A stretch of 64,000 nucleotides of DNA from Rhodosorus marinus CCMP1338. Taxonomy: Eukaryota > Plantae > Rhodophyta. The notes under the pieces were generated by a model that was given only the letters and a program-made list of their open reading frames with translations, made no database searches and was not told where the DNA came from. Position 1 is the first letter of the stretch; every line of letters starts with the position of its first letter. Shown here one piece after another: positions 1-64,000 of the stretch. The stretch lies in the NCBI GenBank assembly GCA_029953675.1, contig JAMWBK010000003.1, forward strand, positions 2,480,001-2,544,000, written 5' to 3'. Both the position numbers and the translations under genes were made by a program.

Positions 1-509
1 CTCGACGATTTGTGAAATGCAAATTGTTGATCTGTGAACGCTCGAAGCCCGTCAGGCGCCCACCACCGCGATGCTGAGTAAAGTCAGTCAGTAAATGGGC
101 TTTTTACCGGCTGCAGCTGTGAGGTGCGGTCCAGAATTCACACCCCTGGACCGCGTTCATGCGTCTTCTCCATCATCATGTAGCCACCTATCCAAAAGGT
201 GAACAAGTAGTAGCTCTCATCGTCCTGAGATTCCACGTACCCGAACTTTCAGAGCTGCTCGTCGGCCTAAGAGGGAAATGGAGTGCGGAGCAGTTTGGAC
301 ATTCTCCGGAATCCGACTGTTGCCAATCCAGGCAGAACGAGCGTCCAAGGAGCACAATGGTTACGGCTTTTGCGTTCGTTGCCTTTGTGTAGGCGACCTC
401 GGTCAACAGATTCTGAAATATGACTGTACTTTCCGAGAATTTAGTTATGATACACATGCGAACCAGCTTTCTACATACGAACAAAAAGGTGCTATCAACA
501 GTTAAAATA

Positions 510-968
510 TTAGTTCACAGTCAAACTTCGCTCCTTCCTCTTGTCTGCCTTCATGGCTTCAACTCTCTGCTCTGAGCGCCTGTGGGAACGCTTATGGCAA
601 GATAAGCTCGACCTCCACTTGAACCGTCTCGAGCAGCCCGGGAACGGACATTCATACGGGTCATCTCCAGAGTGAAAACGGATGTGATCCTTCAAATACG
701 ATTCTTTTAGAAAGCTTTTCGTACATCCCTCCTTCGGGCAGACAAATCTTTTCCGCCTGGGTACCAACAGGGTCTCCTTTGAAACGGAAGGAGGACCCCC
801 ACTCTCGCTAAGTCTCTCCACGGCAAAATCACAGAGAAACGAAATATCCATCTTCGATGCCTGTTTCCTTGAGGCAACCACGGCCATGTATTGCCGTTCC
901 TCCTCTAGCAACGGCGACGAGGCCATACCCTGCGCTTCCTGCTTCGCGCTAACCAATACCGACATCAT
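510..968 (-). CDS. C2H2 zinc-finger protein (2 fingers), intronless; first ATG at 968 (the ORF track starts at TTG 1061)
   Basis: FVCPKEGCTKSFLKESYLKDHIRFH-SGDDPY-ECPFPGCSRRFKWRSSLSCHKRSH: two C-x4-C-x12-H-x3-H fingers with a TGEKP-like linker. Confidence 0.9.
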   Translation of the reverse strand: MMSVLVSAKQEAQGMASSPLLEEERQYMAVVASRKQASKMDISFLCDFAVERLSESGGPPSVSKETLLVPRRKRFVCPKEGCTKSFLKESYLKDHIRFHSGDDPYECPFPGCSRRFKWRSSLSCHKRSHRRSEQRVEAMKADKRKERSLTVN

Positions 969-2399
969 TCCTTCACAACCCGAATCTCCCCGCTTCCTCC
1001 CTACTACCCCTTCCTCAGTCAACCTCTCCTCCAACACCTCCCCGCCATCCCCCGCCCACAAGCCTCTGGATAATCCTGCTTAATAGAGAAACTGGCAAAA
1101 ACAGTTACGCTGTACAAAACACATTAATTCATTGTCCCTTTTGTCACGACTGAACCTCGGTTACAACCAAATCACTCCAGCAAATTATTAACCGGAGAGA
1201 AGTCGTCCCGGCGATTTGAGCACGAGCAAGCTGTATGAGTGTATCACTAATTTTTCTTCCCTCATTCTGTACCTACGCCAACACTGCAAACAGTTGGGCC
1301 GCGTGATTTCCGGGCCCCCCTCAAACTATAAAATAATAAAGAAAAATCCAAGAAGCCAGCCAATGACGCCTCAGAGAACTTGTCTTACAATTGAAATACG
1401 AGGAAGAAAGATCTAGTACTGAAATTTTGGTATTTTCTGTGGTTTGATTGATTGGTTTGCGCACGTACACAACCCCCCCTTCCTTCGTTAAGGGGATGTA
1501 CGACAAATATTAAATAATAGTCATATTATATATATATTTCTTTTCTATTTTATTCTGAAGCGTGGAAATTGTTGTTTTAGAAATCCCTTCAAAAATATGG
1601 ATTGAGATTTTTAGACGCAACAGTTGAGACGTCATCCTATCGAACAGGATCACACAAGTTTTGGTTTAAGCAAAACTTATGCTCCAGTCAGCCCCGTGGA
1701 AGGGGGTTTGTATCAGTACAGGTGGAATGCGGGGGTTGGGTAGAAAATTTTCTCTCCAGCACATCATGACGACGACCACTTACTATATCCACTTGAATTC
1801 CGCTCAAATGTAAAGGGTCAAAAATTGTTCCAAAAACTGAAGACGACAGAGGTGTCCGGGTCAAGAATCCCCTGTTTGTACAAAAAAAAACAACTCATCA
1901 CGGTATATTTTCACGGGCGAATAGGCTCTTCCCGCATCGATAAAAAATAGCTAAATAACAGAAAAAAGTTCCCCTACTCCAGAAACTACCATCGTCTTTC
2001 TCAACGGGGTAGTTGCTGCCGCAGCCCCTCTTGCTTTCTGCTTTTTCGGCTCGGTTACCCCCTCTATCCATTTTGGGATTTCAACCGGATTATCGGGTAA
2101 ATCACTCACCCTGCGAATCTCATTGAAACTTAAAAAACACTTTCAAAAAACAGAATACTGTGCTGTCCGAGCGCAGACCTCTAGCACACGTACAATTCTT
2201 GAAACTCCTCAGATGTACGTTGCGAGAAAGTCCGCAACATTCGAGAAAAATTCCCCCCCCAAAATTCCCGTGGAACATGTGTTTCAATTACCTTAATGGA
2301 GAAAAAAAGTCCGAAGAAACGGGCTAGATTGGGGCCATCCCCCCCCCTGACAAGAAAATACAAGTTACTAGGCCTATAGGCTTGTGCCGTTAACCTACA

Positions 2400-3900
2400 T
2401 GCGTCCACACTCACCGGTCATTTCGAGGAGCAAACCAGCTGTACTTGATGAACGTCCGAAAGTCTACGTTTGGACATTGCGCCTTGGCCAAAGAAAGGAA
2501 ATAAATATTTTGTAAAACCAAGTACGTGTTTGCCCTTGGTAGAAGGGTGTCCACTGTCATTACCTCCACTCTCCACTCATTCAATGTGCACAATGTACAC
2601 AGCCGAAGAAAAAGTACTCTTTCCACAGGGCACCATTGAAACGGACCTTTTTGGGGGTATTCTTCGAGCGAGTACGCCCTGACTGGAAAAATTTGGAGCG
2701 TAACTGTCATGTAGTGATCGCAAGATTTTGTCTGCTTTCTTGTATTGAATCTTCTTCTACGGTTTTCGAAGTCGCTGGTCTTGCAAGGTTATGAGTAAGA
2801 ACTGTCCCTGGGGGTGACTATTGGTCATATCCTAGTTTCAAACGAACTACGTGGACATGTTGCACCCAAGCTCCAGTTTTCATTTTCTGGGACGCGGTGG
2901 GAAAACCACACGTATCCTTTCGGGCATATTTTTTTGCCGGTGCATCCTCCGTGCATCGCGTGGGTGAAGAGGCATGGGGTGACGCACGCCTCAACACCCT
3001 CGACTCCAGGTGGCGCTTGTAAATCACGCACCACAGACACCCTGACCTCGAACGACGAGATAGGAACGGAACAGGTTTCTGAGTAGGGGCCTAGCACTTT
3101 TATTTGTGGCTGTAACTGTGGAGTGACCTTGTCTCTACATGGATTCACTGCTTCTTGAGAGTAACTGGGAGGACTCGTCACCGGCCAACTCGCTCGCGCT
3201 CGCTCCCACTAGCTTTTTGGACATGACGCAGACGATAGCAAATTTGCTAACTGCAACGTGGAAGTGTAAAGGCGACCGGGAGGGTCAGATTTTCTGCATG
3301 GCCTCTTGGCTAAGTGCGTCCATCTGGCCGAGCATCTACCAGGCTCGATGATAAGTGACTTAGGCCGTAGAATCGCACGATTGAGTTCGATTGTTCGAGC
3401 GAGTTTTGAAGCCATTTTTCTTATTCCGCGGATCTTGTTCCCTGCCTGCTGGGGAATTTAAATCTCTTCTCAGGTTAGCCTTGTGGCAGAGTTCAACCGT
3501 CTTTACTCTTGAGGCTCGTTCCTTGCGCCCAGTGTAGTCCTTCCTTCTCGAGGCTGTTCGCCTTGCAAAAAGGTCACAGCTCGGGCTGGCTCCACTCGGC
3601 GGAGGACTTGATCTCGTGTACTATGCGCCTTCCAAAGACTACTCTCATACCGCACTGTGTGTGGAAATATTCACTCCAGAGAATCTAGGTTTGCCGATCT
3701 CGCCGCTCTCGTAACCGTGGGTATTCGCCCTCAACTTCTCCCGCCGACGAAACGCTTGTCAACGCCTGTGTAGCCCTCCACCTCTCCGTATCGATTGCAA
3801 CTCGCAAAAGCCCAAATAACCCGATTCTGCAAAAAAAGGGCCTATTGTCAGTTCCAAATTGGCCAAGGGCGCGCACTAACGCCATCTTGCTTCTTCAGCT
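2400..3900 (-). mobile_element. Decayed Ty3/gypsy RT and RNase H connection fragment
   Basis: Degenerate motifs in the expected order across frames: IELNRAILRPKSLIIE..SARW (cf. YRxLNxxTxxDxYPLP); CSVPISSFEVRVSVVRDL (cf. NAPxxFQRxMxxVLRDL); YVWFSHRV (cf. VxFLGHxV); KGPFQWCPVERVLF (cf. KxxxFxWxxExExAF). Boundaries approximate. Confidence 0.5.
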
Positions 3901-6356
3901 TACTCTCCCAAATACATAAATCAGTCAATGAAACCATATCTATCAATCATTACCCTCCACCCCCCCCTTCTTCTCGTGAAGGGAAGTGTACTGGAGGTTA
4001 GCTCCGCTAGCTCCACTAACCAATGATGCATGCGTTGGTCCAATTATCACGCAATATTTTTGAATTGTGTCCAATAGAACTATCGTACGCGGATGCATAC
4101 GTGAGGGTTTATCTCCTTAGAATGTGGGCATTACGCCCAAGCCGACTAGGAAGACTTCCTTGGTTCATGATTTGGTGGGAATACGAGAGAAAAAAAGTAA
4201 TCTGTGAAGGGTCCGCCGGAAGAGGCAGAAGACTCCATACAGCGTCGAATGTACAGACCGGTGGACGCTCTATCTGAGAGTGCTCGAAAACACGCGTGGG
4301 GGGGGGGGGATGTACGCAATTCTCTACCGTTCGGTTTTTTCTACCCAATATCAAAAAGACATTTGAATATAACATGAGGTTTTTCAGTCAACCACAACTG
4401 GTGTCCACCGTCTTTTTGAGACTTTTTCAGATGCGATTAAAAAGCAGAAGAAAAAAGTTCTCTTTTTCCTGACCTGCAGAGAGGAGCTTTAGGAGGTTTG
4501 GTAGTACGTGAGAAGGGGGAAGGTGATGGTGTGTGGAAGCCATATGATTTGATGGCTTTTTTTAGTGTGTCGATTAATTAATTGAAAGGGGAAAAGATTG
4601 GTTTTCAACTCATGACTTGCGTCGTCGGCATGCAATAGGTTTTCACTGTTTTGGAAGTTCACTAAAAATAATTGGGAGAATGTACTGATAGATATACGAT
4701 TATTTTTTCGCTGATCGATAGTGCATCACGTCATTTCTCCCCACTCGTCGCGGGAGCTTAGTTTAGCCACTCCAGCAAAAACGCTTTGCCTAGTGATAAT
4801 CTCCGTGCAATAGTCCCGCCACCGCTCCCCTCCCGCTCTTCCTCATCCTCTTTGTTTCATTTATATTTTCGTCTTATTTTCGTATTATGGCCTACTTCAA
4901 CCGGAGCCTCGAGCCGTCGTTTCTATTTCTTGGAAGGCCAACCAGCCCTGTTGATACTCTGTTAGGAGGAACAACCTTAATCTATACCAGCATTATAAAT
5001 GGAGGAAATTCCGGTCCCTCATTCCTTAAGAGAAGCGAGCGGGTTCTTACCCACCAGCTCTTCGATCGGAAAAACATTAAAAGAAAAAGACGCAATTATA
5101 TGCTTCCCCAATTCGTCCCATAGAAAGATGGTCTTGGAATTCTTATTTTTGTTCAGGTTTGATTTCCAGCAGGGATACGCGGTAACACTGCTTTTTCTCA
5201 AAAACATTTAAACGAACCGTTTGGCGCCGTCGACGTTGGTGGTACTTGGGAGAAAATTTTGGACATATCCCTAAATTTTAGTAGCTGGAAGCTTTGAAAT
5301 TTATATTTGTTTCCAGGTACAGCGGGAGTGGAAAACAGCAGAAACCTGTTGCGTCCTTACTGAACTGCTCCGAAATCCCGACTTCACACGGAGGTTTTAC
5401 TAAGCTGCTCTCACTCCCGACTGGTACGACCGCGCTATTCTGGCTTCAAACGTTTCGTACAGATCGGTTGAATCGGAGGCTTAGCTCCATGAACGAGTTA
5501 CGTAGGAAGGGCACAGAGAGCGCGCCGCCACCCCAAATCTGGCGGTCAAATCTGGCGGTCAAATCCGGCAGCTAATCCCCCAAAATCCAGATCCTCCTTT
5601 TTGGGTTTTGTTTCGTTGGTACAGTTTTTACATTCGGCTGCAGTTCAGTGTGTCACGGCACCCGTTTACTGAACACCGGGTGCGGGCCTTCAGTAAGTTC
5701 TCGTGTTTCTCCTTTTGTATCCTCGTTCGTGACCTTATTCCTAGTGGTGTTAGCCGGTGCTTTACTGGACGTTGAGTTGGTCACACTATACATTTTGGAA
5801 TAAGCAGACATTTGGGATGGAAGGCGAGCATAGTGTCCACAGTTGCTTTTCGGCGTTCACGCTATTCTGGACACTGCGGGAAAAGCCTATTTTTCTGGAA
5901 ATGGCCCTTCCTAGATGTGCCCTCCTTCGAAACTGCGTACTGCGTTTGAGCGGTGGGTATTGAATGCCACTGAATAGAACAAGACACAGAACGCACCTGC
6001 CTCGAATGGCGAGACAGGAAAAGCGAAAAGCCCTAAACCTTGGCTGTCTTGGAGAGGGGAGAGCGACTTTCCCCATGTGCATTGGCCTGAGCGCAACTAA
6101 GGCCATGTTGGCTTTCAGGTTGTTCAGCCTCGCGTGGATATCCACAGGTTCCTCTCAAGCGTGAAAATCTTACGATAAGAATGGAATTCGCGTGGTGTAT
6201 AGGAGGAGGTCTGACTTTTCGTCGTCATATTGCGAAACACAAACTGCAACCAACTCAGTAGTATATTTGACCAACGGAAAAGGATGCGACACTAAGCACA
6301 AAACAAGTGCCGGATCAGATCTGAAGAAGCCTCGATCAGCGTCAACTCCGTGTCTC

Positions 6357-7140
6357 AATCAGTGTTTCAATCAGTGTTTCGATTTTGAGCTTAGTGAACT
6401 CAAAAGGCTAGCCGCGCAGTGAAGTTGAAGCCCAGCATTGGTTCAGTTCCCAAAACACTGGAGAGCGCGAGTCTGTATAGAACAGCGAACTCGAAACCTC
6501 AAATACGTGAAGGGTCCGTAGGGAGAACAGGAGACTGCGTACAACGTCCTACGCTACAAAGCCGCCAAGCGTTGATCATTGTTTCGACCTAGTGTTTCAA
6601 TCAGTGTTTTAATCAGTGTTTCAATCAGTGTTTCAATCAGTGTTTCAATCAGTGTTTCAATCAGTGTTTCAATCAGTGTTTCAATCAGTGTTTCAATCAG
6701 TGTTTCAATCAGTGTTTCAATCAGTGTTTCAATCAGTGTTTTAATCAGTGTTTCAATCAGTGTTTCAATCAGTGTTTTAATCAGTGTTTCAATCAGTGTT
6801 TCAATCAGTGTTTCAATCAGTGTTCATTCAGTGTTCAATCAGTGTTTCGATTTTGAGTTTGTAGAATTATTGGTTACTGAACTGTACTCAGATGCTAGCC
6901 GTGCAATGTAGATGAAGCCCAGCCTTGGTTCAGTTCCCAAGACACTGAACGGTGTCCGGGGCACTCAAGAGTCCTCCGGTTGCGTTCTTTGTCCGGTCTC
7001 TGGATGTCTCGTTTTGATCGTGAGTACAGGTGGAGTGCATAAGTCTGTATAGAACCGCGAACCTGAAACCTCATATACGTAAAAGGTCCATAGGGCGAAC
7101 AGGAGACTGCATACAATGTCCAATGTCCTACGCAACAAGC
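6357..7140 (+). repeat. Diverged direct duplication of a retroelement segment (about 6380-6570 vs about 6848-7140)
   Basis: Shared blocks: cgattttgag; gaagcccagc(a/c)ttggttcagttcccaa(a/g)acactg; gtctgtatagaac; gaacaggagactgc(g/a)tacaa. Confidence 0.85.
6591..6849 (+). repeat. 12-bp minisatellite (AGTGTTTCAATC)n, about 22 copies
   Basis: 19 consecutive 12-mers at 6591-6818 (a few TTTTAATC variants), then two 11-nt variants and a partial unit. Two to three more units lie at about 6357-6380. Confidence 0.97.
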
Positions 7141-8999
7141 CCTCCCTGCTCTATGCGGAGATTGCCGCTGACGCTCTGAGAAGACTCCCTGCGGGTTCCG
7201 GTAAGACAGGAAGACAGCAAGCGTGAATCTCCAGAGAGCAATTTGTGGGGTTGGAAAAGGGCGTTGGGCAGGACCAAATCTGTTTCGACGTACACCAGCA
7301 CTTCGAATTCCCTCAAATCGTTTTTTCTCTTGAATGAGGTTGCTGCCAAGGACAAAAGAAAATGACGACAGTTATTTCAGGTGCTAGGAGCTCAATGCCT
7401 GCTAAGGCCTAGCACGTACTGCTGCATGTATCCATTGCGTTCCCGCACGAGGTTGCAAGGAACTAAGCGGAGGATGGGCTTGCCTAGACAGGAAACTGGT
7501 GTCCAAGCCGCACGTTTCGAGGCTGCAAAACATATGAAATCAACAAGGAAAAACGGCCAAGATCCAGATCTTGTATTCCAGTAGCCCACCTCCAGGTTCG
7601 TCAGCGTGGACGAGGACAAAAAGAAATCCAAGGAAGCCAGGTGCTAACACGGAGGGTGCCCCTGAATACTCGGGAACTACGGCAGGGGGACACAAGCCAA
7701 GTACGCTCTTCAAGATCTTTTGTACGGGTTCCCGACGTCTGTTGAATCAAGCCCCTCGCAACGAACAGGGACCTCTTCAAAAAAAAACAAAAACCAACGC
7801 GTACGCTCCGGTGTGCCCTCATTTCTTTATCCCCATCCTTTTTCTGGCGAGACCGTGAATTCTATCTGGCTAGGCCGGAATGGCTTCGTAAGCGATTCTT
7901 TCAGTGGGTCTGAAGCGGCGTTGCGGTACCGCTGATTTGGCATGAACTGCGTAGTAGGGAATAGGGCTAGCATTTGCGGCTGTGCGTGTGAGTTGATGCG
8001 AGCGAAGCGGGCTGATAATCCCGAAATCGAAACTGCGCGTCCGTGTGTCCTGGGTGGATCGTCTGGGTTCCTCTGTTGTAGTGGCTCGGTCTCATTCATG
8101 GTGCTCAGTTCCTGGAGTGCGTTTGTGGTTGACAGTGAAGTTATCGACGGCTTCGAAGCCTTAGTATTCAATTAGCCGGGCTACAGCCCTCATGAGTTCA
8201 TAGTAGCGATCTTTCGTAGCCGAGTAGAACGGGGAGAGCGAACAGCGGGGTCGGGTGGCGCTCGAAGCACTTGGCGGATACCGGCCATGGCATTGGTCAG
8301 GAAACTAGAGAAAGTCACTCCTGTTAAGCAACGAGCAAAAAGCGAGGGATCCTTCTCAACGGGCCAAAAAAAAGAGGCAGGAACAGGCGGTCACAGGAGA
8401 GAGCGTCTCGTACTTCTAGGCGTATGCCAGGAGAAGTCCGCTTCAAGCAGCAGAAGCACAACACGCAATGGAAGTTGGAGGAGTGTCGGGTGCTCTTATA
8501 TTTCACTGGAGACCTCTACAAGAGGTAAACAGCCCGAGAGTCTTGACAAGCCACCAGGAGTTTGGTATGGACATCCATATCCGGAACTTGATTGATGTAA
8601 CAAATATATAATATACAATATACGTTGATTGAGTTGTGGACACCTTTTTACCATATATATATTGTTTGCGATAAAAATAAATACCATACAGCAACGAGTG
8701 CGTAACCCCGGGTTTAGAGCATCAGGGTGGTTTGGCAACTTTCAAATGGTTGCCGGAGAACCACACAATGTAAGGGAGGTTGAGGCCCTGCCACGAGTTG
8801 AGATCCTAGGGGAGCAATTTATTAGCTACTCTGAGTTGATATCATCCATGAAGATTACAACTTTGTTCATAATCACACCACCACCTCCTCCCTCTTCCCC
8901 TTATGCTTTCAGAAGGCGTCGCGACTAGAAGCAGCACCAGGGTCGATAATTCTGCATGCCAACGGATCGCATTCGTCCCCAAGGAGGCTCCGATACCGC

Positions 9000-10100
9000 G
9001 TTGTTCAGTGGCGTGGTTGGCAATGATAATGATTAGCATGGAGATCAGCTCTGGAACTTACAACGGCTTTCTTCTCTTTGCCATACCCCAGACAAATTCC
9101 ATTTCCCTTCGTATTCCGGGGATAAGAACGGATACGAGCTTATCAGTCGGTGAGCGGAGCATATGTTCTACTCGAAAACCAGAGAGACTCGGACCAACTG
9201 TCTCGAAAATAGATCAGACTAGCTTGCACATGTTCCCAAGGGAGACCGGGAATTGAACAGAGAGTCACACCTCATGGTGTGGGTTCACCCCTAGCCGTCG
9301 TATTCAACCCCTTGGATGACCAACTACTATCGTTCAAGAATACGTCTGCTTGGAACTCACATCGCCCCGTCTCCCTTGAGCCGGAAGAGTTGCTCCATGC
9401 CTCTCACTGCACCCCACAGCTAAAGTAAAGCGGGAAAACTGTCCGGACCAGCTTCAAGAGCTCCGGCAAACGTGGACCTCCAAAAACGGGTCAAGAACAC
9501 AGTGATCTTCCTCGTCCTCTGGGATGCGATGTTGAATTCGGATTTTACCCAAATCGCTTGGCTATATCGATTTGTTGCTAAGGGCTTGTCTCCAAACGCT
9601 ACGACGACAAGAGCTCCGAGGCGGGGCATTTATTGACCTGGGCGATTGTGGGCAAGATGCTTATACCTATTTTGTCGCTCAACAACCAATTGCCACGAAA
9701 CACTCGCTCTATTTCCTCAACAACAGCAGGGGACTGTAGAAGGACGTTTTCTCCACTCGAGCGTGGACGTTAAAGAGCTCGTCACCAGACATGCACAGCT
9801 CGACGGAAAGCGGAGCACGAAGATATTCCTTTGAATGACGGAATAACCGGCAGGAGTTGTAAATGCTGTACGAGGGTTTAGAACGCTTGCAAAGGCCTCG
9901 CTCTTCCGGGCAAACAAGTCAAAAGTACTTACAATCCCAACGAGCAGGTCGCTTATCACTGCACGGCCCCTCAGATGGACAATCGGCCGTGCACTGGGAA
10001 TGTGATTATGCCTTTCAACCTTGCTGTAAAAAAATTCTCTAAAATCCTTCTCGGCGATTCTTGACATGCAGCTTGTGTCATTTCGAGAGCCAGCTTTCCA
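9000..10100 (-). mobile_element. Decayed gypsy integrase fragment
   Basis: PAGYSVIQRNIF..FPSS (zinc-binding region), GALVVVAFGDK (cf. ILVVVDRLTK), IASQRTRKITVFLTRFWRS (cf. IVSDRDPRFTSRFWRS). Confidence 0.4.
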
Positions 10101-12299
10101 ACCCCGTTCCCCTTCGCTGGAAAGCTCCAAGATACTGTGAAGAATACTCCGTTCACACTCAAACCACCCCCCCCTCCCTCACCCCATCTACAACAAAAAA
10201 GGGGTCCAGTCCGTCGCGCGACCTAGCCTGAGCTCCGCGGAAATGCACGCTCGTGAAACGTGCTCACCACTCGTCCCCTCTCCTATATTGCACCATCTAG
10301 AGAGAAAAAAGAATACGAAACGATAACGTCATCTTAAGCCCGCATCCACTGACCCAGTCAACATCTCCCTTTTCCGGAGAATCCCCAAGCTAAACGGAAC
10401 GTGCTACCGCAACATATCTTCAGAAGCATTCAAAAAAAGAGGAATTGATTGTACGCATCTAAAGCAAGGACATGTGCATCTAACGCATCGCTCTATAATC
10501 TGGACCACAATCCCCGGCCCAGTCAACTTCTTCTCCAACACAAAAAGGATTAGGGGGACAAATCTCAAATCTCTCCCTGCGTACCCCTTCCCCTTCCCCC
10601 CTCCTCCCCCCCTCTCTCCCGTCAATCAGATACATAGGCAATCAAAAAGCCGTCAGTTCCTATCTGCCATATAGCCTGGCTTTACCCCGCCAACAGTCAA
10701 AACTCTCCCTCACGACCTTTAAGAAATTATCGAGCAGACAGTTCTGACGTTGGGCAAAAAAGATTGCGCAACCGCCCAATCGTGATTACGTAATCCTCCC
10801 TTAACTTTGGCCACGATATTCTGCTTAAGACTGTCCCACAAGCAAAAACCCCCGCCCCAAAAAACCATCGTCGTTAATCCTGATTCTGAATTCCTATCAA
10901 ACGAGGGGAATCGCGTTATTTTCATTTTCAGGTTGCAAAAGCCAATGGATTGCCTTGTAGAGAGGACCGATTGTCATTCTGTCCCCTGATTAGCTGGATG
11001 CCGGACGCGAATTTTAGGTGATCCACAGTGCCCAAATCTGAGAGAAAATCCAAGAACTGCAACGGACTTTGGAGCACGTACTCAATCAATGTAAACTGTA
11101 CACCAACAGCTGTCCGCAATGGTAGTAGTTTCTGGGAGGGATATCTACATTCTTGACTGGGATTCAATCAATATTCCGTATCAGAGGGATCCATTTCTGT
11201 GATGAGCATTCATGTTTTTTAGGATCAACGCTAGTTTTCTTGATTCGAGGGTCGTAGATCGATGGTAAGCAGATAAACGGTGAAGAGCACCCAATGACAA
11301 ATACCGATCGAATCCTCGAACTTGAGGTCCTTTTCAGGATTTCTCGGAATAGTAAAGTTTCAATGCGTAGCAACGGGATGGGACAAGCCCAAGAGTATCA
11401 CAGTTTACAACACATAGGCACCCCTTATCCAAAATCGTCTTTAATGAAGTTGATCGAATGAAAAAAAGATCCATAAATCAAGTACTACCACCCCCTCCCC
11501 TAGGACAGTCCAGTCGTCCCCGATCCCCTGAAAAAGATCCTTACAAAAGCTGATGATTTTCAACCTACCAATTAGAATCCACCAATGTCCCCAGGAAGAA
11601 AAAACAAACTGATCTACAGCGTGAGAAAACCCCCCCCCCCCCCTTCCAGAGGATTTTTTTGTTGATTTCCTTCCCATTGGATTTCTCAAAACGTCATCCA
11701 ATGATATCGACCACGTCTGCATCGTGTCTGCCATCGCTGCCGTTTCATTTTCGTCCAAATCCGGATAAATATCCCCCCTTACGAAGACTCACCCTACTCG
11801 CCGCCACCCCCCCGCTTCTTTCTCAATCTACACATCAGCTGCTCCTTTTTCTGTTCACCAAGTTGATCATCTAAATTCTTCTCCTTTTCATTTTTCATTG
11901 GACATGAGCGAAAACCATAAGTCGAGCACGGACCAATCATCAGTCAGTATGGATTTACTTTTGGTTTTGTAGTTTATTTTCGGCCTGTAAGTATATTCTA
12001 CCATGGACTCATTCATTTTTCCGCGAAAGTTGGGATGGACGTTGCGTATTTCTTTTTCTCGTGATTTTCCATTAGTCCAGCTGTTTTGTGAATGAATGAA
12101 TTTTTTTCTCCGCATCGTCGCGGTGTGAAGTGATTGTTTTGTTTTCTGAGTAGTTTGGTGGGATTGGTAAAGGAGAGCTGTGACTGACGGGTTTGTCAAG
12201 AGGGGGGTGGGAGTAGGGTGGGTGTCGGGGTGGGGTGGGGTGGGCTGGAGTAGGGGTTAAATCGGGGTCGATATTTACCTTGTGCAGTTTGATTTTTGG

Positions 12300-13000
12300 A
12301 GAGAAGAAAGGAAGTAGCTTGTCGCTTCATGTTGAACGCCAAAATAAATCCTCACCCAAAAGGATATGGCAATCTCGGAGAAGGAGCAGCAGACACTGGC
12401 TCAACAAAAGGACCGATGGCGTTTTACCCTCCTCATCAGAAAAGCCAGCCCGGCTGTCAACAAAGTCTTTGGTGTGGTGGTTACCCTGAAAACTGATGCG
12501 GCATCCTACATTCAGCACACGCTGATAGAAAAAATCTGAATCATCCTCTGCAAGGGGATCTCCATTTTTACGTTAGCTCGTATTCACCTCAAATAGCGCG
12601 TCTGATTCAAGACTGGTAACGGCGCTTTTGAGGTTCAGCCGTTTTCTCACTGTTAACTACGATAATGTCAGCATCTTCCAGGATACTGGCCTCTTGGAAG
12701 ATTGACCCACAGAAGGCGTCCAGTTTCCAATTTCTTTTTGAAATCTTTACCTTCGGACACGTTCTTCAGGGTTGTACTTACTTCATGGATGGGGCATTCA
12801 AGAACTAGTTGTGGGCGACGCGCACCATCTTGCAAAATTTCCCGGTGTCTCCTCGGCAAGTCCCTTGGAGCGATGCTGGGATTGTGCTGGTGCGGTCCCT
12901 CTTCTTGGCAGTGGAGTTCGTGGGGAAACATCCCATATACTTTTAATCTGCTTGACCGCGATTAAAAAAAAAATAAAGTACAAGCATTTTCCAGGTCCAC
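12300..13000 (+). mobile_element. Decayed gypsy RNase H/integrase fragment
   Basis: GYGNLGEG..KGPMAFY (cf. GYGLGAVL..RPIAFY) followed by GRLTHRRRPVSNFFLKSLP (cf. GRLARW..LSEFDF). Confidence 0.35.
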
Positions 13001-13189
13001 TACTGGGCATCACTTCTGTCTTCTGTGGATCGCTCACTAATTTCCGTGCTCCTTAGAGGTCTAAACCATCCAAGCCCTGATCACCCTTTCCGATTTGTGT
13101 TCTTCTGGGCCAAATCATCAAATTCTTTACACCCCGCCCGCGGCTGACTTCACTGTTCACTACAAAACATTGCAACAACATCATCTCCT

Positions 13190-14071
13190 TCAAGTGCCCT
13201 CAAATACATCAATGGTATACTTCAGAGCATCTGACATGTCTTCTTGATCTTCCATTTGCCAACTCGAATCCACAGACGGCAGCGGTGTAATGCTTAGTGA
13301 CCGGTCCCCAAGCGACAGCGGAGCCTTCGCGTGCATCTCGACATCTAGAGGACCTCCCAAATCGTTAGCCAAGGAATGCTCAAGCTGCATGGAGAAGAGC
13401 TTCTCTCCAGTTGCCCTCTCAGAATCTCTCACTCCGTTCATCTCCTCAGTGAAGCGATTATACGAGTTCATCTTGCCACTACTGGCCTTGCTAGCTTCCA
13501 CCGTCGGTACATCGAAAGACTCGGAAAAAGACAGACTCGATTCCCGCGTAATCACGCTCATCGGCGGGCCACTGATCGGCGACGTTGTGATATCTTGTTG
13601 TCTTGCGATAGGGTGGGTCATCGTGTTCTTCAAAGTGCAGGGAAGCAATGGTTTCAGATCCAAGGTCCGCAAGTTCGGTGTACTCTGAGTCTGTCTCCTC
13701 GGCTCATTCAATGACGTTTCGGCCGGGTTGGGGTTATGATATCGCAAGTGGTTGATCAGCGAAGATCTCCACTTGAATTTCAAACTGCATCCTTCAAAGC
13801 TACACTCAAAGGGTGTCTCACCCGTGTGACTGCGCTGATGAATCTTCAAATTGTATCGCTTTTTAAACTGCTTATGGCAATCAGAGCACTCATATGTCTT
13901 CGGGCTCTTCGCCTCCGGCTTCACTATACCCAAATCCCCTCGCACTTTCTTAGTCGGGGTGGTAACCTTCTCCGCTTCCCCGATGGAACTCATCGCTAAT
14001 GCATTATTCTCCTCCTTCCCCACAAACAGATCATTCACAGCCGCCTCAAAAACTGACGCTTCCACCTTCAT
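13190..14071 (-). CDS. C2H2 zinc-finger protein (2 fingers), intronless; first ATG at 14071 (the ORF track starts at GTG 14089)
   Basis: YECSDCHKQFKKRYNLKIHQRSH-TGETPF-ECSFEGCSLKFKWRSSLINHLRYH within a 299-codon ORF. Confidence 0.92.
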   Translation of the reverse strand: MKVEASVFEAAVNDLFVGKEENNALAMSSIGEAEKVTTPTKKVRGDLGIVKPEAKSPKTYECSDCHKQFKKRYNLKIHQRSHTGETPFECSFEGCSLKFKWRSSLINHLRYHNPNPAETSLNEPRRQTQSTPNLRTLDLKPLLPCTLKNTMTHPIARQQDITTSPISGPPMSVITRESSLSFSESFDVPTVEASKASSGKMNSYNRFTEEMNGVRDSERATGEKLFSMQLEHSLANDLGGPLDVEMHAKAPLSLGDRSLSITPLPSVDSSWQMEDQEDMSDALKYTIDVFEGT

Positions 14072-15399
14072 GTCAAAAAGTTTGTTCACCTAATTCATTC
14101 CCATCGTCAACCCGCCAACTCTCCCACAAAAACAACAACAACAATACACAGCACTAAGTCCGTTATATCTCACCTTACAACTTACGATCATCAGCTCTTT
14201 TTATCCAAACTCCAACAACGCCGGGATAGATTCCTGCTCCTCGCGCACCTTACCTTGTGAGCAACGTGAGCTTGCTTACCAAAAAAAGTATTAGTACCAC
14301 TCTGCCACGGTTCACAGTATCCAAAATTTCCCCTTTTGGAACCAACCAAAAGGACATGAGAAAGAAAAAATATAGGAGAAAGATTTGAGGGGGGGGCGAG
14401 GAGGGGGGGGGTGGGGTGGTCTGAGAGAGGCTTTATCCATTATCGGTGATGGGGGTTGGGGGTTCTAAAAAGTAACCATCATCTAAAACCCCATCAGCAA
14501 CCGTTTATTCAGAGCCTAACTACCCTCAGACGCAGCCAGTAAATCGTCATTCGTAACCTCCTAAGGTGTATATTTACTGCACAAGAAAAATAACGATTTC
14601 ACACGTGCCGTCATCAATCAATCTAAACGAACCCCCAAACTCCATTTGATCCAAAACTCTACCCCCTCCTCTTTTTTTTTATAAGGGGACTCCCATCTAT
14701 TCACCACATCGAAACCCACCGGGAAAGAGGAAGGGGGTAGGGGTGACCGAATACATATTTGTTGGAACGGACGCCCTACAAGGGAGCGCGTAGTGAGGCC
14801 CTTCCGCGCTGGAGAAACCCTGACTTTGGCTAAATCATCTCCACGATTCCGGAGGCAGATAGAAACTCAAGGGGGATGATATTAGACTTGCTTCTTTGGC
14901 AAAATACTTACATAGTTCAACGGAACCCCCTTCTTGGAAGATTGAAGAATGGCATTCTTTCCGGTCTTGTTCTTACCCGGAACCAACCCCCCCCTCCCCC
15001 GGGGTAGAAAGAGCCCCACGATTCAACAATGCCAAGACTGAAAATTGAGCATTGAGAAGTTTCTTCAATAGTCATATGAAACTACCATTAATTTTCACTA
15101 CATTTTGCTGAAGCCCAAGTGTCCCGTAGCAAGGATGGCAAAAGAAGGGCAAAAGAAACAGTATAGCGTGGTCGCCGGAAAAGAAGGAGGATTCTATAGC
15201 AATATATGCAATCGCCCCTGAGGTTATAAACCCACCCACCCGTGGCCATGAATGTTTTTTTTTTTTTGCTCCTCAAAAAACCAGAGGTATATGGAGCAGA
15301 AAGCTGAAAAAAACAACAAAGTAGGGTACAAGCGAAATGGTCCTTAGCTTCCTTTTTTTTTTCGGCAGATCGTCTCTACAAAAAACTGAAAACTTCAAA

Positions 15400-15510
15400 A
15401 GAAAAGTTGCTTGCATGGGCTCTCCGGGATTTTGCGTATTGCGCCTATGACTCGCACCGCCTCAGACACTTAAGGAAACCCCGCTCACCTTATCATAGGC
15501 GGTATGAGAG
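15400..15510 (+). mobile_element. Short gypsy RNase H remnant
   Basis: LAWALRDFAYCAYDSHRLRHL (cf. LAIVWALxHFRxYL..TDHxxLxxL). Confidence 0.35.
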
Positions 15511-16419
15511 CACGTTTACATGTGGTTTCCCTAGATCTTCCCTAAGAAAGCACCGCTTCTTGATGGTTTTACCCCCACTAGGCCACCACCCATTACCGGC
15601 CCGGGATGGGGCCCCGCCCCAATTGCTCTAACAGGCATTTCTAGTGTTAGACCCAGAGGGCGGAAATTCTTTTTTTTGGTTGAGCGTTCGTTCAACTTCG
15701 TTGTCCGAGAAAACTGGAGGTGCTCAACTTAATTATTTGTTTTGTTTTTTCCTCAATCTACGAGTTTGGATAAGCCCAAGGACTTGATTGGATTGTTGAT
15801 CACTTTTAGCTATAATAAAAATAGAATGGCGCGCTTTCGCAAGACCTCCTTGGCTGTATCGCAGCCACCGATATTGTTCCAATTGGCCATTAATCCGATC
15901 GCTCTTTTGTTTTATGGAAAACAATGTATAATGCTCTGGACATGCGCAAGCCCCATATAATTTACGAATAAAGTTCAGAAGTCGCCGAGTCGTGGTCGAC
16001 CAACAGTGAGCTGCATCCTGCGGCCGAACTGAAATATCTGATTCGTTGAAAAATGAAGAACCATTCTATGCTCGGCTCTCGCGTGACTAAAGCCTTCCCC
16101 CCCGACCCCCGCTCCCCTCTCTGTCAAGCAGTTCTCCTTCTGGACGGGGGAAAGCAAGCAGAATGATTCCTATGAATCGTCCCAAGGTTGAAAATTTTTG
16201 GCTCAGAAGAGGAATGAAACCATTCAGTACCTTTCCCCCTTCACATAATTATTCGTTTTTTATGAAAGTCTGGAATCCTTGAAGCGATGAGAGCTCAGAG
16301 CCCCCAATCGCCTAGTGGTCAGCAACGAAGATTGGCTTATCTTATTCATACGAGTTCGAAAATCTACCACAATTCAGATAAAAATGGAAACCCCATATAC
16401 TTTAGGTTTCCAATTAGAC

Positions 16420-16640
16420 AATGTCTCATGATGCAAAATTCAGTTCTTCAAAAACTGAAGTAAAAACCGTTAACAGCCACTCCTTAGGCGAGAAATCAGA
16501 AAAAATTGTTTCTTTTTGGAAAAATTGGCCTGGGAAGCGTCAACTCGTTAAAGCTCCAACCCAATCAAAGTCAAAAAATCTATTCATGGCTTTTCGTGAA
16601 GCTTCTTCGGACTGTCACTGGTTTAGCACTATCCAATGAA
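16420..16640 (+). mobile_element. Short gypsy RT C-terminal remnant
   Basis: AKFSSSKTEVK..EKIVSFWKNWPGKRQL (cf. KCEFxxTEVKYLG..KVxAIxNWPxPxxxKQL). Confidence 0.3.
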
Positions 16641-17199
16641 ATAGCACAACAGGATTTAAAGCGTGTTCCTAGGACACGGTGAAATATTTAGTTGGAATAC
16701 GGCCCTTTCATTGGTTTGTTCATATATGCATAAAAAGAAATAAAATACTTAAATAAATCTGCCCCAAAGGGTGGTAAAATCCCATTGTCAGCCAAAAGCA
16801 AGGGATGGGGAAGCCATTCCCCCTCGCAGACCGAGTAGGGGCTCTGGAACATACTATTGTCAGCCGTAAGTACGCCACGTTAATTCTCTCGGCAATATAC
16901 AAGTAAAAACTGGACTTTTTTTCTCCATGAAACGATTGCTTGTAACGATAGATCGCATTGAAAAATTTGTTCAAATGAGAAAAAAAATTTCGCTTTCCGT
17001 TGCGCCCAAATGGAATATATCCTGGAGAGGTGCGTTTTTGCGAAAATTCCCCCCCAGCTTATAGAGATGAGTTTTCGTCGCCAACACTCAAATTGCCTGA
17101 GTCCCTACCCCATCAGTTGCGAGTTAGTACCCTAAGAGTCAATCAAATAACCGATTTATGTTGACTGAGGAAGATTGCTGACGAATCCCCCTTGGTTGC

Positions 17200-19000
17200 T
17201 AGAGAATAGCTCGTGCGGATGCGATGTCTATGCAAAAAAAAAAATCGTTAACCCTGAAAAGCGTTCACTCCTCCTACAAGTAACATGGGCCTCCTGCTGT
17301 CGCAAAAGACTTACATTCAAGCTTCGATTTAGGATGCGAAAATATGGGCCGTTTGGCAGATCCAATACGTGCACTTCTATTGGTTGCCCAGGTCCTGCTA
17401 GGATGGGGATCAATTTTTCCCAATGCTCCCCGATTCCTTGTCGATGCACGCACTCAGAAACGGCTGTTGTTGTGCTTGCTTTTCACACTTCGGACTACTT
17501 CGGAAAACGAAATTGCCAAAAGACACTGAGGGTGAGGAATGGTTCTGGTAGCCACATGGTACAACACGGTAGTACGAGAAAATACGAATAGTTTTGAAAA
17601 TTGTACTTGAAAACAAAAACCAGGATTAATTTTATGAATCCCCCTCCCCCCCTTCTCTCTCTCCTAGAGATCGAAGTCAATTCACAACCCCGTCTCAACG
17701 TGCTTTTAGTTTTTCCGAGTCAGTTGGCGACTTTTGGCGAGAGGCAAAACCAAAAAATCACGAAGGGTATTAAATGCCGGCACGCATTGATGCCTAGGAC
17801 AACTTAATGCGCGTTTCTTGATGTCAGGAACTAATCTGTGTTGTGTTTTGACGATTTCTGGGATGGGTACGTGGTGACAGCTTCTGTACTAGAATTTCTG
17901 AAGTCTTCCGAAAGTGAAGCTTCTTGTGACGACCGTTGAAGTCAACACCCCCAAAAACTGCATTTGGTAATACATGCGATCTCGGCTTTTCTAGTTGGAA
18001 CCAGCTCTTGGCACTCTAGCATTCTTGGCAAGGGTGTCCTGTGTGCCTGCCGTGCGTGGTTGGCTCCCTGGGGATTTATTCCTTAAACCTCGTCGTGCCT
18101 TCGGAAACGCTAAATAGGAGAGGACTTCCTGCAATGCATGCAGCACCTGCTCGATGCAGGAATAGATGCTTGATTTCTTGGGAAATATTTCCTGTACTAG
18201 TCAGTGAGTCCGATGAGAAAAAAGTTCAAGATAATCTAACCTCCTTGATTTTCATTTTCGCGAAGATTTGTGAGTTTTTTGTTGGGAGTTACATCGGAAA
18301 TTCTGTTATCTGGAATTGTGAAGTCTTTTGATTCTTGCAATCCAAGCAAAAAAATTTTCCTGCCCTGCTTGCTTGATTGAGGGATGATGCACGAAATATC
18401 TCGCACATGCTCGTTTTGTGTGTCTCCGGGGGTTCCGATGTCATCTAGGTCTCCTCCCTCAAGAGGGTGAGCGCTAGCGTTGAGCTTTCTTGCTCTGAGC
18501 AAGTAGAACGTAGGTTGTTGGAATTGCCCTTCACGACAAAGGCCATGTCTGAGAAGACAAAACAGATTTTGCATGTTGGAAAGTCTGTAGCTCCCCCATG
18601 ATTACTGAATGACGTAGCGGAACCATTGTGCTGCGCTTGTGGAGGCACATTATTGGCTTTTTCTCAGTCCAAGCCTCGACAGCTTCAAGCCTGTGGCTCC
18701 GAAACAGCTGATTTTAGAGAAATCATTATCATGTTTACTTGCCATAATCATCATCATCATCCTCAACTACCTCCGTCTCGAGGAAAACAACATCTGGTTG
18801 GGGATAGTACCCTAAACCGAAACGAACTCCCCCACCATTGAGGGCAACTTGGAGCGGGATATAAGCCATATCACCCTGTCCTGGTATCATCACATACTCG
18901 GCACATATGGCATGCAGAGTTTCGCACTGACCATGACCTGATAGGGATCAAGAACAACCTTGGGACTGGGGTGACAAAACACAAGCACTTCGACGCTTAG
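17200..19000 (-). mobile_element. Decayed, internally deleted gypsy element (RT plus integrase C-terminus with a GPY/F-type region)
   Basis: RT: HGLCREGQFQQ..GDLDDIGTPGDTQNEHVRDI (cf. FGLxNAPxxFQ..YLDDILI..TxEEH). Integrase end: FSYYRVV..SPSVSFG and EKLIPILAGP..VHVLDLP..NVSLLRQ (cf. KLxPRxxGP..YxLDLP..FHVSLLK). Confidence 0.55.
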
Positions 19001-20899
19001 ATTGTAGACCCTACATTCCAGGGGTATATACCAAGGGCAAAGGGCAAAGGGCAAAACGGCTGTTGATTCAGATGAGTGTATGCAAGGAGCCAACGATCGT
19101 CCTAAAGAAGAGGCCCCCCATCTCTCCTCAACAGCTGCTACAAGCCCTTCCCCCCCCCCCCCTGCGCGGGAGCCCAACTTCGTCTCCGTCCGTGTAAAGC
19201 GCTTTCCGCTTTCTGAATACAAAAAACTAATACAAAAAAACAATGACAACCCTCAGGGGCTCAATCTACTCGAAACATCCCGTTGGGCAACCTCGTCAGC
19301 GCCGGTGAATCCAATCCCTCATTGAACTCTGCGTTTTCTCCAACCCATAAACTAACCAGTTCCCTTGTACCCATAAAACCCCTCCCCCCCTTCCCCCCTC
19401 TCCCAGAATCAAAAAAAGAAATCCCGAAAACTTGTTTTTTTAAGATAAAAACTTAATTTTACACGAAAATGAATGAGAATAACTCAAGTGTTTCGTCGGA
19501 TAAAGGGTGCGAGTTGTTTTTGGGGTCGAAGGAAGACTAACTATTTTGAGTCCCGATGGTTGTCAAAAAACAAATTACTATTTTATTCTATATTTTCACC
19601 GTGTTTAAGGGGATACGCAATCAAATCTCGAAAAATAATAATTTTCTTTTCTTTTCTAATTGTGTTTGTTTGTTTTCGGTTAATTTAATGCTTTCCCCAC
19701 CCAAACCCCCTCCCACACGGAGGGGGCCCAGCCGCTGTCTATCATCAAGTTTCCCTGATGATCAGCTTTTCAGCTTTTCTTTTGGAAATGGCTACCACTA
19801 TGAGATGGGGCGGCGGGTGGGAGGGGGGGTGGGGAGGGGGTTGGTGTTGAGTTGGGTTATGTGAATGTTAAATTTTTATCAGATGTTGGCCTTTTGTTCG
19901 AATGCGTTAAAAGTGCTTCAAGTTTCTCATCTTTTCTTGTCGCTCCGGTGCCCTGGAAATTTCTGGGTACCGAACCTGAGAGCAGTTTCTCTTCTCATTT
20001 ATTAACGGAAGGAACGTAGAGGAGGGCATGACACAAGGCCTCTCTCCCGAAATATATGCACTAGAAGAGAAGCATTTTCACTCTCTGCCCTTCACAGCTC
20101 CCCCACCACCACCACCACCCACCCCCTTATCCAGCTGGGTTAAGATGAAGAAACGTCTCTCGTGTGGGGGGAGGGGGAGAGGTGCCTGAAGGCGGATTTC
20201 ATCGTCCTCTTGAGGCGTGGCAAATTTTGTTTCCCTTAAACCGGCGGAACCATGAAAGCTTCTTCAAGCGAAAGTTTCGCCACCTTTCCATACGTACGTG
20301 CAAGAAACCTCGGCGCCACTGGGCGTTTGAGAGATCGGGGGAGGCAGTTATGGAGTACTGGTGAGAGAGGGGGGGAGGGAGCAGAATTGAAGGGCTGGCC
20401 TGCAGCCCTGCTCTGGAACTGGGAGTGGAAAACCCATGGACGGGGGACATTTAAGTCCAGGTTCAGACTAAGATGAACTGGGAGGTGAGAGGTTGAGAAA
20501 ATCTCCTCGATGCCCGCCATGTCCGATCACGCAAAAGAAAATTTTGGGGGCGCAGCGGAGGACAGTTCCAAACCCCCTACCCCCCCACACTAGACCTCTT
20601 CTCGATCTGGGAGTGATGATAGAGAGTACTGCTCAGCGTTTCTTCTACGAATTCTTTTCCAAGTCGACCACGCGGTCATTGAATGCCAGCGCTCATTATA
20701 CAGCCCGGACAACCAATCCCTCTTCTCCCAATACGTAGAGCACGTTCAGCAAGCGTGGGATTCCGCCAAAGCGGACTTTTGCCCTGTACTCTGGAATCGT
20801 AGCAGTTGAAACGCCATAATCAGAAGTCGTTGCTCGCAAGGAAGCTAAGGGTCTTGAGGTTTGAGGAAGCCCTACCCAACCCACCGTCATCGAGATATT

Positions 20900-23800
20900 A
20901 GTTTCTGTCTGCCTAGCGTTGATCAGACTCAGCGAAGGGTACGTAACAATCTATACGTATTTGCCGTGTAATTTTCCCCGTAGCAATTAGAACACCAGAA
21001 ATAGTCGCTCGCAAACAAGCCAACGTTCTGAGATTCGAAGAGGCTCTATACAGCCGACGCCATCGTCGGTCTTAGCTGCTGGCTGGCAACAGCAGAATCG
21101 ATTGGATTTAGTCAATCCAAATTATTGGCCGCGTAGCTGCTTTGATAGATATGACAATGATTTCCGTGCCAACAGACAGCCGTCGCGTTGGTTTTCATGG
21201 GTATGAAGAACCCGAGCGAAAATCCAGGTAGTCGCAGGAGGCGTTACAATAGGGTCCCCGGAACGTCAGAGAAGCTTCTTCGGAGCGAGCTCGACTTCAA
21301 GTGTCCGCGAATCGTTCATTAAGATGGCTAAGACTAGAGCGGTAGAAGCGCTTAATAGACCTTGACTGATGAAAACTTGATCCGCGGCGCTTGGTAAGAT
21401 TTAAGATTGGGACCCTTTCGAGAATCCGCTGGCAAATGCTTTTGGTCACTTCATTGTACCCACAAAGCTAGAAGAAATTTTGTGAAGCACGGATTACGAA
21501 CCACACCGCTTCGACGCCGGAGTTCTTGGCACTGGGAATGAACCCGTAAGCACCAACATTGGGGGAAGTCGGCTCGTCTGCGCAGAGACATTCACAGAAG
21601 CCATTTTAGAGAAATCAGCCGTTTTGGTGGGTTAAAGCTGTTGAGGCTTGGACTGAGACAAGTCACTTCACCTGCCTCCAGAAGAGCAGCAACCTGCGTT
21701 ACGTCCTTCGTTTCAGCTTCCACGATTGCATTTCAACAGGGTTGGGAAGAAGGCGAAGGTATGTAATGCTTGGCGTTTACCCGGTTCGGGCTCGAATTGC
21801 GGTGCGGTTTGCGGTTGCAGCGGGATCGTCAAGGTTCTTGAGGGTAGCCCATTTCCAGTTCTCAACGGATTTCGTACTTTTCAAATGGAGACGGTGTATA
21901 AGCAAACGAATCACCGGTCCAGGAGGGGCACAGACCGCAGCTCCTCCTTTCTCGAACACGTGTAGGTGACCCAAAACTTTATCACAAATGCGCGTTGATA
22001 GCTATTTGCAGCCCAAGTCGTTGTTCAAACTATTCTTCATTGGTCCGTTGATGTGCGCATCAACGAACGACCATGAAACGGCGTGTTCTTGGAGAACACG
22101 ATGAGTTCTGTAGAGCTTGCTGAGGGATACACTATCTCCAGACTGTGTGGCCGTGTTTTCTTCCGAGGACGACAGCACCACCGCAGGAGCAGCGTGCTAA
22201 GCCGACGAATGTTTCCATCTTGGATCCATCTCGGAGGCATAGTGAATGGTAGAGAAACGACTTGATTGCATCTGATCAAGGACAATGATTCCAGACGCCT
22301 GGAAAGGACCACATCCTTGAGCAATATAGCATAGTCTCACGGTTCGACACGCAAGCATTAAGGGGATTGTACGGAACTGATTGAAAGTACAGAACACCCA
22401 AAGCGAAACGAAAGGCGATCCTTTCCCTACCCGCGAATGTTCAAGCACCACTTCCAGCCAGGAATTCAACTGTCTTCAACGATTCGATTTGGCTCGATCA
22501 AGAAAATCGCAAGCAGCAGTTTCCAATCTAAGCAAATAGAAACTGTTCCCCAGAAGCCTCCATCTACAACTTCTTGAAGACCTAGTGAGCCTCAAAACGA
22601 AAATGTTCCAACGCCTTCAGGATCCAGCCCAGTGCCAAACTTCCAATTTCCACAGCGCGGCCCCCGGCTCACGCTGATCTCCACACGTTGGAGAAAACCC
22701 TCCTGGTACCTCTCGCTATTGAAATATCTGGGTTACGTGGATCGCATGTTAAGCATTTATCCGAATGCTTTACTACCAGAGACCTACCATCCTCCGCACC
22801 CCAGGGCTTCAGTTATTTGGTCTGCTCCACCAGTGAACCACGTTTCTTCGTGCTTACTGAGCCCGCAGTGCGTTTTCAGCAGGCGGCAGGTGCCCTTAAT
22901 ATGATACGGTTACTTCTTAGTCTCACACCCACCTTCCGCGCTGATCAATGTGATCCATTTCCACCAAAGAAGAAGAAGCTTTTCCAAAATATTCTAAATC
23001 GATCCAAAAAAATCCTCCACAACATCCCGATTTCCAGGACAGTCTGTCATTTCGCCAGCTAAATTTGACACGTTCTTCAGGACGTAACAATATTGACACG
23101 TCCAAGGTGGCCACCTGGAAGGCTTTGTGGTAACCCAACACCGAGCTAGAGTCCTAACACTTTGGTTGCTTGAAGGTTTTGGTTTGTGGAAGGCTTTGTT
23201 TGCTGGAAGGATGAGACGTCCACACATATATGGAACAAATTAATAGAGAAGAGTTACGAGAGTTTTGAGAAATGCTTGATTTTTGCCCTACAGAAAATGT
23301 CGTGTTCTGATACGAAATTTCGCTCTGTTTTTCGTAATTACTGAACAGGGAATTCGCGATCGGAGCCGTGAGGGTCGGGAGTAGTCGCATGGAGGGGGGA
23401 TGGAAGTAGACTCCACTAATAGATTTCGGAATATTAGTATCAACCACAGACCTGTGGCCACACTAAAAGGTAGCTAGAACAAGTAGAAAAGGTAAGGAGC
23501 CCCGTTCCCTCAACGGGGATGGTAGATAGTAATCTACTTTTCTGAGTGCGTGGACTAAAAAAAGGGAGTAATCCTCTGTGGAGACGAGGTATCGCTGGGC
23601 TTAGATCTGAGAGAACCTCTTTAGTAGTTGTTTCTGGAGGCGATTGGATCTGATTCTCACTTTTCCAGTTCTCGTGGCATTGGCATTGAGTTCCGGGAGA
23701 GCGTTCCGGATCCGCTCCGGGTGAGTTTCGTTTGCAAGCGCAGAAGGGTTGGTGGGCTGGCTTGGTCAAAGCTTTGTGGGTTGAGCAAGGTGAGTATTGG

Positions 23801-25000
23801 AATGGGAAAGTGGGAAATGCGGTGTCGGAGACAAGCATGAATGAAGCCTCCCACTGTGTCAAGCCATGCGTCGGGAAAATCTGACGGTACGGAAATGGAG
23901 TGGCCACCAATACTTGCTTGGATCGCTCTTTGCCATCTCGTTTTCGTAGATATTGCCCGAAGCGGGTGAAGTTTTCCTAGTGGACCGTTCCTTTCGTGCT
24001 TGGGAGCGACCCTGACTTCAACTCCCACACTAAAAGGCGAGTTTTTATAAGGATTCAACGGTGGACTTCTTGTCCTCTTTGACAGGTTTTTAGGGTCTGT
24101 GCAATAGCCTTCGTCATTGGCATACGCCTTCCAGCACGTTTTCAGATAGTGCTACGATGAACGGATTAGCAGGGTGCCATAGAGGGCGCGGGAAACAAGA
24201 TGCAGAATCTCGGGCTCGTCCTACTCCGCCAAGTGCGATGGAATGATTCCACCCAACAGTGTTTAACAATCCTCTGCGTCGTACCTTTCAAAAAGTGGCT
24301 GACTAGAGCTTTATTGGAGCACTCGCGGGAACGTTATGTAGCGCTGACACCACGAAACGACTCGAGTCGTAACTGGTGAGTTAAAACGGCATCGAGAAGG
24401 CACACGAAAAACTTTGTTTAGTCGCGTTCGGCTTGAGAGTCCCACAGCTACAGGGACGAGCTGCAAGCACACCTCCGCAAGTTGCATCTACGCGATGTTC
24501 AACTGGAACCTGAGCAGCCTTTTTTACGCAAAGTCAAATGCGTCCGTGAATCGGGCTGGGATATCACCCGAACAATATGTCGTTGGTTTATAGCCCTGTC
24601 TCCCCGACCCGAAAGAACATGCTCCGCGCAGCTAGATCTTCTGGGTACGCGAGGGAGCGAGCTGTAGCTATGAACCGTTTACACTACGGAGACGATCCAG
24701 GAGATTCAACTGATTTTATTTTGTCCCCTCTATTGCGGCGGCATTTGCTTGACTCGGGAAAGCGGTCATCGATCTTCCTACTAAAGTCACTTGGCATCGT
24801 GAGTGTAAGGACAGCCGCTGGGTTTGGTGAGGGCTGGGCTTAGTCGGATGCTATGGTGCGGTAGTGCTAAGTCGACGGAGGGCTACCATCCCCGTCGAGG
24901 GAAGGGGACTCCTGACCTTTTCTATTTGTTACACCACGGCGCGCGATTCTTCGGCTCAGCGCTTAGGGGTATTTGCATTCCCACGTTTTAGCTTTTTTTT
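20900..25000 (+). mobile_element. Decayed gypsy pol (RT-RNase H-integrase order)
   Basis: LLKYLGYV at about 22710; KKKLFQNILNR; SDSHF..VSFVCKRRR (integrase zinc region); LRHWHTPSSTFSDSA (cf. RLHGIPSSIVSDRD); SYSAKCDGM (cf. AYHPQTDGQ). The 5' boundary is uncertain. Confidence 0.5.
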
Positions 25001-25759
25001 CAGCCCTCTTTCTCCTAACCTCGCCAACTAATCGCTTCAAACCACTGCCTTCCGCAGGGAAAATCCTGTTTCTACCTTCAACGCAGGCCACTCTTTTTTT
25101 CTAGTCAGAAAGGATGTTTCAGATTTATTTTTTTCCTCTGCGGCTCTCTTTCTGTTACTTGGGTTTACACTGGCCGATTCAGTGAAACATTGAAAACGAC
25201 TCAAAATCTTCAATGATGGACACCGGTCGATAAACGTCGGCATGCAGGTGTTTGTCAGTGGTTAGTCTCAAAATCGACGTGAACGACCCCGAAAACGAGG
25301 TGAAAAAACCCCAATCACGCGGAATGTTGATTGACGGTTCAAGTCCAGCATCTGGAAACAGCTCCAGAACGCCGGTACAGGGCCATTGTTGCTCTCAGCT
25401 CTGCTGTTCGATCCGTGACTTTGAGGCTAGCTTTTTCGACGTCCAACTGTCCTAGGACGATCGTTGTCGATGCAAGCCAGGTAGCTTAACTCATTGACGG
25501 GTAGCCCAGTAAAGCTTACGGTAACAAGGGAGGGGGAAAGTGGGACCCTTGGCCATTGGACCGCCGCCGCATTCGTCCGATGTCGCCAGTGCAAAGGAGA
25601 AAGGTTCTCTCTACGGCATCGAACCCTGCCGACCTACTATGACCTCAAAGTTTTTTAGCAGATACAGGGTAATTGACCAACACTGGGCTCGACTCCCATT
25701 TCACAATGGTTTGACCACTTACGGTGGTCTAGATTGCTTTAATTTCCACAAGATTTAAT

Positions 25760-26100
25760 TATGCTAGGGAAGATCCAGAACATCTTCAGAAGAATAGTAG
25801 AACGCGCTTCAACCCTCGAACTTTCGGGAAAACGGAGCAGTCCCGAATAGCCGCATATTATTTAAGACTCTGACCGTCAAGGGGACCTGAGCAGAATTGA
25901 CGCCACTGCTGAAAAGCAACTTGAAAAACGACTTGAGCATGTCCCAATCAGACAACGTATGTATGTGGTATCCGGACAAACGATGATGAGTGATCTCCCG
26001 GGCATCGTTGATTGTGCCTCCAGGATTCTTGCATCAATGTTTAACTGAACTAGAATGTTGCGTGTGCAGACCAACAACCTGAGTAGAGAAGGTTTTTGTT
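25760..26100 (+). mobile_element. Decayed copia-like gag remnant related to the 32800-33161 gag
   Basis: LTVKG and RIDATAEKQ, split across frames, match SLTVKGL..NPIDATEAEKQ in the other copy. Confidence 0.45.
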
Positions 26101-27227
26101 GTCCAATAAGTTGAAATTTCTACGACTAGAAAACAACCCTCGACTTCTCTGTTAGGCATAACGCGCTGTTAGAAGCGGCGTCGTCGCAACGCATATGTAC
26201 TCCGTCCCCTTGCGCTCGGGTTTCATGGATAAAAAGGCGTGAATTATCCTTCAATTTCTTCTAACAAGCCAAAAAAATTAGAAAAGCGGAACCGTGTCTC
26301 TGGACCCCGATGGCTGAGGTTGGAAGGAACCTTCGGCACGTCCAAAACAAGCTGTAAACTGATGAACGCGAAAAAAAAAACAACTGTCCATAGCGGTGAT
26401 CGTACCCACTCAATCCGTAAGAATTCAGCGCTATAACCCCCATTTCAAATATAAAAACTTTAGTTTTTCTTTTTTGCGATCACCGAAGTCGTACTGACTG
26501 ATCACCAGGCTTTTTCTTCACCACGATGAGCAACTCGCCAAGGATTCAATACGTGCTGGGCGGAGGACAGCTTAGGAGTTTCGGGTGGCTTTTTTGGATT
26601 ATTTTTGATGATCGAGGACAGCAATCCAAAGTGGACGCTGGAGGAATCCCTCATGAAGTTGCAGCAGAAGTAGCACTTTTGTGTGGTGATTTTGGGGTCT
26701 GGGAAGCACAACATAAAATACGAAGCGAGAAAACGTAGATTTTTCGGTTATTTTACAGTATTTCGTAAAAACCGCGGGTTTTCGGAGGGGAGCCTTTTTC
26801 GGAAGAGATTTTTTGGCTCAAATTGCGGAATGATGGCATAGCACTGTGTGCACCCCGCCATCCTTGGTTTTATAGCACCTCCGGACTGGGAGGACTCCCT
26901 CTACCAGCACCTATAAAAAAAGATCGATGTGTTTTCCGCCGTCATTTGTATTTCTTCCAAAGTTGTTTTTGACGTTTCCTCGGGATCATTGAGGAAGCCG
27001 CCGCAGATTTGAGAAAAGCACTCGTATTTAGAAACAAGCGTTTGATCTGGGAGGAGCTGAGTTGTTGCCGAAATCAATGGAAGCACACTTCTGTCGGACC
27101 AGCGAAAGAATCGTTGTCCGAGGCGTTCCTCCGGGCTGGATTGTTTGACTGATTATGTGAAAATGGTACCGAAAACTAGGCGCCTTAGCAGCGCGCACAA
27201 AATCCTCTCTGGCTACGCCTAGTAGTG

Positions 27228-27292
27228 TATGAAAATTTACTAGAAACTAGTGACTACACAGAGTAGTCACTAGTTTCTAGTAAATTTTCATA
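27228..27292. repeat. Perfect 30-bp inverted repeat with a 5-nt loop
   Basis: tatgaaaatttactagaaactagtgactac (27228-27257), loop acaga, then the exact reverse complement (27263-27292). Confidence 0.97.
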
Positions 27293-28299
27293 TCATTTTT
27301 GGTTTTTGTTCAAACGGGTGTTTTTAGTAATATGGTGGATGTCAGTTCCCCATGAGATCATTGGGATAGCTGAAACCCACTATAATTTTCTCACTCTAGG
27401 TAGAGTAACAACATTATGGGTACGTAGGAGATACAAAATATTGGACAAAAGCTCCTTCTTTTGAAAATATACGGTTAAAAGGCGGGAGGAATAGTAGTCC
27501 CATCGATTCGGCGCAATCTATTTCTTCCTTTTTCACATTTCAAAATACCCCCCTCGACCGCGAAAAAAAGGCACGTCACCAACGACAGGTTTTTAGGCAA
27601 ACCCTGATGAAACGGTTCTACTATATCCAAGAAAAAAACAAATTTTGAAATCAATTCGAATAGGGGGGTTTCTGGGAGTGTTGAGATGATCGATTAGCTG
27701 GCAGAGAGTATGCTACACAAGGAAGCTATGGTCCCCATCAATTTCTACTTTTTTTCTTGACGATCATCGGAGTCGTAGTGCTGCCCCAGTCTTTTTATTT
27801 AACTTTTTTTCAAATGAGCAGCTGTCCAGTGTAATTTCCAACGAGTAGGAATCTCTTTCAAGGAAAATGAACTCTCTCTACTGTTATTAAAAGAGTATCG
27901 TAATAATTTTAACAAAAAACAACTTTAGCAAACAATTTGGGGCTTAAAAATAACTAAAATACTTTAACTGCTTGGATAAGTAACCCCGCTTTTTCTTCTT
28001 CTTTCTCGCGCTGCCCTCGATTCGAGGCGCTGGGGCAGCATGGTGTGGTACCCTAGGGGAACATGTGCTGTCGCAGGCCGGCACATGCCCTTTTAGTAAA
28101 ACAAAACTAAAAGACGACATTGCTTCTGCGTGGGAAATGTAGCTGAGCTCAGTTCTATCCAGACGCAGTCGTGAAGTTGTTGAAATGGTTTAATATTCGG
28201 AACAACTGATCGCCTAATTTCCTCTTTTTCGTTGTGCCGCATTTTTTTCTCGGATGAGATTGGGCTTCATATTTTTGAAGAAAAATAAGTGATTAGAAT

Positions 28300-29650
28300 T
28301 CTGCACACGAAAAAAAAAGAAAAAGCGGAAGGTCTCAAAAACTGCAGAATATTTTCGTAAGGACCGAGTCTAACAGGGAACTCGTGGACCACTAGATTTT
28401 AAAAGCCCAGATTCGGTAAACTAATCATGAACTGATTAGTATATCGTAGAGCTTGGTTTGTCCAATTAAGACAGAGTCCGTTAACAAGAACCAGAAAACG
28501 CGGGAAGGTCCAGCATGTATTTCTTCTTTTCAGGATCTTCGATCCCTGCTCTGAAGGCGGATTGGTCCCCGTAGGACTTCTCGGGTCCAATAAACCTCAA
28601 CCATCTAGACAAAATTTTTCGACGTCGCTGGAAATTAGGTTTTTTTTGAAACATGCGGTTCTCTGTGCTTTGTGTAGGTTCTGTACAGCGAGCTCCCTGG
28701 TTTGGAACATCTCAAGTAACCGCATCAAGTGGTTGCTTGGAAGCAGAGGCTAGGGAGGGGCTGCAAACAGCTTGTCATTAAAATTATGAGCCTTTTTCCA
28801 GCAGATTTCGGAGATGAAATTGTTTTCTATGATCTTTGCCAAGGGGTAATTGGCCAGGCCAGTTGGACAAGGGTCTTGTGAATGGTGGCTCTGCTAGCAC
28901 AGGGTCCCTCACCGGTCGTTTTGCATAATCAGAATGGGTTATTTGTTCCTTTTTTTTTACGCTCATCTTCTGGGGTTCATCTGAGGGTCTGCGTCAACGC
29001 TGTACGCGAATGGGCATTCCATTGAAACGTTGCGCCTGCAATGAGGTTGAGGAAACGTACCTGGACATGACAATAGATACCAGGGAACCTCCTGGCAATT
29101 CAATGGGGAGCGATGTCAGTCAACCCTGTACCCGATCGGCGCTCTCCCTGAACTCCTTAGGCGGAATTCTGCTCAGCCACCAGCACATGACCTGTCTGAC
29201 TGCTCAGTATTCGACAGGTCTGTGTTGGCAAACTTCCCGGCACGCCCGACGTTGACCAAAGCATTGCGGCTTAGTGCGCTCTGGGTTTGTACAATGCAAC
29301 GCACAGCTTCCCAAGAGAAGCTTTAGGCTTTGTTCACAGAGAGCGGGTGCGGAAAGCACAGTGCAGATGCATCCCGAATGGAACAACAAGACTGGTCCAC
29401 CAGTGAGGTCAAGGCCGAACCTCGGTCGTCGGTTAGAACACACGCTTTTTTGCACTCGTGAGCTCTGCAACATCGCTCTCGGCGGGCTTTCTTGTTTAAC
29501 GAACAACATGCAACTTCTCAGCTTAGGATGTTTCGTTTCCAACAGGAATCTGCTAATTGGAGGGACGACCAAATCAGGGACGTTCACTCGTTTTAGCACA
29601 GAAGCAGCCAGTCCCGTAGTCCTCATCGCTCCCAGTACACGAGTCTCACC
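28300..29650 (-). mobile_element. Decayed gypsy RT-RNase H
   Basis: LKRVNVPDLVVPPISRFL (cf. LNKxTxPDxYPLPxIxxL); PRFGL; VLLFHSGCICTVLS (degenerate YxDD region); RDPVLAEPPFTRPL (cf. SAPVLAxPDFTRPF); CWTFPRFL..TNQALRY (cf. FRxYL..TDHQALKY). Confidence 0.65.
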
Positions 29651-30872
29651 TCAAAAAAAACAAGTTGCCGTGGATTCCAACCCCTCTTCCCCATCCCCCA
29701 AAAAATCAACCACAAAAAACAATCAAAATGAAGCGCTGCATTGGCAATTCCGGTTTGCCATCAATATTCAACCATTTTGGCATGCGTATGAAACATACTC
29801 AGCAATCCCTTCCTTAATAGTCAAAACATTCCACTATTCCGTCACCCCCCCCATCGAAAATTACTTAAGCACGTTCCTTTCGGAGACCCGGAAAAAAAAA
29901 ACAGTTTCAGGTACACGGAGCAATAAAAATAAGATAAATTCAAGGTGATTGTCTCCCTCCCCGCACAAAAGACAGCGACCAGGATAGTATTGGCCCGCCC
30001 AGGAATCTCCAAACGTCCTCCCCGCCTGCACCATCGCAAAACTACTCCCCAAATTCCGCCTCTGATGAAGAAATTTGGACAGAGTTGATGTGTTTTTTTT
30101 TAGCACGGCCGCGAGGACCCTCAGGTCCATACAGAGGCCGCCCCTCAAACCTCTTTGTCTGGTGGATACAGGGCCCAAAGCGGGACCAGCGACGATTAAA
30201 AACTTTTGTTAATAGCGAATCTACCCAACAAAAAGGTCACACACCCACCTGCAAATTTCTACCATAAGAGAGCTATCACAATACAGAGGACGGTCTACAA
30301 ACGATTGGTTCAAAGGAACCTTTTCTAATAATTCCGGAATTATGATGTGCTTTTCATTCCGAGCGTGTCCAATGGTGTTTTCTGTCGGGGTGCGGTTGTT
30401 CCAATCATCTTGGAAATATACCTTCCAACACCACTATGGCCCATATTTTTTGTGGTATTTTATATCTGCTCCCAAAAGTTCCAAAAAAAGAGTATATCCA
30501 CCACGAATTTTCGATTCAGTTTCCAAGCCGTTTCGTTTTGGAGCTTAATGATTAGATAGTGGTTGATACGTGAGATATTCTAATTGGTACATTTCCGTGC
30601 TTACATCCACTCAAATTCGTGCCCTCGGTGGGAGAGGAACCCACGGCCGGATTGAAATACGGAAATATTTTCAAGACCATTTCCCTGGGCTGCTGATACC
30701 GGTCGCGGAATTTCTATCGTGAGCACTTCAAGGCAAAACCCTGCCAAGTTTTTGCTGCGAACGCTGGGTTTCTGGACTCGAGATGGGGTTTTTCTTATTT
30801 CCTTGGAAGCTGCTAGAAAGCATCTATGCCCAGTTTCAAACCACTGGACTTAAGAAGCAATCGTCAGATGGG

Positions 30873-30885
30873 TATATATATATAA
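30873..30885 (+). promoter_or_regulatory. Candidate TATA box of the third zinc-finger gene
   Basis: TATATATATATAA about 270 nt upstream of ATG 31146. Confidence 0.4.
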
Positions 30886-31145
30886 GTTCTAGAGGAAATA
30901 CACATATTCGTCGGAGGCGGGATGTATAGGTTCTAGAGGAAGTTCACATATCTTTCGGAGGCGGAATGGCAAGGATGTTCACAGCGGCAAATTAGTTAAG
31001 CGAGCATTGGATAGAAGTGGCTGGTTGGGTTGAGAATTGGTGCAGGCGGAGAACAGGTGTTGAGAGTTCGAAGATCATATACAAGCTGGAGGTCCTACGC
31101 TTTGATCAGCCGGAGTTCGGGTGGTCGTGGGAAGATTTTGATGAT

Positions 31146-31793
31146 ATGAGTGATATCTATACGTTTGACAGCAGTGATGATGGAGCAAATGCCGTGCAGG
31201 AACCGGTCTCGAGAATAATCGCGGAATACCCGGATGACATGGTCCCAGCGGAGAAGCAGAGCACGCGCCAGTCCGCTGGCATGAAGCAGGAGCAATCAGC
31301 CGTAGACTACAATGATCTACTGCTTCAAGCACTGCAATGCCCGATGCCGGACCAAGAGATTGAGGCTGCGTACGCATCGGCTTTGACCCCGATGACGCCC
31401 TCAAGTACACGACTGGGGGATCTTCCTCAACTGACGGATGCAAAGAAGACCCAACGCAAGGAGGGTAATGTTCCTGCTGCGGGCCCGAAGAGCTTCTTGG
31501 GCCTGGACGATGGCGCTGGTTCTTTTTCGGCAACATCTGATGACAACAACGTTGCGTCGCCGGTGGAAACTGCCAATTCCCTGGAACGGGGGGGGGTGAA
31601 CAAGAAGGAAAGAGTTTGTCACATCTGCGGATATGAATTCATGTGGCCGAACAGGTTGCGTCTCCATATGAGGAAGCACACAAACGAGAAGCCGCTGAGA
31701 TGTCGGAATACTGGTTGCAACTATAGGGCAAAGTGGAACTCCGGAATGGCATATCATCTAAAGAGTCACTGCAAGATGGCTCCGAAGAAGTGA
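31146..31793 (+). CDS. C2H2 zinc-finger protein (2 C-terminal fingers), intronless; likely ATG at 31146 (the ORF track starts at GTG 31017)
   Basis: VCHICGYEFMWPNRLRLHMRKH-TNEKPL-RCRNTGCNYRAKWNSGMAYHLKSH. Confidence 0.9.
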   Translation: MSDIYTFDSSDDGANAVQEPVSRIIAEYPDDMVPAEKQSTRQSAGMKQEQSAVDYNDLLLQALQCPMPDQEIEAAYASALTPMTPSSTRLGDLPQLTDAKKTQRKEGNVPAAGPKSFLGLDDGAGSFSATSDDNNVASPVETANSLERGGVNKKERVCHICGYEFMWPNRLRLHMRKHTNEKPLRCRNTGCNYRAKWNSGMAYHLKSHCKMAPKK

Positions 31794-31879
31794 TTGCGGA
31801 TGAAGTCCTTACAGCAGCCGGGTTTTCTCCGCGGCATAGATAACTTTTAACTTTTTTTAATTGCAGCTGACTTTAACTT

Positions 31880-33161
31880 CCTATAATTGCACCCTATTAA
31901 AATTGGACAAACGATGTTGTGTACAGACAATTCGAAGCTCGCCGCCAGCTGAATTCGCAGCCGAAAAAGGTTGAATGGCATAGTTTCCTGGTGCAAGCAC
32001 TACCTCTTTGTGCCCTGTCCCCGCTGTACGAATTCCGCAGTAGTGGAGCTTTCGAGGGCAGAGTTTCGAATTCAGATAGCGATGCCATGTTCTGCACGGT
32101 CTTTGGCGTGGAATGTTCACTGGACGCCTCGTCGCACATCGCTGCATGCACTGCTGTAGGAATCCCAGAATCTGTTGCCTGAAGAAAATTCCCTCACTCA
32201 CTTACCAAATTTGTAGGCTACCCTAACCTGGATAGCATGGGAGTTAGTGGAACGGCCGTTCGGTGATTGACAGTACAAAACCTAGGCAGGCCAAAATCCC
32301 TGCCGAGGGATTGAGGATCGAATTAAGCTACAAACTGTGTTTTGGGGGGCCCTGTAAGCGCAAGGTTAAAACCCCATATCCTGTCAGTATCGTAAGTAAG
32401 TAAGCTGACAAGTAAGCTGAACTGAGCTCGTCTTGTTGAACACTTCACCCCACCCCGGCACACCCTAAAGACGCTTGTTCTAATTTTAGCATGGGATCCG
32501 ATCGTTGAAAACGAAAACGCCGCTTACACACCAACTTCGTCGATCCCGCGACCCTGAAACTTCAAAACAATTCAGAAAAAAAACTTTTTCGCCCCACCCA
32601 ATAATATTGAGTCGTCAAAATGTGTTTTTCGCTGACTGACCGGCTGCTGCTTTTGAACTGCTAGCACTCGTGTGCAGGTTTTTTAGGGAATCAAGTCGGT
32701 TGCAAAATTTTCGAGCAAAATTCAAGTCAGTGCCCCTCCGACCCGGGGGGGACCATTTTTATCGCTACTTTCAGGATCTCAATATTTTCAAAATTAATTC
32801 GTAATGTGCACGTTGATGTCCTCCACAGAAGAGTACCCCCCTAAATTTGACCGATTTTCCCGAGAATGAAAAACAAGGATCCGTCTAGCGAATCGGCTCC
32901 TATTCTTGCAAAACATTCTTTCTAGACACACTGTTTCTCTGCTTCGGTCGCGTCTATGGGGTTGTCGAGTACATCCCTTAGTCCTTTGACCGTCAGGGAG
33001 CATTCTACGTGGTGTCTCCAATTCCGGAAGGATCGATACGAATCCTGATCCCCGGTAAACACTGGCGGTAGCGCGAAGTCCTTCAAGCGCGCGTCATGTT
33101 CGCTAGCGCTCCCCCTGGTCCTCGTCGCCATACTCTCGGAAACCCAATCTTTAAAGTCCAA
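31880..33161 (-). mobile_element. Decayed, internally deleted copia-like element (gag N-terminus plus integrase remnant)
   Basis: gag: LPPVFTGDQDSYRSFRNWRHHVECSLTVKGLRDVLDNP (copia gag N-terminal pattern PxFxGxxY..W...LxxKGL), stop at 32922. Integrase-like: QCMQRC..PRKLHYCGIRTAGTGHKEVVL (cf. CxxC..PLELIHSDxCGP). Confidence 0.55.
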
Positions 33162-33218
33162 TCCTTAAAGAATAAACGCCTCTCTCATAACATCGCACCC
33201 TGCGATGAGACCATCTTG

Positions 33219-33371
33219 CGTTTTTCAGGGTTTCCCAACCTTGATCATTTCCGCGGTATCGTAGATTACTAGTGGGAGGTATATCGACCCCAATGGTCAG
33301 GGAAACAATAAAGAAACCATCAAAGTTTGGCTGACGGGACTTTGATCAAGGTTGGGAAACCCCGCAAAACG
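33219..33371. repeat. Inverted repeat (20-bp perfect core, about 29 bp imperfect) with a 95-nt spacer
   Basis: gggtttcccaaccttgatca (33228-33247) and tgatcaaggttgggaaaccc (33343-33362). Confidence 0.9.
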
Positions 33372-34229
33372 TAACAGAATGCACATCCCTGCACAAAAAA
33401 AGGGATATTCTAGCCTCGAAGTTTTGGACACTAAACTGCTGCGCATCCCCCTTCCTAACCCCCTCTTTAGAGCACAACTTGTATGAAATTAACGTCTTCC
33501 AGAGCAAAACAGAGGCATTTTTAACTCTTCAGACAGAAAAGCTTTTCCCCCCGGTCTAAACAAAACTATCCGAACATAAATCACCACGTGTCTTAAAGTC
33601 GCCCAGTCATTATAATCTGTGAAATTGACTACATTAGTCAACTACATTAGTCAATTTCATGGCTCCGCCGGGTTTTTTCCGACCTGCATGTTTTTTCGAG
33701 TATTTACGCATACGCTCTTTTCTGTGGCAAGAAAGCCGAGCGGAGCGGCTTTGTTTTTGGCCGCTATATAGGAAAACATCTAGAAAGCTGCCCAAGTCCG
33801 AAAGAAAACGCTGGTATGATTCTCGACTCTTGGGCCACAATACGAGTGCAGTCTTGGACATTGTTCCCCAGTCCAAAAACTCTTCATTCTGATGGGATTC
33901 TAGTGAGGGAATATATATATCTTTTACCCTTCCCTCTCCCCCCCCCAAGGAATGCCCTCCATAAGAAAAATCTGTTCTAGTCGTGTTCATGCGGGTTTTG
34001 AAAGGACTTTATGTTGGGGAGCTTTAACCCCCTCCCACGACATCCAACTTCCCCAACATTTCTTTTTTTTAGTATCGTAGAATAAATGACTGACGGGGTT
34101 TTGTTCCGTTGTGAGCTGTTCTTATTGGTTTTCTTGGTTCCGACGGGAGGAAGGATGGAGGGGGACGGTTCGTATCATTTTAGGTTTGTCTGTTTTTTTT
34201 GTCTTTTTATTTTGCAGTGGCCGATAGGG

Positions 34230-34440
34230 TGGGGAAGGGAAAGGAGGAAGGAGGAGGGAGGAAGGAAGAAGGAGGAAGGGGGAACGGGGAAAGGGGAAGA
34301 GGGAAGGAGGAAGGAGGAAGGGGGAGCGGGGAAAGGGGAAGAGGGAAGGAGGAAGGAGGAAGGGGGAAGGGGGAAGGGGGAAGAGGGAAGGGGGAAGAGG
34401 GAAGGACGAGAGGGAAGAGGGAAGGACGAGGGGGAGGCGG
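34230..34440 (+). repeat. Polypurine (GA) low-complexity tract with an internal 42-bp period
   Basis: Almost pure G/A sequence; the unit gaaggaggaaggggga(a/g)cggggaaaggggaagagggaaggag recurs 42 nt apart (marker C at 34285 and 34327). Confidence 0.9.
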
Positions 34441-34988
34441 TATCCCGGAGGAATTCTGGAAGCGTTGTTGTATGATAGTTTAAATAGACGGCTCGCGTTT
34501 TTTATTGTGGAGAAGGGGACGCGGTAGTGGCTATCTAGGGGCCAGCTTAGTGGCTTTCGTCTAGGGGGGGGGGGGAAAGGTCAGGGGCCTTCTGGGAGGT
34601 GCAAGCGGAGGACTGTTGGGAATTTTCTTTTTTTTTTGCAGAGGGTAGGTAGTTAATATCTTTTACTGTTTTGGCGATTTCAACGAGTGGGTTTGAGCGG
34701 GATTTCCTGCGGGAAGAGTGGTGAGGTCGCGTAGGAGAGGCGGGAGCCCGCTTGCGCTTCGCAGGTGGTTGGGTAGGATTCTATAGTTTTTGAGTTGCTC
34801 TGTGTTGTGTTTGTTTTTGTCGGCGTATCAGAACGCGGCAGTTGTTCTTTGGCTGCACATGTGGTTTGGAAAGCGTGTGAAACTTTTCTACGATGGTAGA
34901 GGGCTCCCAAACATCTCCAACTCGCCGAGCGAGTACCCGGGAGAGTGCGAATGGTAGTACACAGACTGCAGAGAGCATCGAGAAGAAG

Positions 34989-36447
34989 ATGGCGTCGCTC
35001 TCCTACTCGTTCAGTCAAAACATGCCTGCTCCGCGGAAGAAAAAATCTCCATTTGAGAGAAACTTCCCGGAGCTAGGAGGCTCGGACAAACCAGGCGGGT
35101 TGAACTTGGATTCTCAGAATCGACTCCAAAGTGCTGCAAGAGATAGTGAGACGCGCTCTAGGTTACGCTTGAACTCTGGTCCAGCTCCGGGTCAAAAGAC
35201 CGCTGCGGAAAGAGTTTCAAGCACACCAACCAGATCAGCGACAGCTGCGGAAGTTGTTGCTTATAGGAGGAAACCCACTTCGGCACCTGTACCTAACTCT
35301 GGCCGAAAGTCGGAGCTTGAACTTTTCTCGAAGCTGGTCCCGACAACGAGCGCTGTCCCGAGATCTTCCAAACTTTCCGGTGTGAATTCGAATTTAGGAA
35401 AGTTTCCGGAAAGTTCAAAGAATGCGCAATCTAACAGGGTGAAGCCCGCAAACTTGACGACTAATCCAGCCCATTCACTCGGAAGTGGAGGAATGGTGGT
35501 GTTGGGTTCAAACACAAAGTAAGTGAGAAGAACTTAGTCTGCGTCTGGTTAGCGAACTAACCTGGTTTTAAACACTTTTTTGTTTCACTTTCAGTGACGG
35601 TAGGAAGGGCACCGGAGGACTGATGAAGTTGCGCCCGACTTCCTCCACATCGATGTCATCGTCGCTGAGTGCGTCACAAAAATCTGAAAAAGATGTAGGC
35701 CTCGTAAGCAAGTCCGAACAACAACCAGAGGGAGCTGTAGGTACGCCGGAGAGAAGTCCAGAGCCGGTCAACTTGCCTCCGCCTCAACAAAGTGAAGTTG
35801 TAGTGGAACCGGCCTTGGACAGGCAGCCGCCAGAGTCCAACCAAGTTGCTGCGGAGGACTCTTCTTTCGGAGTACAGTCGTCGTTCAAATACCCGATGGG
35901 CTCACCTTTCCAGTTCCGCGACCAGGTTGAATCTCTGAAGCGTCAGCAGACTAGCAGAGTGGAAAGGTTGGTTTTCATGAACGCCCGCAGGCGCTGGTCA
36001 TGTGTTAGACAAATTGGTTGTGCTAACTTCCTGCCTTGCAGTGTTTCGTTTGCTCCTGATCCTCATTTTGGGGATAGGTTTGGTTCTGAAGGTCAAAAAG
36101 ATGATTCGCCTCCCGTTGATATGAGCGCCTTCTCGAGCTCAGCGAACTCCCCTCTATACATGCCGTCAGCGAGAACTGCAGGGGAGGAAAACGTTCCGGA
36201 CGGAGTTGAGGGTGACGGGGACGTGGACGAAAGCGTGCTTCCGCCGCTACCAAACGCGGACGATCATCATGAATTTGAGTCAGTTCTTCGCCAAATGGGA
36301 TGGACCCCTGAGGAAGAGGACGACGATAGAAGCCATGGAAACCAGGAGAGCGAGAAACAAAAGTGGCTTCGGTCGTTTGGAGCGTCGAGCAGTTCCGCTC
36401 GGAGCAGTTCCGGAGCGAGGGAGCCACACCAGCTGTATATAAAGTAA
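34989..36447 (+). CDS. Low-complexity protein with vasculin/GPBP1-like terminal motifs, about 435 aa; exons 34989-35518, 35595-35966, 36042-36447
   Basis: GT-AG introns of 76 and 75 nt, each with a CTAAC branch point, keep the frame. N-terminal FERNFPELG and C-terminal VLRQMGWTPEEE resemble the FExDFPSL and LLxxMGW motifs of the vasculin family (recalled, not searched). Confidence 0.75.
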
Positions 36448-37299
36448 TGCCCACGAGGGCAATAACGCTGTGGCCATAACCTGTTATGTGACAGGGCGGA
36501 GAAACTTATTCTTTTCAGAGCCTCGGACATTCGGGAAAACGCTTTTTTTAAAATAATACTTAAGTTATGCTCGGTCTCCCGTGCAACATCACGACTCTAC
36601 TGGGGTGGCGTGCGACTGTTGCACCAAAGGCGCGGCAACTTTTTTGGGGGGGGGGGAGCTCCGGTCTCCTTTAACTGTCGTAGGAAGTTTTGCATCGCTA
36701 ATCACTCTTTAAGGGTGTAGGACTGTTGTTCCTTTTCGACCCCGGGCGGAGAGGGAGAGGGGGTTGGCGAATGGGGACTGTGAAGTTGTCGGCCTGGTTT
36801 CTTCCTTTTGTCGTAGTAAAGGACGAGTCTCCCTCCTGAGTAAAAGCCCCAGCGGAGTTTTTTGGACACGGAAGTTTGGAAAGAAGAAGAACAACAAGCC
36901 AAAACCTACAACGCCCTTGGAAGCACTGCTCCCACCATATTTGCTTCTTCAGCAGGAAAATCGTTCGCGAAAAGCAGCAATCATAACTACAGCTCCTTTA
37001 CTGGAGGAGGAGTGAATAGATTAAACGTACGACCCTGCCAGACCTGAAGCGTAGCTTTTGGATCATAGAGCGCGGTTCCGCTGTAACAACTCTCGCGCGG
37101 GTTGGAACGCGCTGCTCGTCAAAATCAGAATACTTCAGTCCCTGTCGCACAACTCGTCGGGTGCGCGGAAAGGTCTCAACAAAGTCCGTGACAGCTTCCT
37201 CTGGTTGAATTTAAACTCTATCCCTTACTCCATCTAGACCCAGCACCGTTCACAGAACGGCAGCTCGCGGGCCCGAAGGGCCAGGAACGCTGAGGAGCT

Positions 37300-37520
37300 T
37301 ACTGCAGCTTCGATTTCAGAGTGTCGTAAATGGTTGCCAGCCTCGAACACGGTTTGTTACGGCCTTGCTCGCACCAAAGAACCTCTTTTATCGCTTTCGG
37401 GCTTGGAGACAGTGAGTACCACCACCCCACGCGAGACTTCAGATTCCTTCGGCCTTCTTACCGATGGCAATTGGAAGCTGGTGGTTCAGAACCGCTCACT
37501 CACTCAAAATGTTTTTAGAG
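37300..37520 (+). mobile_element. Short gypsy RT N-terminal remnant
   Basis: LEHGLLRPCSHQRTSFIAF..RDFRF (cf. LLExGLIRPSxSPxASP..RFC). Confidence 0.35.
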
Positions 37521-37644
37521 AATATTTGAGTTGAAAAGGGTTTGGAAAAGGGTAGAGAAAGGGCAGAGAGGTATGGTTGCAGCGTACAAACGGAGAAACT
37601 AGTTTTAGTGACATCATGATACCATTAAAGATCCACGGTGGAAT

Positions 37645-38451
37645 ATGGTCGAGGGAAGAAAGGGGACGAAGAGGCGGAAGAAACTACATATGTCGGTCCC
37701 GTTGCATTGCCGGTGCTTAGACCAGCGAAAGGACAGCGGGGCCCTGGTGCTTTGTGAAATCTGTGATCGCTGGTTTCACGAATCGTGCGTAACGGTGAAG
37801 CTCCCGGCGGCAAATGTAGACGACGGCAACGGTGAAGAGGACGAGTCGTTTGTTTGCCGCGATTGCCATAAAGGCACGACCGACGTGCTCGTTCGTCATG
37901 GTGAGCGACTGCGCTCATCACTGAGTCAAAGGGTTTCAGGGGCAAGAGGGACCAGTAATCATTTTTGTTTCTAACTATCTGGATTGACGTTTCTTTTTTA
38001 AACTCCAGATGTTATGAAGATCGTGAGAGAGAAGCTCGAAGAGAGGAACAAGGATAAACAGCGATTGGTCGGATCCGGAAGAGCAAGGGAAGCGAAATCT
38101 GAACCCGAGCGCGGAACAAAACGCGTGCGCTTTGAGATAGATCTGTTGGAAAGGCAGAAAGAAGCGCAACTCTCAAAGGAGAAGTGCCCGTGCAAAGTCC
38201 TAAAGGGCGGTTCTTGGATCAAGTGCGACCTCTGTTCCCAATGGTGGCATATCTCGTGCGATCAGCCTTTCGCTTCGAGCGTAGCTGACGATACCGAATA
38301 CAGCTGTAGGAATTGTCGAGCACCTAAAAACGGTCAAGATGAGAAGCTGTTGGTAGCAGAGAAAGCTCCGTCTCACTCAGGAGGAGATCCCAGCTACCCA
38401 AAGTCAAAAAAACTACTGAATGGCAATGGCCTGGGCCTAGGGTGCAGTTAA
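37645..38451 (+). CDS. Protein with two PHD fingers, about 250 aa; exons 37645-37954 and 38009-38451
   Basis: C4HC3 patterns CRC..CEICDRWFHESC..CRDC and CPC..CDLCSQWWHISC..CRNC. A 54-nt GTAATC..CTAAC..CAG intron joins the two ORFs in frame. Confidence 0.88.
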
Positions 38452-38459
38452 AATAAGGC

Positions 38460-39700
38460 TGTGTAACAAAGCACCAGGTGCGGTTGGAAGTGATCATTCC
38501 GCACGTCGTCAGAACCATGGGCGATATGAGCTTACACGGGAAAACCGGAGCTTGGTTGAAAGGACTCCTAAGAGCCAGAGGCGGCGGTAGACGAACAGCC
38601 AAGAATCCTGTTGTTGAATCTACAACCCCGCAGGCGCTCAGACGAATAGCCCCTACCACTCACTGCGTGGAAGCGACGAGCAGGCTGCTAGAGCGCTGAT
38701 GCGACCCGCCCACAAGGAGGCCCTTTTGGTGAAGGCTATACATTGTTTGGAAATGAGCGAAGATACCCGATCTAAAGAGAGACTTACAACCGAAGCTCCG
38801 ACTTCAGCACATCACTCGCTGAGGGGCCCGGTTGTGGACTTCCAGAACGGGGAGCCAGGATAGGACGGGCGGACGGACGGACGGACGTGCATTAGTGAAA
38901 GGTAACCTCAGGGCTGGGTGCAGACACTGCTATTATTCTACCAGCGCACTAGATGCACTGGATTGTCAAAAGCAGCCTCGAGTATTCCCAGGAACCATGG
39001 CTTTCTCTCACAAAAAATGGAGTAGAACATTCGCCAGTGTGGAAGCTCGAAGTTTTGCCCTGCCTGGTGACCTCAAAACTATTCGGTCATGGGAATTTTG
39101 TGCATGGCATCGATTCCTGCTCAAAAGGATCGATTGTAGTGGAATTTTAACAATTAAATGAAATTATTGTATTAATCCTTAACCTTTGCCTGATTAGCCG
39201 GTTGGAAGTGTGCCAATGCTCGCCCTGGAGAAGAGCCGGAAGCAATAGAAAGTAGTGAAATCTTCTTGCCTGTCCCCTCACGGAACCGTAGCGAGTAAGC
39301 TCGTCTTCCTAGTCTCTTCACGGAACCTGTCATTAACGCTTTGGCGTTCGAACCCTGCTTTCTTGGTGGCGCGTGTCATCGGCGTCTTGCTTCCCGATTC
39401 TCAGGGTATTTAGGCTCTGAATAAGCGGAGGTGTCGAGCTATGGCTTTTTCGCAGAGAGCACATTCGCCAGTTTGGAACCCCAAGCTTTTCCCGCGCTGG
39501 TGACCTCAGCATTTGAGGTTTTGGGGTTTCCATCACTTGAGCGATTTGAAATAGGAAATTTGGTCCATGGCCACGATTCTATCGATTCCTGTGACTCTTC
39601 TTTCTTTTCCGAAGACACCCGCACAGGGTTGTTAGTTCTAACCACAGCGCTAAACTCAACGAACAGAGGAAACCAGAGTGAGTCTCAGGATTGGTGGATC
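38460..39700 (-). mobile_element. Decayed gypsy RT with an internal duplication
   Basis: KLGVPNWRMCSLRK (cf. KKDGxWRMCVDYRK), also seen as ELPHWRMF in the second copy; LRLPFTNAR (cf. RMPFGLxNA); LPPPLALRSPF (cf. PxPxxxxLRSF). Confidence 0.5.
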
Positions 39701-40403
39701 TCGGGCAAGGGGTGAAGCTTCTTCTCGCGAAAGAGCTCCCCCGCGTCGGCCGGGTCAGAAAGACGCCATTGGAGGACGTTTTCCCAACGACCGAGTGAAC
39801 TCCCGGGCGGCCTGCTGGCACCTGTCTTTCCATCGACTGCTGCGTAGAATCCAAGTTCTCATTCATGGAAAAAGGTGGACGGTTCCGGGCGTCTCCTACA
39901 GATTTGCGTTTGCCAGGCATCCTTCGCAGGCGGAGCAAGGTTCTCGCTCTGCAGGCTCTTTACGGCTATAGATCAAGGAGTTGTCCACGGCTTAGTGATT
40001 TTCTCAACTTGACGTGCTCCACACGATTCCACAGAATATTAATAAAGAAACCAATCAGTCCTATTTCTCCTGGTATCGGTGCTTCGTGCTCTCCCTGATA
40101 AGAAGGCGGGGTGATATCTTTTTAATGGGCCGTTTTAACATCGGACTGGGTGTGGTGAAGGACGCAGACGAAACCCGGTGACCTTACCCACTAGTTTTTG
40201 CACGGGGAAATTTCAGCAAAAGCGTGGTTTTTTTTGGTCTATTCCTTTTGGCAGGGTATGTGACATATGCCAGAAAGGTTGAGTGCGTCTTTTTCAGAGT
40301 CGGGAACGGGTCGGAGCTTAGTGGAAAGGGTGTTGTCAGGTTGTGTTTAAGCTCTTCTTCAAACTGTGACTAGTGTTGGCGCTGCGAGTTTGGCAGTTAG
40401 GCG

Positions 40404-40859
40404 ATGGAAGGTAAAAAGCAGGACAGCGACCACCAAGGCACGAAACGTGTCGTTCTTCCTAATGTTTACGTGCACGGGATGAAGGTGAAGAACGTTCAGG
40501 AGCCACAGGAGGGTGAGTCCACCAGCAAGGGTTCTGGGTCTGGGGAGCAGGATCAGCAGGAAGCCAAAGGTAGGGAAAATGAGGTACTGAGGGATGCTCA
40601 TTCTTTGGTTGAGGATGTTCTGCACTGTTGGATTTATGCTGTGGGTTTCTCGTACCATACTGCGTTCCCTATCGTATTTCGATATCCCGTCGTGCTAGAT
40701 AGAGCTTCACAACGTCGCGATCTACCGTGCCGTACGACTTGTTTTCCATTGTTGCACGCGGCTGGCTCCACTCGCGATACATACAGTTGCTTGTTTTACT
40801 TTCTTGTTGTTTCTCTTGAACATAGTTGCGCCATGAAAAGACAAGAAACGACTGGTTGA
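40404..40859 (+). CDS. Hypothetical ORF (151 aa); only the first 60 or so codons look coding
   Basis: ATG start and a hydrophilic, protein-like N-terminus; the rest reads like non-coding or intronic sequence. No recognisable domain. Confidence 0.3.
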   Translation: MEGKKQDSDHQGTKRVVLPNVYVHGMKVKNVQEPQEGESTSKGSGSGEQDQQEAKGRENEVLRDAHSLVEDVLHCWIYAVGFSYHTAFPIVFRYPVVLDRASQRRDLPCRTTCFPLLHAAGSTRDTYSCLFYFLVVSLEHSCAMKRQETTG

Positions 40860-40899
40860 CACTCGACTACCCTCGTTCCCTCTTATAATGCTTTAGGAA

Positions 40900-41950
40900 C
40901 AGGCAAATAGGTGCGCTTCCTTAATTCAGCCACTTGTGGGCTTCAGAAACCCGGAGAAACTACTCGCGGAGGAGTGACCATGTACAGAACTAACAAGATG
41001 AAAACGAGAAGACTTGAAGAAGATATGAGTCGTCGATCGATTCTCCAAGTCTTGCCTAACCACTAAAGTAAACTTTGAACAGATTTTGTTTTTCTACTAC
41101 TTGACAGTCGAAAGTGGGTTCGACCCTAAGCCTGTCAATTATACCCTGTGCCTAGGCATGAGCGTTTTTGAGGCCTCGAAATCAGTGAGCTGCCTGGAAG
41201 CCGACTCCAGTGCAGAAGGAGCTGCATTCATCTGCTGCTCTCCAGAAAAAGAGTGGTTCTGGAAAACGTAACGGGAGATAGTTGTGTGTTGAGAATATGA
41301 TACCATACCAGCAATCGCTCCTGTGCTTTGAGACAACGCGAAACAAACATATAGTACGCTTAAGGTTGATGAGCATATTGTCAAGAACATCCACTAGTAG
41401 GAAATGGTCATCGCTCTCCTTCAGGGGCTCTGAAACTAGCCGGATTCACCGTCAAAACCCGGGCTCTCTCCATTGCGTCGCAATGAGAACTGACAGTCTC
41501 TTCCTTCAAAACTTCGATCTAATTCTGAAACCTATTGGACTAGACCAAAGCTTGCTAATGATCCCTGATGATGGGCAACCATCGCTGCTGTTTGGCATAG
41601 TAGACTGTCCAGGTCGCCAACATACTACTCGAGCAGCTTGAAAGATATGGATTGCTGTACAAACTCGTCACTATTTGAATTAGGATAATTTCGTGTATCC
41701 AGTACATCACACGAATGTAATTCGTCGAGTGAGTACCGCTCGGGTTTGTGACGGCGAGTATTGCTTCGGGGTAAGGGAAGTCATACTTCTTCCCAAACGG
41801 AGTAATAAATCATAATATTTCATATGCTCTTCGGGCGTTCTTGATTTACCGAAAACCCCTGCAAAACCCTGTCCACATTTCCAAGAAGTTCGCGGGAACA
41901 AGAATTCTTTTTTTCATTGATTCCATTTTATGATGAGGTGGGACGCACCG
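40900..41950 (-). mobile_element. Decayed gypsy RT-RNase H
   Basis: KSRTPEEHMKYYDLLLRL..SLTPKQYSPSQT (cf. SKTxEEHLxHL..VLxRL..LNPxKCxFxQT); VCFALSQSTG..VSYS (cf. VGAVLSQ..IAYxS). Confidence 0.6.
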
Positions 41951-43061
41951 GGCACGGCCCCGCGGATGCGCTAAATTTGTCTCCTCTCCCGAGGGGTCTT
42001 GTGTTACAACAGGATCAGGTCTCCAATATTTCTAGAATTCATAAATAGTAAACATTTACCCCCTTGTCATGTTCGCAGGGAGGGTAAACGCCACTGCCCT
42101 CCCAACCCGCCCCCCAAACGCCTGCCATCATGTATTCTGAAGCAGCCAATCATCACCCACCCGACGGCGGAAACAATCAATGAAACCCCGAGTTTCCCCG
42201 CTACAGACGATGAAATTTCAACTGCAATACCCGAAACCTCCCAAACGAAGCAGAAAAAATTCAATATGTGGATCCATATTTTTATTTTTCGCCATAAAAA
42301 AAAGCCATTCACCCGTCCTCATCCCCCGATCGCGCTGTCGAACCCCTCTAATATAAACGAAACACGAATACAAATCCAATCAACATCTTCCAAGGATCTT
42401 GTCGAAACGACGTCCGCAATCAAAAACGACGAGAAATAGATTGAACAGGATCCTTGTTTTCTTTTCTCAAATGGGCCTGTCCCTCAGCGTGTTCTTGTCT
42501 GCAAAAAAAACAACTTCAAAAATAACAGAAAAACACGCAAACAAAGATGCATCAACAAACGACCATATGAAAAGGAGAAAAAAACCACTATAGTAGTTGA
42601 ATTTCTGTTGTTTTCAATTTTTACTCTCTTGTTTTTTGTTTTTTTTGAAGGTTCACTACACCCCCCTTCCTCGCCCGAGCCTCCACACACACACATACCC
42701 CCTCCGCCCTGTTCCCGCCCCTGGGGGGGTTCTTAAGTGTGTTGAACGTCGTGAGGGGAAAACGCGGAAAATCTTGGTTCATTGGATTATTTGTTTTTTG
42801 TGCTCCCCTTCCTTTTTTTTTTGGATAAGGAATGGGACACACTGAATGCTGGTATATTTTATATTGAAAAATTTGTAAAGTGTGATGTATTGGTATTGAG
42901 CCGGAAAGGGAGGGGGGGTGGGAAAGGAAGGGGAATCGGTTTGGTCTTTTTGAAAGGGTCCTGCTTAGGGTGAAGCCATTTGGTATAGACAAACCAGAGG
43001 TACTGGGGGATTGTTGGGTGCTGGCGTTATATGTCTGAGGGAGAGCTTGGGGGAATACGGT

Positions 43062-43106
43062 GGAGGGAGGGAGGGAGGGAGGGAGGGAGGGAGGGAGGGA
43101 GGGAGG
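43062..43106 (+). repeat. (GGAG)n microsatellite, about 11 copies, upstream of the cyclin gene
   Basis: Direct reading; runs of GGG separated by single A give G-quadruplex potential. Confidence 0.9.
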
Positions 43107-43512
43107 AAAACATCGTTAGATGGGCATGTGGGGGAAAGACGTGAGATTTCTGGCTTTGGAATTGGACGTTTTGGGTGAGTTGTGTTGAAAGAGGGGAGGG
43201 TTGATTTTGCTCTTGATAGTTCAGCTCCTGTGCTGATGCGGATGAGGGCGTGAGTTCGTCCTGCTGCAAAATATTATGGGTTGTTGAGCGCGGCGGGCGG
43301 GAGGGGGCGGCCGCCTTTGGTGTTGAGTTGATTCGAGGTTGATGAGGTTGCATTGACTTGGATGGGTACCGCGGCGAGACTAGCCGTCTATGTCAATTTT
43401 TTGCCGATCTTGAAGAAGAGGGCTTTTACTTTTGAGGTTTGAGGTTGCCTTTCGTCTTGGAATCAAGTCGAGTGCTTGTAAGGATCTAGTTGAAATACGG
43501 GAAGACTTCACG

Positions 43513-44550
43513 ATGCTTAAAGAGAATTTGGTAAGCTTGATTGGAAAGCATTAGTGGCCATTGGCCCAACAGGATACTGACGTTTGCTACATGACCGACT
43601 TACGCTGAATGTGGGTATTTCGTTCGTATTTTGCTTGGTTCGAAAGATTCAATCACTTCCCGCTTTGTTTGGGACTCAAAAGGCGAAGTCACTCGTTGAT
43701 TCAGAAGAGGCTCTGATCGCGGTTGTCTCGCACTCGCTGGAGAAAAAGGTTGCTACCAATGATACGGTAAGCAGAATTTTCTGTGGAAATTTGGATGTAA
43801 TTTTCGAAGACATTTAGGCCCACGAGTTTAATATCTATTTCGCCTTTGCTTCCGCAGGCCGATACGACTTCGGCGAGAACAACGATCTTCCACTCCGTGG
43901 CACCTCCTTCAATGTCGATTGCGGACTATGCACGGCGAATTGGTCGACATACTCCATGCTCGAAAGTTTGTTTTCTCGGGGCACTGCTGCTCCTAGAACG
44001 ACTCTGCGCCATTCACCCAAGCATGAAGCTGAACTCTCTCAATGCGCATAGAATGTTCCTGGCTGCGGTGACGGTCTCGGCCAAATTTTTTGACGATGAA
44101 GTTTGCAAGAACTCAGTTCTAGCTTTCATTGGAGGAGTACCTAGATCAGAACTCAACGCGCTGGAGATCACATTCCTCGCGCTTCTTCAACATCGACTTT
44201 TCGTTGTTAACGAAACCCTCGAAGACTTTGAGAGCAGTTTGATTACTGCGGTTATGGCAGGCAGAGACGACAAATCTTTCCAAGTTCAAAGAACTCTCTT
44301 GCGCTGCGGATGCGTGAAGCCGTATTCACTCTATGGCGATCGCCGAGGAAACGAGTTTTGCACGGAGAAGGATTCAGTCTATGTTCCCTCGGCGGGGGAC
44401 AAGAGTAAAACGCAGGCCCTACTTGATCCTATCGGCGAGGATCGCCCAGGGAGGCAACGGTCCACTAAATGTGTGGAGAGGAGAAGTCCCCAAGACAAAT
44501 TTTTGACCCAGAGGAGGGCTTTGGTCTCGCTGCAGTATGATCACAACTGA
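43513..44550 (+). CDS. P/U-type (PHO80-like) cyclin, about 276 aa; proposed exons 43513-43530, 43647-43766, 43858-44550
   Basis: FHSVAPPSMSIADYARRI..CFLGALLLLERL..LNSLNAHRMFLAAVTVSAKFFDD..IGGVPRSELNALEITFL. GTAAGC donors keep the frame. The 18-nt first exon is less certain. Confidence 0.92.
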
Positions 44551-45715
44551 TAAATCTGCACGGCGACTTAAAGGGGGTAACCCGAAGTGAAGTGTTTTCG
44601 TTGTAGAAGCCGTTCAAAATTGGCCTGGTGAAAGCTCGAGGCAGAAGGGAATGGGCTTGCATACCAAAAGAGACAATATTGTAGTTAATAGTCCTGAAAA
44701 TCAAAAAAAGTCAAGAACAGCAAAAGCTCTTGCTACGTGCGATAACAATGCTCTTCCTCGCGCACTATCGAACGCCGTCTACTGGGGGCCCCGCCTCTGA
44801 TGCCCTCGATACGTTGTGCCGGAGAAGAAACTATTGGCGGGCACTGCCGAGGCAGCGAGCAGTTCGTGCTCCTCCGAATCAACACGCACATAATTTATTC
44901 AGAGCCTCCGTCTCCTTTCATTCCTCTGAAAGGCGCTTTCTCCTAAAAAAAAAGAAAAAGAGAAGAAGAAGAAGAAGAGAACAGGACAGCGCTCCTGATT
45001 ACCAGAGGGTGATTGCTGTACATATCCAGTTCGCGAACAGCAAGAACCCTTGCCAATAAAGAATCACCAAAACCCTTCCGCATTGCCTGAGGGCAATTTA
45101 AATCCTGAATAAAACAAGAGAATATGCTTTTAAAAAAGGAGCATACCCTCCAAAAAAACTATTTTTGTAATATGAGTGACCAATAATACTGAAAATCGGG
45201 TTACGAAAATTCCGTATAAGCAAATCATTGGCCACAATATATAGTTTTCGATTAAGAAATCCGTTCATTTCGACTTTTGTCCGTTGAGAGCAAAAAGGTA
45301 TCTGATTTTCCCGGAAAAAACTCGTTTTGATGAATTTTGGGGAAATCTGCTGATTGTTCGTTATCTACGTGAAAAAGTATCATGCGGGGTAGAGCTGAGA
45401 TTTTCTCTTGGCCCGGCTAATTGTATTGAAATCGATGTAGTTTTTCTCTCAGGTTAAGGAAGTCGTTTTTGGAGCTCAGAGAGAAGTGCATCAGTAGGTT
45501 TGAGGAGGTTAGGGTGGGGGACGGGGGGGGAGGGAAGAGGAGGGTTTGACATAGGTTATGGGTGTGGAGGGAGCCTTTGCAATCGAAATCGAGGACAACT
45601 AGGGCCTTAATTGGCATCAGTTCTACTTTGTGCTGTTTTGTTGGAGAGGCTGAGGAGGTTTTGTTTTGAAGGGTTCTGCTGTTCTGTGTTGGAGTTATTG
45701 GGGAGGGGGGGGGGG

Positions 45716-47500
45716 ATGACCTTGTCCGTGGAAGAGCGGTTCGAAAACTCATGGAGTTTAGCCGACGATATTTTTCATGACAGGCTGAGGAAGGAGGCGG
45801 CTGCGGAGAAGCCGATAACTCTCCGGAATCCTTTCCTTTTTTGTACGTGCTTCCTCCGCGGCACCGTGCCCATCTCTTCACGTTGATTAAATATCCTCGT
45901 GGGAATGATGTTTGTGACATAGATGAGGGGCATCTCCCGAGTTTCGTCTTCACTCGTGCAGTGAAGGCTCTGAACGTTGAGTCGTTCAACCCCGATTACG
46001 ATTACATGTTCCAGAGGGGTATAGATCCGGACGTGGACGATCCTACCAAATGCCATGATCATCCAGAGACTCCAGCGCAGTGGCCAGAGCGAAGTCGAGT
46101 TGTGGAGTACAGAAACAGAGTTAGAGAGGTCCTCAGAGATAGTAAGTCACAGAAAACTTTAAAAGTCAGCTCAGCGTCAGTTGCTGATGATTGGGTCTAA
46201 CATGATAAAACGCAGGCGATCGAATGCACCAGCTGGATAGCATGGGCATGGCCGACATGTCCATTGAACATGATCTAATGCATATTGAGACGTTGCTCTA
46301 CATGGTGTTACAACTCGACAAAAGGTTCAAGCGCTGGTCCAGGGGTGAAGTGGACACTGCAAAATCATTGCTTCGAGGGATCCTGAGAGATGACTTGCCC
46401 GACCATGTTCGGATACCGAAAGGTACTGCCAAGTTAGGAAGAAGTCCGGAAACGAAGAAACAGCAATGGGGATGGGACAACGAATTCGGGGAATTGGAAG
46501 TGCAGGTGAATTCGTTTGAGGTAATGTTACCAATGCTCATTGGCACACTGTGTTTCAAGTCTCAGGCAGCGAAGGCTAACTATAGAGGATCCGGCACCGT
46601 CTCTGTGTCGGATTTTTACAGGCTTCTACCTTGCCAGTTACCGTCGGAGAATACGTTGAGTTCATGCGAGCCGGTGGATACCAGCGAGAGTCGCTTTGGC
46701 AGGAAGCAGATTGGAAATGGCGTATGAGGGAAAGCATTTCACATCCGAAGTGCTTAGTCCCTACGAATGAATCCACAGAAGAATGGGAATACTTAACGAT
46801 TCATTGTACTATGAGCATGGAGGTACGCTAACGTGTCAAAGGCTGGTCCTTCTTCTTGGTGTTCCGACTTGGTCGCTGAAGTGTTAGTTTGCAGGAAGCG
46901 AGGGATCTTCCAATTTTCGTCAGCCTCGGGGAGGCTCGTGCCTATGCAGCCTGGAAAGGAAAGAGGTACTGTAAACAATCGGTCAGGAAACGTGCGAGCG
47001 AATTAGGGAAATTTGTTTCTTAGTAGAATTCAATCACTGAATCGTATTTGCTGAGATCTCGATTGAAACGATGCGCGCTCAGGCTGCCTACTGAAGCTGA
47101 GTGGCACAGGATGGCGTTCGCTCGGCCCGGGGATGCGGAGGAGACCAGCTACCCGTGGGGAAATGAGAAACCAGTCCCGGGCGTTCATGGAAACTTTGGC
47201 TTCAAGTACTGGATTGCAGTTGGCGTAGGTCGCTTTCCAAGCGGAAAAAGCGCATTTGGGATCCTCGACTTGTTTGGAAACGGGTGGGAATTGACCGACA
47301 CTCCGTTTGAGCCGTTCCCTGGGTTTGAAGTGGACCCGGACTACCCGGGTTATTCTTCAGACTTTTTCGAGGGCAAGCACTATGTGCTTAAAGGAGGCTC
47401 GTGGGCTACAGAAACTCAACTGATAAGGAAGACGTTTCGAAATTGGTATCAGCGGAACTATCCGTACGTGTTCTCCAAATTCCGGCTCGTGAGCTCCTAG
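45716..47500 (+). CDS. egtB: EgtB/Egt1-like non-heme iron sulfoxide synthase (DinB-like plus FGE-sulfatase domains), about 446 aa; exons 45716-45842, 45923-46141, 46216-46520, 46622-46822, 46895-46965, 47083-47500
   Basis: Five GT-AG introns give one continuous 1341-nt frame. Motifs: LRNPFLFYEGHLP; RGIDPDVDDP; EHDLMHIE (H-x3-H-x-E iron motif); RLPTEAEW; NGWELT; VLKGGSW; FRNWYQRNYPY. Confidence 0.9.
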
Positions 47501-48030
47501 CGTCCTTCGACTTTTCGACTCGTGATAGAAAGCAAACAATGCTCAAACGTCCTCGTAAGGATGATCAGGGCCTTGCATGTCCCTGAGCCATATTCAGCCG
47601 CAACCTAAAAAAGGTTGAGTTTCCCACGTAGGTAGCGGAACTTCGTTACAGTTGGCTTTTCTTTAGGGTCAAGCAACGCTTCCGCGCTTGGCTTATCTCA
47701 ACCTAGAACATTAAACCATTGCCCACCCTTCTGCTTCCCGTCGGGGCAGCATACCGTGCGTTCTTTAGAAATTGTGTTTGGACATCAGAGAGAGCCAACC
47801 ATTACTAAATCTCAATGGATGTTGTGCTGAATCGCCGAACGGGCGTCTTCGTCTTCACATCGTGTGTCCGTCAGCGCGTCCGCGTAGAACCTGTCGCACT
47901 GTTGCCGTACAGTATCGCAACACCATGCTCATGTTTCCAAAGGGCAGTCGCAAAACAAACAGGTTACAACAATCCACCGTGGCTTCAAACTCTTCTCGGA
48001 TAACAGCGACCGCATATAGGACGAATGAGT

Positions 48031-49825
48031 CTACCCGAGAAGCATCCCTCTATTGCTGCTCATCATATGGGTGAGGTCTTGAAGCTGAACGTCGGGGTTG
48101 TCCTTCCGGCTAAACCATGGGTCTCTGTGGTAAAGTAACAAGCGTCTGAGTCAGCACCCAGAAAGAAGAGTTTTGGTACCATATCTGTCAAGGAGACTCT
48201 TACGCCAACAAATTATCCGCCGATGGACGTTCGGACGGATTAACCGCAAGCATTCGTTTGACTATTGACTTCGTCTGCTCGGAAATAGTGCCCCATTCCT
48301 TGTCTGGGAAGACGGGCCCCCGCATGACTCGATGAAGAAACTCATCGTGCTGATTGCCGTAGAACGGAAACTTTCCAGATAAGGTTATGTACAAGATCAC
48401 GCCACAGGACCAAATATCCACGGCTGGCCCGTACGGGCGACTGTTGTGCACTTCTGGAGCAGCATAGTACTTGGTTCCAACGTATGATACCAGTACGTTC
48501 CGATCTTGACTGTCGTTGGGTTCCGCAAAGTTTGCTAGACCGAAATCCGTAAGTTTGATCTGTAAAAAAGCACAAAGCAGAGAAGTCAGATATTCTGGCC
48601 TTTAGCTCTCATATTCACCAGGTAGAGACGTAACTGCAACATCCTTAGTACCTTCAGTGGCCACTCCTTGTTACAGCACAAAACATTCTCTGGCTTAATA
48701 TCTCGATGTACGATGCCCTGCTTGTGTAAATAAGCGACGCCCTCCAGCATGCTCTTCATCAGTTCAGCCGCTCGTTGTTCCGAAAAATGATTCTCGCTCG
48801 CAATCCTGTCGAAAAGTTCTCCGCCGCTGACATACTCTTGCACAAAGTAGATTTTTTGAGTGTCCTCAAAAACGTCATGAGTTTTGATGATGTTTGGATG
48901 CGCAATCGACTTCAGAATCTTAACCTCGCGAATGATGTATTCCCGTTCCTTCTTGCTCGCGCCTTTCCTCACAACCTTGGCACATTTCCCAACACAGGTG
49001 CACAGAATGAGCGATATGAGAACCAAACTCGCGCCAACCGTTTTCCTTACCGGCCAGCGCATGGGAGGACCTCGCTGGAGAACACAGCTTCAATAGCACT
49101 GTACGCACGTACCTTTATCGCAACGTCGGAGTCCGTCTGCTTGTTTCGGCCAAGAAAGACCTTCCCATAAGCCCCCTGTCCTATGAGCTTGCCGGTTGTG
49201 TAAAACACTTCGATATGTCGCGCTGAGGCTCTTTTCAGAGCTTTCTCCCAGTGACGGAAATCCTCCTAAGGATAGCAAGAACCGAAGCATTATCAGCGCA
49301 TGCTCAAACAAACTTCACCTAAACATTTTTTCCACTTCATCACTTGTTCGATTTTCTACAATTGCGGATCTCTACCAAATCTAAGCCTCTATCAAAGCTA
49401 GTTCACGTTCAAGCCCAGAAAAAACTCCTGTTCAAAAGTACACGCTCTCGATTGAAGTGGACTTCATCTATTGTGCCGATGCCCCAATTCTAACCTTACA
49501 TATTTCTAAGTGCGGAACACCGACAAAGTCCACAAGGGCTTACCTTAGACTGTGCTTTAAACACTAGGTTCTTCTCAGCTTGTTTCAACTCGAACTTCAG
49601 GTCCTTTTCCCAGCATTCAACCGGACATCCCCAGATGTTCATTTCCCACTTGATATCACCTTTCTCTTCGTTGCGCATTGTTAAAACGGTGTCATTCAAT
49701 TCTAGGTACCGTTTCTGAGGTATCCGCAGAAGTCCATCCTTCGTCACCCATCCCCACATAACCTTCTCTTTCTTATCAGCGGCCGCATTCTTTGCAGATT
49801 TTTTTCCTTTCCTGGAATCCTCCAT
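48031..49825 (-). CDS. CAMK-group Ser/Thr kinase with an N-terminal PH domain, about 402 aa; exons 49825-49544, 49265-49113, 48975-48652, 48559-48204, 48124-48031
   Basis: PH-like WGWVTKDG..QKRYLEL..WEKAL; kinase motifs GQGAYGKV, VAIK, HRDIKPEN, DFG, GTKYYAAPE, DIWSCGV, RPSA. All splice phases are consistent. Confidence 0.93.
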
Positions 49826-50498
49826 CTCGAAGATCTCCAACCCACCCAACCCCACCTCCTCCCCTTCCCCACCTGCAAAAAAAAGAAGACGAAACAACTC
49901 TGAAATATCCCAAACCCAAAGCCGACTCTCCTCAAACCCTCAATCCATCCTAGCAACCCACAACCTCGTAAAAACCTCCCATAGACACCACATACCCCTC
50001 TTCCCACACAAATTTCCCTTTCCTCTTTCCTAACGATTTATTTACTTCCCCATCCACCTCCTCCTTCTCTACTATCCCATCCAAGCCGGACAAAGAACTG
50101 TCCTTACTAAACATCATCTCCTCCTACTCCTCTTACACCAAACCCAGCCACCCCTCCCCACCCCCTCCCTCCCCCTCCCCCAACCTCCCTTCCGCCCCCC
50201 GCTCCTCCTTTCCCTCGCCTTCCCAACTCAAGAAATCCCACCCGACCCCCCAGCCTCCCCTTCCACACCCACAACCACCCACCCGCTCAAACAACTCTCC
50301 ATCAGAAAAGATCGTCCGTTAAAATCTCACAATCCCAACGTCCTCCTTACCACCCCCTTTCCCAATTTGCTTCTCTTTCAACTATTCATCAACGAAACCG
50401 ACAATATTTATTCTTCAAACCAATACTCCGCTCAACTGAAAGAGAAATATCTAACCCCCTGCGAATTCCCCCCAAACCAAAATAGCTTGGTTTGCACA

Positions 50499-51626
50499 CC
50501 ATGAGGAAAACCCCGAAACAAGCAATGAGATGTTCTGGCACATGATTAACGTGGTCTACAATAACCATATTTACGATATAATTATAGTTAATATAGTATA
50601 AATTTCTCGTACAGAGTAAACGTTTTTCGCTAGAAATCGATGTTTCTTTGACCGGGTCCCTGATACGAGAGGGGGGCTGGTTATTAATGACAGATCTTGC
50701 AGGGGTAGACAATGTACACGAAAATAAAAACAATATTTATAAAATATTTATATTTTATAAATAGTTGTTCCGTTGTCACACACAGGGTTACCCCAGAGTA
50801 ACGTGACTTCCCCTCTCCCCCCCCGCCCCACAACCTCAAGGGTTGAGTCTGTTCTACGGGCAAATGGACGATGGGGCACAAAAATTACTGAAATATCCAT
50901 TCCTCTTCAAAAACATTGAATTTTCTTGAAATTCGATTTAACAAGGGGTTAACAAGGAATAGTCATTCCCAAAAGAGGTTCTGCCTTTTTGGGGGAATAA
51001 CTATTCAACATTTTCTTTTTTTTAGAAAATTCCTTTGCTTTTTCATAGTCGAAAATGGATTCTATCGTTTTGCTTTTCCGTAGACGAAAATGGATTCCAT
51101 TGAGAAGGAAGGAGGGGGGGGGGGACGGTGAACGAAATAGAGTTGAAATCATGCAATATCAAAAAAACTTATAAATAAACATATTCCTCGTTCTGTGATG
51201 AGATTCGGAGATTCCGTTGCTAATGAACATGAAAAACAGGGCATACATTTCCGAACATACGATTTTTGGGGGTTTGGGAGAAAGGCGGGGGGGGGGAAGG
51301 GAGCGAGAGTGAAATTAATGATGACGGTGAGATGATCTGATATGTGGATGGATGATGTCCAACCTCATCATTCCAAGCGCAGATCCCTTCAAGGTCTTGA
51401 GCGAGTCCGAATCGTCTAGGTTTGATTATTGAAGGTCTTAGAGAAAGCTGAATCATCCGTCCAGATTAAGAACAATCTCACCACTCCTTCACGTGGACTC
51501 AGATATTCATTCCATCCTGGATGGATGTGTACTTGTGTCCACAGCGGGAAGGTGGGGGAGAGGGGAGGCCCACGTTAATCATGTGCCAGAACATCTCATC
51601 GCTTGTTTTGGGGGTTTTCCTCATGG
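50499..51626. mobile_element. Putative MITE or non-autonomous DNA transposon, about 1.13 kb, with about 56-bp inverted repeats
   Basis: 50499-50554 is the reverse complement of 51570-51626 apart from about 3 differences. The interior is AT-rich and non-coding. No target-site duplication was identified. Confidence 0.6.
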
Positions 51627-52438
51627 CGGGGTGATCCTGTTTTGTTTGTTTTCCCTGGCGATTGAGTTCAGGGAACTGTGATTTGATTTCGACAACAAAC
51701 GAAAAAGAAAGACGAAGGGGGGGATATCGCCTTTGATTTGCGGGGGCAAGGTCCGCTCGTCGGTCGGGGATGCAAATTGGATGATGAGCATGTCTCTTAG
51801 GAACTCCTGTTGAGGAGGGGGTTCGAACGCTGAGTCTGTGGCCGTGGTTGCAGCAGGGAAATGGATTCATGGGTTGAGCCGCCGTCTACTTGCTGATCGG
51901 CAGTGTTGTGTGCGAGGAAAAGGGGGGGTTTTAGCATTCGTCCGGTTTATGAATGTCAACGAACCCAGCTTCAAAGCGTGTAGACAGGTTAAATATTAGC
52001 TCCGGGGCGTCAATGTCCATAAAATTGGAAGGCGCTTGGGGCTGGCCTTCTTTGATCAACACATCTAGATTATGTTGCCCAGTAGCTTTAGATCCATGCC
52101 CCATTCCGCTTCGAAGAGTGAAGCCGTTGTAGGAAAAGCCGATGTTCTTCGTTTCTTGGTTACTCTTCCATGATCTGCATAGAAGAATAGATATGCGGCC
52201 ACGTAAATCAATTTTGTACAGTACCGCACTCCTGCAGCTCAAGTTTGCCCTCATCGATCCTTTCATATAGCTCGTTGGAGCCACAGACTTTCCTACTCTT
52301 CAGAGCGCCCTTGCCCTCAGCCAGACACTACATCGCCATAGAACACGACGGAAAGTCTCAAGCTGGTGCCCCTGTCAAAATCTTTTCGCTTTCTGATCAA
52401 AGCCTTCTCGCCGATCAACTGAAGGGCGACGGGCAAGC

Positions 52439-53770
52439 CTAGCTGCTTGACACCCTGTCCAAATCCGCTTTATGCTTTTCGAGCAAGGTCTTCGCCTCGT
52501 CGAGCTTCGCTTGCAGCCTCCGCTTCATGATTGGATTACTCTGCTTTCCAACCTGTTCTTCGGCTTCACGGACAACCTTCTCTTGGTTCTTCACCGATAC
52601 TTGCAAGTTGACGATTTCCATTTGCTTTTGAGCTTTAGCGAGGGACGCCTCGTTCTCCTCTGCTTGAGCTTGAGCTTGCGCTGCTTCAACAGAAGGCTTA
52701 GATTCAGCCGGTTCCGGAGGGGAAGGAGCTGCTTTGGCAGGAGCTGGTTCCGCAGCAGGTCGCTGCAGTTCTGCTGCAGCGACTGGCTCCGTCAAAGCTG
52801 GCTGAGAAGGTGCCACCCTTGGACGCGATGGCGGCGGATTCTCCTTCCCGTCAGCACTGGAAGACGTGGCAGAAGCTTGCGCCGTTGACCCGAGCCGAGG
52901 CTCCTGCTTTGCTGGACCCAATGCAGGCATGGAGCTCATGGGCGCAGATTTCACTGGTTTCGCCTCCTTTTTCGGTTTCTGTGAGGCAGGCTTTTCGGCA
53001 GGAGCCTTCTCCGGAGTCAACTTCGGCTCTTTCTTCATCGGTTCTTTCTTCAACGTTTCATTCGGAGTGGGCTCAGGTTCGACCTCCTCAATTTCAACTT
53101 CTTCTGTGTGCTCGGGGACTGGCGGTGCCTCCTCAGCCTGAGAGGATGTTTATCAAGTGTCAGAAGTCCGATCATTAACAATTTTGTAAAACTCCTTCTC
53201 TGCGCATACCTTTTGAACAAATGCGATTTTCTTATCGAGGACAATCTTCAGCTGGTGCTCAACGCTCGTTACTTGCTCCTGGTTGTACGTTGGGATCAGA
53301 GGAGCGAAGCGGTGACCGGCTCCCTTCGATGCCTTCGTGAGCCCATCCTTTAGCAGCGTATGGGTAGGATGGTCATCTTCAGGATTTCGAACTAAAAGCA
53401 CCTGGAAAGAAAGCGCGGAATTCTTTCAACATGTCTGCTCGCAAACCCGCATCTAAGACTCTGCTTAGACAAGTGATTGTCAACAGCGATGCGCCCTACA
53501 TACCTGGTGAACATCCCCGCTTTTGAAGAAAGTCTTCTTATCGGCCGTCTTTTGAGTTTCGCAAATGCTTGGTAAATCCACAAGCGTCGCCGGATACTCC
53601 ACCCCATCAGAAGCGAACACAGCTTCTCGCTCACTCAGCCACTTGATAGAAAAACTCGGGACCGACTCTCCACGATTGGCGGCTTTCTCCTTCGCTTTCG
53701 AGCCTGCTGCAAACTGCAGTTTCTCCGCTAACTTAGGCGGCAAACGAAGGATAAACTGAGCCTCATTCAT
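52439..53770 (-). CDS. TAF7: TFIID subunit 7, about 385 aa; exons 53770-53504, 53401-53210, 53137-52439
   Basis: EAQFILRLPP..YPATLVDLPSICETQKTADKKTFFKSGDVHQVLLV (TAFII55_N domain), DGLT, and a C-terminal coiled coil with NPIMKRRL. Both introns are GTATG-AG and in phase. Confidence 0.93.
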
Positions 53771-55465
53771 CTTCACCCCGAATCCCGATACCACAGAACT
53801 AAGCAAAGCCTTTGCATTGGATAGATAGATGCAGACAAGAGCTTGGACGCATAGCAACACTTCGACGGAAAGGAGCTCCGTGCAACAAGCCCCGTCGTTG
53901 TCGTCCCCTACTCCGTAAATGAGCATCAGTCTCATCCGGGCCAACTATGGCAGCAGCCGCCATGTGCTGGCTTATGGTCGGTGTAGCTTAAACCTCAACG
54001 ACTACGGTGAAAAGTGTGCGAGGACAAGGAAGGCACACGCGTGTTGCGCAGACTGAAGAGGACTACACTGCCTTGGCTGGCAGTTCGTTTTGTTGGCTTT
54101 GATATGGGAGCTGCGTAATTGCCCTTTCCGCGGCTTGGCTTTTTCGGGGTTGTGCTAGGTGGTGGAGTGGAATTGCATATTATGCTATCTACGTCGGGAA
54201 CTCTTTCATGCGGGAAACTGCAAAGCTTCATTGATGTTGGCGTGGATTTGCTCGCCGGACTCGGGTGGGAGACGACCACGAACGCACATCTGGTTGACGT
54301 TGCTTCGCGTCCTATCTATATTGACTGGTTTGACTTCTATGATCAAATCGGCTCCGTACAGCGGAGCCTCTCTTGCTGTGATGCCAATCGCCCCAACGGT
54401 GCCCTGAACACGTGATCCACCGAAACTACAAGCGCTCCCAAAGCTCGGAGGGTCCATGGTGCCAAACACCATGTAATTCAATACAGACGACGACCAATCT
54501 ACCAGCGCCCAAGCATTCTCAGATCAAGCCAGAAAACTTCCACCCTCATCCAAACTCAATCAAAAACATCCATGCAAAAAATAAAAAATACTATATATAC
54601 ATCCACCTCCGAGCCCACCACAAGATGGGAGCATTGAAACCAACTCCACAGAAAACATCCATGCCATGTACTGGAAAATAAAATAACTAACATAACTCAC
54701 AATCTCACTCTTTTGTTTTCCCCCCCACCTCACAGATCTCCTCTCTCCCTCCTCCCGCCGGACTCACCACCGGCACACATAGACGGAAATCCTACAGCAC
54801 ACCCCCAAAAAACCAAGTCCAATTATTTACCAAAACAAAAACAAAAAGACAGCCTGCGGAAACCTACCAAGAAAAAACAAATAATTTCATCCCCTGTACA
54901 TCTCCATTAATATAGACAGCCTGTCGGAGGGAATTTTCGTTGAAAAATTGAATTTTGTTTCACGGTTAACAAATCTTCTGGACAGACTGTCATTTTGTAC
55001 ATGTAAAATATTGAAAGTATTTTGATGGATTTGGGATACATGGCGTGGATAAGGTGGTCAATGTAGAAATATACAAAACCAAAAACTTTATGGCGAAGAG
55101 GATAGGAATTTGGTCCTTGTGACTAACTGAAGATAGTGTGACGCCTTGAGTGGAAAAGGGGGAGCTGTTTTTGGCTGAATTTGAGGTTTGGTTTCAGGAA
55201 AGGTATGATTTCAATGGTTTACCTGGTTGGGTGCATAGGTTTGACCTCTTGTTTTGTGGGTACTTTGGTTGGCGGTTGGTGGTGACGGTTGTTTTGGAGC
55301 GGGGGGGGAAGAGTCCCTGTGACGTGAAGGGAGATGCGAGCGAGGTTTGTGGGTTGAACAGCTGGGGTTTGGTTTTTTTTGTTTGTTTTTTGTGTATTTT
55401 TCAGCCCGGCGAGGTTTTTTCTGTATTTTGTGTGTGTGTGTTTGTCAAAGCTGGAAGCCGTGGGC

Positions 55466-57759
55466 ATGGAGGAGGGCGGAGAAGCTCTGAGCGGTACTGA
55501 GCTTGTTCAGGTGATTTCTCATGATGGAGAGTTTCGGAAGGCAGAGCTGGAGAGGCTGCTGGGGAGCAGGGCGATGCTGTTGAATGGAGATACAGAGTAC
55601 AATGTTGTGTCTATTGTTGGTCCTCAAAGTAGTGGCAAGTCTACTGTTTTGAATGAAGGATTTGCTACGAATTTTGTCACTATGGACGCTACGGAAGGGA
55701 GGTGGGTTAAGCCAAAAGATCGAGCTGCTTCGTGGAATCCAGGCATGAATGTGGAGTGCTCATGATTCGGAATTTGAAACTGAATAGTGCGGGTTTTTCG
55801 CTCAGTCCAGATATCAGGTATGGTAGGCGCGAAAGACGCCTCGCAAGCCTCGGCGAAGACAAGTGTCGAATCGACAGAAATAGCAGCAAGATTCGTGGCC
55901 TCTTACTAAACTTTTTCTTCCGGTTGTGTTGCTGAAATGTCGTCCTTTTTCAACTTTCACAGGTCACTCAAGGCGTTTGGTCATCTGTAGTCAATGTTGA
56001 TGATAGAAAGCTGATGTTGTTCGACGTTGAAGGCTGCGATAGCTCGGAAAGAGGAGTGGAAGGATTTGTCGTTGAAAAAAAGCTTGCATTGTTCGCACTT
56101 GTTCTCTCGGATGTACTTATCATTAATTTGTGGAGTAACGACGTCGGCCGACGCACTGCATCGAACATGACGCTGCTTCGCAGCATTGTCCAGTTGCAGT
56201 ATGAACTGTTTGATTCGGACCAGGAGTTTCGAAAGCACCCGGTGAGAATCCTGTTCCTGCTGCGTGACTACGACGGACAAACACCTCAGCGCAAAGTTGA
56301 AGAGAGCTTGCAGGCTCAGCTTGTACATGTGTTTGACGGGGTTGCGAAAGAATCGTTGGATACGGACACCCGAAACGGACACGCTACAAGTCTGAGCGAC
56401 CTTGTTGAGCCGGGATTCGTTTACCTCCCACACAAAACTTTTTGCCCGGCAGAGTTCACGGCAACGGCAAGAAACCTGCGGAACTTCCTGCCGCTTCCTG
56501 ATTTCTACAGCAGGGGGATTTCCTCGAGGGACCTACCATACTTTGCGAGCGGCATCTGGAATACGATTAGGACGGATGAGAAGTTGAACCTCCCCAGCCA
56601 GAGGGAGCAGCTAGCGGTGTACAGGTGCGGACGGGCCGCGGATAACATCCGCGCTGATGGCCTTGAGGCGCTATCGAGCCTCTCGTCCGAGTTTGCTAGA
56701 GGAGAATTCAAGAACCCTTCGGTGTTCGATGCTGTTTCTGGCCTCGTGGATGAAGCTGTCTTGGAGTTCAGCTCGGAGCTCTACGGCTACGACGACGATG
56801 TTGTGGAGAACAAGGCAGGGGAATTGCTGTCCGAGCTCAGAGCCGCAGGTGCGCAGACGTTCAGAATAGGAGTAAACGAGGCGAAGACGGCGTCCTTGAG
56901 TAAGTTAAATGTAAACCTGACCAACCGGACAAGGTTGGTTGACGCCTGGCAGAATTTTGCCAGGGATGCGTCGGATATTCGAACTGAGGAAAGCAACAAA
57001 TTGCGAGCGTCAGTATCACTTGCGGGGTGCGGGACGTACGCTTCATGGCAATGCATCCTTGACGAGGAACTAGACAGGTACGATGACGAGGCTGACGTAG
57101 CCCTTGTCGTTGCTCGAGAACGAATACTCAGATCCGCCAAGGCGTACTTGGAAAAGAGGATGTTGAGTTCCGTCGAGCCTCCTCTTGAAGCGCTCATTAA
57201 CGCCGGGGAACTTGATTTATGGGAGAATGCAACAGATCTATGCAGAAGAGAGTGGGAAGTTGTTGGACCTCTTGTTGAGGACGCGCTTGTTAATATTGGC
57301 ATTGAGGAGGTCGACGACCAATTGCGCCTTATACGTGAACGGTTGAGGCTCGCGATAATTGAAAGGATCCGGTCGATGATTGGTTCAAGTGGCGTGTTCT
57401 TCCACAGGCTCATTGTCACCCTGAGGGAAGATTTACCAGAAAACTGGGCCACCAAGTCCAACTACGCAGTAATTGTAGCAGACGCTCGTACTAGAGCATT
57501 TGAGAAGCTCCTGCTGTTCGCCGTTGTCCGAATCGGAAACTTGGACGGTGGCATCCAGGCACCTGTTGAACACTTCACGGAATCCGAGCGTGAGGATCTT
57601 CTGCACGACCTTGAACGAGTAGAAACCGGACTCATTCGAAACGCCCGAGCGGAGCAGTACCAACGCAACGTACGGATCACCGAAGTCGTCGTCTCGACCG
57701 TGACCGTTCTCGGCATGGCCGTCGCCACCGCTGCCTTGGGATCCAGCCGCAGAGCTTGA
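55466..57759 (+). CDS. SEY1: Sey1/RHD3-type atlastin-like GTPase, about 679 aa; exons 55466-55701, 55811-55817 (micro-exon), 55963-57759
   Basis: G1 GPQSSGKS; G2 region GRYQVTQGVW; G3 DVEG; VLIINLW..DVGR; FLLRD; NLPSQREQLAVYRC; C-terminal hydrophobic helix. Confidence 0.9.
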
Positions 57760-57984
57760 TAAGAAAATTACCGCACTTTGAATGCACACCCTTACGTTAA
57801 AAATGAAAATGGAGGAAAAATTTCCTAGGTGATGACCCACGTGAGCGGTTGGTGGTGTGATCTTGCGACCAGCTCCACAGGCAAGCAGGCTCTGAATAGG
57901 CTGACACCTCCCAATTACGCTAGATGAAAGATCAATCAATCACTAAGTCAGTCAACACGCGCCAGAAAATCTCGCGCAAAAGTA

Positions 57985-57996
57985 ATTCCCGCGAAA
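57985..57996. promoter_or_regulatory. Overlapping E2F-type sites on both strands upstream of the DEL gene
   Basis: ATTCCCGC (57985-57992, +) and TTTCGCGG (57989-57996, -) both fit WTTSSCSS. Confidence 0.4.
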
Positions 57997-58725
57997 TCCA
58001 CACAATAATAGCTTCTACCCCCCGGTCTCTTTTCCCTCAGCGACACAATATTGTTCAATACATAATAAAAATAAAAGGGGTGCAAAAAATTGACGTCTTG
58101 TTACCTCCCCTAAACTATTCAGTGCGGGATAGGGGAAAGACCAAATGCGGCGGAAAGAATGTGGAGCCAAGAAACCACAAGGACATTTTTTTGTTCATAA
58201 GGGAAAGTATAGATATTTTTAAGGGGTGGGTTTTCTTGCACAGGTCCATCAGATTCTTCTTTTTTCTTAGTCTTTGGGGAATATCCGGAGAAAAGTTTTA
58301 CGGGGGGGGAAGATCAAACGAGTGAAACGGGGATTTTGTTGCTTGGGCAGCAAATGTTGAAAAATGGATTTCCGTGATTGTTTTTAGGGGAATTTGGGTA
58401 AAACCCGGGTTTTTACTTGCGGGTTGCGGTGGTTGGTGAGGAGGTTCGTAGAGAGTGCGGGTGAAGACCCACTTAACTATTTGGCAGACAGGATCTTTGT
58501 TCCCCTTTGTTTGTTTCTTGGCGCGAGTGGACCAAGGAGGAAAATTTTTTTCTTTTTCCGTCGGTTGTGTTTGAGTTGGGTCTGTATATATAGGGGAATG
58601 TAAGTTGGTATCCCGTATCGATTGAGGGTTGTGTCAGTGTTGATATCGTTCGCAAAAGGACAAAACCAGCGTCTTTTTCTGCTCCTTTTTTTGGTTGGTT
58701 TTAGGCTCTCTTTGTTTTTGGAAGG

Positions 58726-61080
58726 ATGGCATGTGATGCCGGTGTAGGGGGTGAGCTTCGGACTGGGATACCCCAAGCCGATGGCGCACCGAGCGAGAAT
58801 CCGATGACAGCGTCTATCTCTCAGAGAGGGACAAAAGGGAAGGGCCGAAATGCAGCTTATGATAGGAAGGTCAAGTCCTTGAGCATGTTCAGCCAAAGGT
58901 GAGGCAATTCCCCACTTGCTGGTTTCGCTTGCGTGTTCACTGGCCTGAAAGTTTCTGAACGCTATGTCAAGGTTCGTGGAGGCTTATGGGAACTGCATCG
59001 GATCTGAAATTGCGCTAGATGAAGCGGCATGGAAGCTAGGCGTGGAACGCAGAAGGTTATACGATATTGTTAATGTTTTTGAGTCAATAGGAGTCATGGT
59101 TCGAAAAGCGAAGAGCACATATGTGTGGTTCGGTAAAGCGAAGCTTGAAGCTGTTCTGGGCGTTGTAGGATCTACGCCGTTGGAGGATGATTGCCTCTTT
59201 CTAGAGCTGGTTTTCCAAGTGCGCGAATACAAGCAGCTAGAAAATGAGCTTGTATGACCTACGACTTCTCCCGAACTGACCTTGCGTATCTCCCCGACGC
59301 GTTCAAACAGGCTATATGCTCATGCCCCGAGGAATTATCTTCTCAGAAGATATCCCCGTCAGAACCAAGTACTGGAATGGCGAAGGAGGACGAAGACAAT
59401 CAGAGAATTAGGCAAGCCATCTCGAGCCTGAGATCATGTACAACAGATCCACGGCGAGGAAACTCTCTGGCTATCCTTTCAGCGAGATTCGTGCAGCTGC
59501 TCATGCGAGCTCAAGATTCAGTAGCATCGTTCGCGGAGGTAATGCACGCAGACCTTCCGTAAGGAGGAGCTCCGCAAGTTCTGAGGAGATCCTCTTCCCT
59601 TCCCTGCAGGCATCGGAGGAGTTAATAGGAACTAACCCGTACGACGAGAAGCAAGCCGGAAGAATGAAATCGAAGGCAAGTGAGGGGCGATCATGAAACG
59701 CTGATCAACAATCCTCGATCTGACAATCTGATGTGTACACGCCTTCTTGCTGTTTAAAGATACGTCGGTTGTATGATATTGCAAATATTTTGTGCTCTCT
59801 TGAGCTCCTGAAGAAGACTCATACGGCAGACGGGAAGCCCGCATTCAAATGGCTTGGGCCACGCTCAAATGCTAGCAAATCGTGTGAGACCTTGCCGAAC
59901 GCGCAGATAAAGAGCAAGCAGAAAAGGCAGCGGTCGAGTTCGCACCCCCCCACTCCGACAAGCGATGTTAAGAAAAGCAGACTCAGCAGTCCATCCGCAG
60001 AGAACTATTTTAGCACGGAATCGGACACCTCCAATGGGGTAAGTGATACAGCCACTTGAAAGTAGCCCAAAACTCGAGCTAAGCATGCGTTTCCGCTTTT
60101 CTTCTTCCCCAGGATTCACTGGGACCGGAGGACACGTTGAGCATGCAGGACTCACCTGTCTCAGACACATCCATGGGAAAAGAGAAGTCCATGGCTTCAA
60201 ACATCTCACCCACGCAGGCTCAGACTTCTTCCAAACAATCACAATATGAGAAGCAGCCGTCCAAGAATTTGCCTTCAGAACCTCAAGAATGGTACGTAGC
60301 GAAAGGAGGACGTTCGTTGTGTTACAATGGGGATGTTCCGGCACTAATTTGAGGGCTGTTTGTCAATTTCCTGTAGGCTCAAACACTTGCAGAGAACGTG
60401 GAGCTCTATTCTGACAATGTCAACCGAAGAGGGGGGAGAAGATGCTCTCGGGCTTGGCACGCCGCAAGGTTTCCAGAAGTTTCAAGGCACTCTGGCGTCT
60501 CTCATGCAAAGCCAAGCCTCGTAAGTTGATACGCACATCAACCATATTAAGTCAGCAAAAACCTTATTTCTGTTTGTGAACCCTTCTCTACGCAGTGGCA
60601 ATCCTCACTACACCTTCCCTCGTCCACCCATGATTCCGATGCCCATGGGAGGGTGCTCTCCTGGGAACACCTTTCCGCACCAGATCGGAGCAAGCACTCC
60701 CTCGTCACATGGAGCATCCTATGCTGACGGTAGCCCGGTTCCATTTTTTGCACCTGGGGGGGAGGCAGGCCATATCTACCCGGGAGGACCAGCACCACCT
60801 AACGCCCAAGGCGCTTCGGTACCACCCATGTTGTTTCCTTTTCTGCTTCCCATCCCGGTACCGGTTCCTTGCCCCTCAGACCACCACCAGGGGCAAGGAG
60901 CAAGCAACATGAACAAGACGGTAAGTGCTTCACCAGGGCCTAATCTCCTACACCATAAGCTCCGTTCTCGTTTCTCACCAATTCGGTGTTGTTTTTCCTT
61001 CCGAGTAGACTGAGCCTCTATCTGCATCAGAATACAATGCCGCTGTAACTGTAGCCTCGATGGCCACAAACGTGAAATAA
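58726..61080 (+). CDS. Atypical E2F (DEL / E2F7-8 type) with two DNA-binding domains, about 581 aa; exons 58726-58898, 58972-59251, 59311-59538, 59610-59675, 59760-60038, 60113-60291, 60377-60520, 60596-60920, 61009-61080
   Basis: DBD1 [34 protein letters not shown]; DBD2 [40 protein letters not shown]. The nine-exon model totals 1746 nt in frame; intron 4 is GC-AG. Confidence 0.92.
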
Positions 61081-61423
61081 CCAGTCCGCACGGAAGCGCA
61101 TCTAACTACTGACTTCGCGTAGAGGTGATTCTGAGGGGATTCTGTACGTGGCTTCTAGGAGTACATCCCCAACTCGAAAGCCACTCACATCTTACGTTCG
61201 GCTGCGTTTTCCCGAGGAGGATCCGGTTAGGAAGGGCCACCGGCCATCAATTTATCTGAGATGTAAATGTACAATGTTAACTTTCGATTTGAATGCTTGC
61301 TCTTTTAGATAGTCGGCTGGGGGGGTTGCCTTATTCCATACTTTTCCAGTTCTTGGAGTCTTGGGAGAGTTAGTTGACGCAGCTTAGTGTGACTCCTAAG
61401 GAAGAAATTTTGAGGCCTTAGCG

Positions 61424-62802
61424 TTAAGATGTGGGTTCCCACACTCCTGCTCGCTTGCTGTTGATCTTTGGTACATTCCGGCCGGAAGCTGGGAAACTAC
61501 TGTGGGAGGCCAGACAGAGTGAAAATTCGTCACATTGGGTCTTTATAGCTCCTCGAAACCACGATTCGTCTCTTACCTTGTGTCGTAGTGTTCCGTATAT
61601 AACGATTGCCCCTTTCTCTCCGATGCTGGATAGTCTGCTGAAGAAAAGTGACCAGACTTGGATTGGACGGGGCTGTTTTCGCGTCGAGCTCTGCGTAAGG
61701 AACGGATGGTGGTAGGTCGGCCTTTGCAAGCTTCCTTTGGTCCCTGGTCGCAAGATCCCTCTTCATTCCTACAAACAGCATAGGAATCGTAACCGAACGA
61801 CACATGGCTCTCTCCTGAGCTTTTTCGGCCAGGTCATCACCCAAAAACTCACGCACGTATCTGACCGACGAGAGAGAAGGGCATCAGTTGAGAAGGTGCT
61901 ACAGATTCCGTCGATACCAGGTTGTGGGTTGGATACTAGCGTACTGCATAATCAGTTCAACTAGCCTGTCTCCCAAGCGAATAAGCAGCAGTGAGCACTG
62001 TCTCAGCTCTCCTCTTCGAATCGCAGAGAACAGCTCCCTAACCTCATCGGCATCCGACGCGGGGTTGAAGAACTCCTCGAGACTACCAAGAGGATCAGAG
62101 AAAACGTGGGGCGGATTGTGACAGTCAGAGGCGTACAGGAAAGAGGGCAACTAGGACTGTGGGAGGTGCTTCGTCTTTACCTCTGGCCTTCAGCGTCACT
62201 GTCAAGGCATCGGACGACTTCCGGAAGCCATAAGCGTCTGATTGACGCTCGGGAAGGCACCCAAGTTAAGTCGTGTACAAACACAACGCCATCAGCTTCT
62301 AGCCGACGAAGGAATACCAGCCTACTATCTTCAAATTTAGCAGAGCCCCCTACATCACAGAATTCTACCAAGATCGAAGAATTTTGATCCAGCTGATGTT
62401 TCCGAACGTGGATCCTACATCCCACTGTCCACCCGCTGCTTCCCCAGGAGACAGAAATTGGCAGAAAGCGATGAACAGAAGAAACATCGACGCATCGCTC
62501 AGGAACCCATAAAAGGCATTCTCTCAGGGAAAACAAAAAGCATCCAGATCTTACCCCTCGTTCGAGACCTCATCCGCCTTACTCCCTCGCCTACACAATG
62601 ACTTGCACAAGGCTGTCTTACCAACGCCAGTATCTCCGAACACGAAAATTCTGAATTTTTTTCCACACAGCAGACAACACAACAAAAGAACAACACAAAT
62701 AAACGACGATCAGTATCGGATCTAACTCAGCTCTGGGGTTACGTTAAGAGTACCAAAAGACCTTCTCCGTCCTTACCTGACCCTTGGGAGCTCTTCAGAC
62801 AT
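61424..62802 (-). CDS. RABL3/LIP1-like small GTPase, about 288 aa; exons 62802-62777, 62650-62555, 62438-62181, 62082-61945, 61860-61577, 61488-61424
   Basis: RVRIFVFGDTGVGKT; WTVGC; ILVEFCDVGGS; GVVFVHDLT; PMLFVGMKRD. DVGG at G3 and VHDLT are typical of RABL3. All splice phases are consistent. Confidence 0.85.
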
Positions 62803-63259
62803 AACCAGCCACCCTCCCGAAGGAGAAGAAAAGAAAACAGATACAAAACCAATACCGAGCAAACTACAACAAAAAAAACTGAAGAGACCATTCACCAATT
62901 GCCCTCAACAGGAAAGGAAGTATTTCACTCCCACGTCTTCATCACGCCGAAACTAGTAAACACCACTGTTGAGTAGGAAGACCCACATCATCGTTAAATC
63001 ATCATGCGTTTATTCAGAGCCTAACTAGTTGAGATGCAAGACTCAAAGACGCTGATGACGCACGTCCAAAAATAAACCAGCGTTTGAACGACAGAGAGTC
63101 ATTAGACATCTCCGTGAAGACCCTGTCATAACACCCTGAGTCGCTCTGAAAGAGAGCACGAAGCCAAAGCACTCGATGTGAATGGATCAATCCGATATGA
63201 CAATGCCGAGTCACACGAAGCGTACGGTGTAACATTGTCTCATCGTGCTGGGATTGTTT

Positions 63260-63799
63260 TCATTGCCGCGTTGGCCGAGCTGCAGCTGCACGGCGCCGAG
63301 TGGACACAGGAAGGTACCTGGTCGCCAGAGGGCAAGGAATAGAAAGGTCGTTCAACTCACTTCGACGTGCACTCAGATGAATGCAACCTTTCATCCACTT
63401 GTCCTCAGTGTGCCTGAAGTGGATAAACCAACGCACCATATAACTTAAAAAGCCGTCACTGAAAAGAGTATCTGGTCTGGAACACGAGGTCCTCTGAAAA
63501 CGTTGGCAAGCCTCTGTGTCTAGGACACGACCTTCGAGTCGTTCTTGCCATCTAAGCAGCCCCACATCGCAGGGACAGCACAAGGAGGTACACTGGCTCG
63601 GCAAGTGTGGTTCAGTGCTGTGGACAGAGCCCTTTTTTGGTTTTGGGAACATCTTGTTTAGAGAGCAGCTGATCTCGAGCACAAAAAACCTTTGGAAACG
63701 TTTGGCAAACCTTAACGTCCCAGGACGAACTGAAAACCAGCTACCAACCGCGTCCTCTGGTTCCTCCGAGCTGCACTCGCAAAGCAGGGAGGATGTCAA
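63260..63799 (-). other. Possible coding exon(s) of an unresolved gene near the window end
   Basis: A 179-codon open frame without a recognisable domain; an overlapping 103-codon + strand ORF competes with it, and I could not build a consistent exon model. Confidence 0.2.
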
Positions 63800-64000
63800 T
63801 ACTATTTACATAGAGCGGCATGCCTAGTCTCAGGGTTGCGCGTGTGGGTGAGGTTCCAGGATTCGCAAGCTCAATTTTTGTTGCTCTTTATACACGAGAG
63901 AGCCCGGCGCCGACGAGAGCAATATTCATCTCTATCTGTTCGGTCATACATGAAGAATCACGAGCCTAGCTCCGGAACTGCTGGGTTTTTGTGGATGCGT

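Follow-up and report, generated by a model that had tools for sequence, protein, structure and literature searches.

Fungal Egt1, characterised in N. crassa and S. pombe, is a type III sulfoxide synthase consisting of an EgtD-EgtB fusion. The cyanobacterial EgtB-IV enzymes, with solved structures from Crocosphaera subtropica (8VIH) and Geminocystis (8VIG), are stand-alone C2 sulfoxide synthases dependent on cysteine and hercynine, whereas the 5-histidylcysteine sulfoxide synthase OvoA (Hydrogenimonas thermophila, 8KHQ) carries a methyltransferase domain at its C-terminus. In the red algae, 'SUMF-like' proteins composed of DinB_2 and FGE-sulfatase domains, without a methyltransferase, have been described in Chondrus crispus, Porphyridium, Cyanidioschyzon merolae and Galdieria sulphuraria (Ho 2015, Front Plant Sci; PMC4659905). 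The novelty implied in an initial annotation of the locus analysed here is hence not sustained: stand-alone red-algal DinB+FGE proteins were already known, and the Rhodosorus protein adds another, as an ordinary find. To our knowledge, no member of the red-algal clade or of the bacterial clade closest to it has been biochemically characterised.

The gene lies on the forward strand of a 64-kb stretch of DNA (the window, to which all positions refer) within the 3.35-Mb contig JAMWBK010000003.1 of Rhodosorus marinus, a unicellular red alga of stylonematophyte grade, which bears out the algal source that had been suspected. Joining six exons between 45716 and 47500 yields an open reading frame of 1341 nt, encoding 446 aa and a stop. 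Exon 1 (45716..45842) opens with the ATG at 45716 and encodes aa 1-42 and the first base of codon 43, covering the beginning of the DinB-like helical domain with R37 (codon 45824-45826). The Y43 codon is split by intron 1 (45843..45922; 80 nt, phase 1), and exon 2 (45923..46141; aa 43-115) provides Y43, the iron ligand H46 (45931-45933) and a GIDPD loop containing D77 (46024-46026). Following intron 2 (46142..46215; 74 nt), exon 3 (46216..46520; aa 116-217) harbours the H134-x3-H138-x-E140 motif (46269-46289) and the onset of the FGE-sulfatase-like domain, which extends through exon 4 (46622..46822; aa 218-284) and exon 5 (46895..46965; aa 285-307 and two further bases). These exons are delimited by intron 3 (46521..46621; 101 nt) and intron 4 (46823..46894; 72 nt), both in phase 0, and by intron 5 (46966..47082; 117 nt). 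Exon 6 (47083..47500) encodes aa 308-446 and the TAG stop at 47498-47500, and contains Y395 (47342-47344), Y398 and the hercynine-type motif N428-W429-Y430 (47441-47449), the meaning of which has been set out elsewhere (bioRxiv 10.1101/2024.04.10.588772).

All five introns are bounded by GT..AG, and the product is identical to KAJ8907006.1, deposited as the hypothetical protein NDN08_003489 of Rhodosorus marinus. Every splice junction agrees with the transcript-derived ORFs P0128 (446 aa) and P0131 (415 aa) from other R. marinus strains, both of which are 89% identical to the protein and align to it without internal gaps across each exon junction. The clean six-exon model of about 446 aa put forward in the initial annotation was thus confirmed, and its quoted segments PITLRNPFLFYEGHLP, FQRGIDPDVDDPTKCHDHPETPAQWP and FRNWYQRNYPY are all present. 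The proposed start at MTLSVEERF, with no methyltransferase encoded upstream, also held, since an in-frame TAA is located 108 nt 5' of the ATG and P0128 begins at the same methionine with the same residues. The neighbouring genes are eukaryotic (cyclin, protein kinase, TAFII55 and Sey1/RHD3), and scans of the window for tRNAs and Rfam families returned nothing. The gene is real, expressed and nuclear, and bacterial contamination, already discounted on the basis of the introns, is excluded by spliced introns with transcript support, eukaryotic neighbours and the 3.35-Mb contig.

The gene product belongs to the NHISS family (EgtB/Egt1/OvoA) of mononuclear nonheme-iron sulfoxide synthases, an assignment made at the outset and upheld by Pfam, NCBIfam, structure matches and Foldseek. 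FGE-sulfatase (aa 176-444, E=3e-41) was the sole Pfam domain above threshold, with DinB_2 scoring below threshold in the Rhodosorus protein and being detected in its homologues, and the C-terminal EgtB-related signature TIGR04373 was also matched. The AlphaFold (AF2) model (pLDDT 94, pTM 0.93) presents an N-terminal helical bundle, and a single polypeptide accommodates both the N-terminal DinB-like and the C-terminal FGE-sulfatase-like domains that define the family. In full-length superpositions with Foldseek, the model matched EgtB-IV, the closest solved structures, with TM 0.82-0.84, MthEgtB with 0.82 and OvoA with 0.80, and all full-length structural matches were sulfoxide or selenoxide synthases. 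EgtB-IV, OvoA and EgtB were also the best solved structures by sequence, EgtB-IV reaching 186 bits with the single sequence and 425 bits with a family profile. The protein is stand-alone and probably cytosolic.

Iron ligands in the EgtB family are three histidines, here H46, H134 and H138. When aligned with 8VIH, 8KHQ and 4X8B, these residues, together with E140, coincide with the ligand histidines, and an alignment of 32 sequences revealed that H134 and E140 are invariant and that H46 and H138 are at least 90% conserved. The H-x3-H-x-E iron motif reported initially is present, but its glutamate, a conserved signature residue, is not a ligand, and the third ligand is contributed by H46. In all the sequences compared, Y395 aligns with the catalytic tyrosine position (Y377 in MthEgtB, Y406 in OvoA_Th2).

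Alignment to PDB sequences was used to map 15 signature positions of the active site onto the published composite motif, and the resulting signature of the Rhodosorus protein is RNYHDVHMHYYNWYY. It resembles that of EgtB-IV (RNYHDNHIHY[NY]NWFF), which accepts hercynine and cysteine, sharing with it R, Y, H, D, H, H, Y, N and W and presenting V/M/Y/Y at positions 80, 137, 430 and 434, where EgtB-IV has N/I/F/F. All the specified positions of the EgtB-IV composite motif RxYH--DxHxHYxNWFx are matched save for the replacement of Phe by Tyr at 430, which leaves the protein short of an exact match. The SenA/OvsA composite motif (xNEH--HRHxHY...) is not matched, R-N-Y-H...D being found instead, and this mismatch excludes an enzyme of SenA/OvsA type. 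In OvoA, which accepts histidine, the signature is RHYHDSHIHYFYAFF. Enzymes accepting histidine have Ala where hercynine acceptors have a bulky aromatic residue (bioRxiv 10.1101/2024.04.10.588772); in the Rhodosorus protein this residue is W429. It forms with N428 the N-W/F pair associated with betaine binding, in the place of which histidine acceptors have (Y/F)-Ala, and Y398 is located at +3 from the catalytic tyrosine.

The residues lining the predicted thiol pocket are of the cysteine type, and accompany the Egt1 signature in the same protein. Cysteine is bound in OvoA_Th2 by R62 and Y68 (PMC10696552), and their equivalents are signature positions 1 and 3 (R37 and Y43). In place of the RxxR pair (R87/R90) that is linked to gamma-Glu-Cys in type I enzymes, the Rhodosorus protein has D77...V80, and the lack of this motif fits cysteine as the sulfur donor. 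None of the NCBIfam models reached its cutoff: ovoA_Nterm (TIGR04344), the best-scoring model, gave 248 bits against 400, SenA 206 bits against 420, and EgtB type I/II (TIGR03440) 200.6 bits against 360. The C-terminal methyltransferase domain of OvoA is likewise missing, the polypeptide terminating with the FGE-like domain. The same sub-threshold pattern is produced by EgtD-fused proteins and by bacterial homologues encoded next to EgtD.

The signature is not confined to fungi, and occurs in very many stand-alone bacterial enzymes and in eukaryotic proteins of many domain arrangements. It is identical, letter for letter, in several fungal and green-algal Egt1-type proteins (e.g. P0261, P0255 and P0197: RNYHDVHMHYYNWYY), and across the fungal and green-algal Egt1-type clade it is maintained with W429, occasionally replaced by F. 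In the form R-x-YHD-x-HMHYYNW[YF]Y it was present in all 20 members of one bacterial clade, and the same signature was observed in fusion proteins of the EgtD-SS, SS-EgtD and aminotransferase-SS-EgtD types. This wide distribution makes it useful for the annotation of algal and protist genomes and for the selection of enzymes for ergothioneine production.

The nearest relatives of the Rhodosorus protein are stand-alone proteins from red algae, other eukaryotes and bacteria (44-48% identity). The Egt1-type proteins of Allomyces, Blastocladiella, Catenaria, chytrids and the green alga Neomeris share the signature R-x-YHD-x-HMHYYNWYY and the sub-threshold NCBIfam pattern with it, at 36-41% identity and 195-228 bits. 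Among them, the fusions from Allomyces, Blastocladiella and chytrids score 195-213 bits, compared to 130 bits for M. thermoresistibile EgtB, which substantiates the proposal that the protein is closer to fungal Egt1-type enzymes than to mycobacterial EgtB. The label 'fungal-Egt1-type' was hence apt as regards the signature, but not as regards relatedness, given that fungal sequences, at 36-41% identity, are more distant than the nearest relatives. Unlike fungal Egt1, moreover, the Rhodosorus protein has no N-terminal EgtD domain. A neighbour-joining tree (Kimura distances, 146 sequences, 434 columns, 200 bootstraps) supported shallow clades only, with backbone values of 0.00-0.20. The fungal and green-algal fusions formed a clade (n=27, bootstrap 0.94) that leaves out the red-algal proteins, and no sister relation to fungi was resolved, so an affiliation with fungal Egt1 was not borne out. 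OvoA and EgtB-IV grouped in a separate clade (bootstrap 1.00), also without red-algal proteins, and EgtB-IV is about 28% identical to the Rhodosorus protein in the structural alignment. Because the backbone is poorly supported, we claim neither a sister group nor a direction of gene transfer.

The bacterial stand-alone EgtB homologues (Methylomirabilota/Rokubacteria, Binatia, Acidobacteriota, Chloroflexota and others) have about 440-455 aa and match the Rhodosorus protein in length, architecture and signature, at 38-48% identity; most of them have Phe instead of Tyr at 430, and the residue at 80 is variable. Unlike the Rhodosorus gene, theirs are intron-less and mostly linked to egtD in operons or divergons. 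An EgtD gene was identified in 69 of 80 bacterial loci encoding homologues with 38-46% identity, in 67 cases within 500 bp, and the genes for P0016 and P0062, members of the bacterial clade, adjoin EgtD genes of PF10017. A fused EgtD domain was found in 51 of the relatives fetched. The 11 bacterial loci without an adjacent EgtD encode the signatures closest to that of Rhodosorus (NWY, with Val at position 8), and these EgtD-unlinked homologues adjoin LysR, GcvT-like and Rieske genes.

No methyltransferase had been seen in the window, and tblastn queries comprising two bacterial EgtDs and about 45 fusion-derived EgtD domains confirmed that EgtD is not found there; the lone match below E=0.1 was sulfoxide-synthase sequence from a mis-joined query range. 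The 1.1 kb between the gene and the upstream cyclin gene contains no methyltransferase-like ORF, and neither a C-S lyase nor an aminotransferase was detected in the window. A profile built on nine EgtD domains of fusions and a single stand-alone EgtD query of eukaryotic origin (P0294) both returned bacterial and metagenomic EgtDs only among the best 120 matches listed, a result that carries no weight either way for Rhodosorus.

The protein is probably a cysteine-dependent hercynine C2 sulfoxide synthase of the ergothioneine pathway, and this reading provides a functional name for a gene deposited as "hypothetical protein". Its substrates and regiochemistry are those that we infer from the active-site residues and from the linkage of genes for same-signature proteins to EgtD. 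Under this reading, H46, H134 and H138 of the N-terminal DinB-like helical bundle would coordinate Fe(II), R37, Y43 and D77 would bind L-cysteine, and Y398, N428 and W429 would contribute to the binding of hercynine (N-alpha-trimethylhistidine). Using O2, and with Y395 occupying the position of the catalytic tyrosine, the enzyme would then join the sulfur of cysteine to C2 of the imidazole. The predicted product is hercynyl-cysteine sulfoxide, and by forming this C-S bond the enzyme would catalyse the committed step of aerobic ergothioneine biosynthesis. In the split pathway suggested initially, which would be a candidate arrangement, hercynine would be supplied by an EgtD-type methyltransferase and the sulfoxide cleaved by a PLP C-S lyase, both putatively encoded separately and outside the window.

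The relationship to OvoA suggests another candidate function. OvoA shares its fold and its cysteine- and iron-binding residues with the Rhodosorus protein, which groups with the OvoA-like half of its family, has the R-x-Y-H and D positions in common with it and obtains its highest NCBIfam score with ovoA_Nterm. With no EgtD in the window, the enzyme might have unmethylated histidine as its available substrate, and OvoA-like enzymes shift their regiochemistry with the substrate offered (PMC10696552). An OvoA-type 5-histidylcysteine sulfoxide synthase of ovothiol synthesis, joining cysteine to C5 of the imidazole of free histidine and having lost, or never had, the N-pi methyltransferase domain, is nevertheless very unlikely. 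The ovoA_Nterm score is far under its cutoff and is paralleled in EgtD-fused and EgtD-adjacent proteins, and the clade uniting OvoA and EgtB-IV does not include red-algal proteins. Furthermore, Y398, N428 and W429 are the residues of hercynine users, in contrast to F, Y or F, and A in OvoA. A role as formylglycine-generating enzyme or SUMF-like sulfatase maturase might be suggested by the UniProt name ('Sulfatase-modifying factor enzyme-like domain-containing protein') and by the Pfam result, in which FGE-sulfatase alone exceeds the threshold. Sulfated polysaccharides are products of red algae, and the DinB_2 + FGE family has been discussed in that connection (PMC4659905). This function is extremely improbable, and fold and domain evidence excludes it: FGE structures yield only 22-42 bits with the single sequence and a TM of about 0.40 over the C-terminal half, as opposed to the sulfoxide and selenoxide synthases matched over the full length, and the protein possesses both the DinB-like domain with its three-histidine site and the TIGR04373 signature.

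Alternatively, the synthase could be orphaned or repurposed in an alga devoid of a histidine betaine synthase, acting on imported hercynine, oxidising cysteine as a thiol dioxygenase, or accepting a different imidazole or chalcogen substrate (selenocysteine, for example, which would give a selenoneine precursor). Members of the NHISS family are known to show cysteine dioxygenase activity as a side reaction (PMC10696552), EgtD was not found in the window, no red-algal EgtD appeared among the best 120 matches listed for either query, and among the bacterial homologues it is those not clustered with EgtD that have the signatures most like that of Rhodosorus. Such a scenario is unlikely, as the EgtD searches, limited to those best 120 matches, do not amount to a negative result, and the SenA/OvsA signature is absent. 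In addition, the hercynine- and cysteine-binding residues and the catalytic tyrosine are all conserved among strains of R. marinus, in Porphyridium and in relatives, a pattern that speaks for the canonical reaction, and red algae grown autotrophically contain ergothioneine, as illustrated by Galdieria sp. NS3 with 35-39 mg per 100 g dry weight (PMC10815428). It is quite unlikely, too, that red algae have the C-S enzyme with no EgtD-family methyltransferase in the genome and obtain hercynine from a non-homologous histidine betaine synthase or from associated bacteria, or that the red-algal clade, along with the bacterial NWY subgroup that is not linked to EgtD, uses a different substrate and makes an undescribed thio- or seleno-imidazole.

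Read as a hercynine C2 sulfoxide synthase, the protein would place Rhodosorus among the red algae with a methyltransferase-free synthase of the ergothioneine type, opening no new kind of biology. A literature search joining Rhodosorus with ergothioneine found nothing, and a methyltransferase-free synthase in this alga fits the reports of ergothioneine in red algae, which include a small amount in Porphyridium purpureum, as cited in PMC4659905. The P. purpureum orthologue (KAA8497643.1) is annotated as 'Ergothioneine biosynthesis protein 1' and shows 44% identity over 92% of the query, with the same two-domain architecture and no methyltransferase domain. Its signature, RHYHDVHMHYYNWYY, differs from that of Rhodosorus at one variable position. 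Both genes stand alone amid ordinary eukaryotic neighbours, and no methyltransferase or aminotransferase was found within 10 kb of the Porphyridium gene. The Rhodosorus gene has five introns and its Porphyridium counterpart only one, which matches none of the five Rhodosorus positions, so that intron sharing lends no evidence for the age of the gene. The Porphyridium protein is also longer (510 aa), being extended by about 50 aa at its N-terminus and carrying internal insertions relative to that of Rhodosorus.

Translation of the three forward frames of positions 44500-48500 yielded a plus-strand gene of six exons (45716-45842, 45923-46141, 46216-46520, 46622-46822, 46895-46965 and 47083-47500) joined by five canonical GT..AG introns of 80, 74, 101, 72 and 117 nt, the spliced product being a 1341-nt open reading frame that encodes 446 amino acids and a stop codon. 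The limits, exon structure and peptides quoted in the initial annotation were all recovered, and the translated model is identical at every residue to KAJ8907006.1 ("hypothetical protein NDN08_003489 [Rhodosorus marinus]"), carried on the 3.35-Mb contig JAMWBK010000003.1 of assembly GCA_029953675.1. The G+C content is 51% in the coding sequence, 46% in its introns and 48% in the window. The neighbours in the public annotation are ordinary eukaryotic genes, namely a PHD-finger gene, an upstream cyclin (~43513-44550), a downstream minus-strand protein kinase (~48031-49825), a TAFII55 gene and a Sey1/RHD3 GTPase. Two transcript-derived ORFs from other R. marinus strains (MMETSP/UniRef), P0128 (446 aa) and P0131 (415 aa), share 89% identity with the synthase and align to it with zero internal gaps over all five exon junctions. 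These gapless alignments, together with the eukaryotic neighbours and the contig, indicate a nuclear gene whose splicing follows the model and which is expressed in related strains, and bear out its earlier description as a settled nuclear gene. The proposed start at MTLSVEERF is shared by P0128, which begins in the same way. An in-frame TAA lies 108 nt 5' of the ATG and the 1.1 kb separating the gene from its upstream neighbour holds no methyltransferase-like ORF, in agreement with the reported absence of a methyltransferase upstream or in the window; the transcript ORFs also give a negative answer regarding upstream exons encoding such a domain.

Pfam detected only an FGE-sulfatase domain in the protein (aa 176-444, E=3e-41). 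Among NCBIfam models, ovoA_Nterm (248 bits against a cutoff of 400), SenA (206 against 420) and the EgtB model TIGR03440 (201 against 360) were all matched below threshold, and an EgtB-related C-terminal signature was also matched. This pattern, with ovoA_Nterm as best sub-threshold match, is common to Egt1-type, Plasmodiophora and Porphyridium proteins and to bacterial proteins encoded next to the histidine methyltransferase EgtD (PF10017), and it therefore provides no evidence for OvoA function. Single-query searches against PDB sequences ranked EgtB-IV 8VIH first (186 bits), followed by 8VIG (167), OvoA 8KHQ (142), M. thermoresistibile EgtB (MthEgtB, 130) and OvsA (121), with type II EgtB and SenA at ~70-76 bits and FGEs below 43. 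The ranking was unchanged with a 32-sequence family profile (425, 404, 325, 281 and 238 bits, respectively; type II EgtB, 212; SenA, 172). An AlphaFold2 model built from the 32-sequence alignment was of high confidence (pLDDT 94, pTM 0.93), and its entire chain superposed on EgtB-IV (TM 0.82-0.84), OvoA (0.80) and MthEgtB (0.82); true FGEs matched the C-terminal half only (TM ~0.40). The domain matches, the PDB ranking and the full-length superposition identify the protein as a genuine nonheme-iron sulfoxide/selenoxide synthase (NHISS family).

The active sites of NHISS enzymes have been reduced to composite motifs, such as xSDH--RRHQHYYNWDR for EgtB-I, xSHHYYRRHQHxYNFFx for EgtB-II and RxYH--DxHxHYxNWFx for EgtB-IV, with alanine in histidine acceptors at the position where hercynine acceptors carry a bulky aromatic residue (Kayrouz et al., bioRxiv 10.1101/2024.04.10.588772). 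Mapping of these positions through alignment to PDB sequences, a step of our own, returned the signature R37 N38 Y43 H46 D77 V80 H134 M137 H138 Y395 Y398 N428 W429 Y430 Y434; the H134-x3-H138-x-E140 motif quoted in the initial annotation is also present in the protein. R37 and Y43 correspond to OvoA_Th2 R62 and Y68, which hydrogen-bond L-cysteine, and Y395 to the catalytic Y406 (PMC10696552). Its aligned residues, R/Y/H/D without the RxxR gamma-Glu-Cys pair, group the protein with the OvoA-like half of NHISS enzymes. OvoA, however, has (Y/F)-A where the Rhodosorus protein has a hercynine-type N-W pair. If either Y or F is accepted at residue 430, along with minor variation at positions 38 and 80, the signature is shared by 20/20 sampled members of the bacterial clade holding the EgtD-adjacent proteins P0016 and P0062. 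It recurs in EgtD fusions whatever their orientation, and likewise in the Egt1 clade of fungi and green algae, the W429 position then being W or occasionally F.

These lines of evidence, encompassing fold, signature residues and the linkage of homologues to EgtD, make it probable that the Rhodosorus protein is a stand-alone, cysteine-dependent hercynine C2 sulfoxide synthase. As such, it would catalyze the O2-dependent C-S bond formation of ergothioneine biosynthesis, and its general assignment as a sulfoxide synthase in the initial annotation is upheld. In alignment, its N-terminus coincides with that of the bacterial proteins and carries no extension, and the enzyme is hence likely cytosolic.

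When gene neighbourhoods were scanned in a single genome for each bacterial or archaeal species, 80 loci emerged whose homologues are 38-46% identical to the Rhodosorus protein. An EgtD-like gene was present in 69 of these, lying within 500 bp in 67 of the 69, and the other 11 are related loci from Binatia, Rokubacteria and delta-proteobacterial MAGs. EgtD-adjacent loci mostly present N-W-F, whereas all 11 EgtD-less loci carry N-W-Y and Val80, exactly the Rhodosorus pattern. It is mainly for this reason that an alternative function is retained as a minority reading. Most of the EgtD-less loci also display conserved neighbours encoding LysR, GcvT-like and Rieske proteins (7 of the 9, among 11, with enough flank to judge). 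N-W-Y is nevertheless found in covalent EgtD fusions (P0140, P0136 and most fungal-type proteins), and the N-W-F versus N-W-Y split is therefore not read as a functional difference. In nine of the EgtD-less loci (L007, L008, L010, L012, L014, L017, L018, L022 and L068) the synthase spans ~6001-7310; in L068 a LysR regulator lies directly upstream, with a GcvT-like aminomethyltransferase, a small Rieske ferredoxin, HAD and NUDIX hydrolases and a transglutaminase-like protein as further neighbours.

On two long bacterial contigs, L001 and L002, PF10017 divergently adjoins a 47%-identical homologue (egtD/egtB pairs at 3831-6159 and 3333-5583, respectively). An ABC_tran gene and a fused OpuAC and BPD_transp_1 gene lie 0.8-1.3 kb from both pairs, a putative betaine-type ABC transporter reminiscent of ergothioneine-specific uptake systems, and L001 also contains a gamma-glutamyltranspeptidase gene.

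In a 90%-clustered database, the best matches after Rhodosorus were thousands of stand-alone proteins of ~440-455 aa (43-48% identity), mostly from metagenomes and MAGs (Methylomirabilota, Chloroflexota, 'Deltaproteobacteria'), together with an MMETSP eukaryote protein (P0008, 48%) and Porphyridium purpureum KAA8497643.1 (P0063; 510 aa, 44%), annotated as 'Ergothioneine biosynthesis protein 1'. An exhaustive search of 50%-identity representatives returned many multi-domain relatives with scores in the same range, and 51 of the relatives fetched contain a PF10017-type histidine methyltransferase domain. Pfam scans and local domain mapping outlined EgtD-synthase fusions (P0132 and P0134; ~790 aa, 44-46% identity), synthase-EgtD fusions (Plasmodiophora brassicae P0140, 802 aa, and P0151), aminotransferase-synthase-EgtD triple fusions on metagenome contigs (P0136, 1271 aa; P0157, 1160 aa), an aminotransferase-synthase protein in Rhizamoeba saxonica (P0147, 877 aa), a fusion protein in Flabellula baltica (P0145, 1076 aa) and classical Egt1-type fusions in fungi of early-diverging lineages (Allomyces, Blastocladiella, Catenaria, chytrids) and in the green alga Neomeris (36-41% identity, 195-228 bits). 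P0136, P0157, P0145, P0147 and P0140, spanning several fusion forms, are 40-44% identical to the Rhodosorus enzyme; the aminotransferase domain is of class I/II, and EgtD is C-terminal in the synthase and EgtD form. Should the aminotransferase domain be the C-S lyase, a triple fusion would combine every step of aerobic ergothioneine synthesis in a single polypeptide.

A neighbour-joining tree of 146 sulfoxide synthase domains (434 columns, 200 bootstraps) set the whole group apart from MthEgtB (bootstrap 0.97) and recovered a tight clade of OvoA and EgtB-IV (1.00), the bacterial clade of P0016 and P0062 (0.99) and the fungal and green-algal Egt1 fusion clade (0.94). Rhodosorus grouped weakly (0.52) with the MMETSP eukaryote, two metagenome proteins and Porphyridium, and backbone support of at most 0.2 precludes inferring either horizontal transfer or which of fungal Egt1, other eukaryotes or a bacterial group is sister to the red-algal genes. 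The label 'fungal-Egt1-type' is justified by the active site, where several Egt1-type proteins match the Rhodosorus signature at every letter, but neither by domain architecture nor by membership of the clade.

The stand-alone form is the rule among bacterial sulfoxide synthases. In red algae (Chondrus, Porphyridium, Cyanidioschyzon and Galdieria), 'SUMF-like' proteins with DinB_2 and FGE-sulfatase domains but no PF10017 have been described, alongside an Egt1 arrangement in the green lineage and an OvoA-like one in brown algae and diatoms, and their possible role in ergothioneine synthesis has already been raised (Ho 2015, PMC4659905). The Rhodosorus gene itself is currently annotated as hypothetical or SUMF-like only. 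Given these red-algal proteins and the stand-alone bacterial synthases, it is of a known sort and adds another case of a methyltransferase-free architecture already known in red algae; it would represent something new only if red algae were shown to lack EgtD altogether. Neither EgtD nor a C-S lyase was found in the 64-kb window, the Porphyridium orthologue (locus L004) is equally unclustered with pathway genes, and the best 120 EgtD matches listed in database searches were all bacterial or metagenomic, with no red-algal sequence among them. Activity of the pathway in red algae is supported by reports of 35-39 mg ergothioneine per 100 g dry weight in Galdieria sp. NS3, even under autotrophy (PMC10815428), and of small ergothioneine production in P. 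purpureum (cited in PMC4659905). The split ergothioneine pathway proposed for Rhodosorus is a reasonable hypothesis.

The Porphyridium gene (L004, 10001-11703) differs in being interrupted only once, by a 170-nt intron that follows aa 55, equivalent to ~aa 32 of the Rhodosorus protein. This position is matched by none of the five Rhodosorus introns, and the introns are therefore lineage-specific gains or losses. A stand-alone group with an N-F-Y signature lies nearest the red-algal proteins; its member P0135 is encoded on a 5.5-kb Logan contig (L005, SRR23274229) that also carries a bZIP-domain gene, suggesting that this group is eukaryotic as well.

Upstream of the synthase, a G run (16/17 bases, 45699-45715) touches the start codon, a second G-rich stretch (45510-45540) lies ~180 nt 5' of it, and a purine-rich A/G tract (aaaaaaaaagaaaaagagaagaagaagaagaagag) occupies intergenic positions 44935-44980, ~750 nt 5' of the gene; these may be low-complexity promoter or 5'-UTR elements. 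Elsewhere in the window, three separate long ORFs matching C2H2-type zinc fingers, at 510-1061 (-), 13190-14089 (-) and 31017-31793 (+), suggest a dispersed zinc-finger gene family in this region. An uninterrupted 581-aa ORF at 56014-57759 (+) encodes most of the Sey1/RHD3-type ER-fusion GTPase, for which the public annotation places the start ~550 nt further upstream.
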